Shown in pieces: positions 1 through 64,000 of a stretch of DNA of 64,000 nucleotides. This stretch comes from Antedon mediterranea (Eukaryota > Animalia > Echinodermata), in contig NC_092674.1 of the NCBI RefSeq assembly GCF_964355755.1, forward strand, positions 23,684,001 through 23,748,000, in the 5' to 3' direction. The position numbers were made by a program, and so were the translations under genes. Within the stretch, counting starts at the first letter, position 1. Each line of letters begins with the position of its first letter. The notes below the pieces were generated by a model. It did no database searches and was not told the DNA's origin. It worked only from the letters and a program-made list of their open reading frames with translations.

Positions 1-480
1 TTGATCTCAGCAAACTTTAAGTTTGGCAAGAACAATTTTCCATAATGCTCGTTTGCACAAATTTAACCAAACAAGTTTAACCAAAATGTATACTATTTAG
101 TTTGACCGAACCTTCATGAGAAACTAGTTTGCTGATAATTTTAACTTAGCAAACTCCAAGTTTAGCAACTTTGTTTTTAACCAACATGTACTAGATTTCT
201 AAAGATTTTATCTAAACAAACTCCATGTTTGGTAGGCTTAAAAACTATTTTCCATATGCTAGTTTTTGCAAAATTTGACTAGTTAGTTTCACCGATTAAT
301 TCAAATTCAAGTTTTGCGAGAACAATTTTCCAAATGCTCGTTTGCAAATGTTTAACCAAATAAGTTCGACCAATGTACACTAGCTAGTTTGACCGAACCT
401 TCTTGACAAAATAGTTTGCTGATCTCAGCAAACTCAAAGTTTGTCAATTTTCCAAATATGCTAGTTTGTTTGAAAAATTT
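1..480. repeat. Degenerate tandem repeat (intronic, ANKH copy A intron 4)
   Basis: Recurring words such as gatctcagcaaact, agaacaattttcca.aatgctcgtttgca and tagtttgaccgaacctt; 1-135 is repeated at about 300-435. Confidence 0.55.
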
Positions 481-673
481 ACACTCTATAGCAAAATTTC
501 TTAGAATAGTGCAGAATGCTAACAAACCGTTTCTAACAATTACAATAAATGACTTTAACAATTGGCTTGCTATTTTAGGCTACTACATTTCACTGTACTA
601 TTTTAAAAACAAATTTAAAACTCTAATTATGTAATTCGAAAAATAGAAGTAAAGTATAACTGTTTTATTATAG

Positions 674-3600
674 GCGGTTACAATATTTGGATTACTGCAG
701 TCAAATTTAGTAAATACAAAGCCTATCCTAATTCCTATTTTTGCTGTCTATATTGGTGCCATAACCAGAGTTAGTTTACTCTCAATTGGATTACTCGTCT
801 TAAGACGATGGGAAAGGACACGCCTTTCGAGAGAACTACAAACACCACACGTAAGTCAAGTAGGCCTAAACGAGCCAAGTATTAATTAAGATGTTATTTG
901 AATGTACTATAATAACCAACTTCCATGTTTCCATTTTGAAATTACCTGTACCTTATAATATGTGAATCTAAGCTATTTGAATAGCTTTTTTCAATTTGGT
1001 AAAATCATTTTAGAGGGCTATATATTATAAGTAGTCTAGGAGGCCTAGCCACATTTTTTACTTCTTTGTCGTTTTCTTGAAACATTTTTATACTACTTAC
1101 TTACTTTTTTTTTCCAATGCTGGCACGTTTTAACAACCTAAAATTTCCAACGAATAAATCACGCACGCCGAAACACATCGAAAATCGGTATCACGTCAAG
1201 ATACACAGAATGTGTGACGTGGTACACAAATTTTATCCATACGGAAACGGATGTTGCCCGAACTTTCTATTATTAATATTATTACGTAAAACTACATCTA
1301 ATGTAATAATAATAATTTTCATTGCATTTTTGTCAAATCAAGAAAACTGACAGTAATTAAGTTGTTAATCTTATATCTTTAGGAGAGCAATCTGAGTGTT
1401 GTAAACGTTTTGAAATTTTGGTGGCCACTTGCGATTGTCAGAGGTGTTCAAACAATCAGCAGACCAATTGTTAACTTGTTTGTAGCCAGAGATTTAAATG
1501 GGTCAGATGAGGCTATTCAGGTAGAAATGTTTTTTGTTTTTTATTCATCTTAAAACTGCAAATACGATAATCTATATTTTCTTTTTTCTCTCGCTCTTAT
1601 TTTCTTTTACAAAGGTAAATCCTCATATTAAAAAAACAATTGTTATTATAGTTTTAGAAAAACTCATTATCTATAATGCCGTTTTGGGCTATAGCAGTTC
1701 ATTAGTTAATGCTGTTTATTGTTATAGACCAGAGTATAACATATGTAAAAATAATTTTTAACATATTTATTTACATACACAATTTTTTCCCCTCTCTTTT
1801 CCCTTCTATTCGGTTAAAAAAAAAGGTTTGGTGTAGTAAGTCTGTTGTAAAGTAGTTATTTTGATGTTTTTTGTCTGTCTGTTTTTAATCCGTGTCTATT
1901 TATAATTGTTATTTTATATATTCACTCATAAGCCAGAATTGGCTGGTCTTGATATTTCACAAGAGTATGATTAAGTAAATAAATACAAAAAAATATGTTT
2001 TTCCTCGTATCAAAGGCCATAGCAGTTCTGAGCCTTGTTTTTCCAGTAGCTTTAGCTTCTTTTCATTGGTTAGATGACATAAAATCTATACAGCCTGCTT
2101 TTTTGAAGGTAAGAAATAAAAATGTGGATATTGTTTGAATGTTTGCTTGGATAATAAACACCAGTGACGTTATAAAGTGCGATAGAATATGTTTCGAAAC
2201 GTAAATAAAAAAAATAAGCACTAGTAAAATTAAGTTTGCAGTACATCATTCGTTTTCAAATGAAAATAAAGTATGGTTGAGAATGTCCCGAGGTTTCGCT
2301 GGTAATTACAATTCACATTGTAGTATACCGACTTGTTGAGACATCCTTAATCATACCTTATTTTCACTGTTACAATTACCGTACTATATGAATGGGTTGT
2401 ATTATTACCATAAGTCAGATGCTTCTCTGAGGGTAGAGTAGGGCGTGTGACGTAATTAGCTCTTTGACGCAAAGCCAGTTCGAATCATGAGAGTGTGTAC
2501 CAAAGACAAATTTCGTGATACAACGGCACACATGCCAATATTTTGAGAATTATTTAAAGTACTGGTCAACGCATTACATTGGTTCTATGATATAGGCGCC
2601 CGTATGCATTATGTGACGCTGTATCACGTGATTTATCTATAATACTTGATCATTGTAGAAACATACATTGAAGGGTATTGAACTTTTATCAACATCTAAG
2701 AGAAGAATGGAAAATCTTTTTAGAAACTCCATACCTGTTACAATTGTTTCGACATTGTTTTAGTTTTTTTCTTAATTTTTTTATAATTATTATATTTGTA
2801 TATATTCGAAATAAAAACAAATAATACTGAGCATAAGCTGTAATTCACTACAATATATTTAAACACGATTTAAAAAATATGTTGACCTTGATACTTGGTG
2901 TACCGCAGCGGCGGCAAACTTATCAACATATTGATTTTCGAGAAACGATTTTTAAACGATATAAAGTACACACAATTAATTATCAAACAATTTTTTACTG
3001 AAAGCAAATTTAGTATAGCAATACATTCGTTCTGTATTTACATATTTTCCATCATAACCGCCATATTAATTGATCTTAAATGTTAATTAATTCACAAAAT
3101 ATGTATTTTTCATGTTTTTTCAACCAGTAATATTTTTAAATTTGTAATTTATAAATAAAAAAAAATGACCATAAGGATATTATTTAACATTGTTAGCATT
3201 AATAGTAAAAATATGATGCTAAATAAATGACTCTACACTAATGTAGTATATTATACAGACAAACTGAATCCCTCCTCTCTCATTTGCCTATGGTTAGAAG
3301 CAACATATCATCGCTATCTTTTTTTATTATTATTATCTATCAAACTAATTGTTTTCTATTGATTTTTCCTTTCCCGTTTCCCGCCTGTCTCTATCCGTTC
3401 GCTCTGTGTCTCAGGCAGACCTGACTCAAGATCCTGTATCTTTCTGTGATCCTTTTTCCTTTCCCGTTTCCCGCCTGTCTCTATCCGTTCGCTCTGTGTC
3501 TCAGGCAGACCTGACTCAAGATGATCCTGTATCTTTCTGTGATTATTTTTCCTTTTCACCGGATTTATTGTTATTTGTATATTAGGCTTTTTTTATTATT

Positions 3601-6600
3601 TTTTTTTTCTATTATTGCTTCAATCTTAAAAGCAAGAAAATAAATGTTATTTGGAATTAAATTTTCAATAATTTTACAGGACACAAATCCACGTTGTCTT
3701 TTATGTTTTTTATGTTGTGCTTGTAATTTATGCCTTTAATACATTTGAAAAATACCACAGATTCCAAATATTTTTTTTAATCAATAATTAATAAATAAAC
3801 GAAAAAAAATTACATACGAGGTTTGATATAAGCATCAACGAATAAATATGAGCATGCACAAAAATGCCTGCTTTCTGCCGTTATACCAGGGAAGAGTGAC
3901 TCTTCCCTGGTTATATATTTGGTACAATAAGTCAATATTATCACACAAAAAAAGAGATACGATGTTCTTAATTAGTGACGATATAGGGAAACAGTCAAGT
4001 TTAAATAAAAGTTTCATTAGTACGATACGGTAACTTCATTATTTATTGCTATCCGTATAAAAAAGGCAGACAAAACTAAACATCAATAAAAACGAAAAGT
4101 TACAACAAAAAAACACGAACACTTGTTTAAAAATGGTTCCTCAACAAGAAACAAAGAAGTAATACAAAATTTACAATGTAATGAAATTGATATTAATATT
4201 AATACTTAATGTTATTCTTTCTTGTAGGAAACAGAAAGCACACTTGTGAAAAGAAATCATATAAGGAAATTTGATTTATGCTGTGTTATTCTGGGATTTT
4301 CGGTAATATTGTTATCTTTATCTGTATGAAATTTAAAGACTAAAATATTATTCAGCAATTTAATGATATTTCCACTTAGGCCTAATGGTTGTGCTTATTT
4401 TAAATTTGTGTTTGTCTCTTTTTCTTTTTTAGACGTTAGACAGATTTTTTAATCCTGCCTGCCTTTGGTCACAAACAAACATTACATTAAGCCGATTTTC
4501 CATTAGGCGAATTTGTTCACGCGAATCGAAAGCGCCCTCCTACGCATGCGTATTCATGTTTACCTTTTCCAATTCCCTCTCTACGCATGCGTATAAGCTG
4601 ACGCTTTCGATTCGCGCGAACAAATTCGCCTAGTGGAAAATCGGCTTTATATTTATGGGTGTTGTTTCTAGGTTTTTTTCAGTCTATTTTGGATTCCTGG
4701 AATTGTGGTGACTTTTTACACAAGTAGTATGGGCGTGTCGGAAGAGATTGCTGAGATGTGCGTGGTACCATTAAAAATGTTCTCGGTGGCCACCTTAATA
4801 AGTAACATTTGCGTTGATTGTGTTTAAGTATATTAGTTAGGATCTACTGTACAAACACTATTAGTAACCAGATTTCAATGGTGAAGTAAGGCCCTGTTTA
4901 CACAGCCATAACTAAAATTATCGGTTGATTTATTTAACCATCACTATAATATCTCTATGATATAACCAATCAAATAACTAATAAAAGGTGCATGATCATT
5001 ACAGTACACACACCTGATTCTGCAGCTATCACTAGATAGAATCTAACTGACTATAGTATCGCAAGTCATCTAGATACGGGTTTGGCTGTATTATTATTAT
5101 TATTATTATCAAACTTTATAAAGCGTCAATTCAAAGACCGAGGTACAAAATAAATGGCGCTATGCATGTTAGTGGTCGAAAAAATAAGTTTTGAGCAATT
5201 TTTTAAATAAGGCAACAGAAGAGCAGTGTTTAATTACACTATGTCTACTGACAGCTACAGAATCGGGTGGAACGGGAAATGCTCAATTCCTTCAGATAAA
5301 TGGTTAAAAATCATCGCATTATGGATAATTATCTCATTTCAATGAGATAAACTCAAATCATTAATTTATGAAAATTGCTATTTTTAAAGTTTGATTATTC
5401 AATAACGGATAATCGATATGAAGTCTGTGTACAAAAACATTGATTTGTACATATTTCTTGTAATTCAATATTTATTCAGGCATACAGTTAGGGTGAAAAC
5501 GTGAAAAGGCTTCCTATAGTCTATAGGCCTATTGTTTTTTAAATATGACCAGTGCTGTTTTTTCCATTTCGCGCATAATAATTATTGGTATTTCAAAATA
5601 CCTTCCATGTAAAACTGACAAATTATGTTCACAACATATATAAAATGAAATGAGCTCTAGAAGTTGAGGATTGATCTGAGAAAATCTGCATTCAGTGTTA
5701 CTTTTAGCAAAATCATATGTAACATACACACTAAACATCTGTAGCAAATAATAGTGGAATTTTTTTATCATTTTGTTCCGCTAACACCATATAACTTTCA
5801 AAATGTTCCGTTTACGCAATAAATGCGTATGTTGTCTTCTTCCACGCTGTTTTTGAAACTTTTATAAAGGCTTTCTAATTATTGTCTTTTTTCAGTTGGA
5901 TGGCGATCTCATATTACGTCATGGTTGATATTACATAAGAAGACGTCGGTAGTGTTTCCTAGCTCTGTTATACGAATGATCATATTTCTCGCCGTTTTGA
6001 ATCTATTTCCATTACTCGGGTATGTTCTATAAAAATCGTCTGTAAATATTATAATTATGTTGTTATTATTAATAATATTATTATTCTGGAAACACAGGAT
6101 CGCAATCCTATATAGTACTATTTATTTGACATGCAAACCTTTAAACAATAAGTTAAATATTCTTCAAAAGTTATGCTCATTTGTATTTACAATCTAAATT
6201 TTTCACTGAGCAGAAAGCTACCAACAATGCTGTTGGATCGATAGATTTTTGAACAAAATTGGCTTCCTTCTATGATTTTAAATAACACATGTGTCAAACC
6301 AAAAACTAAGCAAGAAGAAATACCACAACGATGAAACAACACTTTGGTTTCAAGGAAAAACAAAAACAGACTTTATTCCATTGCGGCTCACAACTCTCTG
6401 GATCACATGTCAGCATTACTGAAGGGATTGTTTTTCAATTTTACAGGATACATGGAACACCTTTAGGAGTTGCAGCACTTCTGTTTGGATTCATAGCGGA
6501 ATCACTATCCGTGCAAATAGCAACATTCGTTGTAGAATACAAAATGGTCAGTGTTATCGAATGTCTTTGTTCAAGGTTTAACTATAATAATAATATTTGA

Positions 6601-6693
6601 ATTTTAAAACAAACACCTCTTATTTCAATACAGAAAAGAAGCCGCCCTCTAGTTGTATCAAGCAAGAACTACGGAGCGATCATTGACAACTGA
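674..6693 (+). CDS. ANKH: ANKH-like (progressive ankylosis) membrane transporter, paralog A, exons 5-12 only (5' end outside window)
   Basis: GT-AG exons 674-850, 1383-1520, 2016-2108, 4228-4302, 4672-4801, 5896-6019, 6447-6546, 6634-6693 splice in frame. Translation includes KFWWPLAIVRGVQTISRPIVNLFVARDL, AEMCVVPLKM, WRSHITSWLILHKKT and GIHGTPLGVAALLFGFIAES, matching recalled human ANKH motifs (FWWPLAL..ISRPIVNLFVSRDL, AELCVVPLRIF, VHGATLGVGSLLAGFVGES). Confidence 0.92.
3361..3555. repeat. Tandem duplication of a ~91-bp unit (about 2 copies)
   Basis: ttttcctttcccgtttcccgcctgtctctatccgttcgctctgtgtctcaggcagacctgactcaagat occurs twice back to back. Confidence 0.85.
3880..3916. mobile_element. 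23-bp palindromic micro-element or footprint with 7-bp target-site duplication (P-element-like)
   Basis: GTTATAC-[CAGGGAAGAGT G ACTCTTCCCTG]-GTTATAT. Confidence 0.55.
4490..4646. mobile_element. PIF/Harbinger-type MITE
   Basis: TIRs of ~45 bp (agccgattttccattaggcgaatttgttc... / ...gaacaaattcgcctagtggaaaatcggct) with TTA on both sides. Confidence 0.8.
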
Positions 6694-7311
6694 CATTGAA
6701 ACGACAAATGGAGAAACTCAGAGATGCAGATTATTTAGTTGGAAACACATTAGTGTAAGCTATTATAAAGAAAAATAATAACATTATTATTGATAATTAT
6801 TCCTAATAACTGCTAACATATTCAAATGTGCAGTGTATTCATAAGAATATGTTACAAGGTTTTTACGAACACTATTGTTGGCATTGCACCAGTGTGTCCA
6901 GTTTGTCCAGATGTATCTGTAATTTAGCGTGAGATCATCAACATACTTACATTTTCCACAGCATCCCAGACTAGCATCATTAATAATAAGAAATAATATT
7001 GGTCACAACTTTGTGCTCTATGGCACACCAGATCGGATCTTTATTATACCCGAGACAATTACCATCATGTTTTTAATAAGGATTAAAAAAGTAAAATATA
7101 TCTACAGTAAATCATATTAAAGATGAAATACACAATACATAAACAATGAAAGAGATTAAAACATTAGAGAAATAATAGAAACGGGTCATGCATAATACAA
7201 AACTAATTGTCTACTAGATTTCACTCCTTACAAAGCAAAAATTAAAAGCCCATAAATGATTTAACTTCCTTGCGTCAATAATGGTAGTTAGTTTCCTAAA
7301 TAAGTTGTAAT

Positions 7312-8176
7312 AGGAGCAATCTTTATCAAGTAAGTTAGTAGAGAAGTAGCAATCTTTATCAAATTTTAAGTTAGTAGAGAATGAACAATCTTTATCAAAA
7401 TTAAGTTAGTAGAGAAGAAGCAATCTTTATCAAATTTTAAGTTAGCAGAGAAGAAGCAACCTTTATCAAATTTTAAGTTAGTAGAGAAGGAGCAATCTTT
7501 ATCAACAACATTAAGTTCGTAGAGAAGAAGCAACCTTTATCAAATGTTAAGTTAGTAGAGAATGAACAATCTTTATCAAAATGAAGTTAGTAGAGAAGAA
7601 GCAATCTTTATAAAATTTTAAGTTAGTAGAGAAGAAGCAATCTTTATAAAATTTTAAGTTAGTAGAGAAGAATCAATCTTTATCAAATTTTAAGTTATCA
7701 AATTTTTTAGTTAGTAGAGAAGAAGCAATCTTTATCAACATTTTAAGTTAGAGAGAAGGGGCAATCTTTATCAAATTTTATGTTACTAGAGAAGAAGCAA
7801 TCTTTATCAACAACATTAAGTTAGCAGAGAAGGAGCAATCTTTATCAAATTTTAAGTTAGCAGAGAAGGAGCAATCTTTATCAAATTTTAAGTTAGAAAG
7901 AAGAAGCAATCTTTATCAAAATTAAGTTAGTAGAGAAGAAGCAATCTTTATCAAATTTTAAGTTAGTAGACAAGCAATCTTTATCAAATTTTAAGTTAGT
8001 AGAGAAGAAGCAATCTTTATCAAATTTTAAGTTAGTAGAGAATGAACAATCTTTATCAAAATTAAGTTAGTAGAGAAGAAGCAATCTTTATCAAATTTTA
8101 AGTTAGTTGAGAATAAGCAATCTTTATCAAATTTTAAGTCAGAGAGAAGAAGCAATCTTTATCAAATATTTTAAGT
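7312..8176. repeat. Minisatellite, ~35-36-bp unit, about 24 copies, between ANKH-A 3' end and ANKH-B start
   Basis: Consensus aagttagtagagaagaagcaatctttatcaaatttt repeated head to tail. Confidence 0.95.
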
Positions 8177-8422
8177 TATATTATATTAGGCCTAGGCCTA
8201 GTAGAGAAGAAGGAGGAATTTTGCATGCTGCCCTCTATAAACATTATATAAGTTTTATGATGTGTGACGTATTGCCACACGAATTGATCATGCATGCAAG
8301 TCGTAAATAAAAATCTGAGCAAATGTTGGACAAAGTTTCGTCATGTTTCAGCTCAGTTTTACTTTTAATAAAAGAAACCTGAAACATTATCTCCAGATCT
8401 CAAAAAGAGACCAACGCTAAAA

Positions 8423-11400
8423 ATGGATCACAAAGTATATTGGCTGCTTACAAAGTTTCTCGTTCCACTCGGATTGACTACATTTGTTACGGATATTGCT
8501 GAACAGGTAAGACTAGACTAGCTTAGAAAGGCTAGTAGGACTATAGGCCTAGGCCCGCTGTACTAAGAAGGCTTCCCCAGCCCGGCTAGCCGCCTAGGGC
8601 GCTAATGCATTTTTCACTCCTAGGCCTACAGGCTACTATATAGGCAATCCCTAGCCTTCCCGCTAAGTCTACTACGGATTTAGAGTAGTAAAGTAGGTAG
8701 GCCGAGGCTACTAGCCTAGATTATTATGAATACCGTCGTGTTCGGCCGCCAACGAGTTCGGCCGCATGTATTTAGTATGGAACGCCAGGCTTGCTTGCAT
8801 TGTTTATATTAAATGCATTGTTTAGATTGGCGATCTCCGTGGCTTATTCCATTAAAAAAATAGGGGTGCATTGCTTTACCGATTTTTCTCTACATTTGTA
8901 TTATTGTATATAATATTACGATTTCTTTTCAGATACAGTTAGATTCATCACAGATAGAGAAAAATGAAAATTATTTTATTATATACAATCTTAACACATT
9001 TATTATCAATTCCTGTATTTTTATTTAGACATGTTATAAGTTTGAGAATTTACGAACGATTTAACTTAACTACCATATTTTATAAATAAACATATAATAT
9101 AACATTTATATTTATAATTGTTTTTTTCATATATAACCACTAGCATGCATTAAAATTGACTTTATTACTAGTAATAACATGTTATATTACAAAACTACTT
9201 AACTAATAAGTAATATAGTTTGCAAATAGTTTAAAATGTAACAATGAAACAATATCTTTTTTAATGTTTATTACTAACATACGATTTTTACTAATATCTT
9301 AATCTTCTATCTTTACATACATTAAAACTGACTTTATTTCTAGCAATATCATGTTATATTACAAAAGTTCTTAACTAACGTATTTTGCAAATAGTTTAAA
9401 ATTATATTTAATGTTTATTCTAACATAAGAGTTTTTACTAATGTTTTAACTAATTTAACTAACATACATACATTAGCACTATTCAACGCGAGCATCGCGA
9501 GTAATAAGTTTACTCGCGGCAAGCATTTGAGAACGTACACTACGTTGGCCCTCGCGGTACTCGTCCCACAATGTTTCAACTCCATTCTTCTCCAACACTG
9601 TTGCTTTGCACGTCACATTCTTGTTTCTGAGAAAACATCTCCATGTTGTATTTGCCCGTCTTTTATCAATCTTCTCTGTATATTGGTACCCATGACTGTC
9701 TACAAGCGAGTCCTGAAACAACAGAAGGTTAAGTTGGTTTTCACAAGAAATGCGATAATAAAAAAAAAATTACAAAGAATAGATTATAAATATTTTAAGA
9801 ACTTACATTCCCACCTTTTGTTGTTCCTGCTAATCGCCGATAAGTAACGATGTCATCATCAACAGCAGGCATCACTGGTATTGGTTGTGGTTCAGGGTAA
9901 AGATTCAGTACCTCTTCTTCTATGAACGATTGGTTCCAAAAAGTCGCCAAGGTCGGCTGCAAAAATCTCCAGTTGCGGCACCGGTTGGCCGTTGTTTTCT
10001 GGAGCACATTCTCTACATTTCTAATCAATAAAACCCTCTTCGACGGCTAACCTGTACGCTGCTCCTCTTTTCACTCCTGAGTCACACCGACGATGTTGCC
10101 ATCTCTGACACTCTTCGCAAAACGGTCCTTCTTGCTGTTCCGTTACGGGTTCGCGACATTCAATACAATCGTTCATGGTTCGTAGATAATCAGTAAAAGT
10201 GTAGTTAACAATTCAGATGGCAATTCCACCCGATTCTGCTACTGTCCACAGGTGCTATCTGTAAAACTATAGCAGAATCGGGTGGCAATTCAGAAATAAG
10301 TAATATTCTCTAAAATGAGGCTCTTATAAAGATGCGCGCACTCCGGTTATTGTTTTACCGAGTACAAAAAAAGAATCCTTAAATGTACCGAATTTTGTGT
10401 GTGTGTATTGTGTGACGGTCGGTAAACGCCTAACTTAAAAGCGTTATTAATAAATAATGGTCATTGTTTAGCCAAACTTCTTGCAAGTAACCGACTGCGC
10501 TTATGTCATCATGCGCTTTTTGTAGGTGACTATACTTTTAAACTTTAACTTTAGAGGCCTAACTGTAATAAATCAAACCGAAATGAATAACGATGCAAGC
10601 GAAAACACACAAAATTATATATTTACAAAATTTCCTTTTTCATGTAACGCTACGATGAAATCAAACAAACTTGACTGTTTTTTTTAAGTCTTTTTACTAA
10701 TTTTTGTAATAACTAGTGAATCACGTTATGAAATTAGACATTATACAGCAAAGTTTCGATGTTATACTTAGATCACTTACCCTACTTTTTTTATGTGAGA
10801 TTATACAGTCATAAATATCTGACGTTTTATTATTAACTAAGTACAACAAAATGTTATTTATAAATCAAATTAAATGAGATTTAATGTGTATTCTGTGATA
10901 TTGAACATAAAATCATGCTTTCTTTTTTCTTATATAAAGATTGAATTATAAATAATGACATAAGAAAATGAAATGTTTTCATTTTTGTACCGGTCGGAAA
11001 ATGTGCCCCAACGATTATATTTAAGACTGAAAGGAATGCAAGTTATATACAGTACTGTCATTAGATTAATTTAAGGATATGCACTTCTATAAGTTATAAT
11101 GAAAAAGAGTGTGTGTACTTTACAAATAAATATTAACTTTTAATTATGGTTTTCTTCATGTATCGTTGTTGTTACTGTATATCAATATCGGTGAAGTTTG
11201 CCACATATAATTTGTACATTTGAAAATCAGAATCAGTAATGTATACCACAACTTAATAACATTTATTTTTACAAATACTGTACAGAGTAAAATAAATATA
11301 AAACCAATAATGAACATATTATATTAACATAACGTAAGAAAAGAAATGTAAGTGAAAACGGACGCAACAACAATAATAATTTCAGGTTTATTTATTTAAA

Positions 11401-14400
11401 TTGTTCTTGCAGTTAACAAACTGAATTACAACAATCGTGACAATTTATAAAAATAGTAAATATTGGATAAATAACATAATAAAATGTAACATTAATATTA
11501 ACATCTCCATTAATCACATACAACAAGCAAGCTAGCTTCCCTCTAATTATTAAAAACATAAAATAATTCACCATTATTTTTATATTTAACTTTGCTGTTA
11601 ATAACACTTCAACAAATTAAAGACACGAAACGTAACACATTTCATTGTTATGTTAATAAAAAACAACCATGCTACACCACCTTCATTGTCTAAGATGGAA
11701 TTCAAGACACTCCCTCATTGTTTTAAAACAATAGCAGTAGTAGCCTTTTCAGAGTTTTCGCAATCCAATGTTGGTAGGTTTTACCATAGAGATATTATAC
11801 ACTATAATATCTCTATGGTTTTACTGTGGAACTGTATAATCCTGAAATAATTCAAGCCTTACTAAATATTAATTTTTCCAAAAATCGCTATAAAAAAGGA
11901 ATTTCAAAATACTGTAATGTTATTTCCTCCTATTTTCTTACGAAGGCATAGGCTTATTTAAGTATTGTTGATAGTATACAATAATTATTAGACATACAAT
12001 AGGCCTATATAACCAGAGTTTTAAAATACTTAATGTATTAATAACTGATTTAATGGTCATTTCTGTTTTTATTAGAACACATTAGGCCTGCAAGAGTAAA
12101 TGTACAAGACACAAGTACAAGTTTATTGCCCGTTTAAGATTATTATTATAATAATAAACGTATATCTAAATGATTTAAAATAGGTTCAAATATATCCACA
12201 CCACAGCATTCTAAATAATACTTATATCACAGAAAGTAATATGATAATACGCCGTACATTTTATGTGGTCAATTTCGATCGATCACGTTAGAATGCACCC
12301 ACATTTTTAGAATGGAATAACCCAATGAAAAGACCAGCAGAACAAACGGAAGTTGATGCATAGTTGGCGCTCCATACATATCGCCTTATATGGGCATTCA
12401 AAACATTGCGGCCGAAACCGTTTGCGGCCGAACACGATGTACACCACTAGCTAGTAGGCCCTGTCAGTGTCTGTATGTATACTGCTGTCGTCCACTTTTT
12501 AGGCCCTAACTAGCTAGTAGGCCCTGTCAGTGTCTGTATGTATACTGCTGTCGTCCACTTTTTTTCAATACAAACAATTATAGAGCAAAACAAATCAGAG
12601 AGTATTAAAAATAGTATTTATCAATAAATTTTAATTTATTTAATTAAAATTATAAACAATGCACAACCAACCAAACTAGGCCTAAGTTTTTTCTTTTACC
12701 AGGTTTTGAATCGAGGACTATCATCTGCGGAAAATGCCACCGAGATGCTTGCTACCTTTGGTATAGCATACTCCCTCACAAAGTTTGCAGCTGGACCTTT
12801 TGAAGAGTTTAAAAATGTTTCCTTGGTGTTAGTTCACAACAAAAAGGAAGCAAAAATCGGGCTATTAACACTTTTTTTGGTTTGGATCATCGTTTTGATA
12901 TTTGGCTTACTAACAGGTGAAATTTATAGTAGAACCCCTCTTTTCGACATCCCTATACTATTAAGTGAAATGAACAAATTAAAATATATGTTGTATGTCC
13001 AACCCATATTCAGGGGACACCCATATTCAGGGGACACCCATATTCAGGGGACAACCATATTCAGGGAAAACTTTATTAGTGATTGCTGCTTACTATACTA
13101 ACTAATAATTGTTGAAATGTCAATGAGAGCTTTTGAATGGAAATTTTAAAAATACACCGGGCCCTCTGAGAGACCAGTCTTTTAATGAAGAGGTTGCCCA
13201 GTATAAATAAATATCAAACAATCAGGTCACATGTTAGTGGGAAGGCCCTTTTTGTTCAATAATGGTTTCACTAGGGTGAGAGATCTCATTCCCAAATTAC
13301 TGCAAAAATGACAATGCTGTGGGTATCAGTGGCTGGATCTCATTGGTAATACAAAATAAAATTTAGCAAATCTAAATCAAAACGATAAAGTCAAACAGCC
13401 AGAGCTTTCGGGCAACACTAGCCCTTCATCAGTGCAAGTGAAAGTACTTGGACAAAATTGAGAATATAAAGCTATCTATATTATACAGGTATGGTATATA
13501 TAAAATATAATTATTAATTTATAAATTATTAATAATATTTTATTTCAGCATATACCGACTTTGGATACTTCATCACACATACACTTTACAGCTTAGATGA
13601 AAGAGTTGGCGAGGCTATTAGAAAAGCTATTTTAATGCTCAGCTTTTTTCCACTTTTTCAAGGATTGGTAAGTGTAAAAAACAATTAGTTTTGAGTTAAA
13701 TTGAATTTAGAGAAACCAATGTGACTTATATTAATTAAGGAATCATCTATAAATTAATTAATTATTAAATTATATTAAATAAATTAATAATAAATCAATT
13801 GAAATTCGAAACCTTTTCAACTACAGTATGTGGTTAGACCTATGTTACAATTAAAACATCACACATTCTCTACGTGAATAATCATTTATCATTTTTTTAA
13901 TAGATATATTACATAGCAGGCTATATTCTGCAGATGAAATACACTGCCCTCGTTGGGACCGCATCTGTAACAGATGTAGCAGTGCAGGTCAGTATTGGAG
14001 ATTAAAGCCTGTTTTCCTGTCGACGTTATTTGATCGTTAACAATAATCGGCAATCTTCTATGTAAACATTGAAATGTTAATGATTTACAGGAAAATGTAC
14101 TCGCTATCGTTACCATTTCAACTTGATCGTTTTCAAACGATCGTTGCTGATAGCGTCGAATAACGTCAACAGGAAAACAGGCTTAAAGAATACAAACCAT
14201 GGTATTATTAATTCAATGTTTTATAGTTTTACCGTAGTAGGTTATGTTTATTGTTTAAGTGAATATTATTTTTTTTATGCGATCGTAGCATCGGTAATTT
14301 GTACTATCAACCCTGTTAAATCAACTGCATAATGAATAAAAAACAATAATTTTAATCTTGTTCTTATTGCAGGGAGAATTATTACCTAATACCAAAAACC

Positions 14401-17400
14401 CTGGTTTTTGGTCCATAATAATAGTTACTACTGTACATAGAGCATAAAACATTTTATAGATTGAATTAGGTTCACTGGCAATCCTAGATGGCTGTAAATG
14501 TTACTCTCGCACGCAATTCATGATGAATGGCACCTCTAGTTGGCCAAAAATGACACTCTCATAGCACACTAGGAATCAGCAAAACAATCCTATTTTGAAT
14601 TTAATGCGAACGTCAGGAGGAAGTCTTCGATAATAATGTACTTCTGGTATGGTAAACGATGCAAATAATATTATTAGAATGTATGTTACTCTTTTGTTTG
14701 TTAATAGAGAGGTTTTGCAATCTTACGAATACGATAACGAAAACGGATACGTCACGCACACGTATTCGTTTTCGTAAGCCATAAAAAAATCTGTTTCGCA
14801 TGGCAACAAAATATTGAGACGCGTCCAAAATATGACTGCGGTAAATTTGAGCGAAGCGCAGGTACGTGTTGCTTGGTGCTTGGCTGCCTAGGCCTAGCGT
14901 AACACCAAAGCGAGTGAGGACTTTAAAAACTGCTATTTATCAAAATTGACTTGGCATTTTAGTAAATTACTTTCAATAAATCTATAATTATATTATGAAT
15001 CATTCCGGATTCAAATGCAAAATGTGCAAAGTAGATCTAAAACTATACTCGTTTTGTAGTTACGAATATGACTGGTAATATTCGTCAACACGAATACGCT
15101 TTACGAATATGAAATGGGGATCAGCTCAAAAGTTTCACAAATGTATGACGTATCCGTTTTCGTTATCGTATTCGTAAGGTTGCGAAACCTCCCTAATAAT
15201 GTCACTGTGTCGTGTCAGTCCAATGAAGGATTTTACATTTAGTAATCGCGATCGTGAATAACGCATGGATGCCAACTATCACTCCAGTTACTGCAGATAC
15301 TTTAATTGTAATTTTCCCCTGATATTACATATTTGTGTTGATATATGTGGTGTTATATAAATACTCGCATAATGTTCTATACTTTTTAAAAATATACCAA
15401 TTAATTTGAATGTATTTTCCTCTCAAATTGTGATAAAAAATTACCACGCATATACTTTTGCTAAATGCGTGACAAATATGTGGTCATGCATTGTTTGTTC
15501 AAAATGCGTGTTTCAATAAAAATCATTTTGAAATGCAGGACCGTCCTGCACGATGCGAGACGGTTGCTAACTATGGTAACTATGGTATAGTTAAGGAAAA
15601 TGTTACTTAATATTTGATTTATTTTCTAAATTTAGGGGTACTCCTAATAAATGGGTTAAGATTAACCCAATGTAGTTATCTTTTTAACATGATCCCTTAT
15701 GATTATCAATAGATTGCTACGATATTTGGATTACTGCAGACAGATTTAGTTAATACAAACCCTGTCCTGGTCCCAATTATTGCTGTATATACTGGTGCAA
15801 CAACAAGACTTAGTATACTTTTTATTGGATTTCTCATATTAAGAAGATGGAGACAAAATCATACCACGATTACCACCGAACTAGCAACAACACAGGTATG
15901 TGAAGAGTAGCTTTTTACATCCATGGAACTGGACAGGGCTTGAACAAATTATGTTATCTACGAATCAAGCAACTTCAGATCAGATATGAACTACTGTAAC
16001 ATTGCATGGTTCATAGTTGTGGGATTTAATTGAGCATTTTAACACTCTCAACCATACAAGTATGATACTTCCTAGCTTGCTGTAAATATACATTAAATAA
16101 AACTTATAACCCACAGCAACTTTTTGCTCATTTAGAGAAACATAAACTTTATTTGAGTAATAAACCAACTCTATTATGCATTGCAGTTTTATTTTATACA
16201 GATTTTCTTTTGCCAACACCATAACTTTTGACCCAAGCTTAAAATTCAACAATATTTATTCAATATGGATCCATGTGTCTAATGTTTGTGTTTTAGGAGA
16301 GTAATCTGAGTGTTTTAAGAGTACTGAAATTTTGGTGGCCGATTGCAGTTGTTCGGGGCGTTCAAACAATCAGCAGAACGATTATTAACTTGTTTGTAGC
16401 CAGAGATCTAAATGGGTCAGATGAGGCAATTCAAGTAAGTTAATTTTATTGTAAAAATAATAACTATTGTGCAGGGGCGGATTCAAGGGGGAGCCCAGTC
16501 GGCCCCTTCTGAATTCCACAAAATGTAATGCAGAGAATAGGAATTTCACTAGTTTTAGGCCCTTCCCCCGCTACCCTTCCCCCATATTTCAAATTCCTGG
16601 ATCCACCACTGATTGTGTATTTACAGAGGGGATTAAAATGACAACACAAAAGCAGTCAAGGCATATCATTATGACTTCTTGTTAGATTTTAATTCTTCTC
16701 TAATAATTTTTAAAAAGACAAACAAAGCACTATTAAATATTCCAATGGAACAAACTACCTTTCACCTACTTACTCTCTTTCAGAGCCAACTTTTTCACTA
16801 AGTTTATTATTTTTTCAAGGCTGTAGCTGTTCTGAGCATTGTATACCCAATAGGTAGACTTCCCTTTGGTTGGATAAATGATCTCAAAACTTTACAGCCT
16901 AGTTTCCTAAAGGTAAGCCTAACAATAGAGTATAATTTGTGTCTTGTTTTTTTGTTAAAGGCCTTAGCAATTCTGAGCCTTGCGTACCCAATAGGTACAT
17001 TTCCATTCAATTGGTTAAATGATGTGAAAGCTCTACAACCTACTTTTTTAAAGGTAAGAAGTTGGAATAGTGATGTTACCATACTGGCTTACTAAGCCAG
17101 TATTTAATATCATTTTTGGTCAAATAAGACGTAATACACACACACAGAGCTTTTCAGTGTAAAGGCCAATTTACACAGACAACGAGCGGTAATGTTAATA
17201 AAAATATAGAATCTATGTTATTCTTTATGATCATTTACACACAACGCAGAGTGAACAGGTGGTTTCCCCTGGGAATAGATACAGATTTTACTTGGCAAAA
17301 CTATGCGGTTTTCAACTTACTGTTCAACTACTCGTCTGGGGAAATTTGCCTTAAGTCTTATTAAGTGTCTAAAAAAGATGTTTTGCATACTGGGGAAAAT

Positions 17401-20400
17401 ACTTGCATGTTTTTTTTTTCTGAAGAATACCATAAAATGTTGTTTTATCTTTATTTGCCTTTTAAAATGTTTGTTTAGTTTGATCCATTTAATTTTCACT
17501 ACTAAAATTTTTTATATCACTTTATTATACACACCTTAAGTAGATTCTTGTCATTTGGTTTTAGGATTGTGTGTCACTTGATATTCAATAACTACTTCAT
17601 CAAGCGTGCAATTTTGTTATGTTTCCATTGAATTCAGTTTAAATACGCGTTCATTCTTTACACAGTGAGCATGTGTGTGACATGAGGCTGTAAGACTGAT
17701 CGCGTTCCAAAATCAACCTGTCATGTGCGGCTGCTATAATTGTTCTACTGCGCGTCCAAAATTGGAGTCCTGCCTTTTCGAATGGTTTAGGCCTTGGCCT
17801 ACATTAGTCTCTCGTTAAAACTAGGTATGTTATAAAACAAATGAATAATAATTAATTTTTTTAATTTGTCCATATCACTGGAAGTTTGATTTAAAATGTA
17901 TTTATATATAAGCACTCTTCAATAAGAATGTTGCATTTGATTGGCTGTTTATTTAAATCTCTGTCTACACTATCAAACTAGTTTGACAAAAAAAGTGTGA
18001 TGTGCCCTAGTATGGTAGTGTAATGACATATCCACATTAGTTGGATCCATGATCCTCATGATTAGGTGGTTTATTGCATTCAGGTTTTTGAAATGCAAGA
18101 GTGGTGACTGATGTTGGAAAGAAACAACTTGTATTGTGTGTACACTGTGTGCTACAGTAGTACCAGTGTATTATAATGTGTTCTTGCAATGGGTAGGTGC
18201 TGCCTCATTAAATACCACCAGTCAATCTTTCAATGCATTAAAATATTTTGTCCATGCCACACTATTTCTTATCTACTTTTATTAACAATTGCACTTTTAA
18301 TATGGTTTGTATTGTTGCTTAAAATAGCTATAACCAAATATAATAAAAGGAGAAGATACAACAGTTCCGTTGGCGGTGTAAACCACATCCGGGTTACTAT
18401 TTGCCAACGCCTGAAGGTGGCGCACTTCTTTTTCGCTAGAAGAAGTGCGCCACCTTCAGGCGTAGGTAAGGTAAAACTTTTATTGTAAATATCTATAAAA
18501 ATACAAACGATAATTATTTATCAAAATGATTATCTAAAATATTAATAATTTCAAAATTAGTAGAGCACAGACGCGAGAACATCAGATCATCACGATCCAT
18601 CCAAACGTGGGATTAGACGGGAACCATATCTAGAGCCCGCCGTCGTTCGGCTGCTGGTTTCTTACGCGTCCATATGAATAAGCGTCCGCGTTTCCTATCT
18701 TTCTATGTATAACAGCGCGTACTGTTGATTCTTTACCTATTTATATTCTTTGCTATAACCTATTATTTGTAAATTCATATGCAAACTTTGTATCTATAAA
18801 TAGAGGCATCATAATCTAATTGAATGCTTTAATTATTTTAACCTTTGAACCTTAAAGCATGATAAGAGTGAAAAAGTAATGATTAAATTCATTGATTACC
18901 TTTCAGTATTTTTAATATTTATATTTGTTTCTTATAGAAAAATGAGAGCACCGTGGTAAAAAGGAAACATATAAAGAATTTTGATATATGTTGTCTTCTG
19001 CTAGGATTTGCGGTAATATAATTTGATCTTTAATAAAAAAAAAACCAAATATGACTATGCATTTTCTAATAAATAAATAACTGACGCCAATTTTATATTG
19101 TTTGTATATTATATTTTATGATTGTAGGTTTCTTCCAGTTTATTTTGGATTCCTGGAATTGTAGTTAATTTTTACACAAGTAGTTTGGGTGTATCTGAAG
19201 AGGTTGCTCAAATGTGCGTGATACCATTGAAGATATTCTCTGTGTTCCCCTTATTAGGCAAGGTTACTTTTTATATGTTCTTTTGGAGTCAAATACTTTT
19301 ATTACACTTTATTAAAATGGAACTTGGAAAGCATTATTATAATGCTATGCAAGTTAGGCTTCTTACATGGTCAATTCCATTTCAGTTATACGATGCAACT
19401 TGTGCCCAAATATGTTAATATTATGCCCAAATAAGGGCATAATCATGCTGATATATGGGCACATCACACTTTGTTGTCACATAAAGTTTAATAGTGTAGA
19501 CAAAGCTTACTGTACTAAAACGTTATGTTACAACCCTATCTGATTTTTGTTTAATAAACTTGCAAATCATACTTGTATTACTTGACTTCATTTAATTAAT
19601 TTAACTTATTTTATAATAATTGTTTTTCTTTATTTTTCTTTCTCGATTTAGTGGGATGGCGATCCCATAATACATCATGGTTGCTATTAATGAAGAAAAC
19701 CACAGCAATATTTCCTAGTGCTATTATGAGATTGGTCATATTAATTGTTGTTTTAAACGTGTTTCCAAAACTAGGGTAAGATATTTGATTGTATAATAAT
19801 GCTCTGTATAAAAATGTAATATAAAGTTACACTATCAAACTTTATGTGATGTGGCCATAATATGGACATGATGATGTCATATCACTACCATATTTGGGCA
19901 CACTTTTTTCGTCAAACTAGTTTGATGGTGTAGACAGCTTAAAACAGTAAATGGTGAAAATGTAATAATTGGAAAAAGAATGGCTTCAGCTCGGATTATA
20001 AAAGGATAACACACTGTCAGGTTTAAATTAGATGGAGTCCACATTCATGTAAATTATGCAAGTTATGTTATTTAATGTCCCAAGTAATTTTAATTAAAAC
20101 TTAATGTCATAGGTGCTAGTCGTTGCAAGTCCGAAACTCCCTATTGTTTAAGATTGGTTCCCACTAGGACGTAACGCAAGGACATAAACAGAACGTAATC
20201 GTGTTGACCAATCACAAGCAACAGTTTGAATAATCCATCGTTTGTGATTGGTCAACTAACTTATGTTGCATGTGTGTACATGACTACTGTCAATCAAGTA
20301 CTCTTAATGTTTACAATTTCTTAGCTGGTATTGAATGGTTGCATGCAGACGTGGGTGATATAGCCTGTGCTATTTACAAATGAGCATAAAGCCAATTAGT

Positions 20401-21745
20401 GTTGTAATTAAACATGTTTACATTTTATGCAATTACACTCAACATCATTTATAGTTAATACTATCATGCTCCTAATTGAAGTGTTATAAATCAGTAATGG
20501 CTTGTTTCTATGTGATGGATATTAATTACATATTTTATATTATATTTAAGAAGGATAGTGAATAAATTTGCTTATGGTTATCCATGGCAATTTGTGTAAA
20601 TATATATATATATTTTTTGGATGGCTCAAATCTAGAGCATTACACAATCGATCACTGTAAAATGTCTGGGACTGAATTATAATAAACCCAAAATACGCAG
20701 ATCTAGTCTGTGCAAAACCTCTGGGCTATTATTGATAACTGTCTGTATCTTCCTACTACTAAATTTCAAATATAACTCCCATATTTATTCGAAAAACGCC
20801 CCGTTTTGAATAAACGCCTCCCCCGAATAAGTGTCCCCTGTAAAAAAAAACGCCCCTGAGCCTTTATTATTTCCTCGAATAAACGCCCCACCACGTGCAT
20901 TATATACACAATATTGCATTACAATCCAACAGATTTCTATTTGTAGTAGAATTTATTGATTGACATGATCTACAATTTACCAAGCATTTAGATGACATTT
21001 TTTACTGTAGTTTAACACTTCTCAATATTAATTGTGTTGTATTTCTTCATATCTATGGGGAATTTATTTGATTATACATGTTACCATATTACACCCAAAA
21101 AAATAAATTCCTCCCTCAAATAAACAACTTCTAAAAATCCTCCTGGACAATAAACGCTCCGCGGTGCAGGCAAGCACAATGGCGTTAACAGCATTGAGAG
21201 TTGGCTTTATTACAGTGGTTTTTTTTAATGTTACAGGATCCATGGAGCCCCCTTAGGAATTGCAGCACTTCTGTCTGGTTTTGCAGTGGAGGCACTATCA
21301 GTACAAATAGCAGCATTCGTTGTAGAATACAAAATGGTCAGTTATTATATTTTATTCACTACTTTTTATAACAATAATATCAAGCTATTGAGCCAAAATT
21401 ATGCAATTGTATGACCCACTATACAACCCCTGGGATATCTGATATTCGGTATACCTTATGAATAGTCTACCCCTTTGTCAAAATAGTGACTTACCTTTAG
21501 GTGACCATGACACATCCATTTTAGGTTTTTTGACACACCTGTGTCGATAATTATTTTAAAATGACTCATCCATTCGAATCCTGCAGAAAAGAAGCCGTCC
21601 ACCAGTAAACAAGGAGAATGGTACCATACAGTCAAGTAACGAACAAGAAACAACAACCTTCATAAATGGAGATACAACAGATGGCCAGAAAGTTCTGGAA
21701 GAAAAAGAAGAAGATTCAGTTGAGATGAACTCATTAACCAATTGA
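8423..21745 (+). CDS. ANKH: ANKH-like transporter, paralog B, complete 12-exon gene, ~500 aa
   Basis: Exons 8423-8506 (MDHKVYWLLTKFLVPLGLTTFVTDIAEQ), 12703-12916 (VLNRGLSSAENATEMLATFGIAYSL), 13549-13667, 13904-13987, 15713-15895, 16297-16434, 16820-16912 or 16961-17053, 18938-19012, 19128-19257 (GC donor), 19652-19775, 21237-21336, 21587-21745. With one exon 7 the total is 1503 nt, in frame, with exon breaks at the positions recalled for human ANKH. Confidence 0.93.
8729..12445 (-). mobile_element. Non-autonomous Mutator-superfamily (Phantom-like) DNA transposon in ANKH-B intron 1
   Basis: Imperfect TIRs tcgtgttcggccgccaacgagttcggccgca (8736-8766) and tgcggccgaaaccgtttgcggccgaacacga (12407-12437) enclose a decayed PHD plus FLYWCH ORF. 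No clear TSD found. Confidence 0.7.
9479..10176 (-). pseudogene. Decayed, internally deleted transposase: PHD finger + FLYWCH zinc finger + MULE-like C-terminal helix
   Basis: From ATG 10176: MNDCIECREPVTEQQEGPFCEECQRWQHRRC...FID*KCREC (C4HC3 PHD with TAG at 10021-10023 where Trp is expected), then a frameshift, an intron 9806-9713, and TTKGGN/DSLVDSHGYQY...TWRCFLRNKNVTCKATV (FLYWCH) joined directly to LWDEYREGQRSV. No DDE domain is present. Confidence 0.7.
12449..12562. repeat. Direct duplication of ~55-60 bp
   Basis: ctagctagtaggccctgtcagtgtctgtatgtatactgctgtcgtccactttt occurs twice. Confidence 0.8.
13003..13067. repeat. 17-bp tandem repeat x4, probably within a Tc1/mariner MITE remnant
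   Basis: cccatattcaggggaca repeated; preceded by tagtagaacccc at about 12927, similar to the cagtagaact ends seen at 46659 and 53251. Confidence 0.6.
14006..14183. mobile_element. PIF/Harbinger-type MITE
   Basis: TIRs agcctgttttcctgtcgacgttatt / aataacgtcaacaggaaaacaggct, TAA on both sides. Confidence 0.8.
14706..15194. mobile_element. ~490-bp MITE (second copy, inverted, at 63450-63949)
   Basis: ~48-bp TIR ag.gaggttt.gcaa.cttacgaatacgataacgaaaacggatacgtca with AAT on both sides; body is the reverse complement of the 63.5-kb copy. Confidence 0.85.
16820..17053 (+). other. Tandemly duplicated ANKH-B exon 7 (7a 16820-16912, 7b 16961-17053), probable mutually exclusive exons
   Basis: Two 93-nt phase 0/0 exons with intact AG and GTAAG sites, AVAVLSIVYPIGRLPFGWINDLKTLQPSFLK and ALAILSLAYPIGTFPFNWLNDVKALQPTFLK, separated by 48 nt. 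Confidence 0.85.
17163..17351. mobile_element. Harbinger-type MITE family (other copies 45530-45648 and 47099-47279)
   Basis: Ends aggccaatttacacaga... / ...aaatt(t/g)gcct, TAA or TTA flanks, shared internal ataaaaatatagaatct...catttacaca..aacgcagag. Confidence 0.75.
18335..18752. mobile_element. P-element-like non-autonomous element with 7-bp TSD
   Basis: CTATAAC duplicated at 18328-18334 and 18753-18759; imperfect TIRs CAAA.TATAA..AAGG..AAGA.CAACAGT; internal perfect 24-bp hairpin at 18407-18463. Confidence 0.6.
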
Positions 21746-21760
21746 TATGATGATGATGTG

Positions 21761-22290
21761 GGGCGGATTGCTATAAGCGGTCTATAACCGGTCTTAGCGC
21801 TTAGCCGGCTATAATTCGTGACGTAGCAAGTAGTCTTATATTATAGACCATTGCTATACCGCGGTCTAACCTGTAAACGGTCTTTAAAATTAAAGCCTAC
21901 TCGAAGGAGTCTTAAAACAGTCTTAAACCTCTCTTTTTGTTGCTTTTACGTATTATTTATCGTCAAAGACAACCAATTGAACGAGTTTTAAGTGTTAAAT
22001 CAAATAATAACGGTAATTTTATTGTTATATAGGCCTAGAATGGATTTTCTCGCGTAGAAATGTACGTACTGTTATGATTGTGAATTGAACAAGCGTGACG
22101 AACATTACCTTATTTGGTATTCTACGCGCAAAGTACGCCCTCAATTTGTTACTTTACGCGGTCTTATCTAAGACTGGTTTATAGCAATGGTCTATCAGGA
22201 GTGGCTTTAATAAGACCGTCTATCTGATAAAGCCGGCTTTAATCGGGGAGTTAAGACCATCAGTTAAGACTGTTTTATAGCAATCCACCC
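21761..22290. mobile_element. Harbinger-like MITE 15 nt after the ANKH-B stop codon
   Basis: TIRs gggcggattgctataa / ttatagcaatccaccc, flanks GTG and CTG, subterminal ggtctta/taagacc repeats. Confidence 0.7.
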
Positions 22291-23217
22291 CTGGTCTTTC
22301 TAGTTTAAAATGCCATTTCAGAAAATATATATAGGGATCATCAAAACAAACCCCCGACTATGGACTTGGAAGGAATATATTTTATACTATATCTGATACT
22401 AAACCAAAGATTAACATTCCTAATGTTTTCTAAGATTAATATGATTAATGTATCTCAAAACATTTAACTCTAAATTCTGAAACCAAAGTTTAAAATGTTG
22501 TCTTTATAATGACATTTATAAATTATATATATAATAAAGATTTTTATAGAGTATTGTGTAGTTTTAAGATCTTTCAAAGTTTATAGAGTGGGCTTTCCAA
22601 AACATTTTTTACAGACTATTTATGACTAATAAATAGTATTAAAGAGGACAGGACAAGATTCCATTCCTTTCAAGATTACCTCAAAACATTTTGCCTTTTT
22701 TATTAAAAAAAAATTGAATACAGTATTGGAATAGAACCACCTTGTGTTATACATAGAATTGTAGAGTGATGTCTTCCACAACAACAACATTATTTAGTTT
22801 ATTGCAATAAAAATAATAATATTTGTTAAGCCAGAGACAATCGCCGGTTAATCACACACCAAAGTTGCTGAAGGTGCATATGGAAAGGCAAAAAGATTTA
22901 TCACAATTTTGCTTGCATGTTAAGTAATATAAATGCTGTGTTTTGTTTTGTTGCTATGCTATTGTGCTGCAAATATAATTAACAATTTAAAACTAAGTAA
23001 AAATGTTTACTTTATTTAACACTTTCAGTTTTTATTATAAATGTACTGAAGAATAGTAATATCGCTAATATTTAGCGTTTTGTAATTATATATAGTAAAT
23101 GTAAATGTGCATTTTATGTTAAAGTCTATATCATTATTACAGCAAGAAACATTAGGACGACATTTTACACTACTACTGTAGGGAGAAATGTGACGATGTT
23201 AGGAGAAAATAGACTAA

Positions 23218-23615
23218 AGGCCCATTTACACTAGGGCGATAACGATCGACGATAAAAAGATAAATATGCATTTTCCATACCTAAAACAAAAGAATTTTAA
23301 AAAGTTTTCATCCTAGAACTATAGGATTATCATCTATGCTGCCTTTAATGAAAATAATATTTCCACACGTCCAATCAAATGACGTCATGATTAGTAAGAG
23401 CAATAATATCGTTACAATACAACGATTTTATGGTTTTATTGATCATGACGTCATTTGATTGAGTTTTCAAAAATATTATTTTTATCAAATACAGCATACA
23501 TGATTATCCTATAGTTATAGAACGAAAAATGTTCTAATTTCTTTCGTTTTATCCAAGAAAAATGCATGTTTATCTATTTATCGTCGATCGTTATCGCCAT
23601 AATGTAAATGGGCCT
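23218..23615. mobile_element. Foldback-like Harbinger MITE (almost entirely palindromic, ~400 bp)
   Basis: aggcccatttacactagggcgataacgatcgacgataa at the left is mirrored by ttatcgtcgatcgttatcgccataatgtaaatgggcct; inverted similarity continues ~180 bp inward; TAA on the left. Confidence 0.8.
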
Positions 23616-24674
23616 TACTATTATTTTATGTGTATAAACTATATTGCTGCAGCTGATATTTTAGTATGGTATAATCATAATATAACTGACATTTTCTACT
23701 TTGTTATAAAAGTAATGATGTAAATTCATATTTAGACCTATTTGGCAATATTTTACAATTGCTTGTTTATATACTGATTACATGTTTATAGTATGAATAT
23801 TTTAAATAATGTTTAAACGTTAAATATTTTATATACTATAAATAAAATATAAACAATATTTTTTCCTGATTTTGTGTGTTTTGATTATACTGTAATTTTT
23901 TATAGTGAATCAGATCAGTGGATATACAGACAGACACACAGACAGACATACATAGCTTTCTGGTTACAAACACTGAATTGAATGTCATACTTAAAACCAG
24001 GTGACTGTGACTGACGATAAAAAAAAAACCCATAAATGTTTACATGCTATCATAAATGATTGTAAGCCTACTATATTGCACTGTTCTCAACAAAATTGTG
24101 CCCAGATGGATTAGAATAACGATTTACACATGTATAATACTTAATCCAGCTCTTTTTCTGATAAAAAAATCTGAACAGGTTATATTCTTTAAAAGATGGT
24201 TAATCTCTTTAAAAGATGGTTAATAAAATATACACAGTTTGAAAATAGTAATGAACAAAGTATTCATTATATCATGTATAAATGAGAAAGATCTATTCAC
24301 GATACGAATTGTGGGCACCATTCAGGTGCGTATTCTGGGGTTCAGAACTCCCCTCCCCTTCTTTGACAGCCAACTGTAAATTGTTGGGAGTAATAATTAA
24401 AGCTATAACTCTTAAACGTAGTTCCTGGAGGTATTGGAATTATAACTATTATCAACAGGATCTTGCTATTGAAACAAACTGATTACTCAAATTATAGCAA
24501 TTACTGATATAGATTATAATTACCAGGATAACAGACAATCATGACAACCACAACACTGGCCTGGAACTTTCTGTTAGCAAAACTAATTTAATTCCAGTAC
24601 AGACCTTCTTATGTGGTGAAATTAGACACAACTTAGTCTATTGGTTAAATGTAATTTGTATACAAACATAATAA

Positions 24675-25385
24675 AGTACAAGCAATACGTCACTAGTGAG
24701 GCGTGGTAGGCCCACTGTATATTCAAATTAGGTAATACGTCACATTCGATATAGGAAGGGTATGTACCTGTACCTATGTACCTGTACCTATGTATAATTT
24801 AAAAATCAGCAATAGGCCTACGTGATTATGACGATTTTAGGTTTTCGTTTATACGTCATAAAGGACCGGGGAGATTAGGTCAAGAATGGGGGATTGCGAT
24901 AAACAGTTCGTGATTATGACGTGTTTCGGTTGTACGTCATACAGGACAGGAGCGATTATGTCAAGAATGGGGATTGCGACAAACAGCAAAACGTGATTAG
25001 CACGTTTTTTTAGGGTTTTTGGTTATAATTACGTCATGCAGGTCGAAGATGGGGGATGGTTGTTTTGTGACAATTAACGTAAAACCAACAGTACGTTTTT
25101 ATGGTTTTCAGTTCAATACGTCCGTAAGGACCAGGACATGGCAGGATCGATTAGGTTTTGAGAATAGCCACCGGTCGATATAAGATCGTGACAAACTAAA
25201 ATCAGCTAAAATACCCATCGCACGGGACAGCAATAGGAAATGACTGTTTTGGAGGGGTATTTTTTCTATCCTATCCCAGCCTACACTTTCATAACTTTAG
25301 TAACAGTTTTATGACGAAAACGTATTGCCGTATCATCTTAGTATCTTTATAATCGCACACCGTATGGTGTGTAGATATCCAGTTA
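24675..25385. mobile_element. Possible Helitron/Helentron-like non-autonomous element with internal ~90-bp degenerate repeats
   Basis: Repeats cgtgattatgacg...tacgtcat.caggac...gtcaagaatggggga at 24820-25140; terminal hairpin cacacc-gtat-ggtgtg followed by tagatatccagt near 25380. Boundaries are approximate. Confidence 0.35.
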
Positions 25386-25661
25386 TGCCTACAATTAAGA
25401 TAATTAATTGCAAATTGGCGATAAGCGTTCTATCCAATATTTGAACCAACTAGCAAATTTAATTAAATAAACAGCTCTCTGATAACACCATGGATACATA
25501 TACATTTCAAGATACACCTGAGTGTAATCGTCACACCTGCGGTATTTAAGTTAGCTTAATTTGCAAAAACTGGGTCCACTTCAACATAACATCGATTCGG
25601 AAACGGGAGCTTCACCTCCAACAGTTTACTCCAGTAAGCACGCCTGAATGGTGTGAACGCA

Positions 25662-26798
25662 ATGGAAGCAGACGATAGCAAAATGCTGCCCGACTGTGAA
25701 TTTCACTCTAATATGTCTTTGTTAGACAGGAACGATGCCTTATATACAAATTACCAATATATAAGTACGGTGATAATTATGCCGATTCTGTTGGTAACCG
25801 GTTTAATCACGAATTCTTCTTTTATAATCATGGTTTACCGAGCTCCTGATATGCGAATTACCATAAATATGTACCTTGTTAGTCTTGCAGTTTCAGATAT
25901 TTTATTTCTGATATCGAGCATCGGGGACAAGATAGGCCGGTATCTCGCATCTCCGTTGTTTGGAGACGCTGGTAATCGTGGGACAGCTGGTTGTATTATA
26001 GTTATATTTTTTATCAACACATCATTAATGTCATCAGAACTGCACATATTAATGTTGGCGATCGAACGATATTACAGTGTCTGTGTACCACTAACAGCTC
26101 ACATCAACCCGCGAAAAAGAGCGGCAATCATTCTGACATCTACATGGTGCGTATCAGCATCGCTCGCTCTTAGCTTCATACCAGCGTGTGCTGATTATAC
26201 CCGCGTATGTCTTTGGTGGAACAGTGTGTTTGTTGAGACTTATTCATTTTGTCTCTCCATCTCATTTCAAAACGATATTGATGCTGCGATTATCTACTAT
26301 CAGATCACACAAACATTTGCCTTTTTTGTGTCAGTAATCGCAAGTAACATTCTCTACGTAATGGTGTTACGTCATTTACGTCGCGTTAACGTGTCTTTGC
26401 AAAATCGTGGTATGGCTCATACGTCACAGTACAGAAACGAACAAATACGACAACATTTCAACCGTATGCTATGTTTTAATGGTTTAGTGTATTTCTTTCT
26501 CTTAGCACCTTTCAACATCTACTGCTTGTTCTATTTTGCGTCGCTCATCAATGACGATAAGAAACTTCTAGAACCGCACGTGACGTCTATTTTGGATACT
26601 ACGTTTCGCCTTCTCGGATACGTCAATTCTTGTATCAATCCCATTGTTTACGGTGCTACTAACCCAAGATATAGGAGGGCTTTTATTAGTGCATTTTCGG
26701 TGAAAAGACGACCTACGATTGAAACTATAAGTATCGAAAAAGATAAGTCTAAAACAACATCTTTTACTAAAACTAAGTACACTACGCCCAATTTGTAA
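25662..26798 (+). CDS. Intronless class A (rhodopsin-like) GPCR 1, orphan peptide-receptor-like
   Basis: 7 hydrophobic segments; GLITN (TM1), SLAVSD (TM2), C3.25, ERY, W4.50, LAPF (TM6), NSCINPIVY (TM7). First ATG is 25662; the ORF track starts at a GTG. Confidence 0.93.
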   Translation: MEADDSKMLPDCEFHSNMSLLDRNDALYTNYQYISTVIIMPILLVTGLITNSSFIIMVYRAPDMRITINMYLVSLAVSDILFLISSIGDKIGRYLASPLFGDAGNRGTAGCIIVIFFINTSLMSSELHILMLAIERYYSVCVPLTAHINPRKRAAIILTSTWCVSASLALSFIPACADYTRVCLWWNSVFVETYSFCLSISFQNDIDAAIIYYQITQTFAFFVSVIASNILYVMVLRHLRRVNVSLQNRGMAHTSQYRNEQIRQHFNRMLCFNGLVYFFLLAPFNIYCLFYFASLINDDKKLLEPHVTSILDTTFRLLGYVNSCINPIVYGATNPRYRRAFISAFSVKRRPTIETISIEKDKSKTTSFTKTKYTTPNL

Positions 26799-27339
26799 AC
26801 TGGTTGCTATCACATATCAGCAATTACATATCTCAAATGAGAATGTCTGTTGTAGGCCTATTGGAACTCTGGTTAGTGAAATGTCCGTACCTCTTCCAAT
26901 ACAAATCTTTATCCGTCAGAGTAAAATGTAAACGCGTCTGCGGAATGTTGCAGGGAATTCCAATGATACTTTTAAAATCAAGATTGTGAGGCGTTTGATG
27001 AATTAACTGCCTTAAAATAACGTGACATGTTTGGAGAAACTATTCTCATCATCAGAACTCAAATCAACGCATAGAGTACAATAACACAGATTGTATTTAC
27101 ATGAGGCAGTAATTAGCATGACAGAAAAACTAGGCAACAAACAATCATATGGCAAGCGTGACGGGCGTATGTTCATCGTGGATATTTATAAGGTAATCTG
27201 TGCATGATCATCATCCAGTGGACGTCTTCTGACTCAGTGAATTGTGACAAGGCGCCTACTGTAGCGTTGCAGGAATCCAGCTATGAAAATGTGAATGTAG
27301 TATTAGTATTGGTCCCGGTATTGGTACTGGTCCTCAAGC

Positions 27340-27510
27340 AAACACGAAAACTAAGGAAATTCGGATTAGGCCGTCCACGGACCCACAACAGTCAGCAGTG
27401 CAGCACCTACCAGATCAGCTGAGAGACGGTTCCTACTCTTTTCGAATAATGTACCAATTTCTTTACCTATTTGTTCACGGGACCAACGGCTTTACATCGC
27501 ATCCGAATAG
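27340..27510 (-). mobile_element. SINE remnant with Deu/Nin-like central domain
   Basis: Minus strand reads tcggatgcgatgtaaagccgttggtcccgtg...gtaaagaaattggtacattattcgaaaagagtagg, resembling the recalled DeuSINE core (tcggatgagacgttaaaccgaggcccc...gcactattcgaagaagagcaggg). Confidence 0.5.
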
Positions 27511-28475
27511 GGCTTCTTGTTGCTCATATCATCATGTTACCGGAATGTATTATGTCTATATTTTAACGGACATGATCGTCGTAATAATGCCATTTGAATA
27601 ACTGTGTGTAAATAATTTGTAAATTAAAAAAAATGGTTACGGCGAAACAATGATGTCTTAAAGAAGTGGTATGAAGTTTAATTGGTTGGAGCTGTTATGA
27701 CATAATGCAAGTAACGTTTCTATATTCATCATAGTTCTTTGAAATTCAAATGACATTAGAACCGATAAAAATACTATGATATGAATAACATAAAGAGTCA
27801 ATGTCATGACAAGGAACCATGTTGTTCTTATTATATTGCCAAATAAATGCGATATCATAGGAAATCCCGACATGACCAATCGCCTCTAAATACATTCAAA
27901 GTCAAAAACTTAGAAAAGATATATCAACCGCATTATGTTGAGAGTATGTGTAGCCACAAAGTAGTTAATTAATTATTTTTGTTAGGGAAAGAAGTTTAAC
28001 TATACTTATTTTTAGACATCATAATGATTATATAATGATTATATATTTTTAAAAAGCTTCAGCAGTAGGCCTGTTAGATATACTATGAGAAAGCATGTTG
28101 TCTCAAGGTTTCTAGCTTACAAATTGTTATTCCTAAATTCACTTACCTTATTGTACAATGTTCAATTAACGTGCACGTATAATTCGCTTTATCTTGTTAT
28201 ACTTGTGGTTAATTACCACCTGTATATCGGTAACAATTTACAATTAACACATTTCTTATTAATTGTTTACATTGTCCATGGAAACTCCAATGTTCACAAA
28301 TAAAATGACGTAAAAAACTAAAACTGTTATTATTGATCGTATTAAGTGTATATAAACATGCAGTTTATGACATCTCTTAAATGCTACCAAAACGATTTAC
28401 AATTATAAATAATAATTAGTAGCATTATCTTAGAATCTTAGGCCTACATTAGAAGCGATTACGCCTAATTAAACG

Positions 28476-29657
28476 ATGCACATGACAGTGGTTATTACGA
28501 CCTTTGGAAGCCTGCAGCAACATAAAGACGAACGGAGGAGAACAAATACGAAATGCATCAAAATGGATAACATGAACTGTGACGTTCATTGGAATATGTC
28601 TGCATTTGACAGAAACAATTACCTATATAAAGATTGGCAAAATTCAGTTATATTGATAGTTATACCAATGCTATTGATATTTGGTTTAACAACAAACTCA
28701 TGTTTTATTTTCATGGTTTACAGAGTTCCTGACATGCGCATTACTGTCAATATTCATCTTGTAAGTCTTGCAGTCGCAGATTCCTTGTGTCTTACTTTGA
28801 GTGTAGCTGATCAGCTTTTTCGCTTTGCCATCTCTGATTTGGAAGGGAACTTGGCGAACGTTGGCACCTCTGGTTGTATACTAATTCCGTTATTGGTCAA
28901 CACGGCACTAATGTCGTCAGAGCTTCACATATTGTTGTTGGCAATTGCAAATTATCATAGCGTTTGTGTACCACTAGCAGCTCACATCAATCCACATAGG
29001 CGAGCAGTTCGTCTGCTAACAGCTACATGGTTAGTATCTGCCTCAATAGCCATCAGCTTCATTCCTGCTTTTGCAAATTATGAACTTCGCTGCATTTGGT
29101 GGAACAGCACGTACGTGGAAACATACGGTGCGTGTATGTCTGTTGTATACACCACAGACCACAGTATTGATGCAACGTATATTTATTTTAATTTAACACA
29201 AACGTTTGCATTTTTCACGTCAGTAATCGCAAGTAACATTCTATACGTAATGATATTACGTCATTTACGTCAGGTTAACAAGTCTGTAGATAATCACGGC
29301 ATGGCACATACGTCACAACGAAAGAACAAACTAATACGGCAGCATTTTAACCGGATGTTATTTTTTAATGGAATAGTGTATTTCATTCTGCTAGCGCCGT
29401 TCAACATCTGTTCTTTGTTTCGATTTGTGTCGAACATTACCGGTACCAAACTTGTGCAACCGAATATAGAGGCAATATTGGATACTACGTTTCGCCTTCT
29501 TGGATACGTCAATTCCTGTATTAATCCAATTGTTTACGGTGCTACTAACCCAAGATATCGGAAAGCTTTTAAAATTGCTTTTTCGTCTACAAGAAAATTG
29601 GACGATCATAAAAATGGAAGTGAACTTGAGTGTAATTCACGTAGACCTACTCTTTAA
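28476..29657 (+). CDS. Intronless class A GPCR 2 (paralog of GPCR 1; ERY replaced by ANY)
   Basis: 7TM, GLTTN, SLAVAD, LAPF, NSCINPIVY. By comparison with GPCR 1 the start may be ATG 28563 (MDNMNC). Confidence 0.92.
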   Translation: MHMTVVITTFGSLQQHKDERRRTNTKCIKMDNMNCDVHWNMSAFDRNNYLYKDWQNSVILIVIPMLLIFGLTTNSCFIFMVYRVPDMRITVNIHLVSLAVADSLCLTLSVADQLFRFAISDLEGNLANVGTSGCILIPLLVNTALMSSELHILLLAIANYHSVCVPLAAHINPHRRAVRLLTATWLVSASIAISFIPAFANYELRCIWWNSTYVETYGACMSVVYTTDHSIDATYIYFNLTQTFAFFTSVIASNILYVMILRHLRQVNKSVDNHGMAHTSQRKNKLIRQHFNRMLFFNGIVYFILLAPFNICSLFRFVSNITGTKLVQPNIEAILDTTFRLLGYVNSCINPIVYGATNPRYRKAFKIAFSSTRKLDDHKNGSELECNSRRPTL

Positions 29658-30099
29658 GCGCAACTATTTATGTAAAATTTAGTTTATGTTATGTAAAGAA
29701 TGTATTGTAATCGGTTCGTAATTGCATCATGTTTTCAAAAATGTTTGCAACTGAGATGCTAAATAAGGTTTAACCAGCAAATAACGTCACGCACGTAGGC
29801 CTAGGATGAACAAAAAGTTTGACGGCACCGGCACGGGCTAAGAGGATTCGTCATTCCTTATCATGCCTTCTTTCCACAACGTTTGTTTTTCTTCTGTGTA
29901 TGTGTGTTCACTTACAACACTACTATATTAATAGTAATAAACACATGTAGGCTAAGTAAAGGATGTATTTTTGATCGCAAATAAAAAGCATGTATAAGCC
30001 TAGGCTATAATTGCACCTACTAGAATCATCTGCCTTGTGTCGGTCTCGGTTGTGTTGGATTCACAAAAACATTCAAATGTATGTGTGATGGTATGAAGA

Positions 30100-30215
30100 C
30101 GACGATAAAGAAGTTGACAATGACGAAGACAAATGATGATGAAAAGTAAAACATGTTAATGATTATGATGATGGTAAAGATGAAGACGATGATAATGAAG
30201 ATGATGATAAAGATA
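30100..30215. repeat. Degenerate (GAT/GAC/GAA)n microsatellite
   Basis: gatgatggtaaagatgaagacgatgataatgaagatgatgataaagat. Confidence 0.6.
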
Positions 30216-31687
30216 CTAATTATCATGTCATTACAAGCATGTACTCCATCTTTATATAAATACAAAAGTCCGACAACATATGGTGACAACCGGGTTAAAT
30301 CTTGGCGGAAATTAAATACGCCAATTTATTAACAATTGAATTGTTCAGCTGAACCTTACAACTAAAATATACTAGCATATATGTATAACAGTAGTTTGAA
30401 AAACTCCGGTCATTTTAATACCCATTATCCCTACATTGTTCATCTACGTATGCAACAGGAGATTGTGTGACGATATAGAGGGCGCCATAGAAGAAATTAT
30501 AAGAAACCGTTATAAACTATTTTTCTAAGTCCTCGGAGTGCATACTTACTGAAGCGTGGTTCCCACTAGCGACGCAACACAACGACGTAACGCACGCAAG
30601 TGAATTGACCAGTCACAAGCGATGGCTTATTCGCTTGTGATTGCTAACTGTCTATAACTTCACTTGTCATTGGTTAAAACGATTGCGTTACGTTCTAGCA
30701 AGCTTTACTTGTAGCGGGAACAAGTATTACTGAAAAGCCCCTCTTCAATATGAATGAAATCTTATGGTATGGCGCAAACTTTAATGGCTTTTAAAAGAAT
30801 GTATGGACTGACAAAGCAGCACATCAACAGGACGAAGAGAGTTCCACAATAGAACAACAGAAAAGTTCAATTTTAATTAGACATCTAATTCGAAAATAAG
30901 AATCCATGATAATTTTAGAAACCTGGATTATATCAGCTCTTTGTCTTAATAGACCAACGTAGAAAGGCCAAGTAACTGCTGCACCAAAGAATGAAACTAG
31001 TAACTTTGTTTTTATTTTACTATGCATACATACATTCTACAGCAACCCTATAAGAACATTTTTTTATCATTATCAATAATTGACATGTCACTGCTAGCAA
31101 TCTACTTCAATCTAAATCAAAACAATAAGTTATTGATCTACGTACTATTATGTCCTAATGAGAATTAAAGAAATTAATCCAATTAACCCCAATGATTGTG
31201 TCAATCCAATCGTAATAACAATTGTCTCGATTCTTTCGACATTTAAAATAGGTTTTACAACTATTGATTCGACATCTGACGATTATATAGTTACGCCAGC
31301 CGATTCTCGTACGACAGTCATAATCTAGTGACACTAAACATCGAGTCAAACATCGTGTCTGCTGACAAAGCAGCCTCATACGCATACAACTATGACGAAC
31401 AAGCCTAAAACGTCTGAGGCCTCCATAGTTTGTTTGGGCCACTTATCATCCCTAAACCAGGAGCCTTAGGCCTCTTCGTTATGCCACTGCTAATACAATA
31501 CGATCACGTTGGGTTCGAACCTTAGTTTACCGAATGGAAAGCTGAAGCTTAAGGAACATCTGGATGGCACATTGAAGAGGCTACTATAGTGTATAAAGTC
31601 TACTATAATTCCAAGAGGCTATACATCTTTAATATGATGTCTCTTTAGTGACATCAGTCATTGCTTGCTCTTCCATAATAAAAACGG

Positions 31688-32791
31688 CTAGTCTACAGAA
31701 GCTAATGCAATTGTTAGCTTGGTGGTAGTCATGCGTTGTCCTGTCGTCAAAGTGTCATGGTTGTTGGAAGGTTGTAGCTTGCTTGGTGAGTACGCAACCA
31801 TAAAGGCACTTCTATATTTTGGGTTCGCAGCCCCATATACAAGTGGGTTTACACACGAATTTAAGTAAAGAAGCAACCGACATGTAGTAAATAATGGAGA
31901 AGAATCTGCAACTGAATTACCACCAGAAATATAAGACACGAAGTCACAAAAAGCGTACAATTGAAATGGTGCCGATAGTGTGAAATATACCAGCCAGTTG
32001 AACCAAAGCATTCGATTAAAGTACTGTTTCACTTTACTTTTGCGGTAGTGTGTCGTCTGCGCCATCCCGCGATTTTTCAACGACGCGCTAACTCTACGCA
32101 GCTTACGTAAGACCTTTACGTACAGAACACTGCTGATTACCAATGATGTCAGAAAGACGATAGGTTGTGCTAAATTAATATAAATATTAGCACCGTCAAT
32201 TTCAATATCTGATGTGACTGATCTACAAACACCATATGTATCTGATAGATCTGAATATTTCGTGTCTTCAAGACAGTAAAGTCTGTAATCGGCATAAGAC
32301 GGTGTAAAACTGGCGGCAATCAACACAGATACCAACCAAGTAGCTGTAAGCAGACGGGTTGCTCGCTTTTTCTGATTGAACTGAGCCTTGAGTGGTACAC
32401 ATACACTATAGTAACGTTCAAAAGCTATCACTAATATGTGAAGTTCTGACGACAATAGTGATGTAAATACAAGGAATACGATAAGAATGCAGCCAGCTGT
32501 GCCGCGATGTCCAGCATCCCCATACAAAGGTGAAATCACATGACGAGCAAGTTTATCGCTGATGCTTATGGCAAGAAATGAGACATCTGCCACGGCCAGG
32601 CTGACGAGATATATATTGATGGTAATTCTCATGTCAGGAACTCTGTAAACCATGAAGATGAAACAGGAGTTTGTAATTAAGCCGAATGCTAATACAATTG
32701 GCATCACAATCACGGTTACTACACTTTCCCAATCTGTGTATTCCCGCAAATTACTCGAGTCAAATCCCTGTATACAATCAATGTTCTTCAT
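31688..32791 (-). CDS. Intronless class A GPCR 3
   Basis: 367 aa, 7TM, GLITN, SLAVAD, FERYY, APF, NSCVNPLVY. Confidence 0.93.
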   Translation of the reverse strand: MKNIDCIQGFDSSNLREYTDWESVVTVIVMPIVLAFGLITNSCFIFMVYRVPDMRITINIYLVSLAVADVSFLAISISDKLARHVISPLYGDAGHRGTAGCILIVFLVFTSLLSSELHILVIAFERYYSVCVPLKAQFNQKKRATRLLTATWLVSVLIAASFTPSYADYRLYCLEDTKYSDLSDTYGVCRSVTSDIEIDGANIYINLAQPIVFLTSLVISSVLYVKVLRKLRRVSASLKNRGMAQTTHYRKSKVKQYFNRMLWFNWLVYFTLSAPFQLYAFCDFVSYISGGNSVADSSPLFTTCRLLLYLNSCVNPLVYGAANPKYRSAFMVAYSPSKLQPSNNHDTLTTGQRMTTTKLTIALASVD

Positions 32792-35440
32792 ATCTTATTC
32801 TTTACAGTGGAAGAAAAGAAGTACGATGGTATAAAAATTACTCTGTAAATGCTTCTTAATGAGAACAAAGTGGCACTTAATACAAACAACACGATCATAT
32901 ACTGATTCTGCGCACAGAGTTGTTTGTCAAGAAATGTCAAAGCAATATTAAAGTTCTTCAATATTTACTTTGATCTTAAAGATAAATTATTCCTAGATTA
33001 ACATGTTGCGCAATCATAGAATCTAAGCGCCAATAAAATAATAATAGACTTGATTGAATCCGAATTAAAATGGGTGTGAGCTGTCGGAGATGGACGTCGC
33101 TGGTTGTTTCTCCTTTCGCTGGTTAACAATTAGTAGGCCTTATTACCTTTAATGAAATTGGATTACCTGAATCTTTAAAAACACCACCACAACCTTTCAA
33201 AAAAAATCTAACAACTTCATATTTATTTCCATCCTAATATAAGAATTGTTTAAACTGTTGAAAATAATGCAAAAAGCTTGTGTAAAATAATCTAATTAAA
33301 TAGAACTGAGATGTGAATTAACAATAGACCGGCAAGAATATACCTGGCAAGAATTAGCTGGCAAGATGGTTTGAAAAATTCTTCTTAAACGTTTTCCGCT
33401 ACTTAGACATTACGCTTTCCATGTTTTGTTTCTGTTTAGGGCAGGATGGTTTGTTATTGTGTTTATTTTATTTATGTTTAATTTGGTTCATTTAGTTATA
33501 TTTTCTTTTCATTTTGTTTCCTTTATTGTTTGTTTAATTGGTGTATCATCCGGTAGTATAGGTGTGTTTCCATACCATTTTAGTCTTCTTCGTTTCATTA
33601 TTTACTCTATTCTTCTCAAACTCAACAGTTCTTTTCAGAACTATATACGCAAACTTTATATCAACATCCATTCTTCTTGTGATCTGGTATATTTCCTTGT
33701 TACTCACTCTATCCGTTATAACTCTATCACATTACGTCACATATTCCACTGATACATATCTATGTTATCTTGTAATCGTTTGTTGAGTACCCAGAGTTCA
33801 CTAACATTTAAAAATATACTAGCTATATAGGTCTATGCGTCAAACAAATCGGCATTTTACATCTATCTTCAACCAAGGAATGTTGTAGGATTGCCTTGCT
33901 TCAACTTGTTATATGCCATAGCAGCTAGTGATTTTTTTATTGCCTTTTTTACTATGGTTTAAATATCAATATTATACAAAATTATTTATTATTAATTGTT
34001 ATTAATTTTTCTATGGTAATAATCCAGTTTTGTTTTTCACTATGCGAATTTTTTCACACGAATTGAAGGCATTGGGTTATGCGCATGCGCATTAATATTT
34101 TTATTTTCTTTTTGCGATGCGAAAAAATACAAAGTCATCGTCCAGCAAAAATGTTCAATTCGTGCGAGTAGAGGGTATATATAACTTATTAACCCAGGAT
34201 ATTAGCTACTCGAATAAATTTTGTTCTGAATATGTGATATCAGCTTTTATTTTCTTTGTTTTTAAATCGTAGAGGCGTTTCAGAAACCATCTGTGTCTTC
34301 ATAGGCAAATCTGTGTCATTGTACTTAACATTACATACTGTATAATAACACTTCACCAATATCGTCATCAACTTATGAGTTGTTTACATTATCCGTGGTA
34401 ACTGCAAATTTCACGTTTATGGTAAATAAATTAATTTGTACAAACAAACAATAACAGAAATGAATGTGAAAGAGGATCATTTGAACCAGTATACATTTAA
34501 TTAAATTTTCTTAATACCATTAAGATTTGTAGAGAATATTATACTCAATAAAATCTTCCGCCGTAATGGTAGACGTGTGAGTGCATGAAAAATATACAGA
34601 AGCTAATGTAGATCAATTGGTAATTGGCAACGCATGATAATATACTATCGATGCAGGCAATATCAAAACGAAAACGATTTCTGGTTTGGAAAGAATACAT
34701 CAAATCAACAACATGTACGATGGCCAACAGTATTATATTCGTTTTGTTGTGTAAACAGACCTTAATACAAAGTCATATATCCTACTTGTCAATTTAGAAT
34801 AATTTACTAGGCATACAATAACATAATTGATCACGAAGTATACTAGCCTACTTTAAGCGTAGGTGTAATAACGTTTTAACGTTTCAATCCTCTTTTTTTT
34901 CCGTCCATCTTTAGCAGACAACATGTTCCTCAATATGTTCGTATTTGGTCCTATGGCAAATCATTGATATATGTTTGCTGTTTTCTGAATTAATATGGAC
35001 GCACTTTTACCTATGTTGTATCCTATCCTTTTAACGAACTCCCACCTTTTGTCAAATTTTTCCTAACTTTTGATTTGAATTAATAAAACTCATTTAATTC
35101 GCAAATTTCAGAATACAATACGCCTTTGAACATTCTTATTTTTAATTTTAGTAATATAAATGTTTGACTGAATATGGTACATATAGGCCTACTAATAATT
35201 TGAAACAGTGTCACACTTCTTGAATAACGGTGCATCCATAGTAATTAAAATAAATAAAAGTTAAAAAAGAATAATTAATAATAGGTCAATATACAAGAAA
35301 ACCTAAATAAATTATGTACACAATATAAAAGTAACTATTATTATTAAATCTATATTATAGCCCTAAAACACACCATTCTACACCTTTTCTATAGTTTGTG
35401 TATGTTTAGATAAAAATACATAAATTACAGAGAACTGAAA

Positions 35441-36529
35441 TCAGTCTATTACTGCTATTGAAATCGTTGTTTTCGTCGTTGCCATCATTTGTCCGGTATT
35501 ATTGTTAGAATGTAGCTTCCTTTTCGAACACGCGGCTATAAAGGAAACTCGATATTTTGGGTTCGTAGCCGCATACACAAGTGGGTTTACACACGAATTT
35601 AGGTAAACTAGCAACCGACATGTAGTAAACAATGGAGTAGAGCTTGTAACTGAATTACCACCAGTAATATACGATACGAAGTCACAAAAAGCATACAATT
35701 GAAATGGTGCTGCTAAGGTGAAATATACCAGCCAATTGCACCAAAGCATTCGATTAAAGTACTGTTTCACTTTACTTTTTCTATAGTGAGTCGTCTGCGC
35801 CATACCGCGGTTTTTTAACGACGCGCTTACTCTACGCAGCTTACGTAAAACCTTTACGTATAGAACACTGCTGACCACCAATGATGTCAGAAAGATGAGA
35901 GGTTGTGCTAAATTAAAATAAATATTAGCACCGTCAATTTCATTATCTGATGTGACTGATCTGCAAACACCATATATATCTGATAAATCTGAATACTTCG
36001 TGTCTTGAAGACAGTAAAGTTTGTAATCGGAATAGGCAGGCGTAAAACTGGTGGCAATTAATACAGATACCAACCAGGTAGCTGTAAGCAGACGGACTGC
36101 TCGTTTTTTCTGATTGAGCTTAGCCTTGAGGGGTACACAAACACTATAGTAACGTTCAAAAGCTAGCACTAATATGTGAAGTTCTGATGAAAGGTTTGCT
36201 ACATATATAAATAAATATATAAGGATGCAACCAGATGTGTCGCGATGTCCAGCGTCTCCATACAATGGTGACATCACATGTTTAGCAAGTTTATCACTGA
36301 TGGTGAAAACCAGGAATGAGACATCTGCCACGGCCAGACTGACTAGATATATATTGATGGTAATTCTCATGTCAGGAACTCTGTAAACCATGAAGATGAA
36401 AAAGAAGTTTGTGATTAAGCCGAATGCTAATACAATTGGCATCACAATAACGGTTACAACACTTTCCCAATCTGTGTATACCCGCAAACTGCTCGTGTCG
36501 AATCCAGACGTACATGTAATATGCTTCAT
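35441..36529 (-). CDS. Intronless class A GPCR 4 (recent tandem paralog of GPCR 3)
   Basis: Colinear and highly similar to GPCR 3 from MKHITC (ATG 36529; the ORF track starts at a TTG); FERYY, NSCVNPLVY. Confidence 0.93.
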   Translation of the reverse strand: MKHITCTSGFDTSSLRVYTDWESVVTVIVMPIVLAFGLITNFFFIFMVYRVPDMRITINIYLVSLAVADVSFLVFTISDKLAKHVMSPLYGDAGHRDTSGCILIYLFIYVANLSSELHILVLAFERYYSVCVPLKAKLNQKKRAVRLLTATWLVSVLIATSFTPAYSDYKLYCLQDTKYSDLSDIYGVCRSVTSDNEIDGANIYFNLAQPLIFLTSLVVSSVLYVKVLRKLRRVSASLKNRGMAQTTHYRKSKVKQYFNRMLWCNWLVYFTLAAPFQLYAFCDFVSYITGGNSVTSSTPLFTTCRLLVYLNSCVNPLVYAATNPKYRVSFIAACSKRKLHSNNNTGQMMATTKTTISIAVID

Positions 36530-39190
36530 ATCTAATTTGTATGTGCTTTCACGTTCTTTAAAATAGGTTGTTTTAAACAAAATGAAACGACACAGTGGTT
36601 ACTAAAACAAAAAACACGATTCGTAAACTGAGCATGCGCAGACACTTTTTCATAAAGTGTTTATAGAGTAGATAATAAAAATCTCCAATATTTCAATACA
36701 AAATGATTAATACGGTAATAACTCTCCAAGCGCGAATTTTAGGCGACGAAATTATGAAATTGCAATGTTTAAACCAACATATTCTTTAAATAGACTCCAC
36801 AGTGGTTAATAACAAAACCACGGATCTGGGAAATTCGCAATATCTTTGTAACGTTTACAACAATAAAACTCTTCAATATTTTCCAACGATAATTAATAAG
36901 GTATAACCAATGATTTTATAGCCGAATGTAGGCTACCTCACTGGGTATAATCCACTTGCTTCTTTATTAACAAAATGTTTGTGCACTAAATTATGAAAAA
37001 AAGTATGTTTAAACAAAACGGTTTGTGAATAAATGACACAATGGTTACTTAATTAATAAAAACACGACCAAGAAACGGAGCATGCGCAAACACTTTAATA
37101 CAAAACACTTCAATTTAAAACAATACTTTGAATAATGGACAACAAAATAAATGCAAGACCGAGAACTGAGCACTTTTATTTGTGTTAATATTTATTACAA
37201 TAAAACTCTAATAAAAACTTTAATATTTCCGTTAAAATAATACGGTTAAACTTTTTATATTGTTCCTCATCTTCAAAATAGGAAACTTTTAAAACAAAGA
37301 GTTCATCATGTTATCTATTTATTAATTTTTGCTTTATACATTTATGAAATGAATTAAGCTAGTACGTCTACTACTAGCTCCTAGGCATATCATAGGCGCT
37401 TCATAATCAAATGACGGATTTTTAAAATAAAATGTCTTCTAGATCTTGCATAACATATGCGAAATTAACAATAGAAAAGAGGAAAGATCATGGCTTACTA
37501 GAACTACTGCACTAGCTAAGCACAGGTCAAAGACGGGGCCAATGTACCGTAGGCCTATGCCTCTCTACCACTACTGTAACGTACACAGTAACACGTAATC
37601 GTAGGAAGGTCCGGCCGGCCTGTGTGCCACGACCAGGATGATCACAAGCTCTACTTGGCACTTGGCAGGCCTAACTATTGTGCACTTACTACGCTTATTG
37701 GGGGACTGTATAAGCTTAAACGAGGGCCGTTCAAATGATCTATACAATACTTACCACTCTCAGTAAGCTATGACTGCAGGAACAGAAAAGATGACATTTT
37801 AAATGAAAATAAACCGTACACATATAACATTGCCTAGCAGCCTAACTCGAATTCCTAACTTGTTTTTCCCTCTTCCTCACAGCTGCATCGTCTGCAAAAA
37901 CTTCTTCAAACCCTCCGCTGATTGGTCAGAAAGAAAAAAAGTAGTTCGAACTTTTATAAAAGTAAGTTCTCCAAATTAGGCCGAACTATGGGGAGCTTGC
38001 TTAAATGTTTTGAATCCCGAATATGTCAAATCCGGTTTTTATATGTTTTTATTATTGTACGATCCCATTAAAAAATAATAATTTCAATTGGATCATCAAT
38101 TTCTCTATAAATTATTAGAGCGCCCTCATTCAAACAGAACACAATCATACTTTATAAGTCCGTACTAAGTTTAAATACATGTAAAATATTGTAATTAACA
38201 CGATTTTGTGAATTTCATTGTGATCAAAGATTATGTATTAAAATGCAATGCATAATCTGTGAGATAAATAAATAATAATGATGTTACCCCGTTTGAATGG
38301 AAGTTGAGATCCTGTTTTCAGGTAGCTTTTTATGTAGGCCTACGCGTATTTTTTTTAAAACGTAGGAACGAATGCTTTTATTGAAATTCTCATGTTGTAC
38401 TAGAGTCTAAATTTTATTCAATTTATATTATTTTTCTAAAAAAATTTAAAGTACTATGAAATCAGTATTAGTGGTTGCATAATCAATAGAGTTCACCCAT
38501 GAATCGAGAAAAAAAAACCAACACACTCATTTGCATTATTCAAAGATAGCGTTCGCTTGTAAACACTCAGATGTAAGACATCGCAGATGTTTTTTCTCTT
38601 TTCCAATTAGCTGGTAATTAATTTTCAAAATCCATTAGATACACTATTATCTCGCAATAAACTGCTCGTTGCCCGGGACTCGTTGTGTGTCGTTTTATCG
38701 CGTCATCTTTGCGACGGTACGCGTTACAATCATCATGCTCACTAATACCGCTGTACACGGATAAGACTTTCGTCATCAGATCTTCTTAACACGATCATAT
38801 TTTGAAATCGATCTGGTATCTAAAGAGTAAATATACAGTTTCTTGCCGTACCATAAATGCACGATACGTGGAATGAATCTAAGTCGTGTTTGTAATGCTG
38901 GTTTATGGATTTATACTGCACTGGCCATTAAGCTATTAAAATATAATTAATAGTCGAGTATAATTTTAGAGATAAGTTCTATCGTCTCCTTGGCCGATGG
39001 AAACTCAGCTGTCAATTATCAAATAGACGTGTAGTGTAGTATTTGCCTAATAAATGCAGAATTATAAATATAATTTAGAACTTTGTAAGTGATGCACTGG
39101 TTGTGGTAGCGAAACGGCATTGGAACGCTCATTATTATTGTTGCTTTTATTTTGAAAATCAAACGATTGGTAACTGGTTGAGCGGACGTT

Positions 39191-40354
39191 ATGGGCACTG
39201 TGTTATTCACAAACACGTGTAGTGTGGAAATGACTCTTTGTATTGGGGATTGCTATACATTCAAAAATCTGACAGAGAGCAACGAATATTCGAATTGGGA
39301 GACAATATGTGTTTGCTACGTGTTTCCAGTTATAATGTCCGTTGGCGTCATTACGAACATTTCATTCATGTTCGTGTCATATCGTATCTCATATCTTCAC
39401 ACTGCTGTAAATAATTTCCTTATAAATTTATCAATAGCAGATATTATATTCTTACTAATAGCAGTGGGAGAAAAACTAAACAGCTATTACGAGTTAGATG
39501 TGAACATCCACTCTGGGAAGAAGACATTCCTTGGATGTACCGTAACGTCAATATTGAAGAACTCTTCTTCTTTCACGGCTCAAATCTTAGTTACTTTAAT
39601 CGCATTGGAACGATATAGAGTCATATGTTACCCCATCAGAGCTTACACAATACACTCTAGGGTAAGGGTTAGAAGACAGAACTTCGGCTCTTGGGTCATC
39701 GCGGTGCTTCTCTCTGCCTCGATGTCACCAGCCGTCGGTAAAGAAGAATCCTATTGTGGGGTATGGCCTGTGAAGGATGGCGAATTTGTCGTCATTGATA
39801 TATGTGGCAGTGTGAACAAGGGTTTTGTGATCTATTATGAATTTATACAAACAGTTCCTTTCTTTATCGCCTGGACTATTACCAGCATAACGCATATTCT
39901 GATTGTCATAGGCCTGAAGAAGAGCAATTCCGATTCACGTCTACACCCTAAAGGATCCAAAGCGTTAACTAGAGCCGGGAACCAGATTACAGCAATGCTA
40001 TTAATAAACGGCGTAACATTTTTTTTGCTTTTGGCACCGTTCCAAATAACATCATTAATGGCGATGATAAAGCATACTATTGGTGATTACAACAGCGATG
40101 ATCCATCGGAAAATCATACTTTTCTTAATATAGGTAGACTGCTGTTGTACATGAACGCTGCCATTAATCCAATAATATACGTAATAGTGAACCAGCGGTA
40201 TCGTAATGCGTACGTGTTGGTGTTCTGGCGATGTCGTCGCCAAGACGATGACGAAATCGCAGGGGGAAGACCGCATAGCCGACAGGATGTAAACTGTACA
40301 TTTTTAAACATGAAAGATGGTTTTAATCGTCAACAATTTGACACATATTTGTGA
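39191..40354 (+). CDS. Intronless class A GPCR 5 (divergent family member)
   Basis: 387 aa, 7TM, GVITN, NLSIAD, LERY, LAPF, NAAINPIIY. Confidence 0.93.
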   Translation: MGTVLFTNTCSVEMTLCIGDCYTFKNLTESNEYSNWETICVCYVFPVIMSVGVITNISFMFVSYRISYLHTAVNNFLINLSIADIIFLLIAVGEKLNSYYELDVNIHSGKKTFLGCTVTSILKNSSSFTAQILVTLIALERYRVICYPIRAYTIHSRVRVRRQNFGSWVIAVLLSASMSPAVGKEESYCGVWPVKDGEFVVIDICGSVNKGFVIYYEFIQTVPFFIAWTITSITHILIVIGLKKSNSDSRLHPKGSKALTRAGNQITAMLLINGVTFFLLLAPFQITSLMAMIKHTIGDYNSDDPSENHTFLNIGRLLLYMNAAINPIIYVIVNQRYRNAYVLVFWRCRRQDDDEIAGGRPHSRQDVNCTFLNMKDGFNRQQFDTYL

Positions 40355-41518
40355 ATAAACATAAATGAATACTGTACCGTATAATACACATCAAGTATGG
40401 GTGTAGTAACATATTAACATAAGAACACAAATAAATTAGCATAAACCAACAGGTGATACTCATAATAGCTATGATTCTCTATGCAATATTTTGCACTCTG
40501 ATTTTAACTAAATCGACTGTATATGCCTATAATATGTATCCTACCTAGAAAATGTAAAGTACGAGAGTGATGCGAGCAGATCTATAGGCAATAGCATAAC
40601 GTAGTTTTGATGACGCAGGGCCCTCCTAAAAAGACAAACCGAACGACTATACTATTAGAACGTTTTTCATGGGATAACAAAATACCTCCCACGGACATGT
40701 AGTGTATAATCGTCGATCGCCAGCATGAATTTATTTCAGCCGCAAGAACGCGAAACCCTGCCTAGGTCGTCTTGGGCCGATGGTTTTTAGACAAACAATG
40801 AACTTTCGGTTCGAACATGCAATGAACCGTGACGTTCTTTCTATTATGTCATAATTATTCTTATGAATTATTCATGATTTCCTTAACCTCATAGGAAAAA
40901 AATGCTGACGGGAGGTCAAAATACTGTGCAGAATATCAATCAATAAAACGCAATTAAAATGAATATTGTATTTTTGTTTCTGTTCTGCAGTTCCAGTTAC
41001 ATAAAGTATTACAAGTTATATCTCGCTTCCATGTAATCGGGTGGGTAAATTTTTATAGATCTATTTAGCCTATTCCTATTTATGCTTAACTGTTGAAATT
41101 GTTGGGCCTGTACAGACTTAGTGATTCATAGGCACAGTTATCTTAGTTGGTCGAATCAACTTAGTTGATTGAATTTGGATCACAGAGTTAACAACATTGA
41201 ATTAATTGCATTACTTTAATATAGAGTAAAAGTTCTACTACGATTATCAAAACTAATGACGCTTTTTATCTTTGGAAAACTATGTAAATACAAGAGAATG
41301 TTTGCAATTATAGAATCATGAGATAAGTATGTGTACTTAACCATTATAAGTATTTTAAAAATAAAATTATCAAACAGGTAACGTGAAATGCATGTGAACA
41401 TTCGGTATGATATTCGGTATGTGTAATTCATTTAAATGAAATGTTCCCTCTCTGTTAAACCAAAACTAGCAACAAAAGTCTAACTTCAATTGCTTACATC
41501 AAATAAACTGTGTGTGAA

Positions 41519-41620
41519 ACAAGGCCATATACATGGCTGCAGTCGCGTGCTCAAGTTAGTGTTTAACGACCTGCCAACCGACATAGTGAGCTGTAGAGAC
41601 GCGTTACACGCAACTAAAAA
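41519..41620. mobile_element. Short Helentron-associated (HINE/DINE-like) repeat; second copy 44889-45003
   Basis: aaacaaggccatatacatg.ctgcagtcg.gtgctcaa...gaccgac microsatellite...acatagtgagctgtagag.cgc...cacgc.actaaaaa is shared by both copies. Confidence 0.6.
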
Positions 41621-42358
41621 ATAAACGCGAATTGATGACGCAGTACCAGTAGGCCAATATATATTAAATCTATTCATAGATTTTAAGTAGTCATTTAAAA
41701 TCGATCGTGAGAGGTTCTTTCATAGAATTTCCGACAAGCGTGTTTTACAGTATTCCACTAGTTTACCAATCGTTGAAACTTTTAATATGACAACATATCG
41801 TTATTATTATATTTATTCAATTCTATTAGATAGTGGTTTCTTGTTGTAATGTAAACTTAAACGAGCATCACATCTTCAAGTTTTATTAGGACGGACTGTG
41901 TACATAACGCTGGCGATCTCGGAAAACGTGCGTTCTTGAAACTCGAGAAAAACGAAAACGCATTTACTCGAGATGCACATACGTGGTAATTAATTGAAGA
42001 GCGAGTGGGTTTATTATTTTCACAGCATTACGGTGTATGCCGACAAACAAGAACGAACAAACAAACCACATAGCTACCAATTTCGACAGCTGTTAAAAAT
42101 CGGTTGATAAGCTGATGATAAAGCGAATTTATTCCGACATTCTTCATTCGAAGTATTGGTGAAGTATTCTACTTTGCATTTCTTGAAACAAAAAAGTACC
42201 GAAGCAATCTAATAATACTACAGTGTCACTAATTAGGCCTCTATACGCAATTCCTGTTTTTAAGAAGGTTTTTTTTTTATTATTATTTTCGGGTAGGCCT
42301 AAATGCGTTACCGATGCAATATTGAAAACCTGAGTTTGTGAATGAAGGTTGGAAAGAA

Positions 42359-43090
42359 GACGTTTTGGTGAATCCATAATAGTGGACGTGAAGTATTCTT
42401 TTTTGGATTTCCTGAGGTACCGTAACATTATACCATGGACCTATCATTTATAGGTCCATGATTATACTACTACTACATATTACAACTAATTATATATGTA
42501 ATTCCTGAAGCTTGTTTTAAGAATGTTTCTTTGCGGTAGTTATACAAGACGTTTGGTGAATTTATAATAGTGGACGTGAAGTATTCTATTTTGGATTTCC
42601 TGAACCAAAGGTACCGCAAAATTATACTAATACTACATAATTATTACAACTAACTATACGTAATTCCTGAAACTTAAGAATGTTTCTTTGCGGTAGTTAT
42701 ACAAGACGTTTGGTGAATCTATAATAGTGGACGTGAAGTATTCTATTTTGGATTTCCTGAACCAAAGGTACCGCAAAATTATACTAATACTACATAATTA
42801 TTACAACTAATTATATATACGTAATTCCTGAAACTTAAGAAGGTTTCTTTCCGGGTAAATACGTTACCGTTATAGTTATACAAAACGTTTGGTGAATCCT
42901 TAATAGTAGACATGAAGTATTTTATTAGATCCTGAACCAACGATACAGCAACAGTGTACTTCTACTACTATTAAAACTAATATATACGTAATTTCTGAAA
43001 CTTATTTTATGAATTTTTCTTTGTGGGTAAATGCCTACAATAAAAATTTAAGTTTGTTGATATTTGGAAACAGGACGTTTGGTCAACCCA
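42359..43090. repeat. Tandem repeat, ~160-190-bp unit, 4 copies plus a partial fifth, directly upstream of GPCR 6
   Basis: gacgtttggtgaat.tataatagtggacgtgaagtattct...cctgaaccaaaggtacc at about 42359, 42548, 42705, 42885 and, partially, 43074. Confidence 0.85.
42427..42467. mobile_element. 27-bp palindromic micro-element or footprint with 7-bp TSD (P-element-like)
   Basis: ATTATAC-[CATGGACCTAT CATTT ATAGGTCCATG]-ATTATAC; repeat units 2 and 3 carry the empty site with a single ATTATAC. Confidence 0.75.
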
Positions 43091-43121
43091 TGCTTTCATC
43101 ATCCGACTACACATTGCAGTA

Positions 43122-44306
43122 ATGGAAATATACCAAGAAGTATTGTCGACCGAGCTAATTAGAGACTCGAGTATATTCAATTATACGGATGTCGCTAGTT
43201 TTTGTATCGACAGAAATTTTACTTATACTCCATCTTATTTGTATACAAACTTTGAGACTGTAAACATACTAATCATTTTACCGTTACTACTTTTTCTGGC
43301 AATTCTTACAAACTTGGTGTTTATCATCGTTGTTGCGCGTGCACCTCGCATGCGCACGACAACAAATATTTATCTTGTGTCGTTAGCTTTAGCAGATCTT
43401 TTGTATACAATAATTGGAATTACGGAGAAGCTCCACGCGTATATAAGATCGCCAATTTACTTTGACAGTGCATATTCTTTAGACTTATGGTGCGCAGTTA
43501 TGCCTTTGTTGAAGAACGCAGGACTTTTTGCGTCGATGTTCCTGGTGACTGTGTTCTCTTACGAGAGATATGAAGCAGTCTGTCATCCTCTTACAAAACA
43601 TAGCCTCAGTTCCAAACGACGCGCACTCAAACACATTACGATTGCTTGTGTTTTGGCGCTAATACTTGCCGCCACAACTGTTCCAGCATTCGCAAATAGA
43701 GTCGTTGCCTGTCTGAAGAAACTTGCAGAAGACGAACACTCTGATATTCCAGACACGATAATTTTATGCACACCGGTAAAGCAACGGTTCGAACTTTACA
43801 ATGATTTCGTCCAGACTCTTCCGTTTTTTCTTGTTATGATATTCAGTAACGCTGCGTACGTTTTGATTATAATAGAAATTCGAGGAAGCGCAAGAGATGC
43901 GAAACTAAAACGTGCGGATTCAAGTCGAGTTATTCAAGAAAGCATCAACATCACAAGGATGCTGATTGTAAATGGTGTCGTGTTCTTTATCCTAATGGCA
44001 CCATTTCACATTTTATCTTTAAGTGGAGTGATCAGTTCCATAATCACGGGTGAGTACCTTCTATCGGAAGAGGCATTTAGATGGATTATACAGGTCGTTC
44101 GGGTGCTTGCATACTGTAACGCTGTCGTGGATCCGGTGATCTACAGCGCCGTTAATCCGTCGTATAGAAAAGCCATGTACCAAGTCATTTGCTCGCTACA
44201 TATACTGAGAAGGAAAAGGTCGAATAGCTTTGGCACTTACTCGATGTCATACCTTCTGACAGAGCGCGACAGAAGACCTTCAAATGTGAACGAAACTATA
44301 ACCTAA
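43122..44306 (+). CDS. Intronless class A GPCR 6 (divergent family member, DPxxY)
   Basis: 394 aa, 7TM, SLALAD, YERY, MAPF, NAVVDPVIY. Confidence 0.93.
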   Translation: MEIYQEVLSTELIRDSSIFNYTDVASFCIDRNFTYTPSYLYTNFETVNILIILPLLLFLAILTNLVFIIVVARAPRMRTTTNIYLVSLALADLLYTIIGITEKLHAYIRSPIYFDSAYSLDLWCAVMPLLKNAGLFASMFLVTVFSYERYEAVCHPLTKHSLSSKRRALKHITIACVLALILAATTVPAFANRVVACLKKLAEDEHSDIPDTIILCTPVKQRFELYNDFVQTLPFFLVMIFSNAAYVLIIIEIRGSARDAKLKRADSSRVIQESINITRMLIVNGVVFFILMAPFHILSLSGVISSIITGEYLLSEEAFRWIIQVVRVLAYCNAVVDPVIYSAVNPSYRKAMYQVICSLHILRRKRSNSFGTYSMSYLLTERDRRPSNVNETIT

Positions 44307-44603
44307 ACAGCGGACACATCCAGATGATCTCAATCATCGTTGGCTCTTAATGGATACGAGTTCTTCACTCATTTTGACATAGCTGTTGGATGTATCTGTG
44401 CACCGGAGTAGGCTAACCCCCTACTCTTCCGTATATGTACTAGGTTATAATTATATGTAAACGATATTGATTGGTGTACACCGGACCTTCAGTTTAAAGT
44501 CCTTATCCGAGTTTGTTTTATCACCACGAACTATGGCCGAGGAGAGTATATTCCTAATAATAATTATAGCTATGATTCACGGCGCCCTGTCTTAACCGCT
44601 TGG

Positions 44604-44677
44604 TGGACACTCGCAGTACTGGACACTCGCAGTACTGGACACTCGCAGTACTGGACACTCGCAGTACTGGACACTCG
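44604..44677. repeat. 16-bp minisatellite x4.5
   Basis: tggacactcgcagtac repeated. Confidence 0.9.
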
Positions 44678-45751
44678 ACCTAAATAAAAATACCCCTGAA
44701 ATGTCAATTCACATCATAAACTACAGTATTAGGATTTTTTCACTTATCGGAAAACGATAGGATGGGTCGAACAGAGAAATGCAAAATTGAAAAAATACAT
44801 TGACTATGATAAATCGATTGCGTGCATTTTAAGACGATTTATAAATCTCTGTAATAGACTTCTAAACGAACAATACAAAATGAATTCTAAACAAGGCCAT
44901 ATACATGACTGCAGTCGTGTGCTCAAATTTGAGTTAGTGTTGACCGACCGACCAACCGACCGACATAGTGAGCTGTAGAGTCGCATTTGCACGCGACTAA
45001 AAAACGACGCATGTTATAATGTCAAAAAACCCCTTATTTCATGTTTTTTTCTTTGTGATTATATTTTGTTTTCCAAATGGTCTTACGACTACAGACAATT
45101 ATTTGTCCCTGTAACAATGTAAATATTGATATTGCTGAATAAATGTGAATTTGAAAAAACATCAGGACGTTTGTTTGAAGTAGTGGTACTTTACCAGAAA
45201 TAAATATTTAAGCTATTTTTTTTTATTATACAACTGTGTAAAGGCATAATTAATAATTTACTCGGATTTAAGAACTTTTGACCAAATCGAATATGGGAGA
45301 GGGGTTGAATATTGAATGTGTATGTTTTGTTCATTATTTATTTTATAGGCCTATATCTTTTGTTACGTCAAATTGCATCAACTAGACTTATAAATATGTA
45401 GTAAATTATAATATACGTATATATACCAATTGAATTGTATTACGAAGTATTTATTTTTAAAATGTTTGTTTGTATATGTATATTTTGGTCTTGCAATAAA
45501 ATAAAAATGATCTCAGTGTAAGAACATTAAGGCCAATTTACACAGACGAGCGGTAACGGTAAACGGAATACAAAAATATAGAATCTTATCTCTTATGACC
45601 ATTTACACAAATCGCAGAGCGCTACCGTTCGTCTGTGGAAATTGACCTTTAACCTTTATTGATAACATTGTAACATACATAATAATAGCTAATAAATGTC
45701 AATTCAATTCAAATTCTATCCATTGCATCTTTTCAGCAAATCATAAGGATA

Positions 45752-48700
45752 CTATAAATCATCATCCTCTTCTTCAACTAATCTTCTACTAGACTCCAAT
45801 CCTGTTTTTCTTTTAGACATTAGTGGTTTCATTGCTGTTGCTAGACTCTGGTACAGTCGTGGAAACAGAAGCTCTTGTGTTGCTAATAGTTGCTTTGTTC
45901 GATGTCTTTCCTGAAAAATTCAAACAATGAAATGATTTATAATCTTTAAATTGTCCAAACCTACAGAATTTCTCTAAAATTACGAGCATTCCAGGTCATG
46001 GAAACAACCATTGTTTTCAGAAAAGTATCCTTTTCTTAAACTGAACATACAGTAGAACTATATACATATCCAAAAAGTCTGACTCCACAAACTTAGTCCA
46101 TAAGAAGTTCATCATAATTGAGAACAAGGTCTATGTAGGAAAGGGGGAAAAACAGGTCCTCCAAAAATATTCCGCAGAAACTACTTCCTAGAAATATCTC
46201 CTCTTTTTTTCAGAAGTAGTAATTTAAATCTGTATTATGCTGTTAATTGGGACATCATACCCCTTATGAATAGTAGCGAGATCTTCCTGGTAGTGAACTA
46301 GAAAGATTCTACAAGCTTTCCTCAAAGCTCTATCTACATTATCAAACTTTAAGTGATAAAAAAATTGCTCATATATGGATATGCTGACGTCATATCTCTA
46401 TCATATTTAGGAACATCACACTTTTTTTTTGTCAGTTTAATAGTGTAAAGCTTTACTCTTTCCACAAACAACTGTAAATTCATCAGGTATTACCTATCTC
46501 CCACCAGTAACAAATACATAAAGAGGATTATATACCTTTGGAGCCTCGAAGCAAGCTGGGCAATTCTCAGCAATGACTGGCAAACGCATCTACGTAAACA
46601 AATAAACTGTTTCATTAAATGTAGTTTTGATTTTAACATTATTGTTATTCAGTTTATACAGTAGAACTCCTATTCAAGGGACACTTTTGGGGCTCAAAAA
46701 GGTGTCTTCTAAATAGAAGTTGAAAGTAGTGTTAAAAATAGATTTCCCGTCTTGTCCCCTGAATAGGGCTCTACTGTATCTATCAAAATATATTGTGACA
46801 AAATAAAATATTTATTAAAAGTTGGTGCACCAAGGCTCAAAACTGACTAAATTATAACATTTTTCTACAACTATTCTAAAAACGTGACAATACCTCTTTA
46901 GCAAAGTCTCTGAGATCTTTTTCTCTGACATATACAAATGGTCTGATGACTCTTAAATCACCTTCTCTATAAAAAAAAAAGAGAACAATTGTATTATTTG
47001 TTTATAACTACAATAACACTTTTGTACTCTCTCTTCAATTAGTTTGATTTAAAAGTCTATTTTCCTGTGACTTACACACCGGATTACAACATGCATTAAG
47101 GCCAATTAACACAGAAGAACGGTAACAGCAATAAAAATATAGAATCTATGTTATTCCTTGTGACCATTTACACACAACGTGGAGCGGGCAGGTAGTTTCC
47201 GCTCAGGATACAGATTCTACATGGGACAAGTTACACGGTTTTCCACTTACAGTTACTGCTTGTCTGTGTAAATTGGCCTTTTAACGTTTTCTCGCTTCTG
47301 AACTGTGTTGTAAATCAAACTTACTTTACAATATAGTTGGCTTTCATCGTTCTCATAAGGCCATTGTGAAAAACAGACATAAAAAAGCTGAAATAAAAAC
47401 ACACTACACTTTAGAATAATTATTTTAAAAAAATGTACTTAAGACAAGATTATTTTAAATTGGACGTATCAACAATGTTTCATTAGATATCATACCTCTC
47501 AGCTAAATCATCTAGATGCTGACCCATTGCAAGTACATTGTAGTTCTCACGTCTTGCGGCCGCGTAAATTCTACCACGTTTCATTCGTGAACAAAAACTA
47601 CATATTGATGTGCATTCAGGAAGTGAAGCTGCTTGTTCCATTATACCTGTATGAGACACAAAATTTAGTTCATTGACACTTTTGGGGGAGAAATTGAGAA
47701 TGGAAATTACATATTTTTAAATATTTTTATAGATTTTTGCCCAGTAGTAATTGTTTAGCAATACTATAAATTATATGTCATGTCATAAATCAGAAATAAA
47801 TCATATTTCAATTCAAACATGTTTATTTTTGTTTAGGCCTAATAAGCCAATCAAATTATTATTATACTTGCATTGTTCTTCATAAAAATATGGCACCCTC
47901 AGTTCTGATAGGTAACCTTTCAATGGGCTTGGGTCATAGGTCGATGTTTGTGGATCAACTGTGACTGCACCAAGTTCAAATGCTATATTCTAAAATTAAA
48001 ATTAAAGAATTTGAACAGATCTTATTTTTAACTAAATCTAAGAATATAAATACAGATTTTGTGATTAAAATACATTGTTTAAAGATTTTTTATCTAAACA
48101 TACAGATAACGCTAATTTTTTTCAAGCAACAATTTAAAGAAAATTAGTTTAGTCAAAGGTCGACATGGGTGCTTTTAAGTAAATAGTTCCTTTTATCTGA
48201 AATGAGTTGCTTTCAACATAAGCCTGCCAGATGTTTTCCATCAACAAACCTAAAGTGTTACAAATTGCTATCTCGTAGTTATACTTACTTTTTTCTTCGC
48301 ATAATATTGATATTGTTTTAGCGCATGTAGCAGAGACAAACTGTCCTTCCCACCAGATAAACAAACAAGTACTTTGTCACCATCGTGTATCATGTCATAT
48401 TCCTCAAGAGCCTAGAAAGATTTAATTAAAATGATGACGAGTTTTTCAAATAATTGACTTGTCATTACACAACCTTAACCTCTGTCTACACTATCAATCT
48501 AGTTTGACAAACAACTGTGATATGTCCATATATATAAATGGTGACATCATATCACTACCATACTTAGGCAAGACACTTACGTTTGTCTCTCTCCACTCAG
48601 GTGTACATGGGTTGCTGATTACTAGCTGCATAATTATGGCAGCTGCCCATACGTGTTTGATCTAATGGCCAGAGTAATAATGTGAAGCGCTTAGAAGCAT

Positions 48701-51700
48701 TGAGCATTAAAGCACTAGATTGACATAATTACCTCTGTTGTTGGTTTAAATATGCTCTTGGGTGGTGGGTAAAACCTTGGCGTTCCATCCACCTCTTTCT
48801 TCTTTTTGTTGTTCTGTTTCTGAAACTTATGCTTAGGTTTTGGAGGCTTTCGTTTAATAAGTGGACAGCTGGTTACTGATGTATCTTTAATATCCTTAGT
48901 ACAAGTTGTTTCTTTTGCTGATTCCGATTGCTTATTCTTTCGTGAAGATTCAAATTTATCACAGGAGCAATTATAAACTTCTGTGTTTCCTCCAGTTGGT
49001 AAATCACAGTGACCATTTTCTGGATGTCTAAAATGACTATTTTCTATATCTAGGTTACTATGTGGCTGATATGATAAACATTTTCCAACTGTGAGAGGTA
49101 AATGATCTGATGATGTGCACTTCTGTGATATCTTTTCTTTTTCCAGCTCACCATTTATAGCAGAATGAGTATCATCACTCTTTAATGTCTCGTCAGCTGA
49201 ATGTGATGTCCTCATCTGCACATCATTGTCTTGAACCAAACCATAAATATGTTGCACAGAAGTAATATCTTCTTTTGTTTCTAATGACATTTTGCTAATT
49301 TTTTCTTTACAGTCAGATACTCCTGCAGCTAAGACAAAGTCTTTTGTTGATGAACTAATATGGTGATCAGACAAATACTCTGATTTTTCTTCTAAAGAAG
49401 GAGTTTTTTGGTCAACCTCTAGTGGTGTCTTCTGGACATCTTCCTTAGAATCATCAGGTCCTAAATGGCATAATTCTACTACTGATTCTCTTTCCACCTT
49501 TGCAATTCCTTCCTTTTGTTGATGTAATGTTGTATCATCTGGATGATGTGGTGGATTGAATGGCATTGTATTTGTGATGGAATGACTTGGGTCATTCTGA
49601 ATCTGAACAGCTTCACTCGGCAGTATAAACCATCGTAAAGATTCTGCCTTTTTGTCAAAAAGCAGAGACTGATCTGGTAGGTCAACCTTTAAAAAGGTAA
49701 AAAAAACAAGGAAAAATCAGGACTAGGCACATACATGAAATATAGCAACAGTATATTCTAAATGTGGTTGAATTAAGATGACACACATATGGCATTCATT
49801 AGTCTGTTCACAACGGCATCGACTGCAATGCAATAGCACCGGAGTTAGACCCAATCTCTTAGAAGAAGCACTTGGTTCTTCCAAGTCCACATAAGCCAGA
49901 TGTTTATCCAGTCATTTTAGGAAGATTTTTCTATCAGAACTAAAGATAGCTGATTTTATGGCTATGATTTGCAGCGCCCTTGCCGTTTGCAGCGCCTTAA
50001 CCTTTCTCCCACTCGACTAAAACATATTCTACTGTAGTTATAACTTACATTCATTTTAGAATTGAATATCTCTGTGGCTAAATTCGAACAGTCCTAGAGA
50101 AACAAAAACCAAAACAATTATAACTATAAATAACAGGATTTACAACGGACTAACAATCCTTAAAAGGTTTTTCTTCTAAAAGTAATCAAAATATTTGTTG
50201 GTACCTGATAGTTTTCTGGGGACCTTCCTTTGTTTTTTGGGACTGGAGGTTTAGGGTAAGCTAATTTTCCAGTTGCGTAAGAAATAGAACCAAGCCAGCG
50301 CCGATCTCTGAATACTTGATGATAACGCTGCTTCCATTCTCCAGTTTCTGGGTTAAACATGTACTGAAATGAAAAATGTTTATGTACAGTAGCAACAGAA
50401 TTTTTGGAAATTTAATTCCTCGGCCTGATGAATAGTTACGACAGTGAACACATTATTCAATCAAAACTTTTAAATTAATATCTTCTATTTACCTGTGGCA
50501 ACAATTTCCATCCCTCATTTGCTACCATAGCAACGGAAGAAATAACAAACTCTACCGCCTCATCACTCATAAAATAAGGTAGATTAATACGTGCAAAACC
50601 TGGCCTAGATGTAGATAATGAAAACAGTATATTTACAGAATGCAATCTTCTTAATTCTCTTTTTAAACATTATATTTACAAATTGTATTTCTCCATATAT
50701 TTTAACCTAATTAAATATAATAGTATATATAGAAATGCAACCATATTATTTATTTTAGCAGACTTGCCCCAAGTCTCTAGTTATTGTCTTTTTTAATTTA
50801 TGTATAGTCAGCTTTTTCATTTGTCTGAAAAAGTATTATACATATTAAACGCCAACTAAGACAACATTTTCTTTTCACCAATATTAGGTCGAAATGCTGT
50901 CTAGAGCCTAGACTAAAATTGTAGGTAAATTTTCTGTGGTTTTAATTTTAACCTACAGTATAACAGTTTTTGTCTACTTAACTTTGCAGTATTTAAAATA
51001 AAAAATGAAACATGAATGAAAACAATGTTTTTTATGTTAAATGATACATTTACTATAATAAAAATGTTAAATTACCTTAATATTTCTTTTTCAGAATATT
51101 CTTGGTACCTTCTCAGATGTGTTCTGTCCAGTCGACTGCAAAACAATAATAAAAAAGTAAATTAAAGTCCATTATAATATCTAATTTACATGGTTAGCCT
51201 TCTACATTGTTTGAAAGACATGTGGGTCTCTCTTCCATAAGATGCACACCATTAGTAGCTTTTAGCATACACAATATAAAATAGTTTTAGTAAAATGGAA
51301 ACATGCAATTTATACCTGTCTTCTAAAAGGAGGGATTCAATCTCTTTTGCTAAATTTTCATCAATGCCAAGCAAGTCCTAAAAATCAAAATAATTAAATC
51401 ACAGTAGTTATATATTTGGATTGAATTTCAAACTACAAAATTAGGCATGTACGTTATCAGGGTATGCAATATCATAAATGGGGTAGTCTCACCCATCGAC
51501 CCCACCTTTCCATGGTACACCACTGGGTATATAGGATGCTTATTCAAGCATGTGGTGCTGTACTTACCTGAGCATATGGTACATACCTGAGTGTATGGTA
51601 CATACCTGAGTGTATGGTACATACCTGAGCATATGGTACATACCTGAGCATATGGTACATACCTGAGCGTATGGTACTTACATGAGCATATGGTACATAC

Positions 51701-53773
51701 CTGAGCATATGGTACATACCTGAGCATATGGTACTTACATGAGCATATGGTACATACCTGAGCATATGGTACTTACATGAGCATATGGTACATACCTGAG
51801 CATATGGTACTTACATGAGCATATGGTACATACCTGAGCGTATGGTACTTACATGAGCATATGGTACTTACATGAGCATATGGTACATACCTGAGCATAT
51901 GGTACATACCTGAGCATATGGTACATACCTGAGCATACGGTCCAGCACAAGCGCAACCTCCTCTAGCTTGAATACCAAACACGTCATTCAAAACTGCACA
52001 AATGAAATTATGATGCAAGAACTGTTTGGTGACTGGATGCCTTATAAGGAAGCTGAAAATGGGAAGTCTCTTTAGTGACGTGTTGCCAAGCAGAACTAGG
52101 TTTTTACACGTCTTCCAGGCATCTAATGCTTTCCTTTAATATAAAACAAAACTTGAAATAATCAACTTTTAAAATATGATTACTCTATGCAGTATATTCA
52201 TCATTGGCAGACATGGGGAAATCTTTCAATTAAAGGGTTTTTCACACTTATTCTGGCAATGTTCTGGTCCGCTGTCGACAAATCAAATAAAACGTCAATG
52301 TTTTGTTTTCATGCTGCATATTGCTTGGTGCATAGTCGCATGGAGCGTTGTGAAAACGAAACATTGACGTTCAATTTGATTTGTCGGCGTCGAACCAGAA
52401 CCGTACCGGAAGATGTGTGATTGATGACTATGACCATGTCTTTTTAGGACTTTTTAGTCTTTTGTGTTAAGTTGCTTGTTAATGCTTGATAACTATTTTA
52501 ATTAACTAGGTAAATATATACAAGAACAACATTATATTCTTATGTAAATTTGATAGGTCTCTCGATTAATATATTATAGTGTTTCTCTGCATGACATTTC
52601 TGGGAGTAAATAATAATGAATTTCTGATCTTTTACCTTTATTAAACTTAACTTTTTAACATTTTTGTTATTAGCTAACAGATTTTAAAACCTAGAGATAC
52701 TCTTTTAACTAATAATTGTATTAACTAATGAGATAAAGTAGCTATATTGTGTTTTTCTCTTTATGCAGAAAGTATTTGAATGGAATCCAAAACAGTAGTT
52801 TAATGAATTCCTTACTTGCACAATTCATGCTCCATTTGCATTATCAAATCAGCTCCCACAGCCTGTATATGTAAACAATATTAAAACATATTAAAATGGA
52901 AAAGACTTATTAAAACAATAGAACATACTGTATGTCATTACATCATACGTTCACTGACATGTCAACATGAATGTCCACTATCGAAAAATACATATATATC
53001 TGTGGACTAGTACCAGTTGACTACAATCCATGTGGACGTGAACTTTGTGCCCGGTCACTCAAACCAAAAAGAAACATTTCTCACCTCCTTCAGCTGAAAA
53101 ACCATACCAGCTCGGATAGCTCCTACTATAGAGGGCGTACCACCTTCCTCTCGCATTTCAATTTGTTGCAGGTACCGATGACTTTCTCTTGTAACCTTAA
53201 AAGGATCGTTAAAATGTTATTTTGAAAGATTGATAAATGAAAGATAGTTACAGTAGAACTCTTTTAAAGGGACACCTTCGAGACCTAACAAAATATCCCA
53301 TTAATAGGGGTGTGAATTGAGTAGGTGTTGGTCATATAGTGTTAAGATATATTTCATTTTGTTCATTTCAAAGTGTTCTTAAATATTGGTGACTCCTGAA
53401 TAAGAGAGTCTCAAATGAAGGGTTGTATCTACAACATTGCATAGCGACTGATGTAGTTGAGCAGCTCGGAAAAACTCTCATGAGACGTCAGTTCACATTG
53501 GTTTATTCTTTTATGAATCTGTCTTACTAAAGCTCTGCCTACACTATTTTATTTATTTTTTTATTTTATTCATTTCGGCAATAAACTATCAAACTTAGTC
53601 TAGGTTCAAGACAAAAATTGGTATACAAGATAAATATTTTGGCACATTATGGCATTTCATACGTATAATACACAAATCGAAATGCCCCCTGGTGGACTAA
53701 CAATAAAAAATGACAATAAATACAGACTTGGGGCAATTCTATCAAACATTATGTGACAACAAAATATGATATA

Positions 53774-53819
<46 letters not shown>

Positions 53820-56800
53820 CATATATCACTACAATATTTGGGCATCACTACCATATTTGGGTACACCACACTTTTTTGTCAAACTACAAGATAGTGTAGA
53901 CAGAGCTTTACATTGTATTTTAATTAAAATCTTACAAAGAACACAGAACCGCCACCCCCTCCGTCAGTAGGTACAGGATTCCTGAAGAGTTTCTTCTTTG
54001 CAATTAACACACCTGGGGTTTCCACTCCACCAACAAACTTATGGGGTGAAAGGAATATTGCATCTTTATGAGCCAGACCACTGGTACTGAAAGGGTACAA
54101 ATGAATTATAATTAAAAATATTAACAATCAGGTTTGATTAGGCTGAATGTAGCTGAACCCTCTTAAGCTCTGTCTACACTATCAAATTTTATGTGACAAA
54201 AAATGTGATGTGGCCATAATATGGACATAATGATGTTATATCACTACCCTATTTTGGCATACCACTACCATATTTGGGCACAACTAGTTTGATAGTGTAG
54301 ACAGAGCTTAACACATTATTTCCAAGAATATATCTGACATGAAAAACTTCTCACCTGGTAACTGGATTCATATCAATTTTAACATATGGACCTAAACAAG
54401 AAAAAGAGAGAGAGAGAGATCATTTTTAAGCTCTGTCTACACTATTAAACTAGTTTGTGTGCCTAAATATGGTAGTGATAATGCTCAAGTATGGAAGTGA
54501 TATGACATCACCATGTCCATATATGGGCAAATCACATTTTTTCTCACATAAAATTTGATAGTGTAGACAGAGCTTTAGGAACAAATGCTTTGAAATTCTT
54601 TTTTTTTTTGCAAAACAAACAAATATTCAAATTTATATGTAGACCTGTGGTGCCATATTCAGCAATCACACTAATTCAAGTGAGATATTTCTCTTAAATA
54701 TTAAGTATTTCACTTAAATTTAAAAGAGTGTTTCCCTTAGCCTAGGTGTGAATGGTAAATACAGATCACTTTGACAAATTGTTGACAGTTGACTATTGCA
54801 TTGTGGGAACAAGTATACATTTTGAAATGCCTTAAATTTCACATAAAATTAATTATAAAGCAAATTATACAGTGATGTAAAAGGGAAAAATTAGTTTTTA
54901 GACTTTTTAGTCTTGTGTTCCAAAATCCTGGATCCACCACTATATCTATACATGAAACTAAAGTGTACTATATACCAGCAGTAGCATAGTCCCAGAAAGC
55001 CAGAGCATCATAGCGGTGAAGACATGTGGTGATTGAATCTGTATCCAATAGAATTCCAGTAATGTTAGAAGCAGCTGAAAAACAGCCAATCAGTTGCTTC
55101 CCAGACTCCTTCCATTTCTAAAAAAAAAAAACAATTTTAAAAGTTTAAATATAAATTGAAGGCAATTACTGCTAAAACTGGATTTTAATTTTTTTAAATC
55201 AAGAAAACAGATCCAAACTTGGAAAAATAAAATACTAATAATAAGAGATTTTATAAAAGCAAGGCCAAACCATAGAGGCCACACTATTTTTTTAAATTAC
55301 CTCCGAACATAGATGGGCTATGAGAATATTTTTTACAAAATCAATAAGTTTTATCACAAAAAACGTGAGCGATGCATGATGGGAAGGAATTGGGAGCAAT
55401 AGCGCCACCAACAGTATATAAAGTTTTTATTATACCGTGGCGCTATTGCTTCCAAACCCTTCCATCACTTGCGAAATCAAATCCCAATCGACTTGGGAGG
55501 TCTGGTAAAACGTTAAAAGTAAACATTCAGAATTAAGGCCACATATTACTTTGTTAGGGCTACATTAGATATTCTTATCATTCTAAATTGATTTCTTTAA
55601 CTTACCTTCAGTTCCTCTTCCAAGTGAGTCATATTAACCCCTGCTTGTGAATCTTGTGATATACGAACAACCTGACAAAGAGAGAAATAAAAGAATAAGG
55701 GCAGGTATGTAACCAGCTTTTTGGAGAGCCAGTCGGCAACAAATTATCCCCACACCCACCCCCGGGTTCGGTGGGATACCCGGGGATTACCGTTATTAGG
55801 CCTATATAAATATTGTAATAATTAGTAGTGATGTTTGGCAGCCTGTAAATTCTGGTCGAAAATTTTGAGTGCTGGATGGGTCCGTCCGACACTTACCAGC
55901 GTGGTGACATCCCTGTAGAGGGCACTTTGTGACAAAAGCTGTATATTATAGCATTTTTGTCATTTTAATGTATTGTACAGCTTCACAGTCTTGCTAAATT
56001 TTTAATAAACAAGTAGATTATATTTTTTTTGAGTGAATAATAAATTCAATAACAAATAATAAATGACCTGACTGACTAATAAATATTTTCAATTTTTAGT
56101 ATATTTTTTTGTTAAAAATGTATTTGGATAAATTCCATATTTGTTTATTTTTCATTTTGTATGAATATTTGTATTAAAAGAAATGACAAGTACCTTGGCT
56201 CCAATTTCTCGCCATGGCAAAAAAGTTGAATGATGCTCAAATGGTCCAACAAATACAACCTGTAGAAATTTTTATTTTTTTTTATTAAGTGTTACAAAAT
56301 AAGTAAGTAAAAATATAATGAATTAAGAACTTAGAGACTGAGCGAAAACACTTGGCAGAATACTGATACCGACAGAGGGTATGTTATTTCGGCCAATGTT
56401 AAAAGAATACAGATTTTTTATTTTAAAACGATTTTCTTGTTCTGCAAGTATATACCCATTTACACCGAAATAATAGTATTAATAATAATGCTCAAGGCCC
56501 AAATGGGAAATTAGATAAAAAAAGACAAAAACTGTGGACACTATTGTGCAAACAAACAAACAAACAAAGCAAGTATTATTCTTAGTAAAATTCTATTTTG
56601 CCAAGTAATCATGGTCTACTGAACTAATAATATTATACTAGCTAGCAAACAGTCAATCAGCTGGACAGAAAGAAGCTATAATTAATTGAAAAATGCGAAT
56701 TTAAAAATAATACATAAAATAAAAAAATGAGAAAATTACTGGAGGTGTAGTGAGGTTGAGGGCATTGATTAATTTATGAACTGCTCCTGTGCAACCGGTG

Positions 56801-59800
56801 CCAACAAATATAACAGCATCATGTTCACTAGCTTTCACAGCATTACGAACAATATCCCTGCAAAAAAAGCATATTTAGTAAATTTTCTTTTAAAAAGTGA
56901 AATTAGCATAACAAAACAAACTAGAAAGCCACTCCGAGAGTGCATACCTCCGCCTACTGTAAAATTCTCCTACATAAGAATTCTCCGGTAAAAAAATATA
57001 TATATATATTTGTGTGTGTCTTAATGCTGTTTGTGATTTACGCTAATTTCACTACAAGCATGTGTATGCGAGTTTGGTGTACACGTTATGTAACCAGCCT
57101 TTCAACTAACAATAGATTCAGTTGACTAACAATACAACAGCAACGCGAAAAAACACACGAGTGAATTTGAAAAGAAATAGGTTTTTTAACTTGACTCGCA
57201 TTAAAAAACCTGTTTATTAAATCTAATTAAGTTTTAAAATTACAAATCACAAATTATAACTCTTGCCTCTTGTACAAAAATGAAGTTTTTTGGACAAGTA
57301 CTTCCCGAGAAAATGCAATTTTAGTTTACTTGTTAATTTAAGACTGCTCACCGGCTTTTGATAATTCTGTCCTATCTTTTAACACTAGCAGGTCTGAAAA
57401 TAATTTTTAAAAGTGGTCCAGAATTGGGACCATGGTCCAGATTTTAACCAAAATTGGGCAGTGTTGTCCTTGCACCAGGTGACATGTATGGTAGTAATTT
57501 GGAGTCATTCGAATCAAAACTCTGTGAGCGCTAGAGTGATGACAAACAAACAAACAAACACACACACAAACCAAACAGATCAACATACTTGGCCAATTTT
57601 CAATTTGGCCAAATAACAAAACACACACAAACCAAACAGATCAACATACTTGGGCAATTTTCAATTTGGCCAAGTAACAAACACACGCGATCGATTACAT
57701 ATACCTCCTTGGCAGAGGTAAATAACATAGTTTTGCATTTTTGTTGGAATATGCACTATACGACCCCCGCGAGAGGTGCATCATACTTTATGATTACCAT
57801 AGCATTCCTGCGTCAAAAAAAGTGACTAAGCTTTAAGTTACCATGATATGGTGGGTGGTAAAGTAACAGACATTGACACACCATTGTTCATTGATGTGAT
57901 GTACCAATCTAGGTGTTTTGACTCACCCCTGTTCAATTATCATTTGTAAATGACGCATCCATGACTCGCCTCTCCCAGGGGTCGTATGTGAGTAATTCAA
58001 TTGAGTGAATTACAGTTAGATACTGATGTTTTAATCTTTTTATTAATTAAATTCAGCAACAATAGTTACCTTGCCTCATGACGAAACAGAGTTGTCTGTA
58101 AGGATGTTACTGATGTTGTTGTGTGAGTGTTTCCATACACTGGCAATACCTGTTCACTTATGTAATCTTCAATGAATTTCAAAGAACTATAGAAGAAAAA
58201 AAGTAAGCTTTTAGCAGTGCAAAAATGCTTCAGTTGTGTGAGCTGATTTTTATTAAAGTTGTGTGAGCTGATTTTTAATAAGTTGTGTGAGTTGATTTTT
58301 AATAAAGTTGTGTGAGCTGATTTTTAATAAGTTGTGTGTGCTGATTTTTAATACGTTGTGTGAGCTGATTTTTAATAAAGTTGTGTGAGCTCATTTTTTA
58401 AGTTGTGTGAACTGATTTTTAATAAAGTTGTGTGAGCTGATTTTTATTAAAGTTGTGTGAGCTGATTTTTAATAAGTTGTGTGAGCTGATTTTTAATAAA
58501 GTTGTGTGAGCTGATTTTTAATCAGTTGTGTGAGCTGATTTTTAATAAAGTTGTGTGAGCTCATTTTTTAAGTTGTCTGAGCTGATTTTTAATAAAGTTG
58601 TGTGAGTTGATTTTTTTTAGTCGCGTGATGAGCTGATTTTTAATAAAGTTGTGTGAGCTGATTTTTAATCAGTTGTGTGAGCTGATTTTTAATAAAGTTG
58701 TGTGAGCTCATTTTTTAAGTTGTCTGAGCTGATTTTTAATCAAGTTGTGTGAGCTGATTTTTTTTAATCGCGTGATGAGCTGATTTTTAATAAAGTTGTG
58801 TGAGCTGATTTTTAATAAGTTGTGTGAGCTGATTTTTAATAAAGTTGTGTGAGCTGATTTTTAATCAGTTGTGTGAGCTGATTTTTAATAAAGTTGTGTG
58901 AGCTCATTTTTTAAGTTGTCTGAGCTGATTTTTAATAAAGTTGTGTGAGCTGATCTTTTTTAGTCACGTGATGAGCTGATTTTTAATAAAGTTGTGTGAG
59001 CTGATTTTTAATAAGTTGTGTGAGAGCTGATTTTTAATAAAGTTGTGTGAGCTGATTTTTAATAAGTTGTGTGAGCTGATTTTTAATAAGTTGTGTGAGC
59101 GGATTTTTAATAAAGTTGTGTGAGCTGATTTTTTAATTTGTGTGATGGATCAGGGAGTAAAGAATGTATGGATGAGCTGGTTTTTTAAGTAGTGTGAGAT
59201 GATTTTTACTCGGGGTACCCGAGTCTAGGACTTACTCATCTTCTCTTCGTCCATCTGGACACTATTGAGTAAAAAGTGCAAGTTTATTTTGCTTTGTGCT
59301 TATTACCATATTTATTTGTAATTTAAATGGATTAAAAAACTTTGTGTAACCCACATTTTTAGTGTAAGAGGTTTCATAGTGTAGTGGTTGTCAAGTCTGC
59401 TTAACACGCAGAAGGTCCCGGTTCGAGCCCTGACGAAACCTATTTTTCTTTAACTTTATGGTGAAATAAACTGTATACGTAATATGATATACAGAGTATA
59501 TCTCGTTTTATTACTCGGGGTACCGGAGTCTAGGACTCTCTCATCTTTTCCTCTTCTTCTTCCATCCGGACACTATTGAGCAAAAAGTGCGATTTATAAA
59601 GTACTACTCCTCCCTTATTCGTTGTAGTATTGAGCTCGGATTTAGCATGAATATACTACAGGGACATGTCCTCTAAGCTATAGAGCCGGATTTTTTAATT
59701 TCAAACCGGATGCAGCCATATCACGTCTCGAAGATGGTACCGTATAGCCATATTTGGTAGCGCGGTTATTGATGTGTATGTGACGTTGCATCCGGTCTTA

Positions 59801-60485
59801 TGACGTCATTACAGCTTCTTTCGCTAGTGTACCCCGAGTATTGCATTCGTGCTTGTTCAAGCTGTGTGAGATGTGAGCTGATTTCTTACGGTATGTTGTG
59901 TGTGATGATTTTGTGAATTAACCTAGTAGGCTACTTACCGTCCAGAAGCTGTGTAATCACAATATGTAACTATAAAAAGGAGGACAAACAATTAATTATA
60001 TGTGTGTGCATAAAAATTGTAAGAATTAATTTTTTCATTTCTCAATCTCATAATACAAGGTAGAGGGGAGGGCCTAAATCACACTGCAGTATTATTTATT
60101 ACATGATACCACAAGAAATTCCATTATAGTGTTCACTAGGGCTATATCAATCAATATTCCAAAAAGTATGTTAGTTTTTTGCAAAGATTCGGCCGTTGCG
60201 AAGTGACTAAAATAACAGTATGGCGATATGGGGCGAACCGACTTTACCTGTACGTTGCCCAAATGGTCCAGAAAACGACGTGTTGTTGCCCAATACATTT
60301 TCGTCAATGTATTTTAGCAGCAATTTTGAATCAGATTTCTTACTACTTTTAAGCTTTTTCGTAACTAATTGTTCAATTGTATTATTTGGTATTTCATAAA
60401 ACGTTCTATATCCATGCGTTAGTGTTTCTTGCACATTTTCGTCAATGTTTTTGTTGCACTTCTTCGTACTTATGGAGGCTGCCAT
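45752..60485 (-). CDS. Cysteine desulfurase-like (aminotransferase class V) / TtcA-like PP-loop tRNA 2-thiolase fusion protein, 25 exons, ~1153 aa
   Basis: Exons 60485-60248, 59969-59939, 58186-58070, 56857-56740, 56259-56194, 55671-55606, 55117-54976, 54391-54355, 54086-53936, 53195-53085, 52862-52816, 52133-51929, 51377-51316, 51135-51076, 50604-50493, 50363-50205, 50093-50049, 49686-48733, 48411-48289, 47989-47872 (GC donor), 47646-47496, 47387-47325, 46966-46894, 46589-46536, 45910-45752 total 3462 nt with matching phases. Motifs: [57 protein letters not shown], then [36 protein letters not shown]. Confidence 0.9.
46659..46776. mobile_element. Tc1/mariner (pogo/Tigger-like) MITE
   Basis: TA-cagtagaactcctattcaagggaca...tgtcccctgaatagggctctactg-TA. 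Confidence 0.65.
51561..51938. repeat. 19-bp minisatellite (~20 copies) built from the exon 12 / intron 12 splice-donor junction
   Basis: Minus-strand unit ccatatgctcag|gtatgta with the variant ccatatgctcat|gtaagta; the first copy is the real donor at 51929/51928. Confidence 0.95.
53777..53813. repeat. (TA)n microsatellite inside a MITE copy
   Basis: Uninterrupted TA run of ~18 units. Confidence 0.9.
54166..54308. mobile_element. Harbinger-type MITE, abundant family (also 53739-53907, 54429-54574, 63064-63205; partial copies near 17960, 19430, 19830, 46380, 48480)
   Basis: TIR agctctgtctacactatcaaa / tttgatagtgtagacagagct, TTA or TAA flanks, shared core catatcactaccatatttgggcac. Confidence 0.85.
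54429..54574. mobile_element. Same MITE family, inverted relative to the 54166-54308 copy
   Basis: Same TIRs, TTA on both sides; internal sequence is the reverse complement of the neighbouring copy. Confidence 0.85.
56918..57722 (-). mobile_element. Helentron-associated non-autonomous element (HINE/DINE-1-like)
   Basis: One end has the short hairpin tacctccttggcagaggta next to an (acaa)n/(ac)n microsatellite; the other end has the subterminal inverted copy tacctccgcc (56946) and aaactag; A/T-run flanks and no TSD. Confidence 0.6.
57758..57987. mobile_element. Small MITE
   Basis: TIR tacgacccccgcgagagg.gcatcat / atgactcgcctctcccaggggtcgta. Confidence 0.55.
58232..59140. repeat. Minisatellite, ~24-25-bp unit, ~36 copies with higher-order variant pattern
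   Basis: Consensus aagttgtgtgagctgatttttaata; degenerate units continue to 59206 and at 59860-59912. Confidence 0.95.
59370..59441 (+). tRNA. tRNA-Val(AAC), degenerate (probable pseudogene)
   Basis: GGTTTCA...CGAAACC acceptor stem (1 mismatch), A box TAGTGTAGTGG, anticodon arm TCTGC-TT AAC AC-GCAGA, B box GGTTCGAGCCC, T5 run just downstream; D and T stems carry mismatches. Confidence 0.7.
59512..59840. mobile_element. MITE with TA flanks; its left ~75 bp is duplicated at 59207-59281
   Basis: TA-ctcggggtac...gtaccccgag-TA; tactcggggtacc.gagtctaggact...ggacactattgag.aaaaagtgc occurs at 59207 and 59512. Confidence 0.65.
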
Positions 60486-61234
60486 CTTTAAATTGATGAG
60501 CGCCACCAACGGCTTTCAAGAAAAGCGATGGTGGCGTACTGCTGCTGCAACTTAATTTTACAGTGAGCTGTAAGCCGAAAGCTAGAAGGCGCACTACAGA
60601 CTGAAAAGGGATTCCAGCTCCCAACACAGGCAGGTACACAGGAGGGGAACCAACAAGATGGCGGCCGTAAATGTGTTCAAAAACATTATAAAAAATATTA
60701 ATCTAATGTAATACATTAAGACCATAAATTACAACACATATTCTTGTAAAAGAACAGTGAAGTTTTTATAAAATTTAAATTTGGCCTAATTATTGTTAAT
60801 CGAAATAGAATGAATAAGAATAAGATAAATCTTTACTGTCATTTCATTTATTTATTCGACCAACAAAACATATACCCCTTTCACACCAAAAGCAAAACTC
60901 CGGAGACACCCCGGAGTTGACGCCCCGCTGGTTTGCCAGCAGTCAGCAGCAAAGATACTATAGCGCCACGCTATACGATCTTTGGTCAGCAGTCCCAGAA
61001 CACAACAAGGCGTTCGCGTTTATACGCTTAGCGCGCTGCGTTGAGTATCGTTCTCACGCGCAGATAGGCTCAACACAGGCGTAGTAGTGCGTACTGCGTA
61101 GGGCATATCTGATTGGTCGATTGCAGCCGCCATCTTGTTGGTTCCCTCTACATGGAGAATCACTTCCTGAACTGCTATAACACTACAGATTGCTATCCAG
61201 CCTTCGGCTATTACAAATCACTTATTTTAGCAAA
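60486..61234. promoter_or_regulatory. Probable bidirectional promoter shared by the desulfurase-TtcA fusion gene and RBX1
   Basis: Divergent ATGs at 60485 (-) and 61235 (+); locally GC/CpG-richer; YY1-like AAGATGGCGGC within a 21-bp inverted repeat (60645-60665, 61126-61146); inverted CCAAT (ATTGG) at about 61112. Confidence 0.65.
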
Positions 61235-63445
<2,211 letters not shown>

Positions 63446-63449
63446 TAAT

Positions 63450-63949
63450 AGGGAGGTTTCGCAACCTTACGAATACGATAACGAAAACGGATACGTCACA
63501 TTTGTGAAACTTTTGAGCTGATCCCCATTTCATATTCGTAAAGCGTATTCGTGTTGACGAATATCACCAGTCATATTCGTAACTACAAAACGAGTATAGT
63601 TTTTGATCTATTTTGCATTTGAATTAGGAATGATTCATGATTATAATATAATTATAGATTTATTGAAAGTAATTTAATAAAGTAATTTACTAAAATGCCA
63701 GGTCAACTTTGATAAATAGCAGTCCTCACTTGCCTTGATGTTACGCTAGGCCTAGGCAGCCCAGCACCAAGCAACACGTAGGCCTACCTACCTGCGCTTC
63801 GCTCAAATTTATCACAGTCATATTTTGGACGGCGCTCTCAATATTTCGTTGCCATGCGAAACAGATTTTTACTGGCTTACAAAAAACGAATACGTGTGCG
63901 TGACGTATCCGTTTTCGTTATCGTATTCGTAAGATTGCGAAAACTCCCT
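63450..63949. mobile_element. ~500-bp MITE in RBX1 intron 4 (same family as 14706-15194)
   Basis: TIR agggag.tttcgcaa.cttacgaatacgataacgaaaacggatacgtcac, AAT on both sides. Confidence 0.85.
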
Positions 63950-64000
63950 AATAAATGCCTCCCCCCCCCCCCCCATTCATATCCCCTAACTCAACCAGTT

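What the first reader, a model, noticed from the sequence alone, without database searches (positions are those of the whole stretch)
45752..60485. Animal gene fusing a SufS-like cysteine desulfurase to a bacterial-type TtcA tRNA thiolase: a self-contained sulfur relay
Seen: a single 25-exon reading frame (~1153 aa) joins an N-terminal PLP class V domain (DYTASG, EHHS, D-Y-A, SPHK lysine, EEGGTP, RGGCACA) through a ~280-aa low-complexity linker to a PP-loop domain (SGGKDS, CSFC, GQHLDD, IRP, CPAC). Known: bacterial TtcA uses SGGKDS plus two CxxC motifs and a [4Fe-4S] cluster to make s2C32 in tRNA, with sulfur ultimately supplied by a separate cysteine desulfurase; group II (SufS) desulfurases carry the persulfide Cys in RxGHHCA, which RGGCACA parallels. 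The domain lacks the extra terminal zinc fingers of eukaryotic Ncs6/CTU1, so it is TtcA-type. I know of no established s2C32 pathway in animals. Inference: one polypeptide mobilises sulfur (or selenium) from cysteine and delivers it to an adenylated RNA or small-molecule substrate independently of NFS1/URM1. Similar fusions probably exist in automated invertebrate annotations, but I know of no functional description.
Basis: partly seen in the sequence, partly recalled or inferred. Interest (0 to 1): 0.82.

Follow-up and report, generated by a model that had tools for sequence, protein, structure and literature searches.

The report
Fused cysteine desulfurase-TtcA tRNA thiolase gene
This invertebrate gene splices a sulfur-releasing-type enzyme domain and a bacterial-type tRNA-thiolating domain into one reading frame and likely makes 2-thiocytidine in tRNA, but the same fusion is widespread in eukaryotes and a 2026 sea-slug preprint has already described it.

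Summary
The gene is real: 25 exons, 1153 aa, all named motifs in place. One spliced contig joins exons 7-25 across the linker. It is not new. 208 of the 473 proteins held carry both domains, in invertebrates and several protist groups. A September 2026 preprint describes the fusion in Aplysia and maps s2C32 on tRNA-Lys(UUU), without a genetic or enzyme test. Our scan has also reported it on other DNA.

Added here: (1) The PLP domain is not IscS; it belongs to a separate, longer SufS-like family, and C437 aligns with SufS C364. (2) The TtcA domain groups with a stand-alone CSFC/CPAC subfamily found mostly in sulfur-oxidising Gammaproteobacteria (99/98 support), which is the only TtcA in 39 of 40 genomes searched. 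(3) An uncontrolled model of a short-linker sponge orthologue reaches pTM 0.88, which suggests the domains dock.

Best reading: a likely cytosolic s2C32 writer carrying its own sulfur source (0.65). 'Self-contained' overstates it, because the Fe-S cluster probably still needs the normal assembly pathway. New member of a recently recognised, untested family.

The parts
45752..60485 (-). Whole coding span, 25 exons, 1153 aa: long SufS-like PLP domain (about aa 53-615), unconserved linker (about 616-890), TtcA-type PP-loop domain (about 893-1140)
   Evidence: model; spliced contigs; family scans
60248..60485 (-). Exon 1, start ATG, aa 1-79
59939..59969 (-). Exon 2 (31 nt), DYTASG
   Evidence: homology only
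58070..58186 (-). Exon 3
   Evidence: homology; junctions not shown
56740..56857 (-). Exon 4
   Evidence: second spliced contig
56194..56259 (-). Exon 5, EHHS; H177 = SufS H123
55606..55671 (-). Exon 6; holds M204, the start of database protein P0002
54976..55117 (-). Exon 7, DYA; D255 = SufS D200
54355..54391 (-). Exon 8
53936..54086 (-). Exon 9, SPHK; K288 = PLP lysine (SufS K226)
53085..53195 (-). Exon 10, EEGGTP
52816..52862 (-). Exon 11
51929..52133 (-). Exon 12, RGGCACA; C437 = SufS catalytic C364, C435 is a second invariant Cys at the place of SufS H362
51316..51377 (-). Exon 13 (insert after the catalytic loop)
   Evidence: contig length arithmetic
51076..51135 (-). Exon 14 (insert after the catalytic loop)
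50493..50604 (-). Exon 15; R489 = SufS R379
50205..50363 (-). Exon 16, conserved C-terminal extension of the long desulfurase family
50049..50093 (-). Exon 17
48733..49686 (-). Exon 18 (954 nt): end of PLP-domain extension, the whole linker, first helix of the TtcA domain
48289..48411 (-). Exon 19, PP-loop SGGKDS
47872..47989 (-). Exon 20, followed by the GC-AG intron
47496..47646 (-). Exon 21, CSFC (C1003, C1006 = E. coli TtcA C122, C125) and GQHLDD
47325..47387 (-). Exon 22
46894..46966 (-). Exon 23, IRP
46536..46589 (-). Exon 24, CPAC (C1093, C1096 = second CxxC of E. coli TtcA)
45752..45910 (-). Exon 25 coding part and stop; transcript contig continues to 45535, AATAAA at 45660

Best explanation
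One spliced gene encodes a SufS-like PLP domain and a TtcA-type domain in one chain, which likely acts as the eukaryotic writer of 2-thiocytidine at tRNA position 32, drawing sulfur from its own desulfurase domain. Shown: the gene structure, the fusion, and conservation of both active sites. Inferred steps: (1) PLP on K288 takes L-cysteine and leaves a persulfide on C437; (2) the TtcA domain holds a [4Fe-4S] cluster on C1003, C1006 and C1096, probably loaded by the ordinary cytosolic assembly pathway; (3) the PP-loop uses ATP to activate C32 of tRNA, with tRNA-Lys(UUU) one likely substrate; (4) sulfur moves from C437, perhaps by way of the extra invariant C435, to the free iron and then to the base. 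Class II desulfurases need a dedicated sulfur acceptor; the fused, predicted-docked TtcA domain would be that acceptor.
For: All 20 active-site positions scored are kept in 192 of 208 fusions, and most of the 16 exceptions are gaps; C435, C437, D255 and R489 are kept in 208 of 208. H177/D255/K288/C437/R489 align with SufS H123/D200/K226/C364/R379 (same register); the best folds are SufS. All four CxxC cysteines align with E. coli TtcA, where three Cys bind the cluster and IscS plus cysteine supplies sulfur in vitro (PMC4081106 passages). NCBIfam ranks TtcA far above TilS, TtuA and NcsA. The nearest bacterial relatives are the only TtcA in 39 of 40 genomes searched, as expected if they do the same job. 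s2C32 was mapped on Aplysia tRNA-Lys(UUU) and this fusion was the hit for E. coli TtcA there (preprint sections 18 and 20). Domain order is the same in 208 of 208. pTM 0.88 for an 880-aa sponge orthologue with a disordered linker against a rough expectation of 0.65 undocked and 0.85 docked, computed before the result. Stand-alone bacterial desulfurases of this family lie next to an MBL-fold hydrolase and a TauE sulfite exporter, a thiazoline-carboxylate hydrolase or amino-acid transporters, which fits cysteine-sulfur handling.
Against: No knock-out, complementation or enzyme assay was found for any member; the preprint's link is co-occurrence in one species. The fusion scores below the TtcA cut-off (197 against 272 bits) and far below the SufS cut-off (69-121 against 475). 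The eukaryote+CSFC/CPAC clade lies on a long branch away from tested TtcAs, and grouping the fusions with canonical TtcA is rejected; I found no paper on the bacterial subfamily. By fold alone the C-terminal domain matches TilS (Z 26.0) ahead of TtuA (22.6) and NcsA (21.8), and no TtcA structure turned up to compare. tRNA-Lys is not among the E. coli TtcA substrates listed in the preprint. The bacterial subfamily works without this desulfurase: none within the 80 loci fetched (up to 6 kb each side) and none found in 40 genomes. The pTM result has no control, is a monomer model of enzymes known as dimers, and its coordinates could not be inspected; the crinoid model gave an ambiguous 0.62. The motif is RGGCAC, not RxGHHC, and SufS Q203 is T258 here.
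Confidence: 0.65

Rival explanations
1. The protein makes s2C32, but the desulfurase domain mainly builds or repairs the oxygen-sensitive cluster, or releases sulfide locally, instead of handing the catalytic sulfur over directly.
For: E. coli TtcA's cluster is oxygen-sensitive and IscS serves both cluster assembly and turnover. Linker length ranges from 46 to 691 aa. The bacterial sister subfamily lacks this desulfurase.
Against: pTM 0.88 points to a fixed arrangement of the two domains. Class II desulfurases depend on a specific acceptor (PMC8300815 passages).
Confidence: 0.17
2. The CSFC/CPAC clade has a different target: another tRNA position, another RNA, a small molecule, or selenium instead of sulfur; Aplysia s2C comes from another enzyme.
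For: Long branch to tested TtcAs; below the family cut-off; SufS-type enzymes also cleave selenocysteine (names of PDB hits); the same desulfurase family is fused to other domains such as cNMP-binding and GATase.
Against: Sole TtcA in 39 of 40 bacterial genomes; s2C32 found in an animal that has the fusion; no selenophosphate-synthetase fusion among the 29 long desulfurase-family proteins scanned.
Confidence: 0.1
3. The fusion only couples expression: the chain is cut in the linker or the two domains work independently.
For: Linker unconserved and predicted disordered; the preprint raises cleavage; stand-alone copies of the desulfurase family exist; one beetle fusion has lost cluster cysteines but keeps the desulfurase motif.
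Against: Same order and intact sites across animals and protists; docking-level pTM.
Confidence: 0.07
4. Two neighbouring genes joined by a wrong gene model.
For: Some database entries hold one half only.
Against: One spliced contig spans the linker; intron-free single-ORF fusions in contigs L092 and L102; 208 fused proteins.
Confidence: 0.01

Closest known systems
Aplysia californica 'IscS-TtcA' fusion, LOC101861551, 1177 aa (bioRxiv 10.64898/2026.09.27.754811)
   Same: Same two domains, order, SGGKDS, CSFC, CPAC, PLP lysine, CxC pair and unconserved linker, by the preprint's description. The Aplysia sequence itself was not fetched; mollusc orthologues were.
   Different: The preprint calls the N-terminal domain IscS/CsdA and could not name the catalytic Cys; alignment here points to the second Cys of RGGCAC. 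Its third candidate (likely C576 here) is kept in only 94 of 204. It surveyed molluscs; protists and the bacterial sister clade are not in the section read.
E. coli/Salmonella TtcA (tRNA C32 2-sulfurtransferase)
   Same: PP-loop, both CxxC motifs, H-x-DD and IRP align; 33% identity over 236 aa.
   Different: Stand-alone, fed by IscS; different clade, fusion scores below the NCBIfam cut-off.
Stand-alone CSFC/CAFC-CPAC TtcA subfamily of Thiotrichales, Chromatiales, Thiohalophilus, Francisella and relatives
   Same: 49-57% identity and the same cysteine motifs; one clade with the fusions.
   Different: About 250 aa, no desulfurase fused or nearby; no functional study found.
Class II cysteine desulfurases SufS/CsdA
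   Same: Fold, PLP residues, short catalytic loop and position of the catalytic Cys.
   Different: 24% identity; RGGCxC instead of RxGHHC; a ~36-aa insert after the loop and a ~100-aa C-terminal extension; separate clade shared with uncharacterised 500-600-aa bacterial, plant, oomycete and animal proteins.
CTU1/Ncs6/NcsA and TtuA (U34 and U54 thiolases)
   Same: PP-loop and three-Cys cluster chemistry; same fold.
   Different: They carry terminal zinc fingers, which are not seen here; low profile scores.

Membership tests
Eukaryotic desulfurase-TtcA fusion (Aplysia type) | Aminotran_5 then ATP_bind_3 in one reading frame | tested here: met
   spliced contig
Eukaryotic desulfurase-TtcA fusion (Aplysia type) | SGGKDS, CSFC, CPAC, PLP Lys, CxC pair, unconserved linker | tested here: met
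   against the description
Eukaryotic desulfurase-TtcA fusion (Aplysia type) | One clade with other eukaryotic fusions | tested here: met
   TtcA-domain tree, 18 rows, 100/96
TtcA (broad family) | PP-loop plus cluster cysteines of the two CxxC motifs | tested here: met
   C1003, C1006, C1093, C1096 align with E. coli C122, C125, C210, C213. The paper numbers the last pair 219/222; equating them is my inference.
TtcA equivalog NF007972 | Score at or above 272 bits | tested here: not met
   187.8-203.6 bits for 4 of 4 fusions; the bacterial CSFC/CPAC proteins also score 200-232
TtcA (broad family) | Nearer to TtcA than to TtuA, NcsA/CTU1 or TilS | tested here: met
   Profile scores and Atlas neighbours. 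The trees held one TtuA-like row and, TilS; no CTU1 sequence; root uncertain. Fold search does not separate them.
TtcA (broad family) | [4Fe-4S] cluster and ATP-dependent s2C32 formation | not testable with these tools
   needs biochemistry; indirect support
CTU1/Ncs6/NcsA, TtuA | N- and C-terminal zinc fingers | tested here: not met
   No further conserved Cys pairs around the domain; Pfam finds only PF00266/PF01171; feature taken
TilS | No CxxC pairs; C-terminal tRNA-binding domains | tested here: not met
   two CxxC present, chain ends after the PP-loop domain; 60 bits against a cut-off of 93.6
Class II cysteine desulfurase (works like) | PLP His/Asp/Lys, substrate Arg, catalytic Cys on a short loop | tested here: met
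SufS/CsdA proper | RxGHHCA motif, family score, clade | tested here: not met
   RGGCACA; 69-121 bits against 475; separate clade, SH-aLRT 99, quick tree
IscS/NifS/NFS1 (class I) | SSGSAC motif with long flexible loop | tested here: not met
   no significant BLAST match to IscS, loop as in SufS; definition
Cysteine desulfurase activity | Persulfide formation from L-cysteine (or selenocysteine lyase activity) | not testable with these tools
   no assay found for this family
MOCOS / SCLY | Clade or domain set (MOSC domain for MOCOS) | tested here: inconclusive
   no MOSC hit; human SCLY is a weaker fold match, Z 24.4 against 31.3; neither was in the tree

The most novel reading that the evidence does not exclude
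An ancient eukaryotic enzyme, assembled from a TtcA of sulfur-oxidising-gammaproteobacterial type and an unstudied long CxC desulfurase, in which the two domains dock and pass sulfur straight from cysteine to the catalytic iron with no carrier protein. It would be a cytosolic tRNA-thiolation route that bypasses URM1/MOCS3/CTU1-2, present across invertebrates and several protist supergroups.
Probability: 0.3. Interest if true: 0.65.

Novelty: new member of a known kind. Interest (0 to 1): 0.36.

Why it matters
2-Thiocytidine was reported in a eukaryote only in September 2026 and its writer has not been tested. This gene family is the obvious candidate, and the analysis names the residues to mutate (C435, C437, K288, C1003, C1006, C1096), a simple stand-alone bacterial relative to assay, and a docking prediction to check. 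This particular copy adds little beyond a corrected N-terminus: the fusion is in databases, in a preprint and in earlier reports of this scan.

Tried and rejected
No whole genome is held for the window, so paralogues, CTU1/CTU2 and tRNA genes of this organism were not surveyed. No run on record as RNA was listed; X1 is a guess that proved to hold spliced contigs. Reads were laid on 45500-51500 and 51925-58235 only; exons 1-2 were not covered and no joint to exon 3 was listed. Viral contigs gave one 22-aa match, not a homologue. A bacterial desulfurase-ttcA gene pair was sought and not found: 0 of 80 TtcA loci had the desulfurase; 3 of 85 desulfurase loci had a TtcA domain, and all three look eukaryotic. 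A selenophosphate-synthetase partner was not seen in 29 proteins scanned. The complex-prediction queue was full, so no controlled interface test exists. Mutual information between domains (208 rows, effective 143) gave top z 5.4 against about 3 after shuffling, but shuffling also removes shared ancestry and the top of the list is dominated by gap effects: inconclusive. No CTU1, NcsA or further TtuA sequence could be obtained for the tree. The careful mixture-model tree did not finish; one search is the quick tree and one search is LG+G4 without TilS. The desulfurase tree does not resolve whether the fusion arose once (fusions need 8 changes, 4 forced by starred branches), and several 'stand-alone' rows are truncated fusions or of unknown origin. 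Paper searches listed no other description of the fusion (listings only; some were cut to the top 14-30 rows); one search used a worm gene name recalled from memory and found nothing.
Full report
Observation. All ten short motifs lie on the minus strand in the stated order. Snapping hand-picked exon ends to the nearest splice sites gave one stop-free solution: 25 exons, 60485 to 45752, 1153 aa, 23 GT-AG introns and one GC-AG intron. No whole genome is held.

Is it one transcript? Five runs hold the DNA, none on record as RNA. Run X1 holds a 2979-nt contig made of exon-sized pieces: 45535-45909, 47496-47645, 47871-47989, 48289-48410, 48732-49684, 50204-50363, 50493-50603 and 51928-52132, 53084-53193, 53934-54086. 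Piece positions agree with the predicted transcript to 1-2 bases, and the length ends in exon 7. The linker junction is therefore spliced as modelled. A 405-nt contig joins exons 4-7. These are assembled contigs from one run, not single molecules, and exons 1-3 were not linked by reads. Database protein P0002 equals model residues 204-1153, so the public entry lacks the DYTASG and EHHS region that relatives have.

Distribution. Searches with exon 21 and with P0002 returned two-domain proteins from sponges, placozoans, cnidarians, molluscs, annelids, arthropods, a nematode, echinoderms, hemichordates, amphioxus and tunicates; several are already auto-named 'tRNA-cytidine(32) 2-sulfurtransferase' (best 120 rows shown of 466 and 7897). 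No vertebrate appears in those rows, which are ranked by closeness and do not show absence; the preprint mentions bird hits without data. A search of 50%-identity representatives with a protist-like fusion (best 150) and look-ups of 20 of them named fusions in Stentor, Perkinsus, Choanoeca, Sphaerothecum and the fungus Hyaloraphidium. Of 473 proteins held, 208 cover both domains (at least 400 and 200 aa), all with the desulfurase first; the linker runs 46-691 aa, median 198. P0002, the window's own entry, is one of the 208.

N-terminal domain. Best sequence and fold matches are SufS enzymes (Z 31.3, rmsd 2.1 over 390 residues for the sponge model). Against E. coli SufS, H177, D255, K288, C437 and R489 align with H123, D200, K226, C364 and R379; C435 takes the place of H362 and T258 that of Q203. 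C435 and C437 are kept in 208 of 208. Identity to SufS is only 24%, and the domain scores far below the SufS cut-off. It belongs to a longer family: stand-alone 500-600-aa proteins at about 50% identity in Myxococcota, Actinomycetota and others, 39-47% on plasmids of Rhodococcus, Rhizobium and Roseobacteraceae, and Atlas clusters led by cnidarians, oomycetes and plants. They share RxGCxC and form one clade apart from SufS, CsdA and IscS (SH-aLRT 99, quick tree). Five plasmid neighbourhoods show an MBL-fold hydrolase in two, a TauE exporter in one, a thiazoline-carboxylate hydrolase in one and amino-acid or peptide transporters in three; none shows ttcA. I read this as cysteine-sulfur handling (inference).

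C-terminal domain. NCBIfam gives TtcA 197 bits (cut-off 272), TilS 60, TtuA 48, NcsA 22 for P0002; Pfam finds only the PP-loop family there. All four CxxC cysteines align with E. coli TtcA. PMC4081106 (passages) shows that three of them bind a [4Fe-4S] cluster and that cysteine plus IscS, ATP and DTT drive s2C32 formation. A scan of bacterial genomes found 192 relatives, of which 80 were kept: stand-alone proteins, mostly about 250 aa, at 49-57% identity with CSFC or CAFC and CPxC, in Thiohalophilus, Thiothrix, Chromatiales, Thiomicrospira, Francisella and unplaced Gammaproteobacteria. In 40 of those 80 genomes searched whole, 39 have no second TtcA-level match, and none gave a close match to the long desulfurase; 5 of 40 had 26-29% hits (the genomes may be incomplete). 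The type is uncommon: 4 of 301 Pseudomonadota genomes, the centre genome included. In the tree, 18 fusions form one group (100/96) and join 17 such bacterial proteins (99/98), apart from canonical TtcA; holding fusions and canonical TtcA together is rejected. The outgroup is a single long branch, CTU1 was not available, and the direction of transfer is not shown. By fold, TilS ranks first (Z 26.0) ahead of TtuA and NcsA; no TtcA structure was found.

Do the domains touch? The crinoid model has pTM 0.62 and a disordered linker, between my rough figures of 0.55 undocked and 0.71 docked. A sponge orthologue with a short linker and 110 aligned sequences gave mean pLDDT 89.9 and pTM 0.88, with residues 595-616 disordered; rough figures were 0.65 and 0.85. 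A value this high needs a confident placement of the two domains. There is no control, the model is a monomer of enzymes that are dimers in bacteria, and I could not see coordinates, so it is a lead. Covariation was inconclusive.

[quoted passage not shown] It has no genetic or enzyme test and leaves the catalytic Cys open. PMC10067955 and PMC8300815 (passages) supplied the zinc-finger and class I/II criteria. Eight earlier reports of this scan describe the same fusion in other genomes; I had found the preprint before looking, and treat them as leads only.

Mechanism and verdict. Most likely the protein is the eukaryotic s2C32 writer with a built-in sulfur source: persulfide on C437, cluster on C1003/C1006/C1096, ATP activation of C32, transfer across a domain interface (0.65; every chemical step is inferred). 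The cluster probably still comes from the general assembly pathway, which depends on NFS1 (own knowledge), so full independence is doubtful. Rivals are cluster upkeep instead of direct transfer (0.17), another substrate or selenium (0.10), uncoupled domains (0.07) and a wrong gene model (0.01). The finding is a correct observation of a recently described, widespread and still untested family: new member of a known kind, interest 0.36.

Noticed in passing
window 59369-59442 (+): A tRNA-Val(AAC) gene lies inside intron 2 of the fusion gene, on the opposite strand.
   Followed up: no
window 51560-51941: A 19-bp tandem repeat (20 copies) starts in the last bases of exon 12 and copies the exon end plus donor site: 13 CAG|GTATGT sites including the real one. 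The spliced contig uses the first.
   Followed up: partly
window 58232-59133: 25-bp minisatellite, about 37 copies, in intron 2.
   Followed up: no
window 47871-47647: Intron 20 has a GC donor; the spliced contig fits it.
   Followed up: yes
window 55606-60485: The public protein P0002 starts at M204 and misses exons 1-5, which hold DYTASG and the PLP histidine; it looks like a truncated annotation.
   Followed up: partly
window 25638-44303: Six long single-frame rhodopsin-family GPCR ORFs, four on + and two on -, a local receptor cluster.
   Followed up: partly
window 12628-17092 (+): Exons of an ANKH (progressive ankylosis) gene; the stretch at 16802-17092 holds two near-duplicate exon-like segments.
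   Followed up: no
protein P0360 (Diorhabda beetles): This fusion has lost C1003 and the CPAC motif but keeps the PP-loop and a RAGCPC desulfurase motif: a possibly inactive or repurposed TtcA domain.
   Followed up: partly
proteins P0419, P0420, P0424, P0440, P0460, P0435: The same long desulfurase family is fused to tandem cyclic-nucleotide-binding domains (five proteins, one also with GST and hemerythrin) or to a glutamine amidotransferase.
   Followed up: no
L022:425-2275, L057:5950-8694, L005:5512-6735: Three bacterial CSFC/CPAC TtcA ORFs are much longer than 250 aa (616, 914, 407 aa); possible other fusions or assembly effects, not desulfurase.
   Followed up: no
window 45530-45640, 46360-46430, 47130-47260, 48470-48510, 54160-54560: Short high-copy interspersed repeats in introns and the 3' end, seen as very high contig depth.
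   Followed up: no
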